From Tricharina praecox (lineage: Eukaryota), in contig NW_026250428.1 of NCBI RefSeq assembly GCF_024521635.1, forward strand, positions 434,001 through 498,000: a DNA stretch of 64,000 bases, given 5' to 3'. Positions 1-64,000 of the stretch are shown here, piece by piece. The notes below the pieces were generated by a model. It had not been told where the DNA came from and did not search any database. It was given only the letters and a program-made list of their open reading frames with translations. Position 1 is the stretch's first letter. Every line of letters starts with the position of its first letter. Made by a program: the position numbers and the translations under genes.

Positions 1-2099
1 ATGGAATGGCTGGTAATTGCAATCGCAGATCCTTCCAGCGGGTAAGAACTCGATGCTCTTTATGGTGGTGAATCGTCCATCCGGACGTTAATCCAATCCT
101 CATCCGATGGAGGGTGCGGTAGTGGTGTATCTTTTCTCCTCGATTCGAATTGAGGAGCCGCGTCAAAGTTTCTAGTCTCGGAGCGCGTTGGTTGGAGAGT
201 CATCGTCTTCCCTTCCCTCCTATGGCAGTATGTTAAAAAATAGACGTCCGGAGATGGAGCGGCGAGATGTCGGACGCCCGCCATTACAAAGGAGTGGAAT
301 GACACCGTCGCTGGCAAATAGCGAGAGACTGGGTACCTGATAGTATCATTGTTACATATCTCTTCCGGCCAGTACATTCTCTATACACCAGTCTTTGGGG
401 AGGAGTCTCGTGAGAAGTTGTTGCTTCATGACGAGTTTCTTGGCAGCAGTTGTTATTTCATGGCGCGTTTTCTCCTCCCGACTCTCTTTGAGGAGGAGTC
501 TTGTCCGCAGTTGTTGCATCAGGAGTGACAGTATCCACTTTGGTATGGTGGTTACTGTGGAAGTAGCGAGTTTTCTCTTCCCGATTCCATAGAGGAAGTG
601 TCTTTCTCAACAGGTCTATCTTTGATAACAGTCCGAACGTGAGAATCCCGGATACTGCGGATAGACCGAGGGTAAAAGACACATACCGGCTATCCAACCG
701 CGTATATCCCTTGGGAGGGATGTTAAATTAGGTCACGGTGCATGAGCACCTTTGCGATGTCCGGTGCGCTCCCGACGTCCCGCAGTAGGCTATTCTGGAA
801 CTCGGAACACATCGTTGATGTTTGAAGACCCATGACAGTTGTTGGACGAGGTCTGCGAAGTCTCAGAGGTCTCGGTATGAATAGCATACTTCGCCGGTAG
901 CGGGGTCTCTGTAGGAGCGAGACTCTGTAGGCTCGGCAGCCGAAACCGGCGTCACCGCAATTTCCGCAGTTTTCGTAAGTTCGGTAACCTGCGCGGATTT
1001 CGGGAGACGAAGCGGGAGAGAAAGGGATATAAATTCGGCTGGTAATGTCTGTGACATCGGAGGGGAATTCAGGAGATGACGAAAGCATTAAAAGGAGTGT
1101 TGTTATCCGTTGATAAGAGTGATTGGCTGGGTAGCTTTAAGTTGGTTGGTTGGTTGGTTGGCAGCTTTTTTTGGCTGACGAAGCTACTCTGTATTTATAC
1201 GTCTGGAAAAGTTGTAGAAGAATCCGAATGCCTTGTAAAGCCTTAGCTAATTTCACTTGTATAAGGAAACCGTTGGATGGACCCGCAGAAACAGTCCCAA
1301 TCGATCGAAGGCGCATACTCGATACCCACATGATTCGGCTTCTGAAGCACGCACAGTCCGTCTGACCAGGGCAATCGCCGTTTCCGTCAACTCATTACAT
1401 AGACCCTTCCGGATCTTGAATCTTCTAGGGCCTTCCGGACATCTAACTTTAACGGTGAGCATCCCGAGTGAGACTGCATAAGTACCGTTGGTTCAGCGTG
1501 CATCTTACTAGAGCCATCCATTATGTGTTCCACGTGCAGAGTAGTAATGTCAATCAGTCGGTATAGTATAGTGGTTAGTACGAAGCTTTGTGGGTTCCGC
1601 AAATCAGCTTAGACCCATGTTCGATTCATGGTACCGACAAAAACTTTCAACTTTTTTTTTTGTTTTGGACTCTACATTTTGGTGACTGACGTTCACAACT
1701 TCGGTTGTGCGAACTATCAAGTCAGATGGTAAGAAGATTGAAGTAAAGGTACATTGCATCTAGAAAAGGCAGGCTACAGAAATGATGGTCGAATGCAGAT
1801 GGCCTGTGTATAGTGCAATGGGAGCCTCGAGGAAGCAAGCCTCCCGGAGAACCCAACCGAGCCCGGGGCCAGCATTTCAACGCGGGTGTATCAAATGAAG
1901 TCCAAGTTAGTTAAGCTTTTGATTCAGCGAGAACAGGCAACAGAGGGGTTTACCGAATACAGCAGAGAAATACGCAATTTACATCATTTTCCTCCTCCGT
2001 GCTCATATCATGGTCAGTCACTCGCTGTCAGAGTCATACGTCATCGACGTCACCTCCCATCACTCGGTTTTCTGCATTCGCCGAGATTCCCGAAGATTT

Positions 2100-2424
2100 C
2101 AACAAATGAGAGTGGAGAACGCTGAAGTTGAGGGGACGGGATCACTCCTACTGTTCCTTCCCACACACTCTTTCATAGCGTCTCCTGGTGAAGAGACAGG
2201 AGTGAGGATCGGAAAATGTCCTTTCGTAGTTTTATTTCCTTATTTCGCCCTACCATTTACTGGTATCTTCCGGAATAGCCACTGCGGAGGGCGGGCAAAG
2301 CCCCAACGGGCCGCTTGACTAAAGTTGAGCTGGACAGTGTATAGCCATGGAAACGGAGTGTAGTGTGTGTATATTGACATGATGTAGCTAGGTCGCATGC
2401 AATCAATGATTAAACCAAAAACAA
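2100..2424 (+). mobile_element. Degenerate 3' end of a Tad1-like LINE (copy A)
   Basis: 3' UTR (GCGGAGGGCGGGCAAAGCCCCAACGGGCCGC...ATTGACATGATGTAGCTAGGTCGCATGCAATCAATGATTAAACCAAAAACAA) aligns by eye with the elements at 7974-8445, 38690-38890 and 55883-56280. It is preceded by LLLFLPTHSFIAS, which resembles the ORF2 terminus of such elements. A further short piece (AGGCCAGGGCGGAGGGG) lies at about 2505-2545. Confidence 0.65.
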
Positions 2425-3880
2425 TCCACCCATCACTCGGTTTTTGACATTCGAGGGCATTCTCGAAGAATTCCATCACCAACGATCCCAATTGCATCGC
2501 AAGGACAGGCCAGGGCGGAGGGCCGGAGAAATCATATCGACCACTTGACAAAAGTCGGGTGGTGGGTCATTGTCGGGTTGTCGTTTCTCCCACATGGCAC
2601 TCCATACTGTATATGCTCCACTTCTCGCCGTTACAGCCCCAACCAATCGCTCCCACCGTAACCATGAAGTTTCCCCATCCGGACTGCATTACTGAAGACG
2701 TGCGGTTATAATGCACACCCTGACAACAGTGGTATACATGATGCGCCGGTGTTGCGACGGCGATGCGGTGATGGGAGTGCAATAGCCAGTGAAGGGCAAC
2801 GGTAGAGGGGGGAACTCTGCATACACTATGACACCGGGAAGTATGGAGTATAGAAATGGGCAGGACGGGATTACCAAGGAAGAGGTAGGGTGACGGGATC
2901 GTGGGGAACTAGGACGGTGCCTGCCGAACTCGACCGCGGAACGCCCGTAATCTGAATCATATCAGCCTTATGCTCCTTGAAGCGGATCAGCAGGGAAGCC
3001 TTGCATACACTATCGGACGGCGGGGAATATACATACTATAGACATGGGTAGAATGGAATCTTCAATGAAATAGGTAGGAGGGTGATGGATGAGCGAAGAT
3101 CACCCATAATAAGCGATGCGGAGGTCCTAAAACTCGAATGCTGTGCGGTGGAGGAGGGCTGGTTGGACGGTCCTTGTTTATATATGGGAGGAGTGGAGTA
3201 GATTCTACATAGAATGCTGGGTTCGACCGTCTATTGCTCATGTCGCTTAGAGATACTAGAAAGAGCCTAGCTCCTCCATACCACCGGGGAATCAAACGAG
3301 CCTCTACCGTGCAGAAAACTCCGTAGCCTGACACAGAACAGATTCCGAGCAACACCCACCACACCGAATAGTGACTCAATCGGTCCGCCAAGGCCAGAGG
3401 TTGTAGTGGTCGTGAGATGAAATGTGGATATGAGTCGTCCGTGTGGGAATGCAACACTTGTAAAAGCAATGTATCAACGAGGGGAGATTTCGTGTCGTGT
3501 GTTGGGAGGCATTGTGACCTGAATTCTGAATATGGTACGGCCCTGTGCCCATTGGATCCACCGAGCAACTCTTCAAGGCAAAGGCCACCCGGTTTTGCGA
3601 ACATGGCAGGATAACCGGTTCGATTATACACAGCGGCAGAATGCAGGCCGTTGATGTTGCCTTATCGAGTCTCCTAGGTTCAGGGCAATGATTCTGCCGA
3701 GTTCACTGATATCTTGACAGATCCACCTCCACTCATCACCGTATCTCCCGATCCCACTCCGTCCATAATACATCGCAAAGTCTACCCTCGCGCCGCGCCG
3801 TACCGAAAACACCCACGCAATTCCAGCGTTCCCCGCCGTCTATCATATAATACAACTCCCGACCTGTCTACGCTTCGTGT

Positions 3881-4383
3881 CTATCCGTGTACTGCAACCG
3901 CTTCCTCCCTCCGGCCCTTCACCCACTCCGCCATCGTCCCTTTCTCGGGCGGCAGCATGGCCATAGCAACGACGTACTCGCCGTCGTGGGAAATGCTCAG
4001 GCCGCCCGTGATCCCCTCCCGTGGTAACGTCAGGTACGGCTGTCCTATCGCGCCCGAAATCCGTTAGTACCCGCCCAACCCACGATCCCCGCCCCACTAG
4101 ATGAACACTTACCACTAGCCAGATATCGAACTTCAACCTCCTTCCACTGTAGGCGTCTCCCTACACCGCCGGCCTTGAATGCGGCCTCCTTCGCAGCCCA
4201 CCGAACACCGAGCCATCGCACGACGGAGCTTATGTCCTCGCCGTGCAGCTTTTGTTGGAACGTGGTGAGTTCGCTGGCAGTGAGGATCCGTGAAGCGAAG
4301 CGGTGGAGATATGTGCCGCGCCGGCGGAGGAGCGTAGACAGCCGGGGGAGGTAGAGGAGGTCGACGCCTATGTTTGGGAACAT
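3881..4383 (-). CDS. PPT2: AcpS-type 4'-phosphopantetheinyl transferase (holo-ACP synthase), 144 aa, 2 exons
   Basis: Exons 4383-4113 and 4044-3881; intron GTAAGT...TACTAAC...TAG. The spliced protein carries the AcpS motifs IGVDL, RFASRILT, RWAAKEAAFKA, WKEVEV, GQPYL and LSISHDGEYVVA. Confidence 0.93.
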
Positions 4384-6704
4384 TGCGGATGCGCGGAATT
4401 CCGCCGAAGGTGTGTGTCGCGGTGGAGGGGGCGAGGTGGGGGATAGCTCGAAGCTCGTCTCTGTTTTTTCGGAAGATGTCGCCACGGTTGTAGCCGCCGA
4501 AGTTTTTTCAGCCGCAGGTGATGACGTACCGGATGCCGTGAGCAACCGTTCCGATCAGACCCCCCCACGAATGACCCGACAATCGAGTTCGAAGATCTCA
4601 CGTTGGACAGCTGTCTCGCGCGTCTGCCTCCTGCTCAACTCGAGTGCGACGTCTTTCCATCACTACCATTTGATCCTACAGACACCCTCGGTTCCACTTG
4701 CCGACACTGAGAGCAAAGACCGCCTCAAAAGGACGTGTAAGTAATCCATATTTCCCCGCCGACAGAGCTGGCCCGTACGTTAGCAAGACCCAGAAGTTCC
4801 TCGCGTGGGGGAAAATGCCATCAATGTTGGATCATCGTCGCCCTCATCTTATCCATCATCCCTGCGGCGAAAGAAAAGTCTGGCCGATGGGCGGGTAAAA
4901 TCCCTTGGCGCGAATATATAATGCGCCTCCGCTTCCTCCGTCCTTATTAAACCTTCATCACCCACCATCTAACCTCACGCCGTCTCCGACCGCAGGCAAC
5001 CACAACCAACCCGCGGTTAACCCATGATCAACCCGTCCCTTCCTCCGGCCGCGAGCCAACCTCCGGCTGTCAGCCAGCTACCGACCGTTAGCAAACCACC
5101 GGTTCTCAGCCAACCACCGGCCCTCAACCAACCGCCGACCCTCAGTCAACAACCGCTCCGCCCAACTTCTTCACCCCAGCCAAACTCAGCTCCACCCCTC
5201 CTCCATCTCCTCCTTCGCCTTCCCCCTCTCCTCCCTCTCGTACCATCGACCTGCATTTAACTCTGCTACCCGCAAACTCATCCGCCCTTTCCGCCCGCAA
5301 GCTCATCCGCCACTGCGGAACAGTGGCACAAAGACGTCCCCGGGAACGATTCGCTCGGACCCATGCCTTGATAGACACCCAGTTACCGCCCAATCCATAA
5401 AATGGTGTTGCAGGTGCAGACTCGGATTAATGTCTAGATGGGTCCGAGTGAACCGATCCCGCTGTGGAGGTGGTTTCGTGTCTACTGTGATTTATGTGCC
5501 TAATTGGAAACCTCATTCATTCATTGCCGCCTGCTTTCCTGAAGGGTGTGTTTGCATTGATCGCTGCTTTTCGCAGCGATGAGGAATAGCGATTTTACCT
5601 GGAATGTGTCCCACTTGCATAGTTCCGCACCTGATCCAATTCCATGGAGGTAGCGGTGGATTTAAGGGCTTCCACATTTGTGTTTTTCTGGGGGCTTTTG
5701 ATCTGATTTCGCAGAGGAGGAGTTGGCGAGACGGGGATATGGGGGCTTATGAAATGCGGTTCCTTTTGTTCTCAATTACTTGAACCGAGGCCAATTGGGC
5801 ACAAAGCAATTCTCTATACTCGCGGTCCCATGTGAAGTTTGAGGGGTTACTCCCTGAATCCCGCAACCGAACTTGAAGTGAGGTTTCTGCGCGCCCAGAT
5901 GATCGCTGGCAGGCATTCGTGTTGCAGAAACGCGAAGGACTCGGGTTTCATTTATTTCACCGTGTACAGGGACCAAGGCGTGGTTATTCGTCGTTTCTTA
6001 ACGAGAGCCTCCCCAGTAAGTTCATGAAGTTGTCTCGTCAAAACTGCACCCAGACCACAGCCCTGCAGGCTGCTATACCCCAGATCTCCAATTCCACCGT
6101 ACAGCCTCCACCTCCTGACCCCGCCATTTCCCAGCCACGAACGCGCTGGCAAGCCGCAACCCATGAAACAAGCAGCTCCTGGGGATAGACGGTGCGGACG
6201 GCGAAGAGACGCGTCGGCGATCGTGCGCCTGCTGTTTCCCTCCGCGATGCGCCGGTCTGTGCATTCGTCAGTGCGGGTCGGTTCGAGCGCGGGCGGAGGT
6301 GTCGTCACTTCATGGGAACGCGAGCGCGGGCGCGGGCGATGATATGTACTCTACTGTAATAGAGTACTTACCTACTACGTCGGGATGGCCGCCTTCCCAC
6401 TCCGCAAGTGGTCGGTGGTTACTCTCTGTGCATATACATCCTCCCCTCCGCGCCTAAATCATCCGAACATACTCGATCCCCCATTACCCCACTACTCCAC
6501 TGCCCCGCTACCTCACTTCGCCGCTATCCAACCATCCAACCACCTCACTGTCCAACGACAAGTCTTCTATACCTATAAAGGGCAGCGGTGTGGCGTTTCC
6601 CGGTGGCGTTTTCCGTGGCTCAACCCTAAGTTTCCGACCGTCGGATTTAAATACGCCCTGACCGCAACGTACATACTTATGACTTTACATTAGGTGGCGC
6701 TGCC

Positions 6705-7575
6705 CTAAATACCACACACCGTGTGGTCGCCACACAGGTGTTTACTAGTCCGCTTCTTATCAGAATTCAAAGCACCCATGTAGTAATACTCGAGTTTTTC
6801 CGGGCACGCGATCGGACGCTTGCGCAAGTCGTAGCGGCCTCGGCCCGGGTCTGCGGGTGCTGCCGGTGTTGCGGGTGCTGCCGGTGCTGCCGGTGCTCGC
6901 GCATGGCGAATAGTAGTCATCTTCGGGGGGGTATATAGCTTGGGAGTATCCTCCTCTGATAGCTCTGATGCCTCCTCCTCGTCTGATGCCTCCTCCTCGT
7001 CTGATGCCTCCTCCTCGTCTGATGCCTTCTTCTCGTCTGATGCCTCCTCGTCTGATCCCTTCTCAGAGTTTGATGCCTTGTCCTCGTCTGATGCCTTCTC
7101 CTCGTCTGGTGCCTTGTCCTCGTCTGAGGCCTTATCTTCGTCTGATGCATCCTCAGGGTATGATGGGATCTCAGGATATGATACCTCCTCGGGGTCTGAT
7201 GTCTCCTCAGGGTATGATGTCTCCTCAGGGTCTGATACCTCCTCCGAATATGATGCCTTCACCTCGTCTGAGGCCTCCTCTTCTGATCCCTTCCCCGAGT
7301 CTGATCCCTTCTCAGAGTCTGATCCCTTCTCAGGGTATGATGGGATCTTAGGGTATGATACCTCCTCAGGGTCTGATGCCTCCTCCTCATATGATGCAAT
7401 CTGCCAGTTTGAGGCACCCTCCGAGTCTGGCGTCTCATTGGGTGTCTCTGCAGCATCCATCCCGACGATCTCCACTTCAGGAGCCGTTTCGGCCGGCTGT
7501 TGGCGTGTCTTTTTTAACTAGAACTGGAATGTCCGGTTCGGCCGGCTCTCCGCGTTTCTTTACACCTGGGGCCAT
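6705..7575 (-). CDS. Acidic low-complexity hypothetical protein with one apparent frameshift
   Basis: ATG at 7575 reads MAPGVKKRGEPAEPDIPVLVKK. Removing one A from the A6 run (7510-7515) joins it to TRQQPAETAPEVEIVG and the 256-aa ORF. The long ORF has (EEEASD)n 6-aa repeats and a basic tail, GRYDLRKRP. Confidence 0.6.
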
Positions 7576-7973
7576 TATATCTGTTGCCGACTGGCAATTA
7601 GCGGGATTCGCGTAGAATCGAAGGGGGTGATACACTTACAAGTTTCCTCCACTGTTTTTTGCAGATACAGGTTCTGCGGCAATTTTCGCGAAAATAATAA
7701 TAGGCATGGCGAGAGGAAAGTAATGCATAATTGCGCCTGGCGCGGCTTCTAATACAAAGGGCAAAGGCTTACAGGTTGAACGGCAGTGTGTCAGTAGGGC
7801 AAAGTGCGATGGCATGGTCATTATGAGACACTGAGGCTTCGAGTTGGAGTAACGATCGTGTCCAACCAGTTACCACCGTGAAATCGCCAAACTACTAGAC
7901 AGCATTATTCACCACATACATAGTCTCGGAGCCCGAAAGGACCTGTGGTCTGCACAACAGCGGGCTTTCAGCC

Positions 7974-8445
7974 TTTTTTTTTTTTTTTTTAGTTCAATCA
8001 GTAATTGCATGCGACCTATCTAGATCATGGCAATGTCACCGCGTTCGCCCCCCCTGTCCACGCCACTGTCCAACCCAGCTTTCACTGAGCGGCCCGATGT
8101 GGCTTTCCCTGCCCTCCGCCCTGGCCTTTCCCGAAAGTATATCGCCCCACGCCCGCACTCGTCCCCGCACCCACACTCGCCCCCGCGCCCTTCAGTCTTT
8201 CCAACGCCGCCGCACGTCTCCGGTCCACTATTCTACATCGCCTAGCTCCTTAAATTCCGAGCCCTCCTCCGCCGCTTCCTCGAGTCGCCTCAGCTCCGCT
8301 CTCTCTTCCCGCTCCCTCAGCTCCCATTCTAACACCTCGCCTGCTACATCTTCCTCATCGCCCTCTGGGAACCGCCTGCCCACAGCTGTGGAGGAAAGAA
8401 AGTCAAGGATGGCTTGGCTGCACCGCTCGTCTGCAAAGATCAGTC
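7974..8445 (-). mobile_element. 5'-truncated Tad1-like LINE 3' end with poly(A) tail (copy B)
   Basis: Translation IFADERCSQAILDFLSSTAVGRR...EWELREREER resembles fungal non-LTR ORF2 C-termini. It is followed by the shared 3' UTR and an A17 tail (T17 at 7974-7990 on +). A possible degenerate target-site duplication (tcagccttt / tcagtcttt) is only tentative. Confidence 0.85.
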
Positions 8446-9176
8446 TTTGTCCGATCGGTGCAGTATGTGTGGTTGTGCTTGCGGCACGGCCAGCTGCGCG
8501 AAATACGAAGACGAGTGATACATAATGACCGACATGACGCATTTGTTTCCTGGGGGCGAACGTGCATGTTTACCAGGAAAGTACCCATTGGTATATTTAT
8601 CTACAGCTCAAGATACCAGATCCCAACATCTACAACGCATCGAAAAGAAGCGAAGTTTAGTGGATATCACTCCAGAGGAAAAGGAGAAGAAGAGATGAAG
8701 AGCTAGAACGAGAGATGCATTCGATGGGGCCCGGAAATAGCCGCTACGTCAATTCAAGATTGAACTGCTTGGAGAATGGAACGGGTTTGAAAATGAGCTG
8801 TGCCGTGTGAAGTCTGTTACGAATGTTGTTCCGAAGGACCGTCTGCTGGGGTATAAACTTCGGAAGCTGTAGACTCCGGGGGAACTTTCACATGGTATGA
8901 CGGTTGAAGGCCATAGGAATGAGTGGAGCCTCAATTCGTGTTTGATGTGAGTAGGGTACTACGGTCGGACTTCAATGGTGGTGTTGGGTGGGATGAAGTT
9001 TGGAGACCGATTATGTGTTTGCTTGTTGATCTTGAAGAGAAGTCGTGCTCGGATTTGGGGGTTCACATTGGGCTCACTCGGTCACTTATGATAAGGCATA
9101 GATACAGCACGATGAGCTACGCACGCGGAGCATCAAGACAAACGTAGGGGCAAAAAAAAGGTATATTCTAATAGGA

Positions 9177-9667
9177 TCACAAGTAGAGGCTCCGCAACAC
9201 CAGCTCGGGATCCTGCGCCATCTCGCTCTCGGGCATGTTGCAGATGCGTCCGAGGAAGAGATCCACCTACTTGTTCTTGAGCTGGAGGTCTTGCTCGAGC
9301 TCTCGCTTCTTCTCCTTGAGCTAATGGGTGACACATCAGTATCTGTCCGATTCAACCGCTGTCTCGAACTATATCCCGCACCTTCTTTATCTTCTCATTT
9401 CCGGCGGCCTTCTTGGCTTTCTTGGCCTTCTTGTCCTTCTCCTTCTCCCCTCACGTCTCGGAGATTGGGGGGTTCGTGGAGGGTAGTGACCCAATCCACT
9501 AGCTCCGCGGTATGGCGTTCCTATGCATAATGCGCATCGATATCAGTTTGGTTCGTCGTCGGACCAGATGGGAAACGACTTACCTGGATGGTATCCCCCC
9601 GCTCCCGATTGAATTTCTGCACGTTTTCGGCAGTGAGCTTGAAGTAAATCAACTCTTGAGACGACAT
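9177..9667 (-). pseudogene. Three-exon coiled-coil-like hypothetical gene, disrupted
   Basis: MSSQELIYFKLTAENVQKFNRERGDTIQ, then intron 9583-9521 (GTAAGT..CTGAT..TAG), then ERHTAELVDWVTTLHEPP. A frameshift near 9450 leads to EKEKDKKAKKAKKAAGNEKIKK, then intron 9381-9321, then LKEKKRELEQDLQLKNK*VDLFLGRICNMPESEMAQDPELVLRSLYL* with an in-frame TAG at 9267-9269. Confidence 0.65.
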
Positions 9668-12600
9668 TGTCGATGGTTGGTTGGGAAAGTGTGTGCTTTA
9701 AGGTGTGAGGTGTGAGGTTTGAGGTGTGAGATATTTGGCGATCAAGAGGGTTTAGGCGAGGTGATGAAGGTCTGTGAAGGTTGTTGAGGGTAGGAGAGAA
9801 GAGGTGGGAGAGGAGTTGGCGAAGATTGTTGAAGATATGAGAAAACAAGGAATGAGGGTGAATGGGGACTACCTTCAGTCTTCTCACGAAGTTGCGAGCT
9901 CTAATTACCTAGTCTAGCATTGTCATTGACGCTTGCGTTTCCTCACCAAAACACACCACATGGCGGCCGATGGATGGGCAGAAATACATCTCGATCTCAG
10001 CGACGGGCGATTGATAGACTGTGATCGGAGAAGCCGGAGGATGTCTTCTAGCATGTCATTCAGGTGCGTGAAATGGCCGTTTCAGTTTTCCACCTTTCCT
10101 TTGGCTCCAAGACTCCAAGAGAACTCATGTTATGAGACGGTCTTCCGAGAATCGCCGGTGGTAGTATGACGCGTACGGAATGCCTGGTTCGCCGTGCATA
10201 TATGGATAATCGACGTATCCCCCCGCTCATCCGCATCTTCCCAGATCTCGTCATAATGCTTCATCGTAAGCTGGAATAAATGTTACTAAATGGGACAGCA
10301 AACCTTCAAACATTCACCTGGAGCGTGTCCATCTGAGCTTGGATTTGGGAGGAACGTTTGACAATAGGAGAGGTATCTTCATTTCCGGAATTCACTGCTC
10401 GCTAATCAATCATTGAGTTTCCTAGTATCACACCTAGCATGCGCATACAAGATGCTGATAATTTCATGTCTCGAGAGCATGTCTTGGATCAGTTGAAAAC
10501 CGACCCAACACCCGAACAGTGATATCCATGAAGAACTCATGTGCCATCACTCGCTCAACTCAGTCTCTTGGTTGTGCCCACAAACGGAATACCAATTATA
10601 AGCCTCAAGGACCTTTCACGAACTGCACAAGGTGCAGATTTGAAGCAGTATATCGTGTGGATGAAGATTAGAAGGACGAAGTAGCGAAAAGGACGGGTGT
10701 AGACAGTGGTTGGTGGTCAGCCCCTGCGCCCGGCTCGAACTATGTACCTTGAAACGTGGTGCTTTCGGATATCTCATAGATAGCAGGCGAAATCGAAGGA
10801 ATTGAGCATTCCGGTGCGGAAGCGGAGTAAGCTCGATGCTGCGAAGCGGCCGAATCCCGCGTGGCGGTAGTTTCCCGCGTAGAAGCAGAATCCCGCGTGG
10901 CATCATGGGATCGCACTCACGAAAGTCTCGTACCGTCCGATTTCTGCTCGGGAGTCGGCATGCTAGGATATGAATAGATGGTAAGTGACAGGTCACATAT
11001 TATGCTTGAATCTCGATGCTGCGAGGCGACAGAAACCCTCGTGGCGACAGAAACCCGCTGAACGGCAGAAACCCGCGTATGAGCTGCAACCCGCTCAGAA
11101 TCACAGTATCGCACTCGCGAAAGCCTCATTCCGTCCCATTTCTTTTCGGCATACCTACAGGCTACAGCAGTACTGCCCTTAGTTTAGCATTAATCACTGG
11201 GCAGAAAATGCTTTACTGAATGTCAAGGCGGAAAATGACGGACCGGTGAAGCCAACCCCACTGCCCAGTGCCCAGTGGCTTTCGGCGGCGGTGGTAGTGC
11301 AAAGTGTACTTATCACATATATTTCGTTGGTTCGCTGCATATTCACCTCGGCGTCGCGGCGTCGCGGAGTATGTATGCACAAACGCAGAACGCCTCCCAA
11401 CTGCTTCACTTGCCTCTTGCCTCCCTTCCACGGACATTCGGACACTCGGACAAACATTTGTGACGAGAGACGGTGCAATGCACGTCGGCGGCATATAGGC
11501 AGTCCAAGATTCGGAGGTGCAAATACTACAATGCTTGGTCAGCTCGCCGGCTGCAGATATCACAATCGCTTTGCTGGCTGGCTGCAATGCTAGAGTAAGG
11601 TGCCGAATTGATTATTGCACACGAGTAATACTTGGTTGTCGACTCGTCACTTTTAAGTTTTGGCTGTCGAGTAAGAGGATGTCTGCGGCGATGATTCCCG
11701 GCGAGGGTGAGTGTGTGTGTGTTCCATTCGGACTTCAGTCTTTCACGACTATACGCCGGTTCACCTGGCGAAGTTCATCGGGTGGGTGAGTTCTGATATG
11801 TACAATATGTATTCGGATATTCCTCTGTGGCTAACTACACCGTATCCAGATGGAAAGAGGCAGCGCCGACAGCCATGCACATAGGTAGGTACCTAGAGCC
11901 GTATCATAAATATCCGCAGAACGTCGTTCACATATTATCAGCATCCGCGGAAGGCTAACTACCTATCCACATACATACATCCATAGCATCATGAATATCG
12001 GCGATCGCCGCTAACCATCCCCTCCCTCCCGCCCTCCCAGTCCCCCCCAGTCCCTCCCAGTCCCTCCCCAATTCCTCGCCGGCATACCCTTTCCTCGCAA
12101 CTGGATCCGAAGACACCTCCGAGCCTCTATTGTGCGTCGCGCCCCGTCGCTGGTTGTTGCACTTTGACGTGCACTTCCTCAGCAGCAGCTGCTGCTCCAT
12201 AGGCCACACGGCGCATGCCACATCAGAGCGCCGATAACTAATGGCTGCGTGCAACGCTGACCGCCGAGCTCTTCGAGGCGCACTGGGCAGTGGGGCAGAT
12301 GCGACATGTCAGAAAGATGTATGTAACATAGCCCGGCCAAGAGGTGCTGCAGGCAGAAAGACATGCGCCGGACCGGTCGCCGGTCGGTAAGATGCGGCGA
12401 TTCGCGACTGCTTGGCGCTGCTGGATGCTGGATGCTGGATCTTTGGAAGCTGGAAGTGCGGGCTTGGTCGGATAGCGGCTGGCCGCTGAACGAGAGGAGA
12501 ATACCGCGTGCGAGATGGTGCAGAAATTATGGGGACGTGGGCTGCTGCAATGCTGATGGAGTACGGGACCAGTATCTTCACTCTGCTGGATTATCTCTTC

Positions 12601-13425
12601 GTTCTGGAACGATGTGTACCGCCAAAGCCCCGGGGAACAGAACAGTAAGCCCGCCCTTTGCTCGAAACTACTCGTGTGGCTAGGTACCTGGCGGAAGGTT
12701 CTGTACTTCATAGTACACACCTAGATGCCCACGGGCAGCCACTTTCGCGGCTGAAGAACGGTAGTCACTGGTGGTAGAATCTATCCGCAGCTAACCGTAG
12801 CGTGGCGTTTTCCTTCCGACCACGGCTTCGGAGGATAGATATCGAGTTACCCCAGTAGAAAATGGAGAAAAAGCAATCTGAACCACCCCGCCGAGCTGGG
12901 AGCGAATACCCCGACCGCTCGCTTCCGACGAGCCACTCACTATCGCAGCGCAGCAGCATAGGTACAGTACCAGGAGCTGCCAATAAGTGGTGCCTCACCA
13001 CCATTACGAATTACAAGGAAAAACGCTAAGCTGTATGGGGTAAAAACTGGTGAGGCAGCACTTACCCTTACACCCGAGTACATAATCATTGCTGCTGCAA
13101 TCTTGAGTGTCCGCCTATTATCTAAGGCTGCAAATCCGTCCAGCCCAGCCAACGGTTTCCCGCACGCCCACGCCTTCGAATCACATCGCGGGTGTGTGCA
13201 CACCGCAAAGTCTCCGGCGAGTAGGTATGACAGCATAGTACATTACTGCTGTCCTACCTCGCTAAACAGAGTACAGTACAACACCCATCGCGCGCGTGAG
13301 AGAGAGATAGAGAGAGAGACCCCGAGTCGAGTCCCCGACCCAGTGCAAGAAGCAAAAAGAATGCAGGTACAAGACCGACCCCAAGTGAACCCCGAAGACT
13401 GAAAAAACACCAACCCGGTCGATTC

Positions 13426-13663
13426 CTAGACCCTCCGCCACCAGAAACTCGGCGTGAAAAGACCTTCGAAGAAGCTGCCGTCGTCGTCGTGCTCGTCGAG
13501 CGCTTCGGTGGTTTCTGTTAGGATTCCCCATCAGCACTCGTGGGCGCAACAGGAAGGCTGCACAAGACTTACCAGTCCGACGGACGAAGGGATGGCGGCC
13601 GCATTGGTGGCAGTAGCGGTAGTGGTCGGCGATGAGGGCCTCGCATTTGGGACACTTCCACAT
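13426..13663 (-). CDS. 59-aa zinc-ribbon microprotein, 2 exons
   Basis: Exons 13663-13573 and 13514-13426; intron GTAAGT...CTAAC.AG. Protein MWKCPKCEALIADHYRYCHQCGRHPFVRRTETTEALDEHDDDGSFFEGLFTPSFWWRRV has WxCx2Cx10Cx2C. A TATA-like TATATAAG lies about 210 bp upstream. Confidence 0.75.
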
Positions 13664-14369
13664 CGCGGGAGTCGTGGCGGAAATGATGGTGGAAGAGATG
13701 GTGGTTGAGACAACGAGGGAGGAGTCGATCTGCCTATTGCCTGTTTGCTGCGGAGGTTGCGGGGAATTCGTTTGTATCGGTGCCAGTGAGAGTATTGTTC
13801 GAACGAGTTGGTGCTGTGAGCTGTGTCGTGCTGGTGTGTATAGTACGAGGCAGGGAGGAGGAATAACGGACCTCTTATATAATGTGAGACCCTTCAGCGA
13901 TCCATCCATCCCATGGCGGCATGTGCTGCGTGTCCTCACAGCGCAAACAGCGCGAGCTCCGATCCCCGCGCCCTCATTCTGCCCCACTCTGTATGTATGC
14001 AAAGCCCCGACAGGAAAAAAAAAAAACTGCGTGCTGATTTGATCTGGACTCTCCGAATCAAAAAAGCAAGAAAACAATCCTCCAGACTCCAGGAGCCCCA
14101 TACGCATGGTGGGGTGCAGGCAGAAGTTAGAACAGTCAACGGCCAAAATTTGCGATGGCATGCAGCTGCTGCTGCACATGCGCATGCAGAGGCGTATCGC
14201 AAGTTCGCAATGTGACCCGTTTGCAGTTATAGGATTAGATGCTGCAGGTGTAGTGCGTCGCCTTTGGCGGATTGAGTCGTGAAAATGGCCATTGGTCCCC
14301 GCGTGGAGTAGGTACCGTAAAACATCGCGATAGGACGTCGAAGCTGGGAGGCTTCCTCTTCCTTCGTTC

Positions 14370-15600
14370 TCCACGGGGGATCTGAATGAGGAGCCCCGTG
14401 CGAATCATCTCCGGAATGCGTCGTCGTTCGGAGCTTCGTACTGCGGGGTTTTTGGTCAGTTGATTGCTTGCAAGTTGCAACTTGTGTAGATCGAGGCAAT
14501 ACCTTACCCACTCCGTTTCCTATGGCCAGCTCGACATGCATGGCTTCCCCGGTTCCCTGAAGACCCGTGTAGAACGCACCTGCAGACATCTGCAACGCCG
14601 CACCGGCCGTCGGGACGGGTGATGGCCATAACCTCGAGGCAAGGCGCCGAGCGGCCTATACTAAAACCGGATCCGGATCGGCTTTCCAACAGTGTTTCCG
14701 ACTGAGTCGGTACGTGAAAGTTGAAACTTCTTGTAAGTGAAACTCGCGTCAGCCCAGTGCCCACGCCTTGGCCCTTGGCCTCAGCCTTGCTCCTACTTGG
14801 CGTCAGTGATGTCACGCTTTAACCTTCAGGCATGCGAGCGTCGAGCGAAGGGGGTGGCAATGGCAGAGGCCCGTTCGGTACCTTCAGTTGCCAGCTTGGC
14901 GCATTCGTCAGCCTTTTCATTCCCATGGGTGTCTTTGACCCGAGCACCAGTAGATCTCACAGTCGGTCCCTCCGGCAGGGTGTGGAAGGTGGCGATCTGT
15001 TTCTTGGCCTGGATGGCGTTCGTTTAGTCAGGGCGTTGTGGGTAGGTAGTAGGTCGTCCTTCAGATATATCGGCCGTTTGTGCATCCGTACAGGTGGTGG
15101 CTCTGTCAAGGGTCGACGGCCGTTTTCAGTGCGGGTGTGGTGGCTGCGTACCTTATGGCCTTTCCACTGGGTACCATGGCGCCAGACGATGGTTTTGCGA
15201 GGGCTTTTTGCCGATGCCTCTTCAGGGCCGGAAAGCGATGGGTCGAGAGAAGGAGAACACACAAGGAGAAAGAGGAGATGGTGGTTGATTGTCTATTCTG
15301 TAGATGATTATCAAGGAAGAAGAAGAAGAATAGGAAGATCCCGCCATGGCAACCAACGTTGATGCCCACCGCTACTAACCACATTCGGTTTCTCCCGCCA
15401 ACAGGAGTCCTCCTTGACTTCCTCCTCTCGCCGACAGCTCCTCCATTGCTCCGCCAAACGGAGAACCAGTCCCCTTGAAGTCTGTTCGAGATCCGTGAAT
15501 GAACACCGAAAGTTCTGGAGGTTGTAGTCCTGGGTGTTACAGTCCTTCATCGCGGGACCTGGTCGCGAATTCTCCATCCACAGGGACCATGGAGTCAAGC
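14370..15600 (-). mobile_element. Highly degenerate LINE (Tad1-like) RNase H region relic
   Basis: Fragments across frames: IVWRHGTQWKGHK, EIYWCSG and GNEKADECAKLA (RNase H C-terminal GNExAD motif, about 14890-14930). Many stops and frameshifts; boundaries approximate. Confidence 0.65.
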
Positions 15601-18139
15601 ACGTCGACTTCGTCCAGGAGAAGCACCCGTCCCGTTATCTAGCTATGCTGCTGCCGGCGGCACACCAGATTGCTACTATCATCGATTCGATTTACGAACT
15701 CACCCGAGTGATATCCGATGCATCCCGCGCATGTAACGATTCCTGCAGAAATCTATCCTCTACAGCCCGCAGCGCAGTCCAAGACTCCAAGTTACGACCT
15801 ATCGCTGACTCGCCAAATACGACAGATGGCAAGATCCAGCCACTGTGTTTCGCCGCCCCGGACCGACAGCTGCTGTCTCGCCTCACCCCCACCGGAAGTC
15901 TCCGCAACGTAGTCACGTGGAAAATGTCGCGATGCTGGCTGAGAGGATATTGGATGGAAGCCGAATGCACCTGTGCGGCAAGGGTTGTGCGCACAAGGCG
16001 CCGTGGAATCCCATCGAGAACCTCTTACACTATACTGCTGCGAATCGCAGGATGTCGTGAGTGAGTTTGGCTATTGGCTAAAACTGCACTTGCACAGTTA
16101 CACTCACCGGACCCAGTGTATAGCACAGCGGAGTACAACACGCTCGCAGCTCGCTCCAATCTCGATAGTGCATTTTCCCTTCCTTCCTTCCTTCCTTCCT
16201 CCATAATATCTATTGTAGAGTACAGAGTTTATCTGGATATGGTTGGGTCCGGACATTGCCCGGCTCGTACTTGAAGTCTCGACTTTTGAATCGCTACCTG
16301 CACAGCACTCCAGCGCAGAGGTTCCGGCGATGCAGTGGCAGCATCAACAGAGAAAGCCATACCGGCTGGATTGTAGATATACAACCCGTGATGAAACTGG
16401 TGGGAGTGTCTGGCGGGAAACACTGCTGTGCTACAACCGTTTCCTGTAAGAGCTCTGAAGTTCGGAGGCAACCGTATTTAAGTTGGCACCAACTAGAGTA
16501 ATTGACACCACAATACTGCTCAATACTCTAGAGTCAATGTAAAGTCTAGATATAAAGTGTATAGTATCGCCCCGCACTCGAATAGACTTTTTTTATAAGT
16601 ACACTGCTTTCCACTGTCTAGGCTATGTACCTAGTACAGTAACCAAGGTCGATAAGCTTCCGGGCGGGCGCCGGGCGGACGATGTAGCTGCTCGATTCTT
16701 CGAATCCCCGGAGCAATTTACGGTACCCGCCTCCGGCATTCTTCATTCTGCACCTGCGACGGATCGGAATTCTCAGCAGGCTGGCCGCTGGCGGGCGGCG
16801 GGCTCTGGCGGGCGCTTAAATAGTGTACCAATGCCGACCGGGGGAAACAGTGAGCTCTTCAACGGCTGGTATGTACAATACAAGCTACGTCGTGGTCTTA
16901 TTATTAAGCGGCAGCGATGAAGATTGCCTTCGGGATGCAAACTATATCAGGCAATATAGATAGTACAAAGTACCTAGCCTAGGAAATCGTCCGCAGATCC
17001 GTGTGTATGTATTGTATTGTGCTCTACGCAATTCAATCACGGACGCAGCAATGTATGTACAAGGTATCTAAGCATGTAGGCTGTGGTACTCTACATAGAT
17101 CTCCCTAGGGCTAATCCACCCCAACCCCCACCCTGCGGGGTCTCTCGTCTCAGTGGTCTGTGGGGAAGGGAAATCACGTCTACATAAGCGAAAAAATAGC
17201 GGCATGGGAGGATGTCCGATATGTATTGTACATCACCAGCGACGCAAGTTACGCAACGTGTCGATGAAACCATTGAAACCGCTTGGTTGATTGGGCGTAG
17301 TCAGCCGCGTGGATATACGAGCTGTATGTAGCCTGTCATCGTCGGAATTGACATGAATCGAATTAACAATAGAAAGATACGATAGAAGTTGCCCTTTTGG
17401 CCAGCTCTACATAGAAGAAGTCTTCCCCCACTAACTAAGCCCGTCGGAAACACCCGGCGATGTCCGATGGACCGTGGTCTGTGGTCCGCCAGAGACGGGA
17501 TTTGTCATTTCGCCGGCTGCGGCGAGGCTTGGGCTCTGAACTCTGAACGCACCGTGACTTCAAGACTCCAGGAGTAACTCAGGGGACAACCACATACCAA
17601 CCGGTATATGCTACGGGTATACGTGTAGTGTTGGCTTCTAATTCTCTCGGCGGCGGTGGTGTACTCTACCCGTGGGGTTGCCGCTGCTGGGCATGATTTC
17701 ACGGGGGCAATCAAGTCAAGGCAAAGCATGCGCCGCATTACAACGGCGAAGAAAGTGCAAGAATGTGCTAGGTAGGCTACAACTTGTGCGCGGAGGGGTG
17801 GGCTGGATGAAATCACACCACTAGGATGCGGGGTTTGTGTCGTTGAAAGCCTTGGACCGTTGGACCGTTAGACCGTTGGACGCGCAGGTGTTGCTCTTCC
17901 GCTCCCTCCCTCCCTCCCTCCCTCCCTCCCTCCGCAGTGGGGGCGATACCTGAAGTATGATGTACGTGACATTGCTTCATCCTTCAGTAGATAGACGTGT
18001 GCGGCGAGCCCGCCAGTCAGCCAATTCACAATGTCAACATTATTTAACTAAGGATGAGGTAAGCATCATATGAAAACACGCCTGGGATGTCCGGAGTCCG
18101 GACTTACAAATGCGGCGGGGCACAGAAGAAAATGAAAAT

Positions 18140-18238
18140 GAAAAGAAAAGAAAAGGAAAAAGAAAAGGAAAAGGAAAAGGAAAAGGAAAAAGAAACGGAA
18201 AAGGAAAAGGAAAAGGAAAAGGAAAACAAAAGAAAAAC
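18140..18238. repeat. (GAAAAG)n microsatellite
   Basis: Tandem hexamer visible directly. Confidence 0.95.
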
Positions 18239-18358
18239 TGATAAGCAATCAATCCCCCGTGACTTCCCACCGACCACCACCATTATCCCCCCATTTCGAT
18301 CGCGATCGCACCACCGATAGTTCCGCCTAATTGCCCCCACCGAACGCGGTCGCGATGA

Positions 18359-18666
18359 TCAGGCGTCACGTGTCTCCTCGTCCGTCGTTGTCGTCGTCGT
18401 CGTCGCCGACACTTGCAGCTACATGGATAGTCCGATCAGCCCCCAGCTCCCCACACTCCCCCGCCATCCATAGAGTAAACAAACACACACACCTCCGGCA
18501 TAACAATGCTGAGCTTCCGCAGCGCACGGTCGAGCTCCTTAGCGTCGAGTCCGTCCGTCCCGCTGGGGGAGTGGGGCGTGCTGGCGCCGGAATTTGGCGG
18601 GACCGTGAGCACGCATTCCGGCGGGTTAGGCTCGACCTCGACTGTGGGCGTGGCGACGGCGAGCAT
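18359..18666 (-). CDS. 77-aa hypothetical microprotein, 2 exons
   Basis: Exons 18666-18493 and 18418-18359; intron GTGTGT...GCTGAT...TAG. Protein MLAVATPTVEVEPNPPECVLTVPPNSGASTPHSPSGTDGLDAKELDRALRKLSIVMPELQVSATTTTTTDEETRDA. Confidence 0.5.
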
Positions 18667-20731
18667 CGTAGAGGAAGACGAGGAGGTGGATGCTGCGGAA
18701 AGATGGAGAAGGAGGATCGAAGGAACCGGACCGGGGGTGAATCGCTCTGCCTCTGCCTCTGCCTCTGCCTCTGCCTCGAACGCCGCGGGAGGGAGGGTGG
18801 TTATTTGTAGTTGGTTGAAGCGGGAGAGAGGGACCAGGGTTTGGGACGAAGTTTGCTGCTATCGACGCGACCGACCGAGCGTGAAAGTATGTTCGTCTGT
18901 CTGTTTGATAGGACTATTCTTTGCACAAACTTTGAATCCTTGGTTCGCTCGTTCGTTCCTTGGTTCGCTCGTTCGTTCGTTGGTTCGTCCGTTTGTTCGA
19001 GAAGGTTGATGTGATGAGCTTAACTATTGCGATCAGTCTGCCGTATGGTTTGGTTCGGATGGGATCGGTATTGGTGTATAGTATTGGTGTACTGGTGTAT
19101 GTAGCGGACAAAGAGCGAGCGAGTTTCTTTCCTTCCTTCGGCTGCGAGCGAGGGAGTGATGGAGCAATAATCAGCCCGTCCCGGAGAATCGAGGAGGATG
19201 CAGAATTCTAAAGAAAAGCAGCGTGATCCTGATCCTGGGGCATGGCATGCTATGGGAAGAGAAAAAAATCCATCGGCGGAGAATCTGCACTTCCACTTCC
19301 ACTTCCACTTCACTTCCACAGTACAAATGTAACTACGTGCGGCCCTTTCGGCTTTCGCTGCACCACCCCTCGCTTCGCATGTTGTTGTTCGCGGCCAATT
19401 ATGCATACCTTGCTAATATATTACACACGCCGTCGATGCCCATCTCGATGTGCAGCGAAGAGATACTCCTCCGAGCCTAAGCTTAACGGTGTTGAAGGGG
19501 ATGGGGATTCTGGGCCTTGGACTCTGGAGACTGCTCTGTGGAGGTTTTCGACCGAAAGAAGAAGAAAAAGAAAAAAACAAGACCGAATATCTAATAGCCT
19601 TTGACGCACGATGCACTGAAGTAAACACTGTTATCGCTTCCGGTGTCACCGGTGGAAACCTCCGTCCCCGCACGGGCCCGCACGGGCCCGGCCCGGCCCT
19701 CGACCGCAGCTCCACCGCAGAAAGAAAAAAAGTCAAAACCTAGCTGCATCCACATGGGATTGTTCTCACAACTCGACTCGAGCTTCCTCCCTTGATTGGC
19801 CAGTAGGGTCGGAGAGTATGTTCACGCATGCGTCCACCGCTTTAACCTCAAGTTTAGGTTTCTTCTCCTTTGTCTTCGTCTATATGAACCACTACAACAC
19901 TACAAGCACTGACACTGGTTGACTATCCAGGGTCCATCGTCTACAGGACAGCACAGCAAAAATCGCCGACGGCAACCTTCCCCTGCCTGCAGTGGCGAGC
20001 AAGACGGCGTGCGAGACTCGGGCCGGAAACTCACAGAGAGACGGTCCCGGTTTCGACGGCAGTGATGATCGATTCTCGAGCTGCGATTCCTCCCTGGATA
20101 GTTACTGGGGAGGATGGTTGGAGTGCCTAAGAGAACACCTCGAAGCTACAATGTTGGTCGGACTGGGCCTGGGACTGGAACTAGGACTCCATCCAAAAAC
20201 CCAAAAACCTCTCACGACCAGTACCCCCCAGTACCTATCTGATACTCCATATCTCTCGGTTGGTAAACCCAAAGTCTTTCCCGCCCGTTAGGGCCCTCCG
20301 CAAACAGCCCAGCCCTCGCCAATAGATGCCCCAGGTGGTTCGCGATCGGGTCCCACAGTCCACTACAAAAGGTTGTTGGTCGGGCGGGCGGGCAAGACAA
20401 ATGCTGCACATGTCTGGACTCCGGGCTACCTCTGTAAGTTTTTCTGCTGGCTCCCATCCCTGTCTATGGACCCCGAGTAGACTACACACCTCTTTCTTAG
20501 AGGTTATTGGTGATATCAAGCACGGTACGAAGGCACGTCTATGCCGCGGCGTCAGTGTTTTTCATGGATGGAATTGATAGTTATGCTTAAAAAAGGATAC
20601 AAAAAGATACAAGCAGAAATAGTCAATCCCCCCGAACCCGCACAACTACCACCGCCATCGCCATCGCTATCTCATGGATTGGCTTTCACTTCCGCCCCCT
20701 CTTCGTAGTCGATGTTCTCCGAATCGCCGTC

Positions 20732-21803
<1,072 letters not shown>

Positions 21804-23142
21804 TGAGCGAGCGTCTTAGGAAGAAAAGGTGTTATCTTTGCGAGCGAATATGGGTGGATGGTTCGTGTGTTGATTCGATCGCGTGGGTGTGTGAATTGTG
21901 TCGAGGTATGGAGGTATAGAGGATATCTGAAGTGGTGATGAGAAGTGGGAAGGAGTGTTGTGATGAGGAAGTGGATGGGTAAGTGAATCTTCAAGGCTGA
22001 ATAGCCAGCCAGCCAGTGAAGCGGTCCGGCGAGGCACAATAGAAAGTGAGAGACTGAATGTCGTCATGTGATCGGAGATCGAGTGATATTGCCTGATCTT
22101 AACGGCGCCGGTGATGGTGCACGACGACGAGCGGAATACTGAATACTCTATTACGAAGCAGCCCTTAATAGCTACTAAAGCTAGAAGTGAGATGCTGCTG
22201 CTGCTGCTACTGGGGAATCTTTGTATCGCCGGTTCTATTTGACTTCAAAGAGCCAGCTCAGCTCACTGCTGCTACCGGCTATGATACCTCTACCGTTCGG
22301 GGCCACCCAATCCGGCTAGTGTGGCTATGATCTGACTAGCCACTCCTCCCATCTTATCTGATCCCCATATCTATCCTGCATATTGCTCCTCTCATGGTGG
22401 TGGCAGACAACCGAAGAGAATTGTTGTAGTTACACCACGATGCTCGAGCTTCAAGTGGGTCCAAGATTGCCAAACGGCAGATTGAGAACCGATTAAAACG
22501 AGTTTGGTACATGTGCCCGTGCTCCGGACGTACAGATGCTGATAGAACCGTAGCTCGGTTCCTCTGGATGCAGACGATGGAGGGCTTCAGCCAATAACCG
22601 ACTCAGGTCCCTTCAGCAGTTAGCTATGATGGGAAAGGACAGCAAAATACCGCAGGCCTCTAGGTCGCTCAGGAACACGGTTAGCAGAGGCTGCCGATCA
22701 CCTACCTACCTGGTACTCTTGAAGACTACCGGTATGTATGTGCGGAGATTTATACACAAGATCCTGATATGATAATATGGTTCGGATCTCGCTACGTACG
22801 ATGGGATGGTTGCGTCATAACACGTAAGTCCTGCTTACTTGTGATGGCGACCTCAGCGTCATTATGTAAGGTAGGCACGTGCTCCACTTTGGGACTCGGG
22901 AGCTGCAGGTCGGGCTACAAACAACTTCGACGACTCAATTCGTCTACCTACATGTCTGTCTGTGGCAACAGGACCGACTTCTACATGGCAACTGCTACAG
23001 GATTCACTCAACCCTCAATTACCCACTGCGCTGGTTGTACTGGTGCGGACACCACTCCGCCAATTCATCACCTCACTCCGCCAATCCATCGCCTCACTCA
23101 GTATCGGCACAAATGTACCCGCTACTCACAGATCAGCACTCA

Positions 23143-23883
23143 ATGGCGTCGCGGGCCTCTGGCAACCATGACAGAGTCGGTATATATAACCCATTCCTGC
23201 ATTCCGCACTCATCTCGATTTATCTCACAATCCCAGAACCACCAGAATACATCTCCAAGCATCTATCGCGATCCTCCCACTCCCGCTCCCGCTCCTGCTC
23301 GCGGCGGTGGAGCACACTCACCGCCGCCCGCTCGCCCGGCTCGGCCTTTTCCCACGCGTCTACCATAGCCACAGCCACATGCTCCGGCCATTCCCGGACG
23401 CGGTCGAGTCCACCCTCCACCCATCGACGACAAACCGCACCCGCCAACTTCGCGAGTCCGCCCCCCGAGTCCCGTCCTTCCCTGAGTCCGTCTCGCAGCA
23501 AGTCCGCCCCCGGTCCCGATCCCGCACCAGCTGCACCAAGCCCGAGCCCTCCCCCAAGCCCTCCCGCGTCCTCCAGTCTCGCTCGCACAATCGGTACCGT
23601 CCGCTCTCGCATCAAGATCTCCAACCTACGCAGGAGCAGGACTTCGACGGCGGCGGCGTCGACGGAGACAGAGAAGCAGGAGGAGGACGACCTAAAGCTT
23701 TCCAAGTACAAGAATGCGCCGGCGAAGGCGAAGCAGCTGTTGGGAGTTATTGAGGAGAAAAAGCAGGAAGAGGGGGCCGAGGATTGCAGTGACGTCTGGG
23801 ACTTTAAATGTACCGGCCTAGACCATGACCCCATGGCGCCCGATGAGTATGTTGGCTTGGGGTATAGGAGGAGTCGGGAATGA
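23143..23883 (+). CDS. Ser/Pro-rich orphan protein with C-terminal WDFKCxGLDH motif (paralog 1), 227 aa
   Basis: Exons 23143-23179 and 23237-23883; phase-1 intron GTATAT...CTCAC...CAG (57 nt). The C-terminus AKAKQLLG...DVWDFKCTGLDHDPMAPDEYVGLGY is shared with 37261-37996. Confidence 0.8.
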   Translation: MASRASGNHDRVGIYNPFLHSALISIYLTIPEPPEYISKHLSRSSHSRSRSCSRRWSTLTAARSPGSAFSHASTIATATCSGHSRTRSSPPSTHRRQTAPANFASPPPESRPSLSPSRSKSAPGPDPAPAAPSPSPPPSPPASSSLARTIGTVRSRIKISNLRRSRTSTAAASTETEKQEEDDLKLSKYKNAPAKAKQLLGVIEEKKQEEGAEDCSDVWDFKCTGLDHDPMAPDEYVGLGYRRSRE

Positions 23884-24831
23884 TTAATGCCAGTGTTGGG
23901 GGATTGGCTGCGGGTGATAGTTCGTACGGGCATGCAGCGTTTCAATCGATCGTTGGGGGTTGGGTATTGGGCTCGTGGTCTTGCTTTTATTGCTGTTTTG
24001 CGGGATACTGTGTTTTTGTATTCGGCTCGACGGGGGAGCGTGTGCGTATGGCGTATCCTATGCGATTGCCAGTAACCCGGGGAAAGTGGGGATTCGTGCT
24101 CTAGATAGGACAGTTACTCATCACTAGACTCTCCAATATTTAGCTGGTTGAAACAGTTCACATTCAGATGGTGTCGTTGCCAGTTCAGTAAGGAAAAGAA
24201 GGTGTCAAGTCGTAGTTGGTTCAGGAAAGTACGAGGGGCTGCTCCGGGGTAAACTGGGTGAAACGCCAGTGCAGCCAGTGCAGCCTGTGTAGCCTGTGCA
24301 GCCTGTGCAGCTATGGAAGTCCAATGAGAGAGCACCGGGGGGTGAGAGTGGGGATGCGTAGTAAAGAAGCGGCGGGAATGTATGAGAGAAGAGGATAGAA
24401 GTGAAGCACCCGTTAAGAACAGTAAATATTACATCATTTGGTCACGGAAAGAGCGAAAGTAAGGTACAGTAGTTTTAAATTTATTTTTTAGGCGTGCACT
24501 CTAATGCTAGCTATTGAAGTGCAACGGTTGAGTCTCTTGATTCTCTCTCGAGCTTCAACACGGTCAGTGTATCAAGTCAGAATCATCTTGCACTCCGAGG
24601 AGAGCCGTTCAGCCGTATATGGTTTGACGTGTCGTGCGACTCTATCGCGATGTGTTTGCCGGCCTTCTAGAAGGCCGGCACAGCAGTGTCCTTCATTATC
24701 CTATCCACCACCTGCTCGGTTGTCTCGGAGGCCTCAGCAGTCTCGTAAGAGGCCCTCTTGTTCGGATCCGACGTTTCTTGCGGAATTCTTCTTCTGCATC
24801 CACACCGTCCTCCACGGTGTGGCTGTTCGAT

Positions 24832-25758
24832 TCATGGATCGTCGGGTTGTTGAGTCACACTCGTATGGCCGTCCGCCCGTCTCCCCGTCCCCATCCTGCA
24901 GAACGTCCGGATCTCATCGCCAACCGGTAAGTAAAGACTTACCGGTGGGCCTTCTGTCCATTAGAGTCTCCGGTAAGCTTGGAGTGACCGTCTTCCACCT
25001 TCTTGGGTTGGTCTGCCCCGCCGAGTCTTCGCTGACTTTCGCGTCACTCTCTTTAACCTTCTTGTGCTTGTTCCGTCGCTCCGAGTCTCGATCGATTTTC
25101 GCGTCACTCTCTTGAACCTTCTTGGGCTGCGCGTTCTGTTGATTAGAGTCTCCGGTAACTCTAGACGCTGCAGAATGACTCTTGACAGGTGTATCAGACT
25201 CCGCAGCAGCCGGGGCAGGCTTCTTCCCGTGCCTCCTCTCGCATGCTTCTTGAAATCGCTGAGCCTCATCGTCGTGTGGCTACACTTAGCGCAAGTGTAT
25301 GTCGCCCGTTTCGTATGCACACGGACGTGGGGTGTGATCTGGTCCCGCTTGGCGCCGGTGTATCTGCATCCCTGCCAAGAGCATTGCAGACACAGGTTCC
25401 GGGTGACCTTCCGTCCGATATGGGCCTCGCAGATGTGGTTATAAAGATCATTCGGGCTGTTGAACGTCTCGGCGCAAGTCCCCCACTGACATCGTGAGGT
25501 AATGGGAGCCTGGTTCGTGGGGGCCGCGGCGGGTTGAGATGGCTGGGCGGATGCGGCGATCGACTGGGTGGCTGGCTGCTCCTTACAGTGCGGCTGCGGG
25601 CTTGCCTGCTCTTCGGCGTCCTCTTCCTTGATATGCGGCTTCTTATCCTTGATACGCGGCTTCTTATCGGCTTGCGACTGCAGTGCGGATTTCTTAGTAG
25701 TAGCCATGTCGGGGGTAAGGATTTGTTTGTTGCGGTGGGAAGCCTTTGGTGCGGACAT
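24832..25758 (-). pseudogene. Diverged PacC/Rim101-like three-C2H2 zinc-finger gene with two apparent frameshifts
   Basis: CQWGTCAETFNSPNDLYNHICEAHIGRKVTRNLCLQCSWQGCRYTGAKRDQITPHVRVHTKRATYTCAKCSHTTMRLSDFKKH follows the PacC finger pattern. The last His of finger 3 (RRH) lies in another frame (about 25238). A second shift at about 25005 interrupts a 20-aa repeat. Start (25758 or 25899) and end (24939 or, via a 47-nt intron, 24832) are uncertain. Confidence 0.8.
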
Positions 25759-25945
25759 CTTGGGAGTATCCTTGTTAGCGGCGAGTTTTTTCCTTGTGGC
25801 GTAACTGTTGCTGGTGACGTGATAACAATATCCCGGGCCAAATGGCCGCCTGGCGGTGCGAAATCTGAGGTTCGAAGAGTGGTCAGCGGAATATTCCATG
25901 GACAGAATTGGGGCACAGAGTGTACCTACGTTTCGCACCGCCACC

Positions 25946-26667
25946 GAAGCCGCTGCCAACAGGCAGCGGACTTCACCCCATGAGTTCTGTCCGGCGGCTG
26001 CAACGCCGCCGAGAGCAGATGACCCATGGGGCAGGGGGCTCATGCTCCCTGGGGACACGAAGTCCCCAACCGTCAACCATTGATGTCGACGGGTCACTAC
26101 GCCTATGGATGTGTCAGATTATACACCGGGTGCTGCATGAGTGCGAACGGGAACGAACCTCCAGAGAGTGCGAAGTAGTCGACCACGCCGCGCAATTTGC
26201 ACCCACTAATCGTGCAGACGGGCATCCCGTTTAGGCTCGAGATCCGTGCGGGTTGCCAGCAAGAATATCCGTTTAATGGGCACCACCACCACCGTTCCTT
26301 CCGGACGTCAGATGGGCAAAGACAAATTCGCCGACTGCCAAACCGGCAATCACTGCGAAGAACCAAGGGCTATACCGCCACCACCACCTCTGAAGCCGCT
26401 GCCGACAGGCAGCCGACTTCATCCCATGGGTTCTGCTCCGGCGGCTGTAACGCCGCCGAGAGCAGATGACCCATGGGGCAGGGAGCTCATCCTCCCTGGG
26501 AACATGAAGTCCCCAACCGCCAGCCATTGATGTTGACGGGTCCCTATGCTTTTGGATGTGTCAGAATATACACTGTGTGCTGCATGGGTGAGAACGGGAA
26601 CGAACCTCCAGAGAGTGCGAAGTAGTCGACCACGCCGCGCAATCTGCACCCACTAATCGTGCAGACG
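25946..26667 (+). repeat. Direct duplication of about 275 bp (25946-26220 and 26392-26667)
   Basis: Manual alignment gives about 22 substitutions and one indel. Confidence 0.95.
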
Positions 26668-26974
26668 AGGCAGTGCGAGCAGGGCCCTCCAGGGCCCACC
26701 TAATCGCACTTAACTTTGCCCCACGCTTCTTTCCCGTGCACATCAAGTGCACGACAACCACCGCAGGTATATTTGCGCTTGGTTTGTATTGAATGAAGAG
26801 GCTCAATGTCAGCACGAGCGCATATAGCCTCTCAGATGAGAGAGAGAGGATGACAGGCAGGGAAGGAAGTGATTACATACCGAAACAGAAATTGTTTGGC
26901 AGGCATGTGCTTAGTGAATTCCGGAACTCTGGTACGACTATGAGTCGTATGGAAGAAAGATTGTGGACGAATAA

Positions 26975-27140
26975 AGAAAAAGGAAGTAGCAAGGAAGGAG
27001 GAAGAGGGAAGAAGGAAGATGGAAGTAGCAAGGAAGGAGGAAGAGGGAAAAAGGAAGATATATGTAGGAAGGAAGGAGGAAGATGGAAGATGGAAGATGG
27101 ATGTAGGAAGGAAGGAGGAAGATGGAAGAAGGAAGGGGGT
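26975..27140. repeat. Purine-rich 39-bp tandem repeat, about 4 copies
   Basis: Unit GGAAGTAGCAAGGAAGGAGGAAGAGGGAAGAAGGAAGAT with variants. Confidence 0.85.
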
Positions 27141-27331
27141 AGTGATGATGGAGAGGGCAGTCGCTAGTGTGTGCGGAATTTTGAATGAAGTGAGGTTTGT
27201 TCGTGGACACGGTTCCGGAAGCCACCGTGGTGGGGATCTGTGACTAGGACCGCCGTTTTCTTTGAATGTTTACCACCCTGACGGTCCCAAAGCCTTGTCC
27301 GGTCCGTTCGACGCGACACACAAGCTCGAGG

Positions 27332-27497
27332 AGAGCGGTATGCTACCATGCAGTGCTAATCCGTCATACCCATAATCAGAGCAGTATGCTACCATGCGGT
27401 GCTAATCGTATATATGCTACTATGCAGTGCAAATCGGTCGTATCCGTAATCAGAGCAGTATGCTACTATGCAGTGCTAATCGGTCGTAACCATAATC
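27332..27497. repeat. Degenerate tandem repeat of about 45 bp
   Basis: Unit resembling CAGAGCAGTATGCTACYATGCAGTGCTAATCGGTCGTAWCCATAAT, 3-4 copies. Confidence 0.8.
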
Positions 27498-28035
27498 CCA
27501 CTACGCTGCGTCTAACACGGGCGTCTTCCATGCATATTACAAGCATGGCGTGGTAAGCCATTCGATATCCTACATAGAGTACCACCGCCACGGACAGAAT
27601 CCAAATCAAAATAAATTCAAACCGACGCCTTACAGCACAAAAAAACACCCTGGCGAGCAAGGTTACCCCGGGGACTCTCATACAGTCGAACCCTGGTACT
27701 CCCCATCTGTCCATCTCTCCCATCCTTTCGCCCATACCGCTGTCATCCCACCCTCCGATCTCCTCCGCTCGCCTGCAACAAGACGCTGATCCCGTCGTTC
27801 TACATATCGTGCCCATCACTTTCGCTGCCGTATACGAGAGCCCCCCCCCCCCCCCCCCCCACGTGTCGGTGCTGATTCAGTCGACGGGCCCATATTTGAG
27901 CCACCGCACACTGTGCACGCAGGAAATCGTATGTCAACACAGCACAGCGTCAGTCGGTCTAAGAAAGGGGGTCGACACGGACATTCGTTTTCCCAGCGGG
28001 CGCTTGGTCTGCGGTTCTTCCGGCGGTAGTTGGAT

Positions 28036-28338
28036 CTATTCCCCGCAACGCGTCGCGTTAGCCACTGCTGCACACGTACTGGCAGAATCCGTCATCCGGA
28101 TTCCGGGCATGGCAGGATCGGATCGACAAGAGTGTGGCCTCGGGCGCGCCGCGCGCGCGAGTGGATCGATGGATAGCGGGGGGCTTACGGAATCGAAATC
28201 TATCGACTCGGTCTCGCCGACCATGCTCGAGCTGGACTCTGTGGTGTTGCTGTTCGTTGAGGACTGGGTTATCGCGGGCGACACGCAGTTGTCCGGGCAG
28301 CGCTGCGAGCACTGATGGCTTGACGATTGGGCGGACAT
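28036..28338 (-). CDS. Possible Ser-rich small protein (100 aa)
   Basis: ORF MSAQSSSHQCSQRCPDNC...; AT-rich TATTTAAT about 155 bp upstream. No recognisable domain. Confidence 0.3.
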   Translation of the reverse strand: MSAQSSSHQCSQRCPDNCVSPAITQSSTNSNTTESSSSMVGETESIDFDSVSPPLSIDPLARAARPRPHSCRSDPAMPGIRMTDSASTCAAVANATRCGE

Positions 28339-31300
28339 CGATCGTGCTTTGGTGGCTTGCGCTTGGTGGCTTGCGCTTGGTGGCTTGGTGGGTGGGGCAC
28401 CGAGTAGGTGCTCTAGGGGGGAGAGAGGGCGATGGGGGAACGGGAACAGGACGGAGCGTACGGACTGACTGCACCTCCTGTGGCTGGTCGGTATTAAATA
28501 TGAGGGTGCAGCTGAAGAAAAGGGTTCGCAATGCACGTCGCTACCGACATGTGGATGTGCAGAGGGGGCGCCAATCCTCAGCGGGAAGAATGGTTAATTA
28601 AAGGCGGCCGTCATGCCTGCGCCGGCAGGGAGCTGGATAGATGGGCAGGTGAAGGGTGAGGGAACAGGAGGAGACCTTGGTGATGTGGCCAATATCTACA
28701 TGCTGCATGCATGCACTCGGGGTAAATCCTCAACTTACTCTACATTCTTGCCTGTGATCACAACGATCAGAACGATCCTCCCGCTGACGACGATACCCTC
28801 GCCAGCGAACACTACCTCCCAGGCCTAGGGATGAAGTTTTAGGGCGACACACAGAGCCCGCGTCCACGATCCCCCTACGCCGGTAGACGAGCCTCGTTTA
28901 CAACTCCTCACCATCACCAGCACCAGCCCCCTTTACCCAGGAAAGCCCAGCCCAAACTCGAAGGGTTTAGAGTATCTACGCTCATGTCTCTCCCACCAGC
29001 TCTTAACCACAACTAACTACAGATCCCTGCCTTTACCCCGGCTCCAGCTTGTAACCGGCCGACCGAATCCTTCGCTACTCTTCCCCACAGCGCGCTAATC
29101 CACTTGGCTCCTGTACCGTTATGGGATCGCCCCTACGCTGGCGCCACAGCTTTGCCGGGATGGATGGGAATTGCCCAGGAGAGCGAAGTTGCAATTCCGT
29201 ACTCGTATCGACGGCGAACCGACTTAAGACACTGCGTCGGTGGCGTCGATTCGAATTTCGGTCTTGGATTGCAGAAGCCGGTCTTGACTCTTGTGCGGTC
29301 CCGAGAAACCGCCTTCGTCGGTAGGCGCCGGATGGGATGGGTGGGCGGGATGGATGGGTGGGTGGTCGCTGGTGACTGGGGGGTGTTGTTAGCCGTGCTG
29401 GGCCTTTGGATGATGTCGCTGGGAAACGGAATTCAGCGTGCACGAGTACCTACTCTACCTACACCGGTTTTCGGCTCGCTGGGCAGGCTGTCTTCAGCCG
29501 TGCTTGATGACTGATGTGGCTGCTGTGGCTGGGTATCGGAATCCAGCGTTCCCGTATCTCTCCACCGGTTTTTTTTTCGGCTCACCGAGTGGTTACATAA
29601 CCAATACCTACAGAGCCCAGAGGCGGCCGTTACTCGTTCACATCAGCCGTTATTTATTCATGTCAGCCATTATTCGTTCATGTCGGCAGTTGCTGCAGAA
29701 CGCGACAGGACAGGACCAGCCACCTGCCCATCTCGTATCATATGTACTCTATGTACGCGTTTTGGATGAGTGTACAATTTCGCCTGGCGAAATAACTTGT
29801 CGATGGATGCATAGTGCAGATTTCACGGGACGGGGACGGACGGGGACGAGCGACGGGGAATTTTGACGTTCGATAATGAGGGTCAATGCGCGGCGTTTTG
29901 GCTCTCAACTCAACTTAACTCAAGTCTACGATGCCCGGTCGGTTTCGCGTCGTGTGGAAACTAGAAAGATGCCTGATGCCAGTATTCATATACTCTGCAA
30001 AAAAAAGGCATGCCCCGTGTCCTGGTCACCGGGTTTGCATGGAGAACTGTCTGGCTTATGTAGTGATCTTACATATCTACCTGGACACCTACCAAAGAGC
30101 GGGGCGGTGAAGTCTGAACATGCCTGCGAGTTTCTCTTTGACTTTTCTTCCCTCTTGGCACGCATCCCCACCCCCCTCAAGACAACCGATTAGGACTCTG
30201 AGTCGACTACAATTCACGCGATTAGAGCATCTACATTTCCTGACCGTCCGCGATCAGGATGGTTCTTTTCTTTGTGACTTCTACATCCACAGCTGAGAAA
30301 TCTGGCGTGGTTGGTAATTGGTGACTTCCGCGCGTGTTTTGGATTAGCGAATAGTCTCTTCTTCTCCTCACAAAGACGGCGCGATGGCGAGGCGATATGT
30401 ACCAGCACCCCCTGCATGCGTTTCCAGCGGCCGGCTCCCTGTTGATTTGTCGAGCGAGAGCTGGCTGATAGGTACATACAAGCCACTGGAGACTAATGAC
30501 CATCCACAGTGTGTCAGTTGTCAGACTACATGAGAGGGGGGGGGGGATCACCGTCGCAAGTAATTCCAATGTCAGTACGTAGGCGGAGTGCTCTAACTAG
30601 CGGCAACACATAACTACCAGTGCGACGGGATGGGACTCCGGACTCTGGACTCTGGAGAACGCTGGGCTGGGCTGAGATGGGATGGGATGGGATTGGATGG
30701 GACTCTAAAGTCTGGACTCTGGGGAAGAAGGCGGGGATGGACTCTGGAGAAGGCAGGGCTGGGACTCCAGACTCTGGCGTTGGACTCTGGGGGAGAAGAA
30801 GGCGGGGATAGCGCGGCGGGGATGGGCGCGGCGCCAGATGGTGGAGGGGGGGGGGGGGGGGGGGGGGGCGGTCGAGACCCGCTATCCTGGACGCTAGTTA
30901 GGACGCATAGTTTGTGCTCGATAAGCTGCTGCTGCTGCTGCCGCTGCCGGTCGGACACAGCCTTCCGACGTACGCATCGAATCATGGGATGCATTTATTT
31001 CACCATCGAACCATCGCGCATCGGTCGGCGAACTTCGTGTGCTGCTGCGACCGACGACGCAAACGGAACGGAACCGACGGAACGGAAACGGAAACGCGGC
31101 AGGGAACGGGGCAGTGCAGTGCATAAATGCAAAAATGCGGATGTTCCGGTCGGTCGTGTCGTCGCGTCGGTTCACACGGCTTGAAGCTTAAGGCGAAGAT
31201 GTCTGATGGTGAGGGACCCTCGGCGGGTATGGACGACTGATGAACCGATTCAATTGCGTAAAAAAGCAACAAGAAAGAAAAGCAGGCCTGTAAACTTCAA

Positions 31301-31536
31301 GCCTGTAAACTTCAAGAGATAACAACTGTCTGCGGCGTTGATAAAAAATGGCTGATGTGCGACCGAATAGTACTATACGAACAGAAAAGCAGCAACAGAG
31401 AACATTTCAACGTTTAGCGACCGCATCGGGTCTACCCGCCATGACACTTGGTCCCACCATACCGCCGCTCATCCCTCCCCGCTCTCCGCAACACAGAGGC
31501 GCCTCTGCCTCCGAAGCCGACAGTATGTCTGAAGGT

Positions 31537-31634
31537 ATTGACGCGGACGATACGAGACGGATTGACGCGGACGATACGAGACGGATTGACGCGGACGATA
31601 CGAGACGGATTGACGCGGACGATACGAGACGGAT
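31537..31634. repeat. 24-bp tandem repeat x4
   Basis: ATTGACGCGGACGATACGAGACGG repeated exactly four times. Confidence 0.95.
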
Positions 31635-32204
31635 CGCCGGAAGTGCGACGAGACGAGACGAGACAAGACTGTGGTGCTGTGCATTACCTAGAGTATTCAG
31701 CAGAGTCTCAGGCTCGGATCGGCGCTGTCAGTCATGTTCCGACGTCCGTGGCTGCAGCCTGCGGGACGATACGACATGGACGACATAGACAATGGACTTT
31801 GACAACCGGAACTCCGCTGGAGCCTAGAGCGACGTCGTGACATGACATGATATTTCTGCATTCTGTATTCTTGCATTCTTGGTGTTGCTCCAGCCTCCAG
31901 CGACTTCCCAGGGATGGATAAGGAATAACCACACAGCTTTCATTATTCTCCCACTCTCATCGGAGCCGTGCGCTTCCTTCCTTCCTTCCTTCCTTCGTAC
32001 CGTCATCCTGCGACAAGATAAATATTACATGTAAATCCCAAATCCAGACACCCCTTCGTGAAGCAAACCCCCAGTCAAAATGCCCGTGATATCCGCGCAG
32101 CCATAATGATAACCGCGTCAAAAAGAAAAAAGCAACCCAAACGAACCGAACGAACCGAACCAAAGAACCAAACGAAATCCTCTTCTCCGTGCCCTCCTAT
32201 TCTC

Positions 32205-32599
32205 CTAATGGGCAGCGATTCCGAGCTTCTTCTTCACGAACTTCTTGCTGTGTAGCACCCGTTCCGTTAACCCTTGGCTCTGGCCCTGGGGTGGTGGTAG
32301 GTGGTGGTAGATGGTGGTAGGTGGTGGAGGTGGTGGATGGAAAAGGGCAGAGGGAAACATACAGTTTATCCGCGAGGCCATGCTTCTCGGCAAAAGCCTT
32401 AGCTTTTTCGGCGTTCTCATTCTTCTTTTCCTGTGGGTGCGCATACATGCACGTCAGCGACGATCTCCATTTAGGGCAGAGGGAAGGGGCGAGAGGCAAG
32501 ACGCGAGGGGAGGCGAGGGAGTGCGGAGAGAACAGCGGGGAACATGTCACATACGGCGGGGGTGGGCTGGACAGCCATGACCTCTTGCGGTTGAGACAT
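32205..32599 (-). CDS. 51-aa Lys-rich amphipathic microprotein, 3 exons
   Basis: Exons 32599-32555, 32430-32363 and 32247-32205. Both introns are GTATGT...CAG with branch sites CTGAC and TTAAC. Spliced protein: MSQPQEVMAVQPTPAEKKNENAEKAKAFAEKHGLADKLKKFVKKKLGIAAH. Confidence 0.85.
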
Positions 32600-34168
32600 G
32601 ACGGGGTCGGTGGTGGTGGTTGTGGGAACGCGGCAGGCGGAGAAGAAGAGTAGGAGTCTTTCTCCAGCGACGGTGATGCTGATGCTGATGAGGGAAGGTG
32701 GAGAAGGAGGAAGAGGAGGGAGGAGGAGTAGCAGGGACGATCGAGGGTGTCGGGAAATGCGAGCTATACTATATACTACATCCCCCATCCCCATCCCACC
32801 CAGTGACCCAGCTCCTTTGTTTTATGGCACACCCACCCACTCACCCGTCCGTCGCGGGCAGGGGAGGAGAGGGCAGAAAGCGCAACCGTCCGTCCATCCA
32901 TCCATCGTTGGTGGGTGTGTCTGCAGGCGGCCGAGCTACCCAACTACCCAACCCAACTGTTCGTTAGGATGATTTCGTATCCTCGGCTGCACACCTCCAT
33001 GCTCCACTCCATGCTGCGCGGTACAGGGTCGGGTCGGACCCCAGCAGTTCATCATACCTAACCAAGGCTGAAGCGAAGTCCCCATAGTTGACTATCCCAG
33101 CCAAACAAAAATCCGCTACGCACCCAGCCCCCAGAGTCCCAGACCCAGAGGATGAGGATGACTTTGAGCTGCGCAGAGTCTGCATGGGCATATGATACTG
33201 AACGAACGAGCGAACCCGGACCCGGCTTTGGAGATGTGATCGCTCGATGGCGAGTCTGGTCGCGGCCCCCCTCCTTCCCCGGGCCCCCAGCCCACAATGC
33301 ACATGACTCCTTGCTGCACTGTAACACTGTTTGTTCTTTTTTTGGAGCCCCTTTCATTCCACCAGCCTGCACTGCTGTGCAGCATGACGCGCGCCCGTCC
33401 GGCGTCCGCATGCCGGCCCCACAAACTTTCTCCTCCGCCTCCTCGTCGTCCGGCGCGTCGCTTCCATCACTGGTGTTTTTCGCTTGTTGGCCATTACTCC
33501 ACTAGTAAAGCTTGGTGCAATGCAATGGTCGGCACCGTCTGTAGGATCACATGGAGAAGAGTAGATATCCCTTGATAGTACTCTACTTTCAGCAGTTTGT
33601 CGGTACCGTTGCGTTTCGTTGCGCGTGCAGTCGCCTGAAACGGCATTTGCGCAGATTCCACTGCCCAGAATGCAGGGTTCCCCGCCATGCCATGCCGACG
33701 CGTCGCGAGCATCCACCACCACCACCGCCACCCACCGCCACCAGCACGACCACCACGACCACCAGCACGACCACCACGACCACCAGCACGACCACCACGA
33801 CCACCAGAACCAACCTCCTCCTCCGCCCCGCCCTTACCACAACCAGCCGAGAAAACGAAACCGCCGTGCCGAAGGATGTGACATCCGGCCGTCGGTGATA
33901 CAAAAACTCCGGTTGACTCTTGAGTCTCGAGCACTCGCATCCGGGTGAAGTCCTTCGCACTGCTCTAGACTCAGAGTACTATATAGTAAACTCTAGTTAG
34001 TCGTCAAATCGAAATCGAAATTGATACGGACCCACCGTTGTTTCCCGGCTGAAATCCCCCCCTACTGTACTGCTATGTCGATACCTATACAGGTACTCTG
34101 CGGCCGATCCCATGCCATGGTAGAGTAGGTGCCCGGGCCCCAGAGAAAGCTGCTGTGTATGTACCTTT

Positions 34169-34510
34169 GAGAGACCCAAAAACGGGTGAGGGTGAGGGTG
34201 AGGGTGAGGAACAAAAATGGGATCAATTGGACTAAAGTTCTCGGTCGATGGTGATGGTGGCGATGATGGCGCTGATGATGAAAAGAAAACAAGACGAGCA
34301 AGGACGACAGAAATGCATAGTCTCAGCAAAAACAATGCAACGTTTGACGACCGCATCGGGTTTCCCATCAGAAACCCTTAGCGTCACCCCCAAGAGGGGC
34401 AAGACAGCTGGTCTCACCAGGTCCCGACAAAGTCTCGCTCCTCCATCAGTTGGTCCCACTCAGGTCCCGGCAGAGTCCCGCTCCTTCGGCGCTCACCGGT
34501 GACGCCAAGC
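34169..34510 (+). repeat. Dispersed repeat family member (related to 43780-44115 minus and 31400-31515 plus)
   Basis: Shared blocks: GAGAGACCCAAA, AGGAACAAAAA, GACCGCATCGG, CCAGGTYCCGACAA, CAGTTGGTCCCAC, GACGCCAAGC. Confidence 0.75.
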
Positions 34511-35619
34511 CGGTTATCCGAGTTGAGAGTGGCAGTGAGAGTGGGAGTCAAATTGCAGGAGGAGGCCGTAGTGCCGCCGGTTAGCCGTAAGAGGTGGAGA
34601 AGAGGGGGTAGATTTCGATCTGGGAAACGCATGTATCTACTCTATGTATCCCACAGGGCAGGGAAGGTTCACGTCACGGTCCCGTTGCCATCGAAAGTAA
34701 ATGTCCGTGCTCAATCCTTATTTCTGGCCGCGTCTTCCAGCCAGATACAATATCCAAATACTCTATGTAGGCTGCATTAGTTAGCGAGCAGATGTCTTCC
34801 GCAAGCTATGCTGTGTGCAATGTTTCGTGTTGATACCTGTTTAGGCACGTCATACACACTAGGCCATGCCAGGGCATGTCTACTATACGGTGTAGGCATG
34901 TATGTATGTAAGATATATACTGGCTGGCATACACATAGTCGCCAGTGTGTGAAGATCGCGGGCGCCCGGCGCCGGTGTACGGTGTGTATAAGGAGCGGCT
35001 GTCCGATGATCGATCACCCGTCACCGTGGGAGGCGGGACCACCTGTTCTACTTCTCTAGCGTCTGTTCTGTTCTGTTTGTTTGTCTCTCGAGGAGTTGGA
35101 GAGTCGGAGATGGCAGTATTACGGTCCTGCGGCTTGCCCAACCTCTGCCGCCCCCCGGTTTTTTCGAGTGTCGAGATCGAGCAGTCCATTGCCGTCGCCA
35201 TCGTGCATAGAGTACCTAGATTATTGCTACGTACAGAAGTCCGCCTGGAATAGAACAATGAATACTACTTGTTGACTGGTCACAGTTGTGGCGAGTCTAC
35301 GCACCAACGGCGCACGGGTGTCGCTCGCGTGCTCGTCACTGTTTTCGAGGCATGGGGGATGTGAGGGATGCGCTGGTAGAACTACTTCGAACTTAAAAGC
35401 GCGAGATCCGCCGCTGTGGTGGGTTGTGTGCAGACACAACCGCTGATGGTGTTTCAAAGGTCAGCATCCGAGTGACAGACTGTGATTTCGCTGACCCGGT
35501 ATCGGGACTCGACTCGCTGGATAATCGTCCGAAACTGTCATGTACGTTAATCTGCTGCGTGATGGAAGTAAACTATGGATCTGCCGAGCAGACATCAAAT
35601 ATCTCACTGGTAGCAGAGA

Positions 35620-35880
35620 AGCGAAGAAACTTGGGCAGACGGTGGGGGCATTCTTGGGTATCCAACGACGGAACCCTATTCAATCATGGCAGAACCGAAG
35701 CGATCCTGTTTGGTACCCAACTATGGGAAGTTGGGAGCCATCCCATGATCCCTGTGAGAGACTGAAGATCCATTTCGATAAGGAAGCTATCTGTTGGCTG
35801 GGAGTCTGGCTGTATTCTCAACGCACCTCGAAGGAGCATCAGTCGAAACGCCTGCAGAAGGGAAGGGAAGGACGCAATGG
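35620..35880 (+). mobile_element. Degenerate LINE reverse-transcriptase C-terminal fragment
   Basis: FNHGRTEAILF and, in another frame, IHFDKEAICWLGVWLYSQRTSKEH match the non-LTR RT motifs KTE and (Y/W)LGVxLDxxL. Confidence 0.75.
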
Positions 35881-37029
35881 CCACATGGACAGACCTGCTG
35901 ACAGAGTGCATATACGTTCGCATATTTATTAGAACTATACTAAAACGGTTCGATTATCCAGTTAGAACTAGTCAAACTGAATAACTAGCAACAAGCGTAT
36001 CACGTGACACATGAATGTCAACAGAAGAAGGAAGCGGAAGAAGAGTATGCGGTTCTGATGACACCGCTGCAATCGATAACGAGTCTCCGACTCCCGAAAG
36101 TTGGAGTCAGTAAGTGGAAGGGAGTACCAAGTTCTATGTAGAGAATCTTGGAGCCATCACTCGACTGAACTCGCAAAATTCAGAACTGAACTGACGAATG
36201 AAGCAGTTTTTCGAAGAGCAACATTCCAATTTCCGACAAACTGGATCTGGATACTGGTGGATGTGGTGACTTCCGCAGCCGCGGTTCACGGGCTCTGAGA
36301 TTCTGGAAAACGTAAACTACCCTCGACTCTCCATCCCCCATTGTCAGGTTATTTGCAGTGCGAATGTTAATCGGTCGGTTACAACTGGCCGGTGCAAGTC
36401 TCTAACCCTAACCCTAATCCTGGAGGTGACCCCTCAGACGACGAACCCTCTGATGGTGATGAGCCTTCAACGAGAAGCCCATCGTCGTACCATCGACGGT
36501 GTACCCCTCCGTGCAGGAAGAACGACATCGAGAACGAGATACAATGCTTTGTGCATGGAATGGCTGAAGCCCTTACCGCGTTGAATCGAGGGGTTCAGAA
36601 ACTTGCAGTGCCTCAAAGTTAACATAGATGATAAAAAGGACGAGTGAGCGTTGAAGACGGGAGACCTCAGACTTGGTGTCAAGATGCCAGAGGCTGGAGA
36701 TACTCGTGTTTGCGTGTAGGCTGGAAGACAAATGTCAACCGCCGATGTCGTGCATTCTTTCATTACATGTTATCTAAGAAGTAGCTACACGGTGGAAAAA
36801 ACAAGAAGAAAGAAGAAAAAAGCAGCCAGGCAGAAACTTGTGGCGGCGATTCTCTATAAACAATGTGTATCTCCCCTAGTACCTACTGCCGGCACAGTAT
36901 AAACGCAACCCAAAACCGAAACACCGATCACGGGCAATATTTACCAATCAATAAGCAAAGAACCAATCAATACAGTAAAGAACCAATCAATACAGCGAAG
37001 AACGCCGATAAAACAACACGAGAATAAGA

Positions 37030-37173
37030 ACAGTAGTAGTAGAAGTAGTAGAAGTAGTGGTAGTAGTAGAAGGGGTAGAAGGGGTAGAAGGAGTAGAAGC
37101 AGTAGAAGTAATAGAAGTAGTAGGAGTAGTAGGAGTAGTAGCAGTAGTAGCAGTAGTAGTAGTAGAAGAAGAA
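37030..37173. repeat. (AGT/AGA/AGC)n degenerate trinucleotide microsatellite
   Basis: Visible directly; it generates the spurious poly-Leu and poly-Thr ORFs. Confidence 0.9.
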
Positions 37174-37260
37174 GTTTCATGACCGAAGGAGGAAACGCGT
37201 ACAGCAGTTTGCGCGGAAAAGAAAAGAAATCCTGACCCGTCCCTCCACCGCATCAATCCT

Positions 37261-37996
37261 TCAAGTTTCGTCCCTGTTATACGGCATCCCTATCCACTCC
37301 TCGGGCGCCATTGCGTGATGATCGAGGCCGATGCACTTGAAGTCCCAGGTATCGTCGATTTCAGACTCATCCTCCGAGTCGAACTCCATGTCGAGCTCGG
37401 CGGCTGCCAGAAGGAACCGAGCCTTTTCAGACGCCCTCTCTTGCTTTGTGATCCTCGCCTGTGCGCCCTTTCGGGAACTCTCCGTCGGTGCTGACTGGGT
37501 CCTGCGCAGGACGGGGAGAGGTTGGCGGACGATACGGAGGCTGGAGGTTCGTTGAGGGGTGACGGTGGGCGGGTCGTCTCCAAACGGGGTCAATGGCCTG
37601 GAAGAGGGTGTGGCCGGGTCTTCTCGAAGCGGGGTCAATGGCCTGGAAGAGGGCGTGGCCGGGCCGTCTCCAAACGGGGTCAATGGCCGGGAAGAGGGTG
37701 TGGCCAGGTCGTCTCCGAACAGGGTAGATTGCCTGAAAGAGGAAGTGGTCTGGCGGAAGAGGGTTGTGATCGGGCGTGAGAAGGCCGTGGCCGGACGGGC
37801 GAGGGGTGTGACGGGGCGTGAAAAGATCGTATTTCGGCGGGAGATGGGGGAACTCGGGCAGGAGCGAGTGAAACTCAAGGACCACCTGGAGGTGCACCCT
37901 GGTTGTGGGATACTGTCAGCTTACTGCCGGGGAGCGAGCAGAAGAGGATAGATGGGGGTATATACCAGCGTCGACATCATGCTCCTTGTTCGCCAT
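37261..37996 (-). CDS. Ser/Thr/Pro-rich orphan protein with C-terminal WDFKCxGLDH motif (paralog 2), 222 aa
   Basis: Exons 37996-37966 (MANKEHDVDA) and 37898-37261; phase-1 intron GTATAT...GCTGAC...CAG. Three 15-aa repeats (ATPSSRPLTPFGDDP). C-terminus EKARFLLA...DTWDFKCIGLDHHAMAPEEWIGMPY. Confidence 0.82.
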
Positions 37997-38689
37997 AATA
38001 ATTTACTGCTGCTTTGGGTAACAGCGTGCTGGAAACTGGGTGTAGGCGGTGTGATGGAAAAGCTGAGGAGGGGTGGTAAAGCTGAGGAGGAGTGGAGGGG
38101 TTGATTGATTTGATGTCGATGTGCTCCTAGCCCAAGTCAATCGCTAGTTTACCGAGTGATGGTGCTCGGAGAAAGCAAGCAAGTAAAGAATGTACTGGCA
38201 GCGGGCACAACGAGCGGGTCCAGCCACGGCACAGCGACAGACACAACATGATACGGCACCACGCAGACCCACAGTTCTCCCAATGCCCTAGTTCGAGTGT
38301 GCGTTTCTCACGTGACTGGCCTGTCTCTGCGAACGCACATCAACAGGCGTCGCTCCGTCACTGGCCGTCTTCCTCAAGGTACGCCCCGATGGCTGGAGAA
38401 ATTGCATCAGACGAGAAGGGGCAGGCAGGGGAACCTCTTTTCCTCCCAACCCACCCAAACTTTGCCCCTCCGGCCACAGACACACCAACCCCAACCCCGA
38501 CCTCGGGCAGAGTAATAGACTGGCACGCGGTGAGAGCTAGAGCGGAGGAAAGGGTACGGGCTGGACGGCCGGAGATCCCGGTATGCGGGGGAAGAGATGA
38601 GGCGTTAGACTGGCTGGAGGAGTTGGTTGGAGGAGTTGGTTGGAGAAGGGAGCTTTGATGTGGGGTTTTGAAAAGACTGATGGACATGT

Positions 38690-38890
38690 CACGCGTGCTT
38701 TCCTTTTTCACTTTGTCATCTTATTTTTCTTCTTTCTTTCTGTCTCTCTATGTGCAGATGGGCTGGGCGGAGAGCAAAAGGAAACCCACATCGAGCTCGC
38801 GGCCTGCGGTCGGAGGCAGTGGGATGGAACCGGATTTTTGTACAGCCATGATCTGATAAGGTCGAATGCTATGATCATGAAACAAAAAAA
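38690..38890 (+). mobile_element. Tad1-like LINE 3' UTR relic (copy C)
   Basis: GGGCGGAGAGCAAAAGGAAACCCACATCGAGC...GCCATGATCTGATAAGGTCGAATGC...AAACAAAAAAA resembles copies A, B and D. Confidence 0.6.
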
Positions 38891-38989
38891 GCCCCGATGG
38901 CTAGTAGAAACGCGAGGCTATTTTGCTGACATCTGATGTACTTACCAAACAATGTGTCCGGCGTAGACTTTAGTGCTTCAGTCTTCAGA

Positions 38990-39125
38990 TAAAACATCAT
39001 ACGGTCTAGCTAGAGTACATGTACAGTTTTTTCTTGCATAGCGCTCACATGATCCCCAGTAATACTCGACGCAATTCATTGCACGATGAAACTTGGGGTA
39101 AAATATCACATGACGACCGGCGGGC
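38990..39125 (-). mobile_element. IS630/Tc1-mariner-like DDE transposase relic
   Basis: A frame absent from the ORF track reads GRHVIFYPKFHRAMNCVEYYWGSCERYARKNCTCTL. This matches the fungal transposase motif HxxxF(L/Y)PKFHCELNxIExYWGxxKRxxRxxC. Stops lie on both sides. Confidence 0.75.
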
Positions 39126-40017
39126 AAGGCTATTCAAACGCTGCTGCGTGGCTCTCGATCGGCGCCCCATGGATCCGGAAAAGAAGATTGTGGTTAGTGA
39201 AGTAGAGCAGTAAATTTCGGTAGACATGGAGAAATCCTTCACCGAAATTTAAGATTTTCCGGGCTGAACTCAATTCCGCCGGAGCAGATCCGTCACAGCT
39301 TCTTTTGAGTTTGAGCACCCGAGCATTTTTTCCAGTCGATAATCGTACAAAATCCACGTGTTCATGTCATCGAAGAATTCTACGCCAACAACCGATCATG
39401 TATCCAACGACGGAGCAAGAGGATTCACCACACCTTCCCCAGTCCCCGTCATTGTCTGCCATTGAACCGGTATAAAAAATAGGCCTTTACAAACCGCAGG
39501 CACAATCTCACCAGCATCTATCTCTCGATGAGGGCTAACCTAAGCGTCATATAGTGCATAGTTGCAATCAGTTGAGAGGCCTTGGTTGCAGTAAACGCAC
39601 GGTGGAAGGATGTGTATCTAGGGCCAACGTACAGAATTAACATGTAGATTCGTCGACACCTACTACATCTATGAGCGCCTCCCATCGGTGTACACCACCG
39701 TTTACCACTCAAAGATGGGAAAGGAGCGGTGGCCGGCCAGGAGATTGTCGTCCGTCGCATTATAGCGTCTCTGGTAATCACCCTCGTCGACTGATCAGGG
39801 GAGTGGAGAGCGATAAGCCTCCGCTAACTTCTCCAGCAAATGCGAACAATCTATATTCGCGCGAGCGAGATGCCAGCATCCCTTCGATTCCCGTCCAATG
39901 CGCCAATCGACAAACCAATGACAGAACCAATGACAGCACCAATGAAAACCCGCAAGGCTCCTCTCCCGTAGGAAGCTCACGGCAATCACTTCCCCAGAGC
40001 GGCACAAAGAGATCCAC

Positions 40018-40675
40018 TCACCGCCGACTCCAGCAGCCCAACAGCGTCCGTACCCATCCCTTCCCCACGAGCGTACTCACAGCATCGAGCTCATACAGCC
40101 TAGCAGCTCTCAGCTGCGCCTGCAGTTCATCCTCGCGCTCAGGCATGCCAATCAAGCCACCCACATCCCTCAGTTCCAGCTCCTTCTCCTCCACCGCATC
40201 CTCTCCCGCCTCCTCCACCAAAACCTCCCCCGGCGCACGCCTCATCTCTGCGTCCCTCCAGCTCCGCCAGAACTCCGACAGCACCCTCACGACATCTCGA
40301 TCCCGCAGGTACACGAGGACATACTCGGGATCTCTCTCGAGTGCGCGGAGCCTTTGCGTCACATCCTTTCGTCCCAGCAGGTGAATCGCCGAGGTATTGA
40401 AGCGGAGGATATTCGTGAGCGTGGTCTCGTCCAGAATCGCGGAGAGAAAGGCGGGGTTGCGGAGGATGTGGCCACCGCCGCGAGAGCTGCGGGAGGATTC
40501 ACGACTGCCGCGGTGGCAGGCGCTCGGTGAGACGGGCGGGATGAGGAGGCCGGTCTGTAGAGCGGCCCGTTAGTTAGCGGTGAAGGTACGTGGAGGGGGT
40601 ACTTGCCGCTCCGGAGAAGAAGGCGGATCTCTCGGAGAGAGTCAGGTCCGCTGGGATGGCGGATGCGACGGGCAT
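40018..40675 (-). CDS. Hypothetical protein, 201 aa, 2 exons with a GC-AG intron
   Basis: Exons 40675-40607 and 40554-40018; intron GCAAGT...GCTAAC...CAG (52 nt) joins MPVASAIPADLTLSERSAFFSGA in frame to a 179-codon open exon. Confidence 0.7.
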
Positions 40676-43570
40676 TCTTGTTTTCCGTGGTATTGCGGGT
40701 GGGGAGTAATAGGGCTATCGAGGAACGGGTGCATCGGGCGCTCGGGTTGCTTCGGCTTTCCACGGTGATGCCGAACCTCAGTACCATCGCCTGGCCGTAC
40801 GGGTAGAAATGTCGAACACTGTGCGCAGTGTGTAAGTTGTCGGGGAAACCCCTGCCACCACCAGGAACGTCATTCGTTCCCGACACGACTAGTGGTGGGG
40901 CGCCAGGACGCCCATGTGGCCTATGCCAGGGTCTCGCGTAATCGGCCATCACAACGCGTCGCGGCCGCCGGGTCTTCCCTCCCCGTCATCGGTCCAACCC
41001 ACCATCGCCAACCATCGCAGTCCATCGCAACATCGAAGAACGTCAGTCTTCTAGCCCTAGTCCCTAATCGATTGCTATTCATCGCAGCCCGTCACAGTCC
41101 ATCATCACGCCGGAGAACGTTGATTTTCCCGCCCCAGTTCCTATCCGTGGCTCAGATGTTGAAAGTACAGTCAACATGCTGTGGCCTCGCTATTACCGTA
41201 CGATAGCAATCCGGGCTCGGAGCATGGACTTCTTTCCGTCGTTGCAGGGAACTACGAGGACGCCAACCAAGATGAAGCATACCCTGCTACACAAACAATC
41301 CATACAGCGTCGGAACTTTCTGCTCGCGGTTAAAGCTAACAGTGCCTTTTTCGGTCACGAGGCAACCACCGAATACGGTTCGATTTTCGCGAATACGACC
41401 GTTTCCCGCATGGCGTCTACATCCGGGATGTTATCTCAGTTATCAACGCGTCATCCGGTGTCTCGACTCCCTCGAGCCCCCGGACGCTGACAGAACGGTG
41501 TCGATCGGCGAAATTAGCCTCGTGGTGATTTTTAACACATCTTCACCGGCGCAACATACATCCTCACTGGCGCGACATACACCGAAGGCCTCGCACCCGA
41601 AGTTATGCACATTGTCCCATTCGCTATGTGTACTACGAACGAGCCAAAAACGAACCCTTCGGGAGTGCAGTCAAACTCCTATTCCCGCCGAGCAGTTCGG
41701 GCAGTTCGAAACAGTGTGGGACCGCTATGGAGGTAGCAATGCCAACTGCCGGTACAATCTAGCCGTGCTCGACGCGGAGCTACATCGGATGCTCAATGCT
41801 CAATGGTGGAAACGTTTCACTGAAGCCTGTTAGTCTTGACTCTTGGAGGACCATCCGAGGCTCGGGTCCACTCAAACAAAGTGGGATGACGAAGAATGGA
41901 ATGAGCTAAATTTCCATTGCTTTGTGCCTCATGTTTATCGTTTTTTTCTTGCGAAGTGGGCCGGTTTTTGTATTGGGTGGATCGATGCGTGATAGTGGAT
42001 GCGGAATTATACAAGTATGTACAGTAATGAAATCATATTGCACGGGACTTTCACATCGTCCGGGCCGAGCTTTCCTTCACGCCCAACGGGTAGGTCCCAT
42101 GTGGTCAGTCTAGTTCCGGCGATGATTCGGCACTTTGCCAACCCTGAGTGCTTCCAATGGGCCATCCGATCCGTACCCATTCCAGAGCACGCACGTACGA
42201 ACCTGACGATACATGAAGGCATTTCCACTTTCATTTCCACTTCGGCTATAGTGTACTGTGTATCTTGGACGATTGCAAGTGCAAAGACTAAGTAGAGACG
42301 ATCGTAACGAGGAACCTATGAGAACTGCCAGCTTCACTACAGCACTACCGGCTTCGCCGCTTCACAAGCCATCACTCGTAGCGCGTTTCATTCGGTATTC
42401 ATGACGATGCCAGTTGCTTAGGAGTGGCCGTCCCTCCATAGGCTCCGGTCGCCGCCCGCACACCCCTCGTCATGGGGAATCTCATAGCTATCTTGCGCAC
42501 GCGGCGGATCGGCGACGGACGCGAAAAAGTGGCCGCTCGGTCGATCCATGCTGCATACGTTATCACACTACCGCATCCCCCGCTACATACCACGTGCGAG
42601 TGCCGAAAGTAAGGAACATCCCGGCCCGCTTCGGCAGATTGCGAAACGTGGCGCCAGATGCGCACGCGAGCGTTCTGCCTGTCTGCCTACCTGCCGGCCG
42701 GCCGATTGCTGGGAAGTCAAGTACTTATCTCTCACATATCCCTTGGTGGCTATGGTGGATTTCGGTTGCGGTTGGCAGCTTCACGGAATCACGGGATGTC
42801 ACTCCTCTGGAAGTTGAAACGGAATGTTGATATTAGCTTTCCGTCGAATGACCGGGTACTCTTGTGAAGATAGGAGAAGGGACGCTCTACCTAGGTAACA
42901 GACATATATCACACCGCCCTCTTCACCTTCACCTCCATACCGGCACCGGTATTCGGTCCTGTTTCCCTAGAGTCTGGAACTACTGTCGGCTTCGGCGGCG
43001 TGGTACTTATCGCAATAACTACCATATTCGTGTTTATCCGATACCGTCGGAATCGGTCCGTGGAAATTTTCAACGTGCTCTGCTCGACATCTTCAGATCC
43101 TCCCTTTCCTTCCCTTGGACCCTTCCCTTCTAGTTTCGAGGTTGTTTCAGCATATCTGCGTAAGCTGCCGCATTTCCGTGAATACGTGATACCTATCCTG
43201 GAAGCTGGAGTACGGTAGAGCTCTTCCTCTTGCTCGCTCGTAGCATTCGAAATCATTGCTTCCTGCCTGCTGCCTGCTTCCGCTGGATACCGGCATATAT
43301 TTGTCACTCACACTCTCACTCTCACTCTCGCTGACCACGCCCGACCGACCGCCCGAGATGCCCGTCCCATGTCCGTCCGTCCCATGTCCGTCCGTCCCAT
43401 AATCCATTCTGCTGTGAAATATCCGACCGACAAACCATTCCGTAGACTCATAAGTACCCATGGATTATGAAGTGCATGTGATCTATAGCATCTATCGCAT
43501 CCATAGCAACTATAGTATCTATACTATCTATAGTATCTACAGGGCCGGGCCCCGGCCGGAGACTTGGAGA

Positions 43571-44290
43571 CTCGGAGGTCCACCCTCGCTCTCGCTTCGA
43601 AGTTCGCAAACGTGCTCAGAAACCACCTCACTTCACCTCACACCTCGGGCCGCCCCAGCGCCCCGCGCGCCATCCTCGTGCTGGTGCCGGTGTCCGCCGC
43701 AGCCTGCGGTCCCAAAGCGGCGGCGGGACGAGCGGAGTAGAGACTGTGAGTCTAACTACTGAGAGGAGCGGAGGCAGAGGGCGCTTGGCGTCATCGGCTC
43801 CCGCCGAAGACGCGAAACCTTGTCGGGAGTCGGGAGCCGGGACCTGCAGTGGGTGGGACCAACTGTTGGTAGGGGGAGTGAGACCTTGTCGGAACCTGGC
43901 GAGAGTTGAGACCAAGTGTTCCTGAGGGAAGCCGATGCTGTCGTTCTCGTTCAACGTTCAACGTTTAAATATTTCTTCTGTCACTACTTCGCAGTTTCTG
44001 TTCGTCCGGCTCTTCTGGGTTTCTTTTCGTCATCGTCATCGTCAGCATCGTCAGTATCATAGAACTCTCTTCGAATTCATCACGTTTTTGTTCCTAGCCC
44101 GGGTTTGGGTCTCTCGGTCTCTTCTAGATACTCTCCAGGGTCGCTGGAAGACTCAGGGCCTCGGAGGTCCACCCTCTCTCTCACGTCACATTGTCACAAA
44201 CGTGCTCAGAAACCACCTCACCTCACCTCACACGTGCGGCCGCCCCGCCCTCGCGCCCCCGCCCCCACATTCTCGTGTCCGGCGCAGTGA
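43571..44290. repeat. Diverged direct repeats of about 130 bp (43571-43700, 44160-44290) flanking a dispersed-repeat copy
   Basis: Both begin CTCGGAGGTCCACCCTC and share CAAACGTGCTCAGAAACCACCTCACYTCACCTCACAC. Confidence 0.8.
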
Positions 44291-45485
44291 CAGTTCGAGC
44301 GGAGGCCGAGACGGCGCGGGGCGGCACGGCACACAGTGCACACCCTGGGTTCTGGACGGGAAGCTACGCAATCGGCCGGCCGCCGCCGCCGCCGCCGGTT
44401 GATGTGAGGATTTAAGTATCACACGCAACTAGGTATAGTAACTACCGATTCTGCCGATACCGATGTTATATTTTCCGTTTGAATGTAATATGTATTCTGC
44501 AGATGGAGACGGCATGCCCCATGACCTCACCGCCGCCCGAGACCCCCCACTAACTACGAATAATTGGCGATGGGCGATGGGCGAAATGCCCCTGGGAACC
44601 TCGGGACGAGATCAGATATGTACCTACATAATAACCTGGTCGGTCTCGTGGGATCATGGGATGGATGGATGGATGGGATGGGATGGGATGGATGGGAGTA
44701 ACTATACTATATTCCTTGCTTCCGCTGAGCCTGAGCGTCTGTGCCTCCTCCTCCTCGTTCTCCTCCTCCGGTCACTCCTTTCCCGTTGATAGATAGAGGT
44801 GCAGATGCGGTGCAGGTACGGTCCCTAAAATTCATATATACAAATCACCATCCACCCACACAGGCCACCACCACCACCACTTTCACCACCACCACCACTG
44901 CCTTGACCATCACAACCCCACCACCGTCCACGTGGACAAAAAATCGATCGATATCACGCAACGCCGCATCCCCCGTAAACAAACAAAAACAAAAACAAAA
45001 ACAATCAGAGAGGACAAAAAAGAAAAACGCACAGACATAGACCCGCTATATCATGAGCGATGCATTCCCAAACCCCAAACCCCGATCCTGCGCCCCGCTG
45101 GAGAGTACCCCGGTAGATTCCATCACAACCCAGGGCCGAACCGGCCAGCCCTGCCCCCCCACCACCCCATATATATAATATACACCCGCCTCTGCTCTGC
45201 CTCACCTATAGCAGCCGCCGCTACCCCCACCCACCCCCGCCCCCGTGGACGGTCCACTTATTCGAGAAAAAGCGCACCAGTCGGCCTCGGTCCATGGATG
45301 TGTGACGAACGAATCGAAAGCGTCTTTCATCTCTTCATCTCCTCCTCGTTCTATCCCCCCTCGCTCTGCTCTCCCCGCCGCCGCCGCCGCGCGTAAACCG
45401 TGATGCCTACCCGTCGTCGTCGCGCGTGTGCGGCTGACATCACTGGTTGTGGAGGATGCGGAGGAGGAGGAGGAGGACGGCCTCC

Positions 45486-45751
45486 TCACTGGTTCCGCAC
45501 CCGGAATGTGTTTAGGCCTTCGGTGGGCATGCCCCGCTTCCGTCGGAGCTCCTCCCAGTCTTTCGAGCCGGCATCGCCGCGCTCGCCCTGCGGCTGTCGG
45601 TCCTTCTTTGGCGGTTGTTCTGTGAGAGCGAACGTTACTATGACATATGGTGGAGAGGGATGGAGGGAATGGAGGGAATAGGGGAGGACTTACTCGGCGT
45701 GGACGCTGTCGGTGTGGGCTCTTCGGGGTTGAGAATCTTCCTGATATCCAT
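45486..45751 (-). CDS. 63-aa microprotein with N-terminal MDIRKILNP motif, 2 exons
   Basis: Exons 45751-45694 and 45619-45486; intron GTAAGT...GTAAC...CAG. Protein MDIRKILNPEEPTPTASTPKQPPKKDRQPQGERGDAGSKDWEELRRKRGMPTEGLNTFRVRNQ. Confidence 0.75.
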
Positions 45752-47304
45752 GGCTTCGTCTTTGTTCGTCGATGTGAGCGTCGCAGCTGAGATGTGAGGG
45801 TGCGGGTGCGGGTGCGGGCTGGATGTATTGATGGCGGGCGCAGTAGTTGTAGAAGTTGTAGTTGTAGTCGTAGTAGTCGTAGCAGTGTCGCATATGGAAG
45901 TGAGGTGGGGTGTGGGGGGATAGTACCGAGAGAGAGAGAGAGACTCGAAATGTGTGAAAAGAGAATATTGATCTCAACTTCAGCGGGACCGTCCGTCGTC
46001 TTTAAACCAAAACGCCGTTCCCGCCAAAAAAAGCCGTTGCACGTATCTAACGTATCTAACGTAACGTTACGTCGCGGCCAGAAGCAAGCAAGGAACATCC
46101 TCCCTCCCTTGCACATGTGGTTCCCATCTTCCCATCTCTTCCTCGCCCTCGCCCGGTCCCGTATCGCATCGCACCACCCCACCACGCTACTACACCCTTT
46201 TCATTGACACCTGGCACGTTTCAATTATTCCGAGAGAGAGAGAGAACCCCACGTTTCTCTCCCCCTCCCCACCCCCCTCCCTCCGTCCTCTTCACTTCCC
46301 TCCACCTTCATATTTCGTCCACGAGGTCGCGAGCAAAGTTTCTGGTTTCTGGTGTGTGCTGCTGCAGCGGCTTCGGTTGTATCTAGGGTTTGTGAATTTC
46401 GGGAAGTGGAGGTGCATATTACTTAGCACTTGACAAGCCTTCCGGTTGCAGAGGTCAGGTCCAGAGGGAGAGGAGCGATCCGCCCCCCCGCGTCATCCCT
46501 GGACTACCTGCTACAATTGTAGTATTTGAACTTTGGCGCGACCGCTCGCTCGATGTGTACGTACGTACTTCGTACCTATGACATTGAACCGTGATCTGGC
46601 TGGCTCCCGTTCCGTGGTCGACGACGACGATTCAACGATGGCCACGAGATATCTCGGCACCGGCATGCCCGAGTGCCTGCGATCCTGCGACAGGCCGGCC
46701 GGTTGGGACTTCCTGTTTCCACGCGCGCTTGGCCAACTCCCCTCCACTGCCGTGGTAGCCAGGCCAGGCCAGCATTTCAGCCCTACGTATGTATGTAGGT
46801 AGGTACATACATACACCGGCAGTCCACGCCACGCAGGCAGGCAGTGGAGATGTCTCATCGGCCGACGAGCGACAGATGGGATGTGCAGGATGTGTATGTA
46901 ACGGCGCGGACCTAGCCAACTATGCTAACTAATAGCGGAGCCCATTTTTTTGTTTTTTCTCCGGTATTATTTGTGTCCTCCCTCCACCTTCGCTTGAGAA
47001 AGTATATTCCTTCTTCTTGTTCTTCTCGGTGGGCGGGGGAGGGGGGTGAGGGAAGTAGGATGAATCCGGACGATCGGCTCGGACCAGACAGACGCGTCGA
47101 CTGTTGCTGCTCTACTCTACTCTACCTGACCTGATCTAGTTGGGGATTCGTAGAGTAGAGTAGAGTGGATGATGGTGGTCCACGTCCACACGCAACGCAA
47201 CCCCCCGGTGGGTAGGAGTTGATCGGCTTCATGAAGGAGGAGGAGGACTCGGGAGTGCGTGGGTTGAGTTGAGCTGATTTCTCCTTTTTTTTTTCCTTTT
47301 CCGC

Positions 47305-47402
47305 CCCTCCACCTCCCCCTCCACCTCCACCTCCACCTCCACCTCCACCTCCACCTCCCCCTCCACCTCCACCTCCACCTCCACCTCCACCTCCACCTCC
47401 CC
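47305..47402. repeat. (CCACCT)n microsatellite
   Basis: Visible directly. Confidence 0.95.
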
Positions 47403-50209
47403 CCACACACCCCCGCTTCGTCCACCATTCTGCAAGCGGCCGTTTGTACGTACGGCCTCACCGAGAGCAAATGCCACAATCCGCTCGCGTTGGGCCCAGC
47501 CGGCCGAGGGAAAACCGGAAGAAAACGATGGACAGATGCCGTTGCATCGTGTGTTGCACACGCCCTCTCCTCTAACCGCGTCGGGGAACTATGCCGCGGC
47601 ATCTCACGCTCAACGCTCTGGCTCAGGCGAGAGTCGAGACCACCAAGAATCGAGTTACCTAGATAAATTCTCCGACGCGATGGGGCGGAAATAACCGTCG
47701 AGTTTCCTCATCAGAGGGAGGGGGCTTGGCTTGGAGCCCATAGCCAGCAACAATGCCGTACATGCCCTTTCTGTGGGCTAAGCGAGGCGGAAGATCTCCA
47801 TACTCTATCTCCAGGTGGGAGGGAAGGGCGCGTAGAGACGGTACATACAGGTCCGGGCCGGGAGTAGGTATGCGAGGCCGTTATAACTTGTGTTGCGTTA
47901 GTTAGAGGGGAAAGGTGGTACAATTCTTGATACACACACATGGATCGAGGGCAGTCGGTGGTACATACACTCAAGTGCCGCCCGCGGCCCGCCCGCACTC
48001 ACTGCATATTCCCGGATTCGAAGAGTGACTTGTGAGCGGTCTCTGGAGCATGTTCAAAACCCCATCCACGTATCCACGCGTAATAGTTGGATGGTTGGAT
48101 GCCACGGATAGACCTCCCTTCCAGCCATCGCTTCGTCTGGGTCGGGCGGCGTTGGAACTTGGAACTTGGAGTCCTCACAAGTCACGCTATCTCTGGCCAG
48201 TTCCAAGTTCCAAATGTTGCTCAGGAGTCGGGCCTGGTCGCTATCCACCCCCCCCCCCCCCCATACGCGTAACGCGTTTGCATGCCTATCGGACATCCAT
48301 CTCGAACTCCGTGCGAGTCGATCCGGAGGCCGCACTGTACGAACTCTATTGCGTGTGCGCAACAGCGTGGGAGGGAGGGGCAAGGTGCGGAGCTCGCTAC
48401 ATTGAAATGCCGATGTCTCTCCCTAGACTCCTCTACTTTCGTTTACCTGAAACCATCCACGTTGTGAAGCAGAGTATCCCCCCATGGTGCTCTTGCTTTT
48501 CTGTCCATGCGATGCGACCGGTTTGCTATACTATACTCTCGGCGATGGGGGAGGGGGAGAGCATAATGAATTGGAGGGGGCGTGCACTCCGAATCAGAAA
48601 CATCAGCCCGGACGGTCGGGGGGCGGGCGGGGGGGAGACATGCAATGCACCTGTGGATGTATGTACATGCTACTGCTGCAACTCCCTCCCTTCCTTTCCA
48701 GGTTCCTTGAGGCTTCCATGTACTCCAGGTACATACGCTGCGTATGCGAGAACGACGACGGCAGCACTAACTTTTAGCCGGGGCCGGCACGATTTTTGGT
48801 CGCGAGCAGAACCTCGAGCGACTCCTCGTCGTGGGATCATATTGCGGAAGGAGCCAACCCCAGTGGATTAAAGGAGGGGAGAAGAAGACGGGATGGGAGT
48901 CTCCGGAACACCGAAGACGACGCTCGACTCGAACACGCACAATCTCGGCAAGGTGCGTTAGTAAGGTACTTCAAGGACGGCAACAGGGATGACGACTCAC
49001 TCCACAGCGGCTCACTCGGGTATATCCTGTGCTGGCGCGGCCGTTAGATTCGTGCGCTTAGTCGAGGCGTCGCCGCGTCGGTCCTTGATGTCTTGGATGC
49101 ATGCACAAAAATAGTATGTCATCCTACGCTCTGCGACGCAGGTGGTGCCGGCTCCAAACGCTGGTGTCCGAATGGTTGCCGTGTGGGGGAAAGTAGGTAA
49201 GATTGACTGAACGGCCCTGGTGTCAGATCACCGAAAAAGATCACTAAGCACTTCTCCATCGTGCTGATCAGTCGGCCTTCCAGAACGCCATCTCCTGGTC
49301 CATGTGTCCGTCAAATAGGCAAAACTGAACATCACCGCCACCACACTCGGCAATTCATCCGACTTTTGCCCCTCGCCGCAAGAAAACGTGGATCCGTCAG
49401 CGGGAAGAGCCCAGCCGAGCAGGGGGGGCGTTCCGCTCTAACTTGGGTAACTGTAGTATCTAGATGGCGGCGACGACGACGACCACCAGCACCACCACGA
49501 CGATGAGCGGAAGGGCCGCACGACGCACGCAAGCCAGTCAGCTAGCAAGGCACCGCGAGAGGTGGTAAACGTATTTGAAACACTAGGCTTGTCCGAGCAG
49601 GCCGAGATAGTCCGTTCCACCCTTGGGACCCCACGTCTTACGCGCGCTTTGCGGTAGGGTTTTTTCTCTAGCAACTATGTGCTCTACACAATCTATCCCC
49701 AAAGCACTCGCCACACGTTCGCGTTCGTATCGCTCTTCCAGAGGGAAGGGGGAAAATAAAAAAGCGATAGATGAATGTGAACAACGTGTGCATGCAAGGT
49801 TGGCACGAGGGAGGGATATCTCATCGGGGTGTGTGTGCGAGAAGCGAAGAACCATCCGACTTTGGTAATCCCGATCGCGCACGCGCACACGTGTGTGTGT
49901 GGGCGTATCAGCAGCTATTTCTGATATCTCCGAATCGATTCGATGCTATTAATCTCCGTGGTGTTGTTGTCTCCTTCCCTTCTGTCTGTCTTTCCGTCGA
50001 TGCTATCCGGGTTCATGGAAGCACAGGCACAGGAACAGGCACACGCGCGCAACGACGGGCTCGGTCTGCCTTCGCGGCTGTTTAACTGCCAGCCATCGTG
50101 CAGAAAAGCTTATAGCTGCTGACATCGCGCCGGCTCCACATAGTCCGTGCAGCAGTGCGTTCCCCTTGTCCAACTACCGTGACATGACGTGCAGCCAGCC
50201 AACGTCCGA

Positions 50210-50212
<3 letters not shown>

Positions 50213-50282
<70 letters not shown>
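50213..50282. repeat. (TG)n microsatellite
   Basis: Visible directly, with one TA interruption. Confidence 0.95.
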
Positions 50283-53200
50283 AACGGAGGGTGGAATCAT
50301 CCCATCCATGGGTGCATAATGTGGGGTACATGAGGGGTGGATGGGGTCCGTGTTTGCCTGGCGGTCCGGGGGGGTCGGTCCGTTGGGTTGGTTCGGTTTC
50401 CACTTGGCACGGAGGGTTCGAGATGTCTAACCGCCTGCTGTGTACCTGGTTAGTTGGCCCTCGGTGCACCGAGCATGTAGAGTAGAGCACATACACTAGA
50501 TTGATACGCTGGAGGAAACCTGCTATCTATCCGGCAGAGCGCACGCGCAGGTGACGTTTTCTCCGCACAGATGAAGTGGGGGGAAGAGCATGTAGGAGAA
50601 GGAAGAAGCAAATATTGACCTTCAAAGTCCATGCCCTGTTTTGGATACAGCGTGACCACTCGCTAAGCGTGCAGTGTGTTCCATGTTGTGGGGAACCACC
50701 TACATAACGGTGCAGCCCCTCCCTCCCCCCTTGTCACGGATGATGGTCGCGAGAGAAAGAAAAAGGAAGCACGCAAGATGAGTGAGATGCCGTGCACAGA
50801 GCATTGGCAAAACATCCCGTTCGAACGGAGTTGCCCGTCCGGGTTTAAGCTATAGCACGGATGCAATGCATATATATGCACATAGCCCTGGGTTCGAACG
50901 AACGAACCGGCCCCTGGGAACTCGAATCGATGCAGCCTCCCCTCCTTCCTTGGTGTGTAACTCGTACCGACATACATAAAGTGACCACACACCCTCCTCA
51001 CACGCGCGCTCTCTGCCCCGTGCGCCTTGTTCGAAAGATGATTATGCATGTAGAGGATGCATGTACTCGCATTCACGGTGGAGTGAACGGCCTGCGTATT
51101 TTGAAACCTGCCAAAGTCCACCGTTCTGAGGAGTTGCAGCCGGGCCGGATTATCTGGATTCTGGGATGTACACCCGAGGGATCCCCCACTTCGAATACTC
51201 AGCCGTGGTCGATGGTGGTGGTCCGTGAGTCCGTGACGATGTGGGGTATCACCATCAACCTCCGTTCGCATGTGCAACTTAAATGTGACGTGCAAGAGAA
51301 GCTTGGATCGAATCTCCGACCAAGCACCCTCCCCCCCCTCACTCTCGATATCAAAGACACTCAATCGAGAACCACATGGCCTTTGTAATACTTTTTTTCC
51401 ATCACCGTCGGGGACTCGGGGTAAATACCGGGCTCGATCCCGCCCGCAGTCAGGAAAGCCATGTGTCTCCGCAGAAGGAATATGGTTCTCCGGGAGAGAT
51501 CGCGGCTTAATGGCACATAAACGTCAGGTCAGATCAGCAGACCCCGCGACGTGAAACTGGCGATCCTATCGGGCCACCGACGAAACCGGGACAACGCCAC
51601 GGCGGTTTCTTCACGTCGAGATCCGCCGAACGTTTCACACAATGTGACTGCAAACGGACATCGCGGGGGGGTCGGTTCATGTTTCGGAAACACTGCGATG
51701 GCAGGGGAGAGGAACAGGCTATCCGTCCGCCCCCCGAGTGCGCCCTCCCTTCCTCCACCCCCCACGTGCGTCTGGCTAAGCCCCCACACGTCCTTTCCAA
51801 CCTGATGTATCCGAAAATTTCGGGTGATGTCTTCACGGAGCCGGATGGAATAGCCATGTTCGTACGGTGGGCCAGATCCAGGACCGATTAGCCTAATCGT
51901 GTAGATAGGCTTTCACATGGTTCAGGACAGTGGTGTCAACATGCGTGAGCGCGAAGACCGAAACGTCCGATCAGCACGAATCGAATGCCGTCATCTGTCG
52001 ATGGGGGGGTACCGTGTTATCGGGTGGTCTCGTTTAGCTTGCGGGTGGGACACGACGTCGGAGCTCACTGCAGCCAGGTTGCAACCCGCTTCCGGTCGCA
52101 CCCTCTTGCGCACTGAAGGGTTCGATGACTCGCCAGAACGGTCGAAGATCCTGCACAACCATTTGTCATCGCTCGTGGGATACACGGGTTGGAAATTCCA
52201 TGGATGCAACCGTTCACGGTTGGATTACCTGACACACTGCGGTGTCAGACCGGTCCGTCGTTGCCTGCGAGACTCAGCGAGTCTGGTCCCTCACATTACT
52301 AATCCAGGACCGTTGAGAAAGAGTGGAGTCTTCGTATCCGAGAGCTGCGGGGGTGTCAAGAGCGAGAGCGAGTAACAAGGCTATCCTATCAGCTTATCGG
52401 CGGCGGCGGTTTGGAGAAGCTCGCGAGTCCATGAGTTCGCGATTCGCGACATATTCCATGAGTCCCTCGACATCATTCATCAGATATCACTCGTATCATC
52501 GCCAGTAATCAAAGTTGACGATATGCTTTTTGCAAAATGAGCAGGCGCCACAGCCACTCCCATCAATTGGTGAGTTCTTCAACTTCACGCTTCCCGTTTC
52601 GGCTGTAGATAACGTTCGCTGCCCCAACACCTTGCACGGCCTAGAATCACTAACCACCACATACCTGTATGCACGCGACATACAGCCTCAGCGGCAGACA
52701 TGGTTACTCCACCGATGGATGTTTCACATAGTCTCGAGGTGTTTTTTGTTTTTGTTTCATCGTAGCATTCGACCTAAGTCTCGAGGTGGCCAATCGGCGT
52801 TGTTTTGGAATGCTTAGTAAAGTACTGGGACAAAAGTTTTTGCACAGGGGCCGTTTTACACCAAAAATGCCCATTTTCAAGCAACCAAAACCCACCCTTC
52901 ACGTGGCGGAAAAAAATCGAGTCTTTCGTAGAAGCTTTAGAGTCACAAGATGCATCACATATAAGAACTCTGACGACTTTTGCTTCGGATTGGTGGCGCA
53001 TTAGTTGGTGTTGTGCACGGGTTGGAGAGTGATTTCAGATTTTGTATGGGGCCCCCATACAAAATTATTGCGTGAAAACCAGTTTCACCACCAACTTTTC
53101 TCCCTTACGGCATTACTCAATCACCACCGCTTAGAATTATGTGCCGATTTCAATCGAGGTTCTCTACCTGATTTAGAAGACCTTCTAGTGGTCCACATAT

Positions 53201-53535
53201 TTTTATACAACCTTATGGTTGCTGTATCTATGGCGGGAAACGACCTACCTCGGTGAAAGGGAAATCCGCCAAGCCACCCTACTTCGCATAAAAGAATCAT
53301 CCTAGCGAGCTGGAAGTTTCATCGAAGCTTTATTGGTATGTATTCATGATATATGCCAATTATTAATACTTTCTAATGCGTGGCTGTTGTGTTAGAGAGA
53401 TATATGTCTGTGGTGTGGTGGCACTGTTGGGGAGGTGAACAAAAACATTTGACCTGGTACTTTAGTTGCAGAGTTTTCGTGAGAATTGATGACGACCATC
53501 GCTGTAGCCCCGTGCTGATTCCAAGCGTTTAAAGG

Positions 53536-55420
53536 AACCAGGTAAACCAGTCGAACCAGTTTTATGCCAGTCCATCGCGCCAATTAAGGTGTCAGTTCGG
53601 TTTGCATCCCCCTCACAGTTGACAGTTGGTGCAGTGCAGTTTCGGCCTAGAATTGACTCGGTTCCAACTGTCGGAGGGTCTTCCTCTTCGGAAAGTTGTC
53701 CCGACGGCATCGCATGGCTCCCGCATCACCATCCCCCGATCTCAATATAGATGCGCTGTATATCCCACACGCTATCCATCGATGGAGAGGTCGAACTCCA
53801 ATCAAGCTCCACTATGCCGATGTCACCGTTCACCGCCCGCCCGAAGTGATCACCAGGCGGAGTGGAGTGAAGCGAGACTGAATGGGAGTTGAAGTGTATA
53901 TCCACTTGGCTGCGGGGCACCATTGAGTCAGAGAATTGAGTCCGAGAAGTGAAGCGGGAATGAATGGTGGCTGTGGTGCATACCCATTTTGCTCCGAGGC
54001 GCCATTAAGTCGTAGAAGTGAGTCAGATAAGTGGAGCGGAGCGGGAATGAATGGGGACTTTGAAGCGATATTGAGTTAGGGATGTGGAGTGGAACGGTGA
54101 TGAATGCGAGCTGAAATGTATACTCACTCTTCTTCGAAGAGTCAATGGCCATTGAGTCTGAGAAGTGGAGCGGAGCGGGAATGAATGAGAGCTGAAGTGT
54201 ATATCTCCTCTGCTCCGAAGCGCCATTGAGTCCAAGAGGCGGAGTATATCGGGAATGAATGGGGGCCGAAGTGCAACTATACCCACTCTGCTTCGAAGCG
54301 CTATTGAGTCCGGGAAGTGAAGCGAGAATGAATGGGAGTTGAAAGCTACCCGCTTCGCTTCAGAGCACCATCAAGTCCGGGCGCGGGAGAATTGGCAGAT
54401 GCAGCGGAAGTAAAAAACCAGGTGAACCAGTCAAACCAGTTTTGTGTTGATCCGTTGAGTCGATCAAGATATCCGTTCGGGTCCTTGTTCATTCATAGTT
54501 CCGCCCGGAATTGACTCTGTTCCAACTGTCGGAGGGTCTGCCTCTTCGGAAAGTTGTCCCGACGACATCGCATGGCTCCCACCTTCATCGTTCCATCGTT
54601 ATCCCCCGATCGCAATATCGATGCGCTGCCTATCCCCACCCGGTATCCATCGATGGAGAGGTCGAATCTCAATCCAAGTTCCGTTATGCTGGTATCACCG
54701 TTCACCACCCGCCCGAAGTGATCACCTTGCGGAGTAGAGTGATGTGACAATGAGTGGGGGCTGAAGAGTATACCCACTTCGCTGTGAAGCACCATTGAGT
54801 CAGAGAAGCAGAATGGAGCGGGAATGAATGGGAGCTGAAATGTACACCCACTTTGTTTCGAAGCGCCATTGAATCCGAGAGGTGAGTCCGAGACGTGGGG
54901 CGAGTATGAATGGTGGCTGAAGTGTATATCCACTTTGCTTCGAAGCACCATTGAGTCAGAAAAGCGAAGCTAGAATGAATGGGAGCTGGAGAGTATACCT
55001 ACTTGAGAAGCGAGCGGCAATCAATGAGTGATGAGGCGTATATCCACTTTTCTGCGAGACGCCATTGAGCTAGAGAAGTGGCGAGGAGCTAGATTTAACG
55101 GCGGCTCAAGTGTATACCCATTTCGCTTCAAAGTACCGTTGAGTCAGAGGCGTGAGTTTAAGAAGTGGAGCGGAGCGGGAATGAATGGGGACTTCGAAGT
55201 GCCATTGGATCTCAGAAGTGGAGCACCGGGAATGAATAGGAGCTGAAGAGTATACCCACTTCGCTTCAAGACACCATTGGCCATTGAGTCCGAGAAGTGG
55301 AGCGGAGCGGGAATGAATGGTGACGTCGAAGCGCCTTTGGATCTCAGAAGTGGAGTGGAGCGGGAACGAATGAGAGCTGAAGTGTATATCTCCTCTGCTC
55401 CGAAGCGCCACTGAGTCCTG
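53536..55420. repeat. Tandem duplication of a 0.9-1.0 kb unit, each a unique head plus a degenerate minisatellite array of about 70-75 bp units
   Basis: Heads start AACCAGGTRAACCAGTCRAACCAGTTTT at 53536 and 54416. Arrays at about 53858-54375 and 54730-55420 have the consensus CCATTGAGTCCGAGAAGTGGAGCGGAGCGGGAATGAATGGGAGCTGAAGTGTATACCCACTTTGCTTCGAAGCG. Confidence 0.9.
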
Positions 55421-55882
55421 GAGCGGCAGAAACAGCAGAGGAGCAAACGACGATGCCCACCGAGTGAAAGAAACCTGACACAGCCTACAGACGAGCGGAG
55501 AGGAGAGTAGAGAGTAGAGAGTAGAGAAAGAAGCGTCACGGATAGCAGCCGGAACCCTGGACGAGGGCTGAAGAAGGGCGAAGTCAGAGCAAAAATTGAG
55601 TTGGAGCAAGAAACTGTCTGCGAACTGGCGAGGGAAGAGAAGGGAGAGGAGGAGGGATGAAGAGGGAAGAAGATGGACGGTAGAGCGGTGGGTGTATACT
55701 GAAAAATGCCAAGTCCTTCTGCAACTCGACTGTTTGGGACTGTCCCACCGCCACCTTCACCTCGAGGGCTCCGTTGCACTACATGACCAAACGGGCGTGC
55801 GAGGGTTACAGACACAGAGGAGACAAGTAAGGATGAACGGGAACCATGGTACCTGCGTCGGCGATGCAGTACGAGCAGCGAC

Positions 55883-56280
55883 TTTGTTTTGTTTCATCAT
55901 TCATTGCGTGCGACCTCATGACAATATACAGACGCCGTTTCCTTGTCCATCGTCCAACCCGACCTCGAACAGTCCGCAGCGGCCCGTGATGGCTGCCTCT
56001 CTTGCCCCATCCTCGGCCCATCCTCCGCCACCATATCCCCTTGTGCCATGATGACAGCGTCTTACAGTACCACGCCCCTGATAGCGTCTTCCGCTCTCAT
56101 CTCCCCCAGTTGTTCCTCGCGCTCCCTCTGTGCTCACTCGCACTCTGAGGACTCGCTGGCCAGCTCTTCCAGAGCAGCGAGGTACTATCGATGATGGCCC
56201 GGCACATTTGCATCGAGTGATAGTCCATGAAGTTTAAACGAGCCCCACATGCCCGCTGTCGGCTGTCTCACTTCTTCATC
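55883..56280 (-). mobile_element. Degenerate Tad1-like LINE 3' end (copy D)
   Basis: Translation ASESSECE*AQREREE is followed by CACGGGCCGC...GGGTTGGAC...ATATTGTCATGAGGTCGCACGCAATGAATGATGAAACAAAACAAA, matching the shared 3' UTR. Confidence 0.7.
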
Positions 56281-57364
56281 ATCATCACCTCCTCATCACT
56301 TCCTCATCGCAGCGCCCGGCACACTTCAATCAGATCCTCTCATCATCTATTATACATAGCATAAGTAGCCCAGTTCACTCCCAATCACTCCCAACTCACT
56401 CCTCCCCCCTCCAGAAGCACGCTCTAGATTTTTACCTTTTACCACACCGCCCTTCCCCTCCAGGCTCTTCAAGCTCTTCAGGCATCACACATTCCATCCC
56501 ATCTCAATCCACATCCCATCCCATCCCAATCCAATCGTCGTCGAAAAAGAAGAAAGAAGCAGAAAGAAGAACGTATAGCTCAGCAACCAAACAAAACCAA
56601 ACAAAAAAATCAAACTGTATACACCTCCCCCTCCCCCGCGTACAGAACAGAGCTCGTCACTAGAGTAATCGTCATCGAGAAACACAACACACACAACACA
56701 CAACACACAACACAATACACAACACAATACACAACAACCACAACACAATACAACACAACACCCGCCCACACCTACAGCCGCCGTAACAATGATCGAAGCC
56801 AAGTTTCAAAAAAGAAGAAAACAAGAGAAATATGAAAAAGAAAACGAAATGGAATTCGAAAAGAAAAGGAAGGAAAATAAGCCCCCCTCCCAGTTCGTTC
56901 CAATCCCACCCTCCCCCTCCCCCCTCCCACCCCAAAAACACTACCTGAGCGCGATAAATTAAAGATCAGGAATTGTCAAGCTTCGCTCCCATTCGCGTGG
57001 CCAAAGTCGTGTGATGACTAATGTCTGACACCGAGTGATGGATTTGCAGCAGCCAGCCAGCGTTGGTTGGTTGGTTGGAAGAGAACAGAACAAAAAAAAA
57101 ACGTAACCAAAAGTTTTGAAGAACGGACACACATGACTTGAACGAGAACGGAAAAGCAGCATAGAAAGATAACCGGAAAATACATATAAGCCAAAGCGCA
57201 AAAACAAAACTCCCATTTGCCAATAAGTCCGTACACTTGCACGTGTGTGTGGGGATTGATGATGCTCTTTTCCCTTCTGCCATGGCGTGTGAATGAGTGG
57301 GGGGGAGGGGGGTGATCGTATGTCTTTTCATCGCGTATTGTGTATTATCCCCATCCATCCCCGA

Positions 57365-59251
57365 TTATGGAGATGTGAACCCTCCGGCAACCTTGACCCA
57401 CTCCGACAGACAACTTCCCTTCTTGTCCTCGATGTCCGTGATGTCGGTGTCACACTTGCACCGACACCCCACTCCGTTCTCCTGCACTGCGTCCCAATTG
57501 TCCCAGTACTCGTCATCCTCCTTCGCCTTCTTCTGGTCCTCGAGATATGGCTCCTTGAACGGCGTCCGGGGGAGCTGCTTGGCCGGGGCATTGGCCGGGC
57601 AGTGCTGGATCGTGGTGTGCCGGTAGCCGATGTCGCGGAAGTAGTGGAGGTCTGCGGGACCAAGGAAAACGCCGGCGGCGAGCGAGTGGACGGGTGCATC
57701 TCCCCACTACATCGATCTGTCAGTCGTTGCCCTCCATACCGTCACGACGGGGGAGGGAGAGGGGGCCATACCCGTTCGGTCCAGAATCCACCGCTGCGGT
57801 CTAGCGTCTCAAAGAAATCGGTATACTGCTTGCTGCGATAGAAGTCGAAGCGCGCAATCTCGAAATTACTCCAGAAGTGGCACATGTTGTAGTCCTCTCC
57901 CTCCATAGCCGTCGGGTCGACCTCGGGGAACTTGCCACGACCGGGCTCGAGCTTGAGGACATCTTCCGGCAGGGTATCTTGGTCCTCCTTCTTCTCCCGC
58001 TTCTCCGCAAACATCTCCCACATTCCCTTGGATGTGATGTTGTTGTTGCGCTTGTATGCCGACACGTACCGGAAGAGGTTGGGAACGGTTTCCCGCAATT
58101 CCTTGACCGCGATCGTGAATCCATACGTCTTGTTATTCTTCCTCATCTCGACGAAAGGATCACTGAGGGAAAGAATGTCAGCGGACGCGTGTCCGTGCGT
58201 GACGCAAGGGAGGGGGAGGTGGAAGGCATACTAAGTCATATCGCAAAAGAACTCGATATCTGGCTCCAAGCGCCAGTACCACTCGTACTTCAGAAGAAGC
58301 TCGTGCTTCCAAAATTGTCTGTGGGAACGATGGGACATGCGGTCAGCGAGCAGTCCTCCGTCCGCCCGACGCGGGGCAACCCATCGAGCGATCGAGAAGG
58401 GGACGGATGCGAACAGCAAACATACCCCGAATAGAACCTGCACATGTGATGATAACTGGCCATACCACCGTACATGATGGCCTGGTCACCCTGCTTTGCA
58501 ATTGCCTCCTCAACCTCATCCACATCCGCCCAATCGGGGAAACCCCAGTGTAGCGGATCGATCTGGCCAAACTCCACCTTGCTGGTCGTGTAGTTGAGGA
58601 CGGTGTTCTTGAACTCGTCGTTGAACTCGCCGTCGTTCAGAAACACGTACGGGTAGTGGAACCATCGGTTGAAGTGCCGCTCCATGTGCCGAAGGGACTG
58701 CAGCACACCGGGGAGCTCCTTGTTCCGGGCCAGGACTACGATCACCGCGTTCTCCCGAGGTCCGTCGGTTTTCGGTTCGAGACATCCCGTAGCGAAGACT
58801 TTATCGTACTTCTCGCTTATCCGTCTATACCACACGGCGCACGGAGGTCAGCAAGGCTATCCAATCCGTCTAGCTTCCAGATGGCGTGCAGCAGGCGATG
58901 GACGAGATGAGAGCGCGTTGTAGGGGGGAGGGGGAGGGGTGGAAGAGAGAAGGAAGGGGGTTCGCTTCGTTCCGTCTTCTGCACGTACCTTATGGCCGGC
59001 GGTCCGCTCGAGGGCATCAGCATTCGGCCCGGAGAATTAGGGTGCCGCACGAAGAGCACGAGCAACAGCATGACTATTGTGAACGGGAACAGCAATACCA
59101 TGCCGAGGGGCATCGTTATTGTCGAGCTCCCTTTTAGTCGTATGCGGCGCCGCAGGAAAGCTAACCGCGGCGAGAGCCGATGGTATTGTGCGATCTCATC
59201 GAGCGTCTTCTTGGACGGAAGCCGTTGGAGGAGCTGCCGTACAAGCCCCAT
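57365..59251 (-). CDS. KTR5: GT15 (KRE2/MNT1 family) alpha-1,2-mannosyltransferase, KTR5/KTR7-like, 493 aa, 5 exons
   Basis: Exons 59251-58989, 58824-58426, 58318-58232, 58162-57772 and 57706-57365, all GT-AG and in frame. N-terminal TM anchor; motifs NAVIVVLARN, YPYVFLND, SYHHMCRFYSG, WYWRLEPD, CHFWSNFEIA and ERWGDAPVHSLA. The subfamily symbol is tentative. Confidence 0.95.
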
Positions 59252-59660
59252 GGCGACGAGTGGGTGTCGGAAGATAAGGGGTCGTGTACGATGGTAACGC
59301 CCTGGCCGGAGGAGTAGGGGGCAGGAGCGGATGCGGGCTCGGACGGACGACAACGATGACGACGGCGACGACTACCGGTCGCAACTGAAGATAACGACGG
59401 TGAAGAGTCGAAGCGACTTGTTATTGATGATGGTCGGGAGGTAGCGAAGGAAGGTAGAGGGAGTGGAGAGTTTTTCTTCGAATCGTTGGGCGGAGGTGGA
59501 GTCTTCTTTTCGGGTCGAGGCCAGATCGGACACGGTAGGTGGAGTTAGGTTCTGTTGACTGTGCTGTGTGGTGTAGCTGGAAGGGGGCTTTATTTTTTCG
59601 TTAGGGTGGCAAGGGGGCAGGTGCAGCCGTAGCGACACAGAAAAGAGCGCCGAATTTGCG

Positions 59661-59975
59661 ATGATTAACGTTTCTGCATCCGAAGAGCCTCAGGAGGAGG
59701 AGGAGGAGGAGGAGCAGGACGAGCGAGAGGAGGAGTGTGAGGAGGAGAACGACGAATACTCGATCGAGGAGGAGTGGGTCGAGATACCGGTGCCCGCAGA
59801 GACTGAATGCCAGGATGGACACGGTGCTGGGTTGGAGGATATCGTGAGGAGAAAGGGAGGATCCGGAGAACGGCCGACAGGGAGAAGGAGATGGGGCAAC
59901 TGCGAGAGCACGGAAATTCGCACGGAATTCGCAGCAATGGGCGATGATTACGGTATTTCACCGGCACTCTACTAA
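59661..59975 (+). CDS. Possible small acidic protein
   Basis: 104-aa Glu-rich ORF diverging from the GT15 gene; it could be a low-complexity artefact. Confidence 0.25.
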   Translation: MINVSASEEPQEEEEEEEQDEREEECEEENDEYSIEEEWVEIPVPAETECQDGHGAGLEDIVRRKGGSGERPTGRRRWGNCESTEIRTEFAAMGDDYGISPALY

Positions 59976-62900
59976 CTACAGCATTGACACGTCCTTCTGG
60001 GTCTCGACAGGAGTCCCGAATTCCATCCTTCCATGTGCGGAATCTACATTGCTCCCACCTTCCCTCCCTCCCTCCCGCTGCGCTGCCGTGTGCTCAGCAC
60101 CTCGTGTAAATGCTTGTGTCGTGAAAAGGGGAAAGCGACCACCCTTCAACTCGCCCCAAACTCGAGACCCTGCTGATCCCAGTTCCCGCGCGTGGTCTAG
60201 TGCTGAACTTCCATCAATCCTGCTCCTGCGAATTTGCCACGTGCATTCGTCGTCGATTGAGGGTGGCAACCGTGGTCGAGATCCATCGTTTGAGAAACGG
60301 CTGGTGATTTCCTCAGCCTCGATTACCTATTGTCCGGAAACAAAAACCACAGCCATAACCGTTGGACGACCCGTGCTCTCTCTCCGTCTGTTATCTCTCC
60401 TCGATCCCATCCATCCCCTGCAGCCGTGACTCCTTCTCCTCATGCTTCGGACGCACGCCGCAGGCCCCCACGCAGCGCATACCGGTAGACGCTATGCATT
60501 GTACTCTACATATGGTCTCTGGGCAACAGGCTCAAGGATAGATACTCTACATACGTTGGTAAAAACCATTTGGCGAAATCACAAGCGCAGGGTATGGGTG
60601 GATGTGCTTGGTTGGATTCTTACGGATGCGCGTCTGTACATACAGAACTCTATCCAAAACGGAGGGACTCGATACCGTTGATTACCAGTAGTCAAGTTCC
60701 CAAAGCTCACATACGGCGATCATCGCTCGTCGGTGTGTACTTAGGTACATACTCTACTGAGTATGCACGGATGAGAGGAAGGGCCGTGGGGATTTCGGAT
60801 TCTCGCATGAACGAACGAATTCGGACTTGTGAAGTTGGCGGGATCGAAGAGAAGCTTTGGACCAAGCACTTGGCGACAAAACCAAGACATCACCGAGACG
60901 CAAGCACGGTCAAATATGTAGCAGCTCACGAACAAAGAGCTGCCGGAGTTTGGGGGTGCAGAAGAAGATATCTGCTCCCCCACTATTCCGAAAGCATTGT
61001 TTCAGCGACATCTTCAATCCAGCAAGCGGTCACACCGCCGCAGACGAATCACAATCATCTGAGATTAGATCTGTGGCTGAGACACTGATGGCCATGCTAT
61101 TGGTCAGGCAGCGGTTGCGCCACAGATAATCACTGCAGGCATAGACTGTTCTGCCGCCCAAGTCTATCACGTAGGAGTCCACATGCTGCGCTTAAACAAC
61201 TGTGCCTTCGTCGACTACGTACCGGGGAAGAAAGGTGAAGGTGCTACATAGCTGCTCCGAGAACTCGTCCGAACCGCATAGAGCCTGTCACCTGTGTAGC
61301 CGGCTGTCAGTGCCACTGACCGGGCCCTGGGGAGGAACTCCCAGTCTCACAGATGGACAGCAAAACGGATGCAGGCCTTGGAGAGCAACAAAGTGTCGAT
61401 CTGATCGATCCCAGTCGGAATCTGTTATGAACCAGAGTACAGGAATTACACTGCGTGTTGACGGAGGTGCAGCACGGAGGGGAGTTGGTTCGGTTCGTGA
61501 TTGGGGGTGTTTAGGGAACGGGATGATGTACCTATTGTACATACGGCACCACAATCGCAATGTAGAGTGGTACCGGTACAGGAGTAGCGGCCAGTGCCAT
61601 TGTCACCGACGCACATCGCCTTTCCCTTTGCCCACCACAAACAGTCCCGCTTCACTTCTTCACGCGGGAAAGCGAGCACAACCACCTTCTTGTTGTCGGG
61701 CTATGATGTGGAAGGGTTCTTTGCGCGGTGCTGCTTCACAGTATCTCACGCGTTGCGCGGTCGACTGGCCCAAATCCTCGATCTTCGGCGGGGAGTACCT
61801 ACTAGGTAATAATGTGACAGTATGTACTCTACCTATCGCCATGTTGTCCGGCTAAATCACAGGAACGGAAAAGCTGCGGCAGTAAAGCTCTGTGAAGCCC
61901 AGCTGGTGGTGGATGGATGTGCCACTGGGACGTCCCCCGTCATTCACCCATTATCGTCACTCCGAATGGCTACCGGTATCTCTGCCTAAGTTCTTGCAGA
62001 GTTGCATGCAACTTCTCGGCTGGCAGCTTCACCACATGTTTCTTGCTCGTGTGTGGCGCTCCTCGCTGCTGTACCATCAGCCTTCAGGCCATGGAACCTG
62101 GGTCATGGTGGATGGCTACTGTATGTACACTACTACAGACACTATACACTTCACAGAAAAGACTGCACTGCAATAATCTTGCTGGTTTTATGCGGAGAGT
62201 TTCAGGAACTGGTAAAATCTTCCGTTTGTGCTTTGAAGGTATGCATGCCTTGTACATGAGTATGCAGGTAGAGTATCTCCTCTTCCATAATTTCCGCTTG
62301 TTAACGGTCTCCCTTCTCGGCTCTCATACGATTCTCGTCTTCGTCGTGATCCCATGTTTCTGGAGCTTGGATTCGTCCTCGTCCTGTTTCCCGTTCCCAT
62401 TCGCCCATATATTCCTCTCAGTGGCCCGTTTCTCAGCGAACTTCTTTCTTTCGGGCTTCAGCTCCATCCACGCAGTGCAAACTCCACTTTACCCCCAGCC
62501 TTGAGCATCTAAAACATCTTCAGCTTTTCGATGTGTCCACATACGCAACAGCAATCTCTCCCGCTCAGCTACTCACAGATGGATCACATATGCACGTACT
62601 CCACGTGGGCTGGACGCGCGGGTTAGGGTTCTAGGATAATCCGCCACCGGCGGGTATGTGGTGTACTCTACGGCTGCGTACATGACTAAGCTCAGCTCAG
62701 CTGAAGGTTGAGCCTAGCGACTCAGGCTCAAGTCAAGGAGAACCCCTCCTTGTTGGAACTAGATCGGCCACCAGCCGCAAGAGCTTCCGAGCCTGACGCA
62801 CCCAACTGAGCACAACTTCCCCACCTTCACACACACCTCACTTCCACAACTCACACCTCACTTCGAAGCTGGCCCGGCCTTCCTCCCTCCATTCCTCTTC

Positions 62901-64000
62901 ACCATTCACCGTCCACAGCACTCCAGCACTCCAGCGAATACCTCAATAGCCATCTCCTCCGCCCCCCCTAGCTGTGCTTCTACGGCTCGTCTCACCGCTC
63001 CCCTCTGTCGACTTCGCTTCCCGTTCCCCTCCGCCCCTCTCCTGCGAAATCGCAACCCATTACCCCTCCTCCCGGATTATATAGCAGAAACGAAACAGGT
63101 CTCCTCACTCTACGGTGTTGAGGTTCCCACATTCAAGTCATCGATTATTAACAAAGCCGGTGCTTGTCTCTTTCAGCCGTGCCTCGTCCACATCGTCCGT
63201 TCCGTTCCTCGTCCGCCCGTTGGTTCGCATAATCGTCCGTTCTTCGTTCGTCGCTCGCCCTCCGCGTGAACCACTTTACTCTACGCTACAAGACACGCCT
63301 GTGTCTCCTTCGTGACTTCTCCTATTCCACTCTTCAGCCTCCTCATCCTCCTGCGAACGGTCGTCCTTCTGACCGATTCCCGTCTTCTCCCGCGCCTCCC
63401 CCCACCCCGCGTCTTCCTCCCGTTCCCCCCCACTCCGCCCCGCCCCGCCTCACCCCGCCTCGCCCTAGCTCCACTACTACTTGTACGTGTCGGCGTCTTC
63501 GGACCTCCCCATCGGCTCCTCCAAACAAATCATCTACGACCTGAATCCAAGGCAGCCATCCTTTCCCTACGGATAAAGCCAACAGAAACCCTACTTGCCT
63601 CCCCCCCTCAAACAAACAAACAAAACTAAAAAACTAAAAACCTCTCGAATTAAAACCCAAAAACGTAGGTTAGAGAAGACCTATCTATCTTCTTCTGCCT
63701 CGAGTACTTTTTGCTTAGCTCACAGCTTCAACTCCAGCCCTTCTTCCTCTTCCTCTTCTGCATCGCGAAGCCGATAGTCGAACTCGAGGAAAACGGGCAA
63801 AAGCTGCAAGACAGAGCTACCTAAGCGAGCTTCGGAGCTTCGATATATAGCTCACGAAGAAAGAAAGAAAGCATATCGGAGTCATAATCTGTATTTGAAT
63901 TCAAAGACAAAAGTTCTCCTCTCCCTGACTTTTCCTCCCTTCTCCCCCTTGGCCTAGCCCTCCCTGGCCTTCCCTGGCTCTCCCTGGCTCTTTTCTCTGA

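What the first reader, a model, noticed from the sequence alone, without database searches (positions are those of the whole stretch)
23143..37996. Unrecognised two-member gene family: disordered S/P-rich proteins with a conserved C-terminal WDFKCxGLDHxxMAPxExxG motif and a shared intron
Seen: genes at 23143-23883 (+) and 37261-37996 (-) are 227 and 222 aa. Each has a 10-12 codon first exon containing HD, a phase-1 intron starting GTATAT, and an RWS motif early in exon 2. Both have an unalignable Ser/Pro/Thr-rich middle, then KAxxLL, an acidic spacer and the motif (WDFKCTGLDHDPMAPDEYVG vs WDFKCIGLDHHAMAPEEWIG). Inference: conservation of only this 20-aa terminal module points to a selected binding motif (Cys/His may bind metal or dock a partner) on a phospho-regulated disordered scaffold. 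I do not recognise the motif from any named family.
Basis: partly seen in the sequence, partly recalled or inferred. Interest (0 to 1): 0.72.

Follow-up and report, generated by a model that had tools for sequence, protein, structure and literature searches.

The report
Cup-fungus disordered proteins, conserved tail motif
These two genes belong to a small, fast-turning-over gene family, so far seen only in one family of cup fungi, whose floppy proteins all end in the same undescribed 17-residue peptide that is kept by selection and most likely docks onto a partner protein that is still unknown.

Summary
The two genes, their phase-1 introns and the shared tail are real; public Tricharina praecox models use the same introns. 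The family is not two-membered: a third copy lies on another contig, and I collected 21 non-redundant members; all 10 named proteins are Pyronemataceae. The family motif is usually an acidic tract plus W-D-F-K-C-[IV]-G-L-x-x-D-P-x-[CA]-P-x-E near the C-terminus; DFKCxG is invariant in 21 of 21. Synonymous sites are saturated, pN/pS about 0.25, only in this frame. Copies sit in clusters, and decayed copies lie between intact ones. No Pfam, NCBIfam, PDB or literature match. A second, partly conserved LxRxx[ST]xP site (7 of 21) suggests kinase/14-3-3 control. Best reading: phospho-regulated disordered adaptor or competitor with a C-terminal docking motif; partner unknown. Splicing is not shown by RNA and binding was not tested.

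The parts
23143..23179 (+). Gene A exon 1 (12 codons + 1 nt); public model starts 10 codons upstream at 23113
   Evidence: same 37-nt exon in relative L005
23180..23236 (+). Gene A phase-1 intron, 57 nt, in frame and stop-free; alternative acceptor at 23245
   Evidence: predicted, no RNA joint seen among those listed
23237..23883 (+). Gene A exon 2: basic S/T/P-rich disordered body, helix, acidic spacer, motif, stop
   Evidence: 23618-24248 covered without a difference by one contig of an RNA-type run
23626..23649 (+). Position in A that aligns with the LxRxx[ST]xP site of B; A keeps L and R but lacks the +2 Pro
23725..23742 (+). KAxxLL amphipathic helix of A (A/B subfamily only)
23797..23856 (+). 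Conserved tail motif of A (20 codons from W), preceded by an acidic spacer
37966..37996 (-). Gene B exon 1 (10 codons + 1 nt)
37899..37965 (-). Gene B phase-1 intron, 67 nt; required for the reading frame
   Evidence: same-phase intron predicted in positional ortholog L007
37261..37898 (-). Gene B exon 2, with about three imperfect 14-residue S/T/P repeats in the body
37486..37509 (-). LxRxxSxP site of B (AMPK/MARK-type and 14-3-3-type consensus), 52 residues before the W
   Evidence: consensus from PMC6890249 passages
37408..37425 (-). KAxxLL helix of B
37288..37347 (-). Conserved tail motif of B (20 codons from W)
39845..40711 (-). Unannotated neighbour upstream of B, conserved in the same place and orientation in L007; marks L007 as positional ortholog of B
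   Evidence: 68% aa over 190 residues; 72% nt over 640

Best explanation
A Pyronemataceae gene family of intrinsically disordered regulatory proteins whose selected part is a C-terminal docking motif. Shown: genes, family, selection on the motif, lack of a fold, clustered copies with decayed neighbours. Inferred: the acidic tract (short or absent in a few members) steers the tail to a basic surface of a folded, conserved partner; W, F and the following aliphatic residues enter pockets; the K-C-x-G-L..D-P..P..E stretch orders on binding. The body has no catalytic domain, so the protein acts as an adaptor or a competitor whose dose can be tuned by gene copy number. Inferred more weakly: phosphorylation of an LxRxx[ST]xP site 25-70 residues upstream by a Snf1/MARK/CaMK-type kinase recruits 14-3-3 and gates the tail in some members. 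The partner is not identified.
For: DFKCxG invariant in 21 of 21, W 19, L 19, D 17, P 16, second P 19, E 18 of 21; W lies 22-30 residues from the C-terminus in 19 of 21. Over 7 genes with DNA: third codon positions vary in 19 of 20 columns, pS 0.86, pN 0.22; the other five frames give ratios 0.43-2.0 and contain stops. pN 0.08-0.19 in the motif vs 0.42-0.60 in the body at similar pS in five pairs. AlphaFold2 model of A's last 97 residues: pTM 0.22, two helices, motif coil; Atlas models pTM 0.10-0.11. Two metagenome proteins carry 10 and 7 imperfect tandem copies of the motif's first half, as expected of a modular binding unit. LxRxx[ST]xP within 75 residues of the W in 7 of 21 members (4 lineages), 1 occurrence elsewhere, shuffle mean 0.1. 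Decayed copies have lost motif residues and have in-frame stops.
Against: No partner, binding or phosphorylation evidence of any kind. The motif window was chosen for its conservation, and the LxRxx[ST]xP pattern was tightened after seeing the data; the looser [RK]xx[ST]xP is hardly denser near the tail than elsewhere (0.0058 vs 0.0041 per residue), is missing there in 12 of 21 members including gene A, and the +4 Leu of the AMPK consensus is absent. An invariant Cys is unusual for a plain docking peptide. About 17 constrained residues is long for a typical linear motif (own knowledge). Several members are partial or automatic gene models.
Confidence: 0.55

Rival explanations
1. The tail is a thiol-based metal or redox site (Cys-x4-His-x3-Cys, or Cys/His/Met in A and B) that binds Cu, Zn or Fe or forms a disulfide, possibly between two chains.
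For: First Cys invariant 21 of 21; second Cys nine residues on in 16 of 21; at least two of Cys/His/Met in the ten residues from the first Cys in 20 of 21.
Against: Cys+His+Cys together in only 11 of 21; A and B lack the second Cys; one member has a single ligand. W, D, F, K, G, L are as conserved as the Cys, which a bare metal site would not need. No zinc-finger or metal-binding family hit.
Confidence: 0.15
2. The acidic W-D-F is a WxF motif of the kind that Ste20 kinases and STRAD use to bind MO25 (fungal Hym1/Pmo25); the proteins are kinase-less decoys or adaptors of that scaffold.
For: W-D-F in 19 of 21. PMC3725419 passages: WxF motifs of STRAD and MST3 bind a MO25 pocket and fission-yeast Nak1 has WEF. 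The genome encodes a Mo25 protein.
Against: WxF is three residues and common (151 in 234,490 six-frame residues); W is Met in 2 of 21; the 14 conserved residues after it are unexplained; no kinase domain.
Confidence: 0.08
3. The tail is a non-canonical Atg8-interacting motif (F-K-C-I/V with W at -2) and the proteins are selective-autophagy receptors, perhaps for a divergent Atg8 paralog.
For: Core F-x-x-[ILV] in 19 of 21 behind an acidic tract; repeats of this half in two members; three ATG8-family loci in this genome, two intronless and divergent.
Against: 0 of 21 match xLIR or cLIR as defined in PMC5119064; gene A and its ortholog have Thr and Ser at the +3 position; downstream conservation unexplained.
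Confidence: 0.07
4. The family is not lineage-specific but the diverged form of a wider fungal protein whose motif drifted beyond detection.
For: The motif is short; the last word-index search scored only 8,000 candidates; the one exhaustive search used a single sequence, not a profile.
Against: All 10 named proteins among the 18 hits are Pyronemataceae; the exhaustive phmmer search of 1.84 billion representatives gave 5 hits, 4 of them family members; Atlas gave one sub-threshold Ascomycota cluster (0.75) and no usable hit.
Confidence: 0.12
5. The similarity is DNA-level (repeat, RNA element or overlapping gene) and not a protein motif.
For: Long open frames exist on the opposite strand of gene A.
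Against: Synonymous saturation with low pN only in the stated frame; stops in every other frame in 2-7 of 7 sequences.
Confidence: 0.02

Closest known systems
AMPK/MARK/SIK substrates with 14-3-3 sites (CRTCs, class IIa HDACs; PMC6890249, passages read)
   Same: LxRxx[ST]xP in a disordered region in 7 of 21 members, including gene B.
   Different: No sequence relationship; +4 Leu absent; site missing near the tail in gene A and most members; phosphorylation untested.
MO25-binding WxF motif of STRAD, MST3 and Nak1 (PMC3725419, passages read)
   Same: W-x-F near a C-terminus, here behind an acidic tract.
   Different: No kinase or pseudokinase domain; 14 further conserved residues including an invariant Cys.
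LIR/AIM motifs of selective-autophagy receptors (PMC5119064, passages read)
   Same: Acidic flank and F-x-x-[ILV] core in 19 of 21, in a disordered protein.
   Different: 0 of 21 fit xLIR or cLIR; gene A lacks the +3 aliphatic residue.
Cip/Kip and plant KRP CDK inhibitors (Pfam PF02234; resemblance recalled, not from a call)
   Same: Architecture only: about 200-residue disordered protein with a conserved C-terminal module containing W-x-F.
   Different: No Pfam hit at E<=10 or E<=1, no PDB profile hit.
Pezizomycete lineage-specific genes (Pyronema confluens, PMC3778014, passages read)
   Same: Short, unannotated, restricted proteins are abundant in this lineage (5,737 orphan genes reported there).
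   Different: Here a multi-genus family with a demonstrably selected motif; developmental regulation untested.

Membership tests
LIR/AIM | Core [WFY]-x-x-[ILV] | tested here: inconclusive
   19 of 21 members, but not gene A or L005
LIR/AIM | xLIR or cLIR regular expression | tested here: not met
   0 of 21 for each
LIR/AIM | Binding to an Atg8 protein | not tested
MO25-binding WxF proteins | W-x-F motif | tested here: met
   19 of 21; low information
MO25-binding WxF proteins | Ste20-type kinase or pseudokinase domain upstream | tested here: not met
   No Pfam domain in any member scanned
MO25-binding WxF proteins | Binding to MO25/Hym1 | not testable with these tools
   The genome's Mo25 gene is split over several exons
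AMPK-family / 14-3-3 clients | LxRxx[ST]xP site | tested here: inconclusive
   7 of 21 members, 4 lineages; present in B, lacks +2 Pro in A
AMPK-family / 14-3-3 clients | Leu at +4 (LXRXXSXXXL) | tested here: not met
   Glu or Lys at +4 in the 7 sites (sequences)
AMPK-family / 14-3-3 clients | Phosphorylation and 14-3-3 binding | not testable with these tools
   Needs phosphoproteomics and pull-down
Cys/His metal-binding motif | Three or four conserved ligands | tested here: not met
   One invariant Cys; Cys+His+Cys in 11 of 21; neither A nor B has the second Cys
Cip/Kip/KRP CDK inhibitors (PF02234) | CDI domain match | tested here: not met
   PDB profile searches
Any described protein family | Pfam, NCBIfam or PDB match above cut-off | tested here: not met
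   only sub-threshold compositional hits

The most novel reading that the evidence does not exclude
A lineage-born, copy-number-variable family of enzyme-less decoys whose acidic W-D-F-K-C tail occupies a pocket on a deeply conserved signalling scaffold (best named candidate Hym1/MO25, second a divergent Atg8 paralog), switched by 14-3-3 and by the redox state of the invariant cysteine, letting these post-fire and mycorrhizal cup fungi retune a core growth pathway by gene duplication.
Probability: 0.12. Interest if true: 0.7.

Novelty: new variant of a known kind. Interest (0 to 1): 0.36.

Why it matters
It defines an undescribed, well-bounded 17-residue motif under strong purifying selection in otherwise free-drifting proteins, small enough to synthesise and use as bait. 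If it docks on a conserved regulator, it would be a clear case of a young gene family tuning an old pathway in fungi of burnt soil and roots. As it stands the pattern (disordered protein with a terminal motif, restricted to one fungal family) is common, and there is no partner or phenotype, so the interest is moderate.

Tried and rejected
RNA: no holder on record as RNA was listed; two runs guessed to be RNA were laid as contigs. They show spliced joints at neighbouring genes, but none across either intron among the 15 joints shown (7 not shown), and no cover on gene B; this is no evidence against expression. Complex prediction with the Atg8 paralog: tool not available, no verdict. Cluster-member look-up could not be made. 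Fold search on the low-confidence model: no match, uninformative. Tree on 23 columns: 1 of 16 inner branches supported, not used for orthology. Intron DNA similarity: only A vs L005 beat shuffles (p 0.024, 1 of 6 pairs). Dropped as chance: P0003 (repeat protein without the motif), L012-L015 (bacterial-like, off-frame), L026 (viral collection, E 5e-4; the frame I translated did not show the motif and I did not check the other frames). Dropped as redundant before counting 21: P0004, P0005, P0012, L006, L008, L010, L011. Own-genome searches with the two most divergent types found no fourth copy ('not found with this query'). No synteny between the window or the C39 locus and L005/L006 or L009/L010 beyond the gene itself. 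Considered from recall and set aside without a dedicated test because key residues do not fit: FFAT, PP1 RVxF, AGC hydrophobic motif, CRIB, SHP box, WIP/verprolin tail, heme-regulatory CP motif, fungal amyloid signalling motifs. One mutation-spectrum line was out of register and was not used.
Full report
Observation. Enumerating GT..AG introns gives 227 aa for A (intron 23180-23236) and 222 aa for B (intron 37965-37899), both phase 1 with a GTATAT donor. The two tails find each other at E 1e-10 in the 38-Mb genome. A's intron is in frame and stop-free and has a second acceptor nine bases on; B's intron is needed for the frame.

Comparative support for the gene structure. A metagenome search returned 11 loci from 109 pattern matches; 7 (L005-L011) are family loci and 4 are chance. 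L005/L006 is the closest relative of A (54% identity over the last 97 residues) and L007/L008 is the positional ortholog of B, sharing the upstream neighbour in the same orientation. Both have a short first exon and a predicted phase-1 intron; in L005 the first exon is 37 nt as in A, the intron holds an in-frame stop so splicing is required, and the acceptor lines up with A's second one. HD and RWS are not kept in these relatives. One contig from a run guessed to be RNA, in which neighbouring genes are spliced, covers 23618-24248 without a difference; it does not reach the intron.

Family. A third copy lies at G000:C39:683445(-), a 113-residue Thr/Ser-rich frame with the motif but no acidic spacer. 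A profile of the tail found 18 proteins among 8,000 scored candidates: 2 from Tricharina, 5 from Trichophaea hybrida, 2 from Wilcoxina mikolae, 1 from Sphaerosporella brunnea and 8 unnamed. All four named species are Pyronemataceae. The five Trichophaea proteins share one contig length and the two Wilcoxina proteins another, from which I infer clusters. L009/L010 carry two intact copies 3.5 kb apart with two decayed, inverted tail copies between them (nhmmer E 1e-7 and 2e-5 in L010, in-frame stops). This is birth-and-death evolution. After removing 7 redundant records I counted 21 members.

The motif. In 21 members D, F, K, C and G are invariant; W 19 (Met 2), L 19, D 17, P 16, second Cys 16 (Ala 5, the A/B subfamily), P 19, E 18, His 12; the W lies 22-30 residues from the end in 19. 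KAxxLL and the aromatic E-[YW]-[IV]-G ending belong to the A/B subfamily only. Bodies align within subfamilies but hardly between them. For the 7 genes with DNA, third positions vary in 19 of 20 codons, pS 0.86 and pN 0.22; A vs B alone gives p 0.0007; no other frame shows this. In five pairs pN is 0.08-0.19 in the motif and 0.42-0.60 in the body. The window was picked for conservation, but saturation of silent sites shows the constraint is on the protein. Two unnamed proteins repeat the first half of the motif 10 and 7 times before a full copy.

Structure and second site. AlphaFold2 on a 10-row alignment gives two helices, a coil motif and pTM 0.22; Atlas models are equally unfolded. An [RK]xx[ST]xP site lies within 75 residues of the W in 9 of 21 members (6 of 17 after collapsing near-duplicates, shuffle mean 1.5, 9 of 5,000 shuffles as high); 7 fit LxRxx[ST]xP, with 1 occurrence elsewhere. 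PMC6890249 (passages) gives LXRXXSXXXL for AMPK-family kinases and RSXpSXP for 14-3-3. Against: the loose pattern is about as dense in the rest of the bodies, the strict one was defined afterwards, the +4 Leu is absent and gene A lacks the Pro.

Mechanism. Shown: real genes, a family, a selected terminal motif, no folded domain, copy turnover. Inferred (0.55): the tail docks on a conserved folded partner, and the protein works as an adaptor or competitor, in some members gated by phosphorylation and 14-3-3. Named partners are weak guesses: MO25/Hym1 through W-D-F (PMC3725419 passages; WxF is common) and Atg8 through F-K-C-I (0 of 21 fit xLIR or cLIR from PMC5119064 passages). A metal or redox role for the cysteine(s) is the main alternative (0.15), but only one ligand is invariant.

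Known or new. No Pfam match above cut-off for the window genes or the members scanned, none in NCBIfam for 11 proteins, none in PDB by sequence, three profiles or fold. Literature: 'WDFKC' anywhere gave 1 paper, unrelated by its listing and not opened; five locus tags and a 9-residue piece of the motif gave 0; listings showed nothing on the family; passages of PMC12773724 mention the species only for assembly. Supplements were not searched and could list these genes. PMC3778014 (passages) shows that lineage-specific genes are abundant in a relative, so the pattern itself is not surprising. Earlier scan notes had nothing on this place or sequence. The limit on range is real: the only exhaustive search used one sequence, and the profile searches were word-indexed.

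Verdict. Observation confirmed, interpretation partly supported and widened: an undescribed Pyronemataceae family with a selected C-terminal motif of unknown partner. New variant of a known kind; interest 0.36.

Noticed in passing
G000:C1:1843136 (L031), G000:C1:1198035 (L032), G000:C8:571899 (L030): The genome has three ATG8-family loci: a canonical intron-containing gene and two intronless divergent paralogs that keep the C-terminal Phe-Gly; L031 matches solved Atg8/GABARAP chains at E 1e-22. Most ascomycetes have one ATG8 (own knowledge).
   Followed up: partly
L010:2205-2262(-) and 2419-2470(-); L009 equivalents: Two decayed inverted copies of the tail between the two intact family genes.
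   Followed up: yes
P0006, P0015: Unnamed metagenome proteins with 10 and 7 imperfect tandem repeats of the motif's first half, Met replacing Trp.
   Followed up: partly
P0009, P0011, P0014, P0016, P0017, L009:3876-5069: A second short motif, [DN]-x-aliphatic-L-x-E-L, recurs in the N-terminal bodies of the Trichophaea/Wilcoxina subfamily, three times in P0011.
   Followed up: no
window 31500-32800 (-): A spliced transcript with very high contig depth in both laid runs (the tool warns depth is a poor measure) and only a small Lys/Glu/Ala-rich frame of about 50 codons; no Pfam hit in the frames scanned.
   Followed up: no
window 24472-27267 (-): Spliced C2H2 zinc-finger gene (weak Zap1_zf1 hit) just downstream of gene A, with a roughly 450-bp-spaced direct duplication at 25.94-26.67 kb in its 5' part.
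   Followed up: no
window 8230-8440: Short element also present twice in L007 and in L008; resembles the 3' end of a non-LTR retrotransposon frame (identification recalled, not tested).
   Followed up: no
window 53500-55900: Block of degenerate tandem repeats with no intact long frame in common.
   Followed up: no
window 20732-22063 (-): Frame with Ser-Pro-Ala triplet repeats and a long acidic tail; the Pfam collagen hit at 21216-21803(+) is probably its opposite-strand shadow.
   Followed up: partly
window 39845-40711 (-): Conserved unannotated gene upstream of B, 68% identical in L007, no Pfam hit.
   Followed up: partly
window 4045-4554 (-), 13265-14404 (-), 58293-58847 (-): Other Pfam hits in the window: 4'-phosphopantetheinyl transferase, a sub-threshold zinc ribbon, and a glycosyltransferase family 15 exon.
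   Followed up: no
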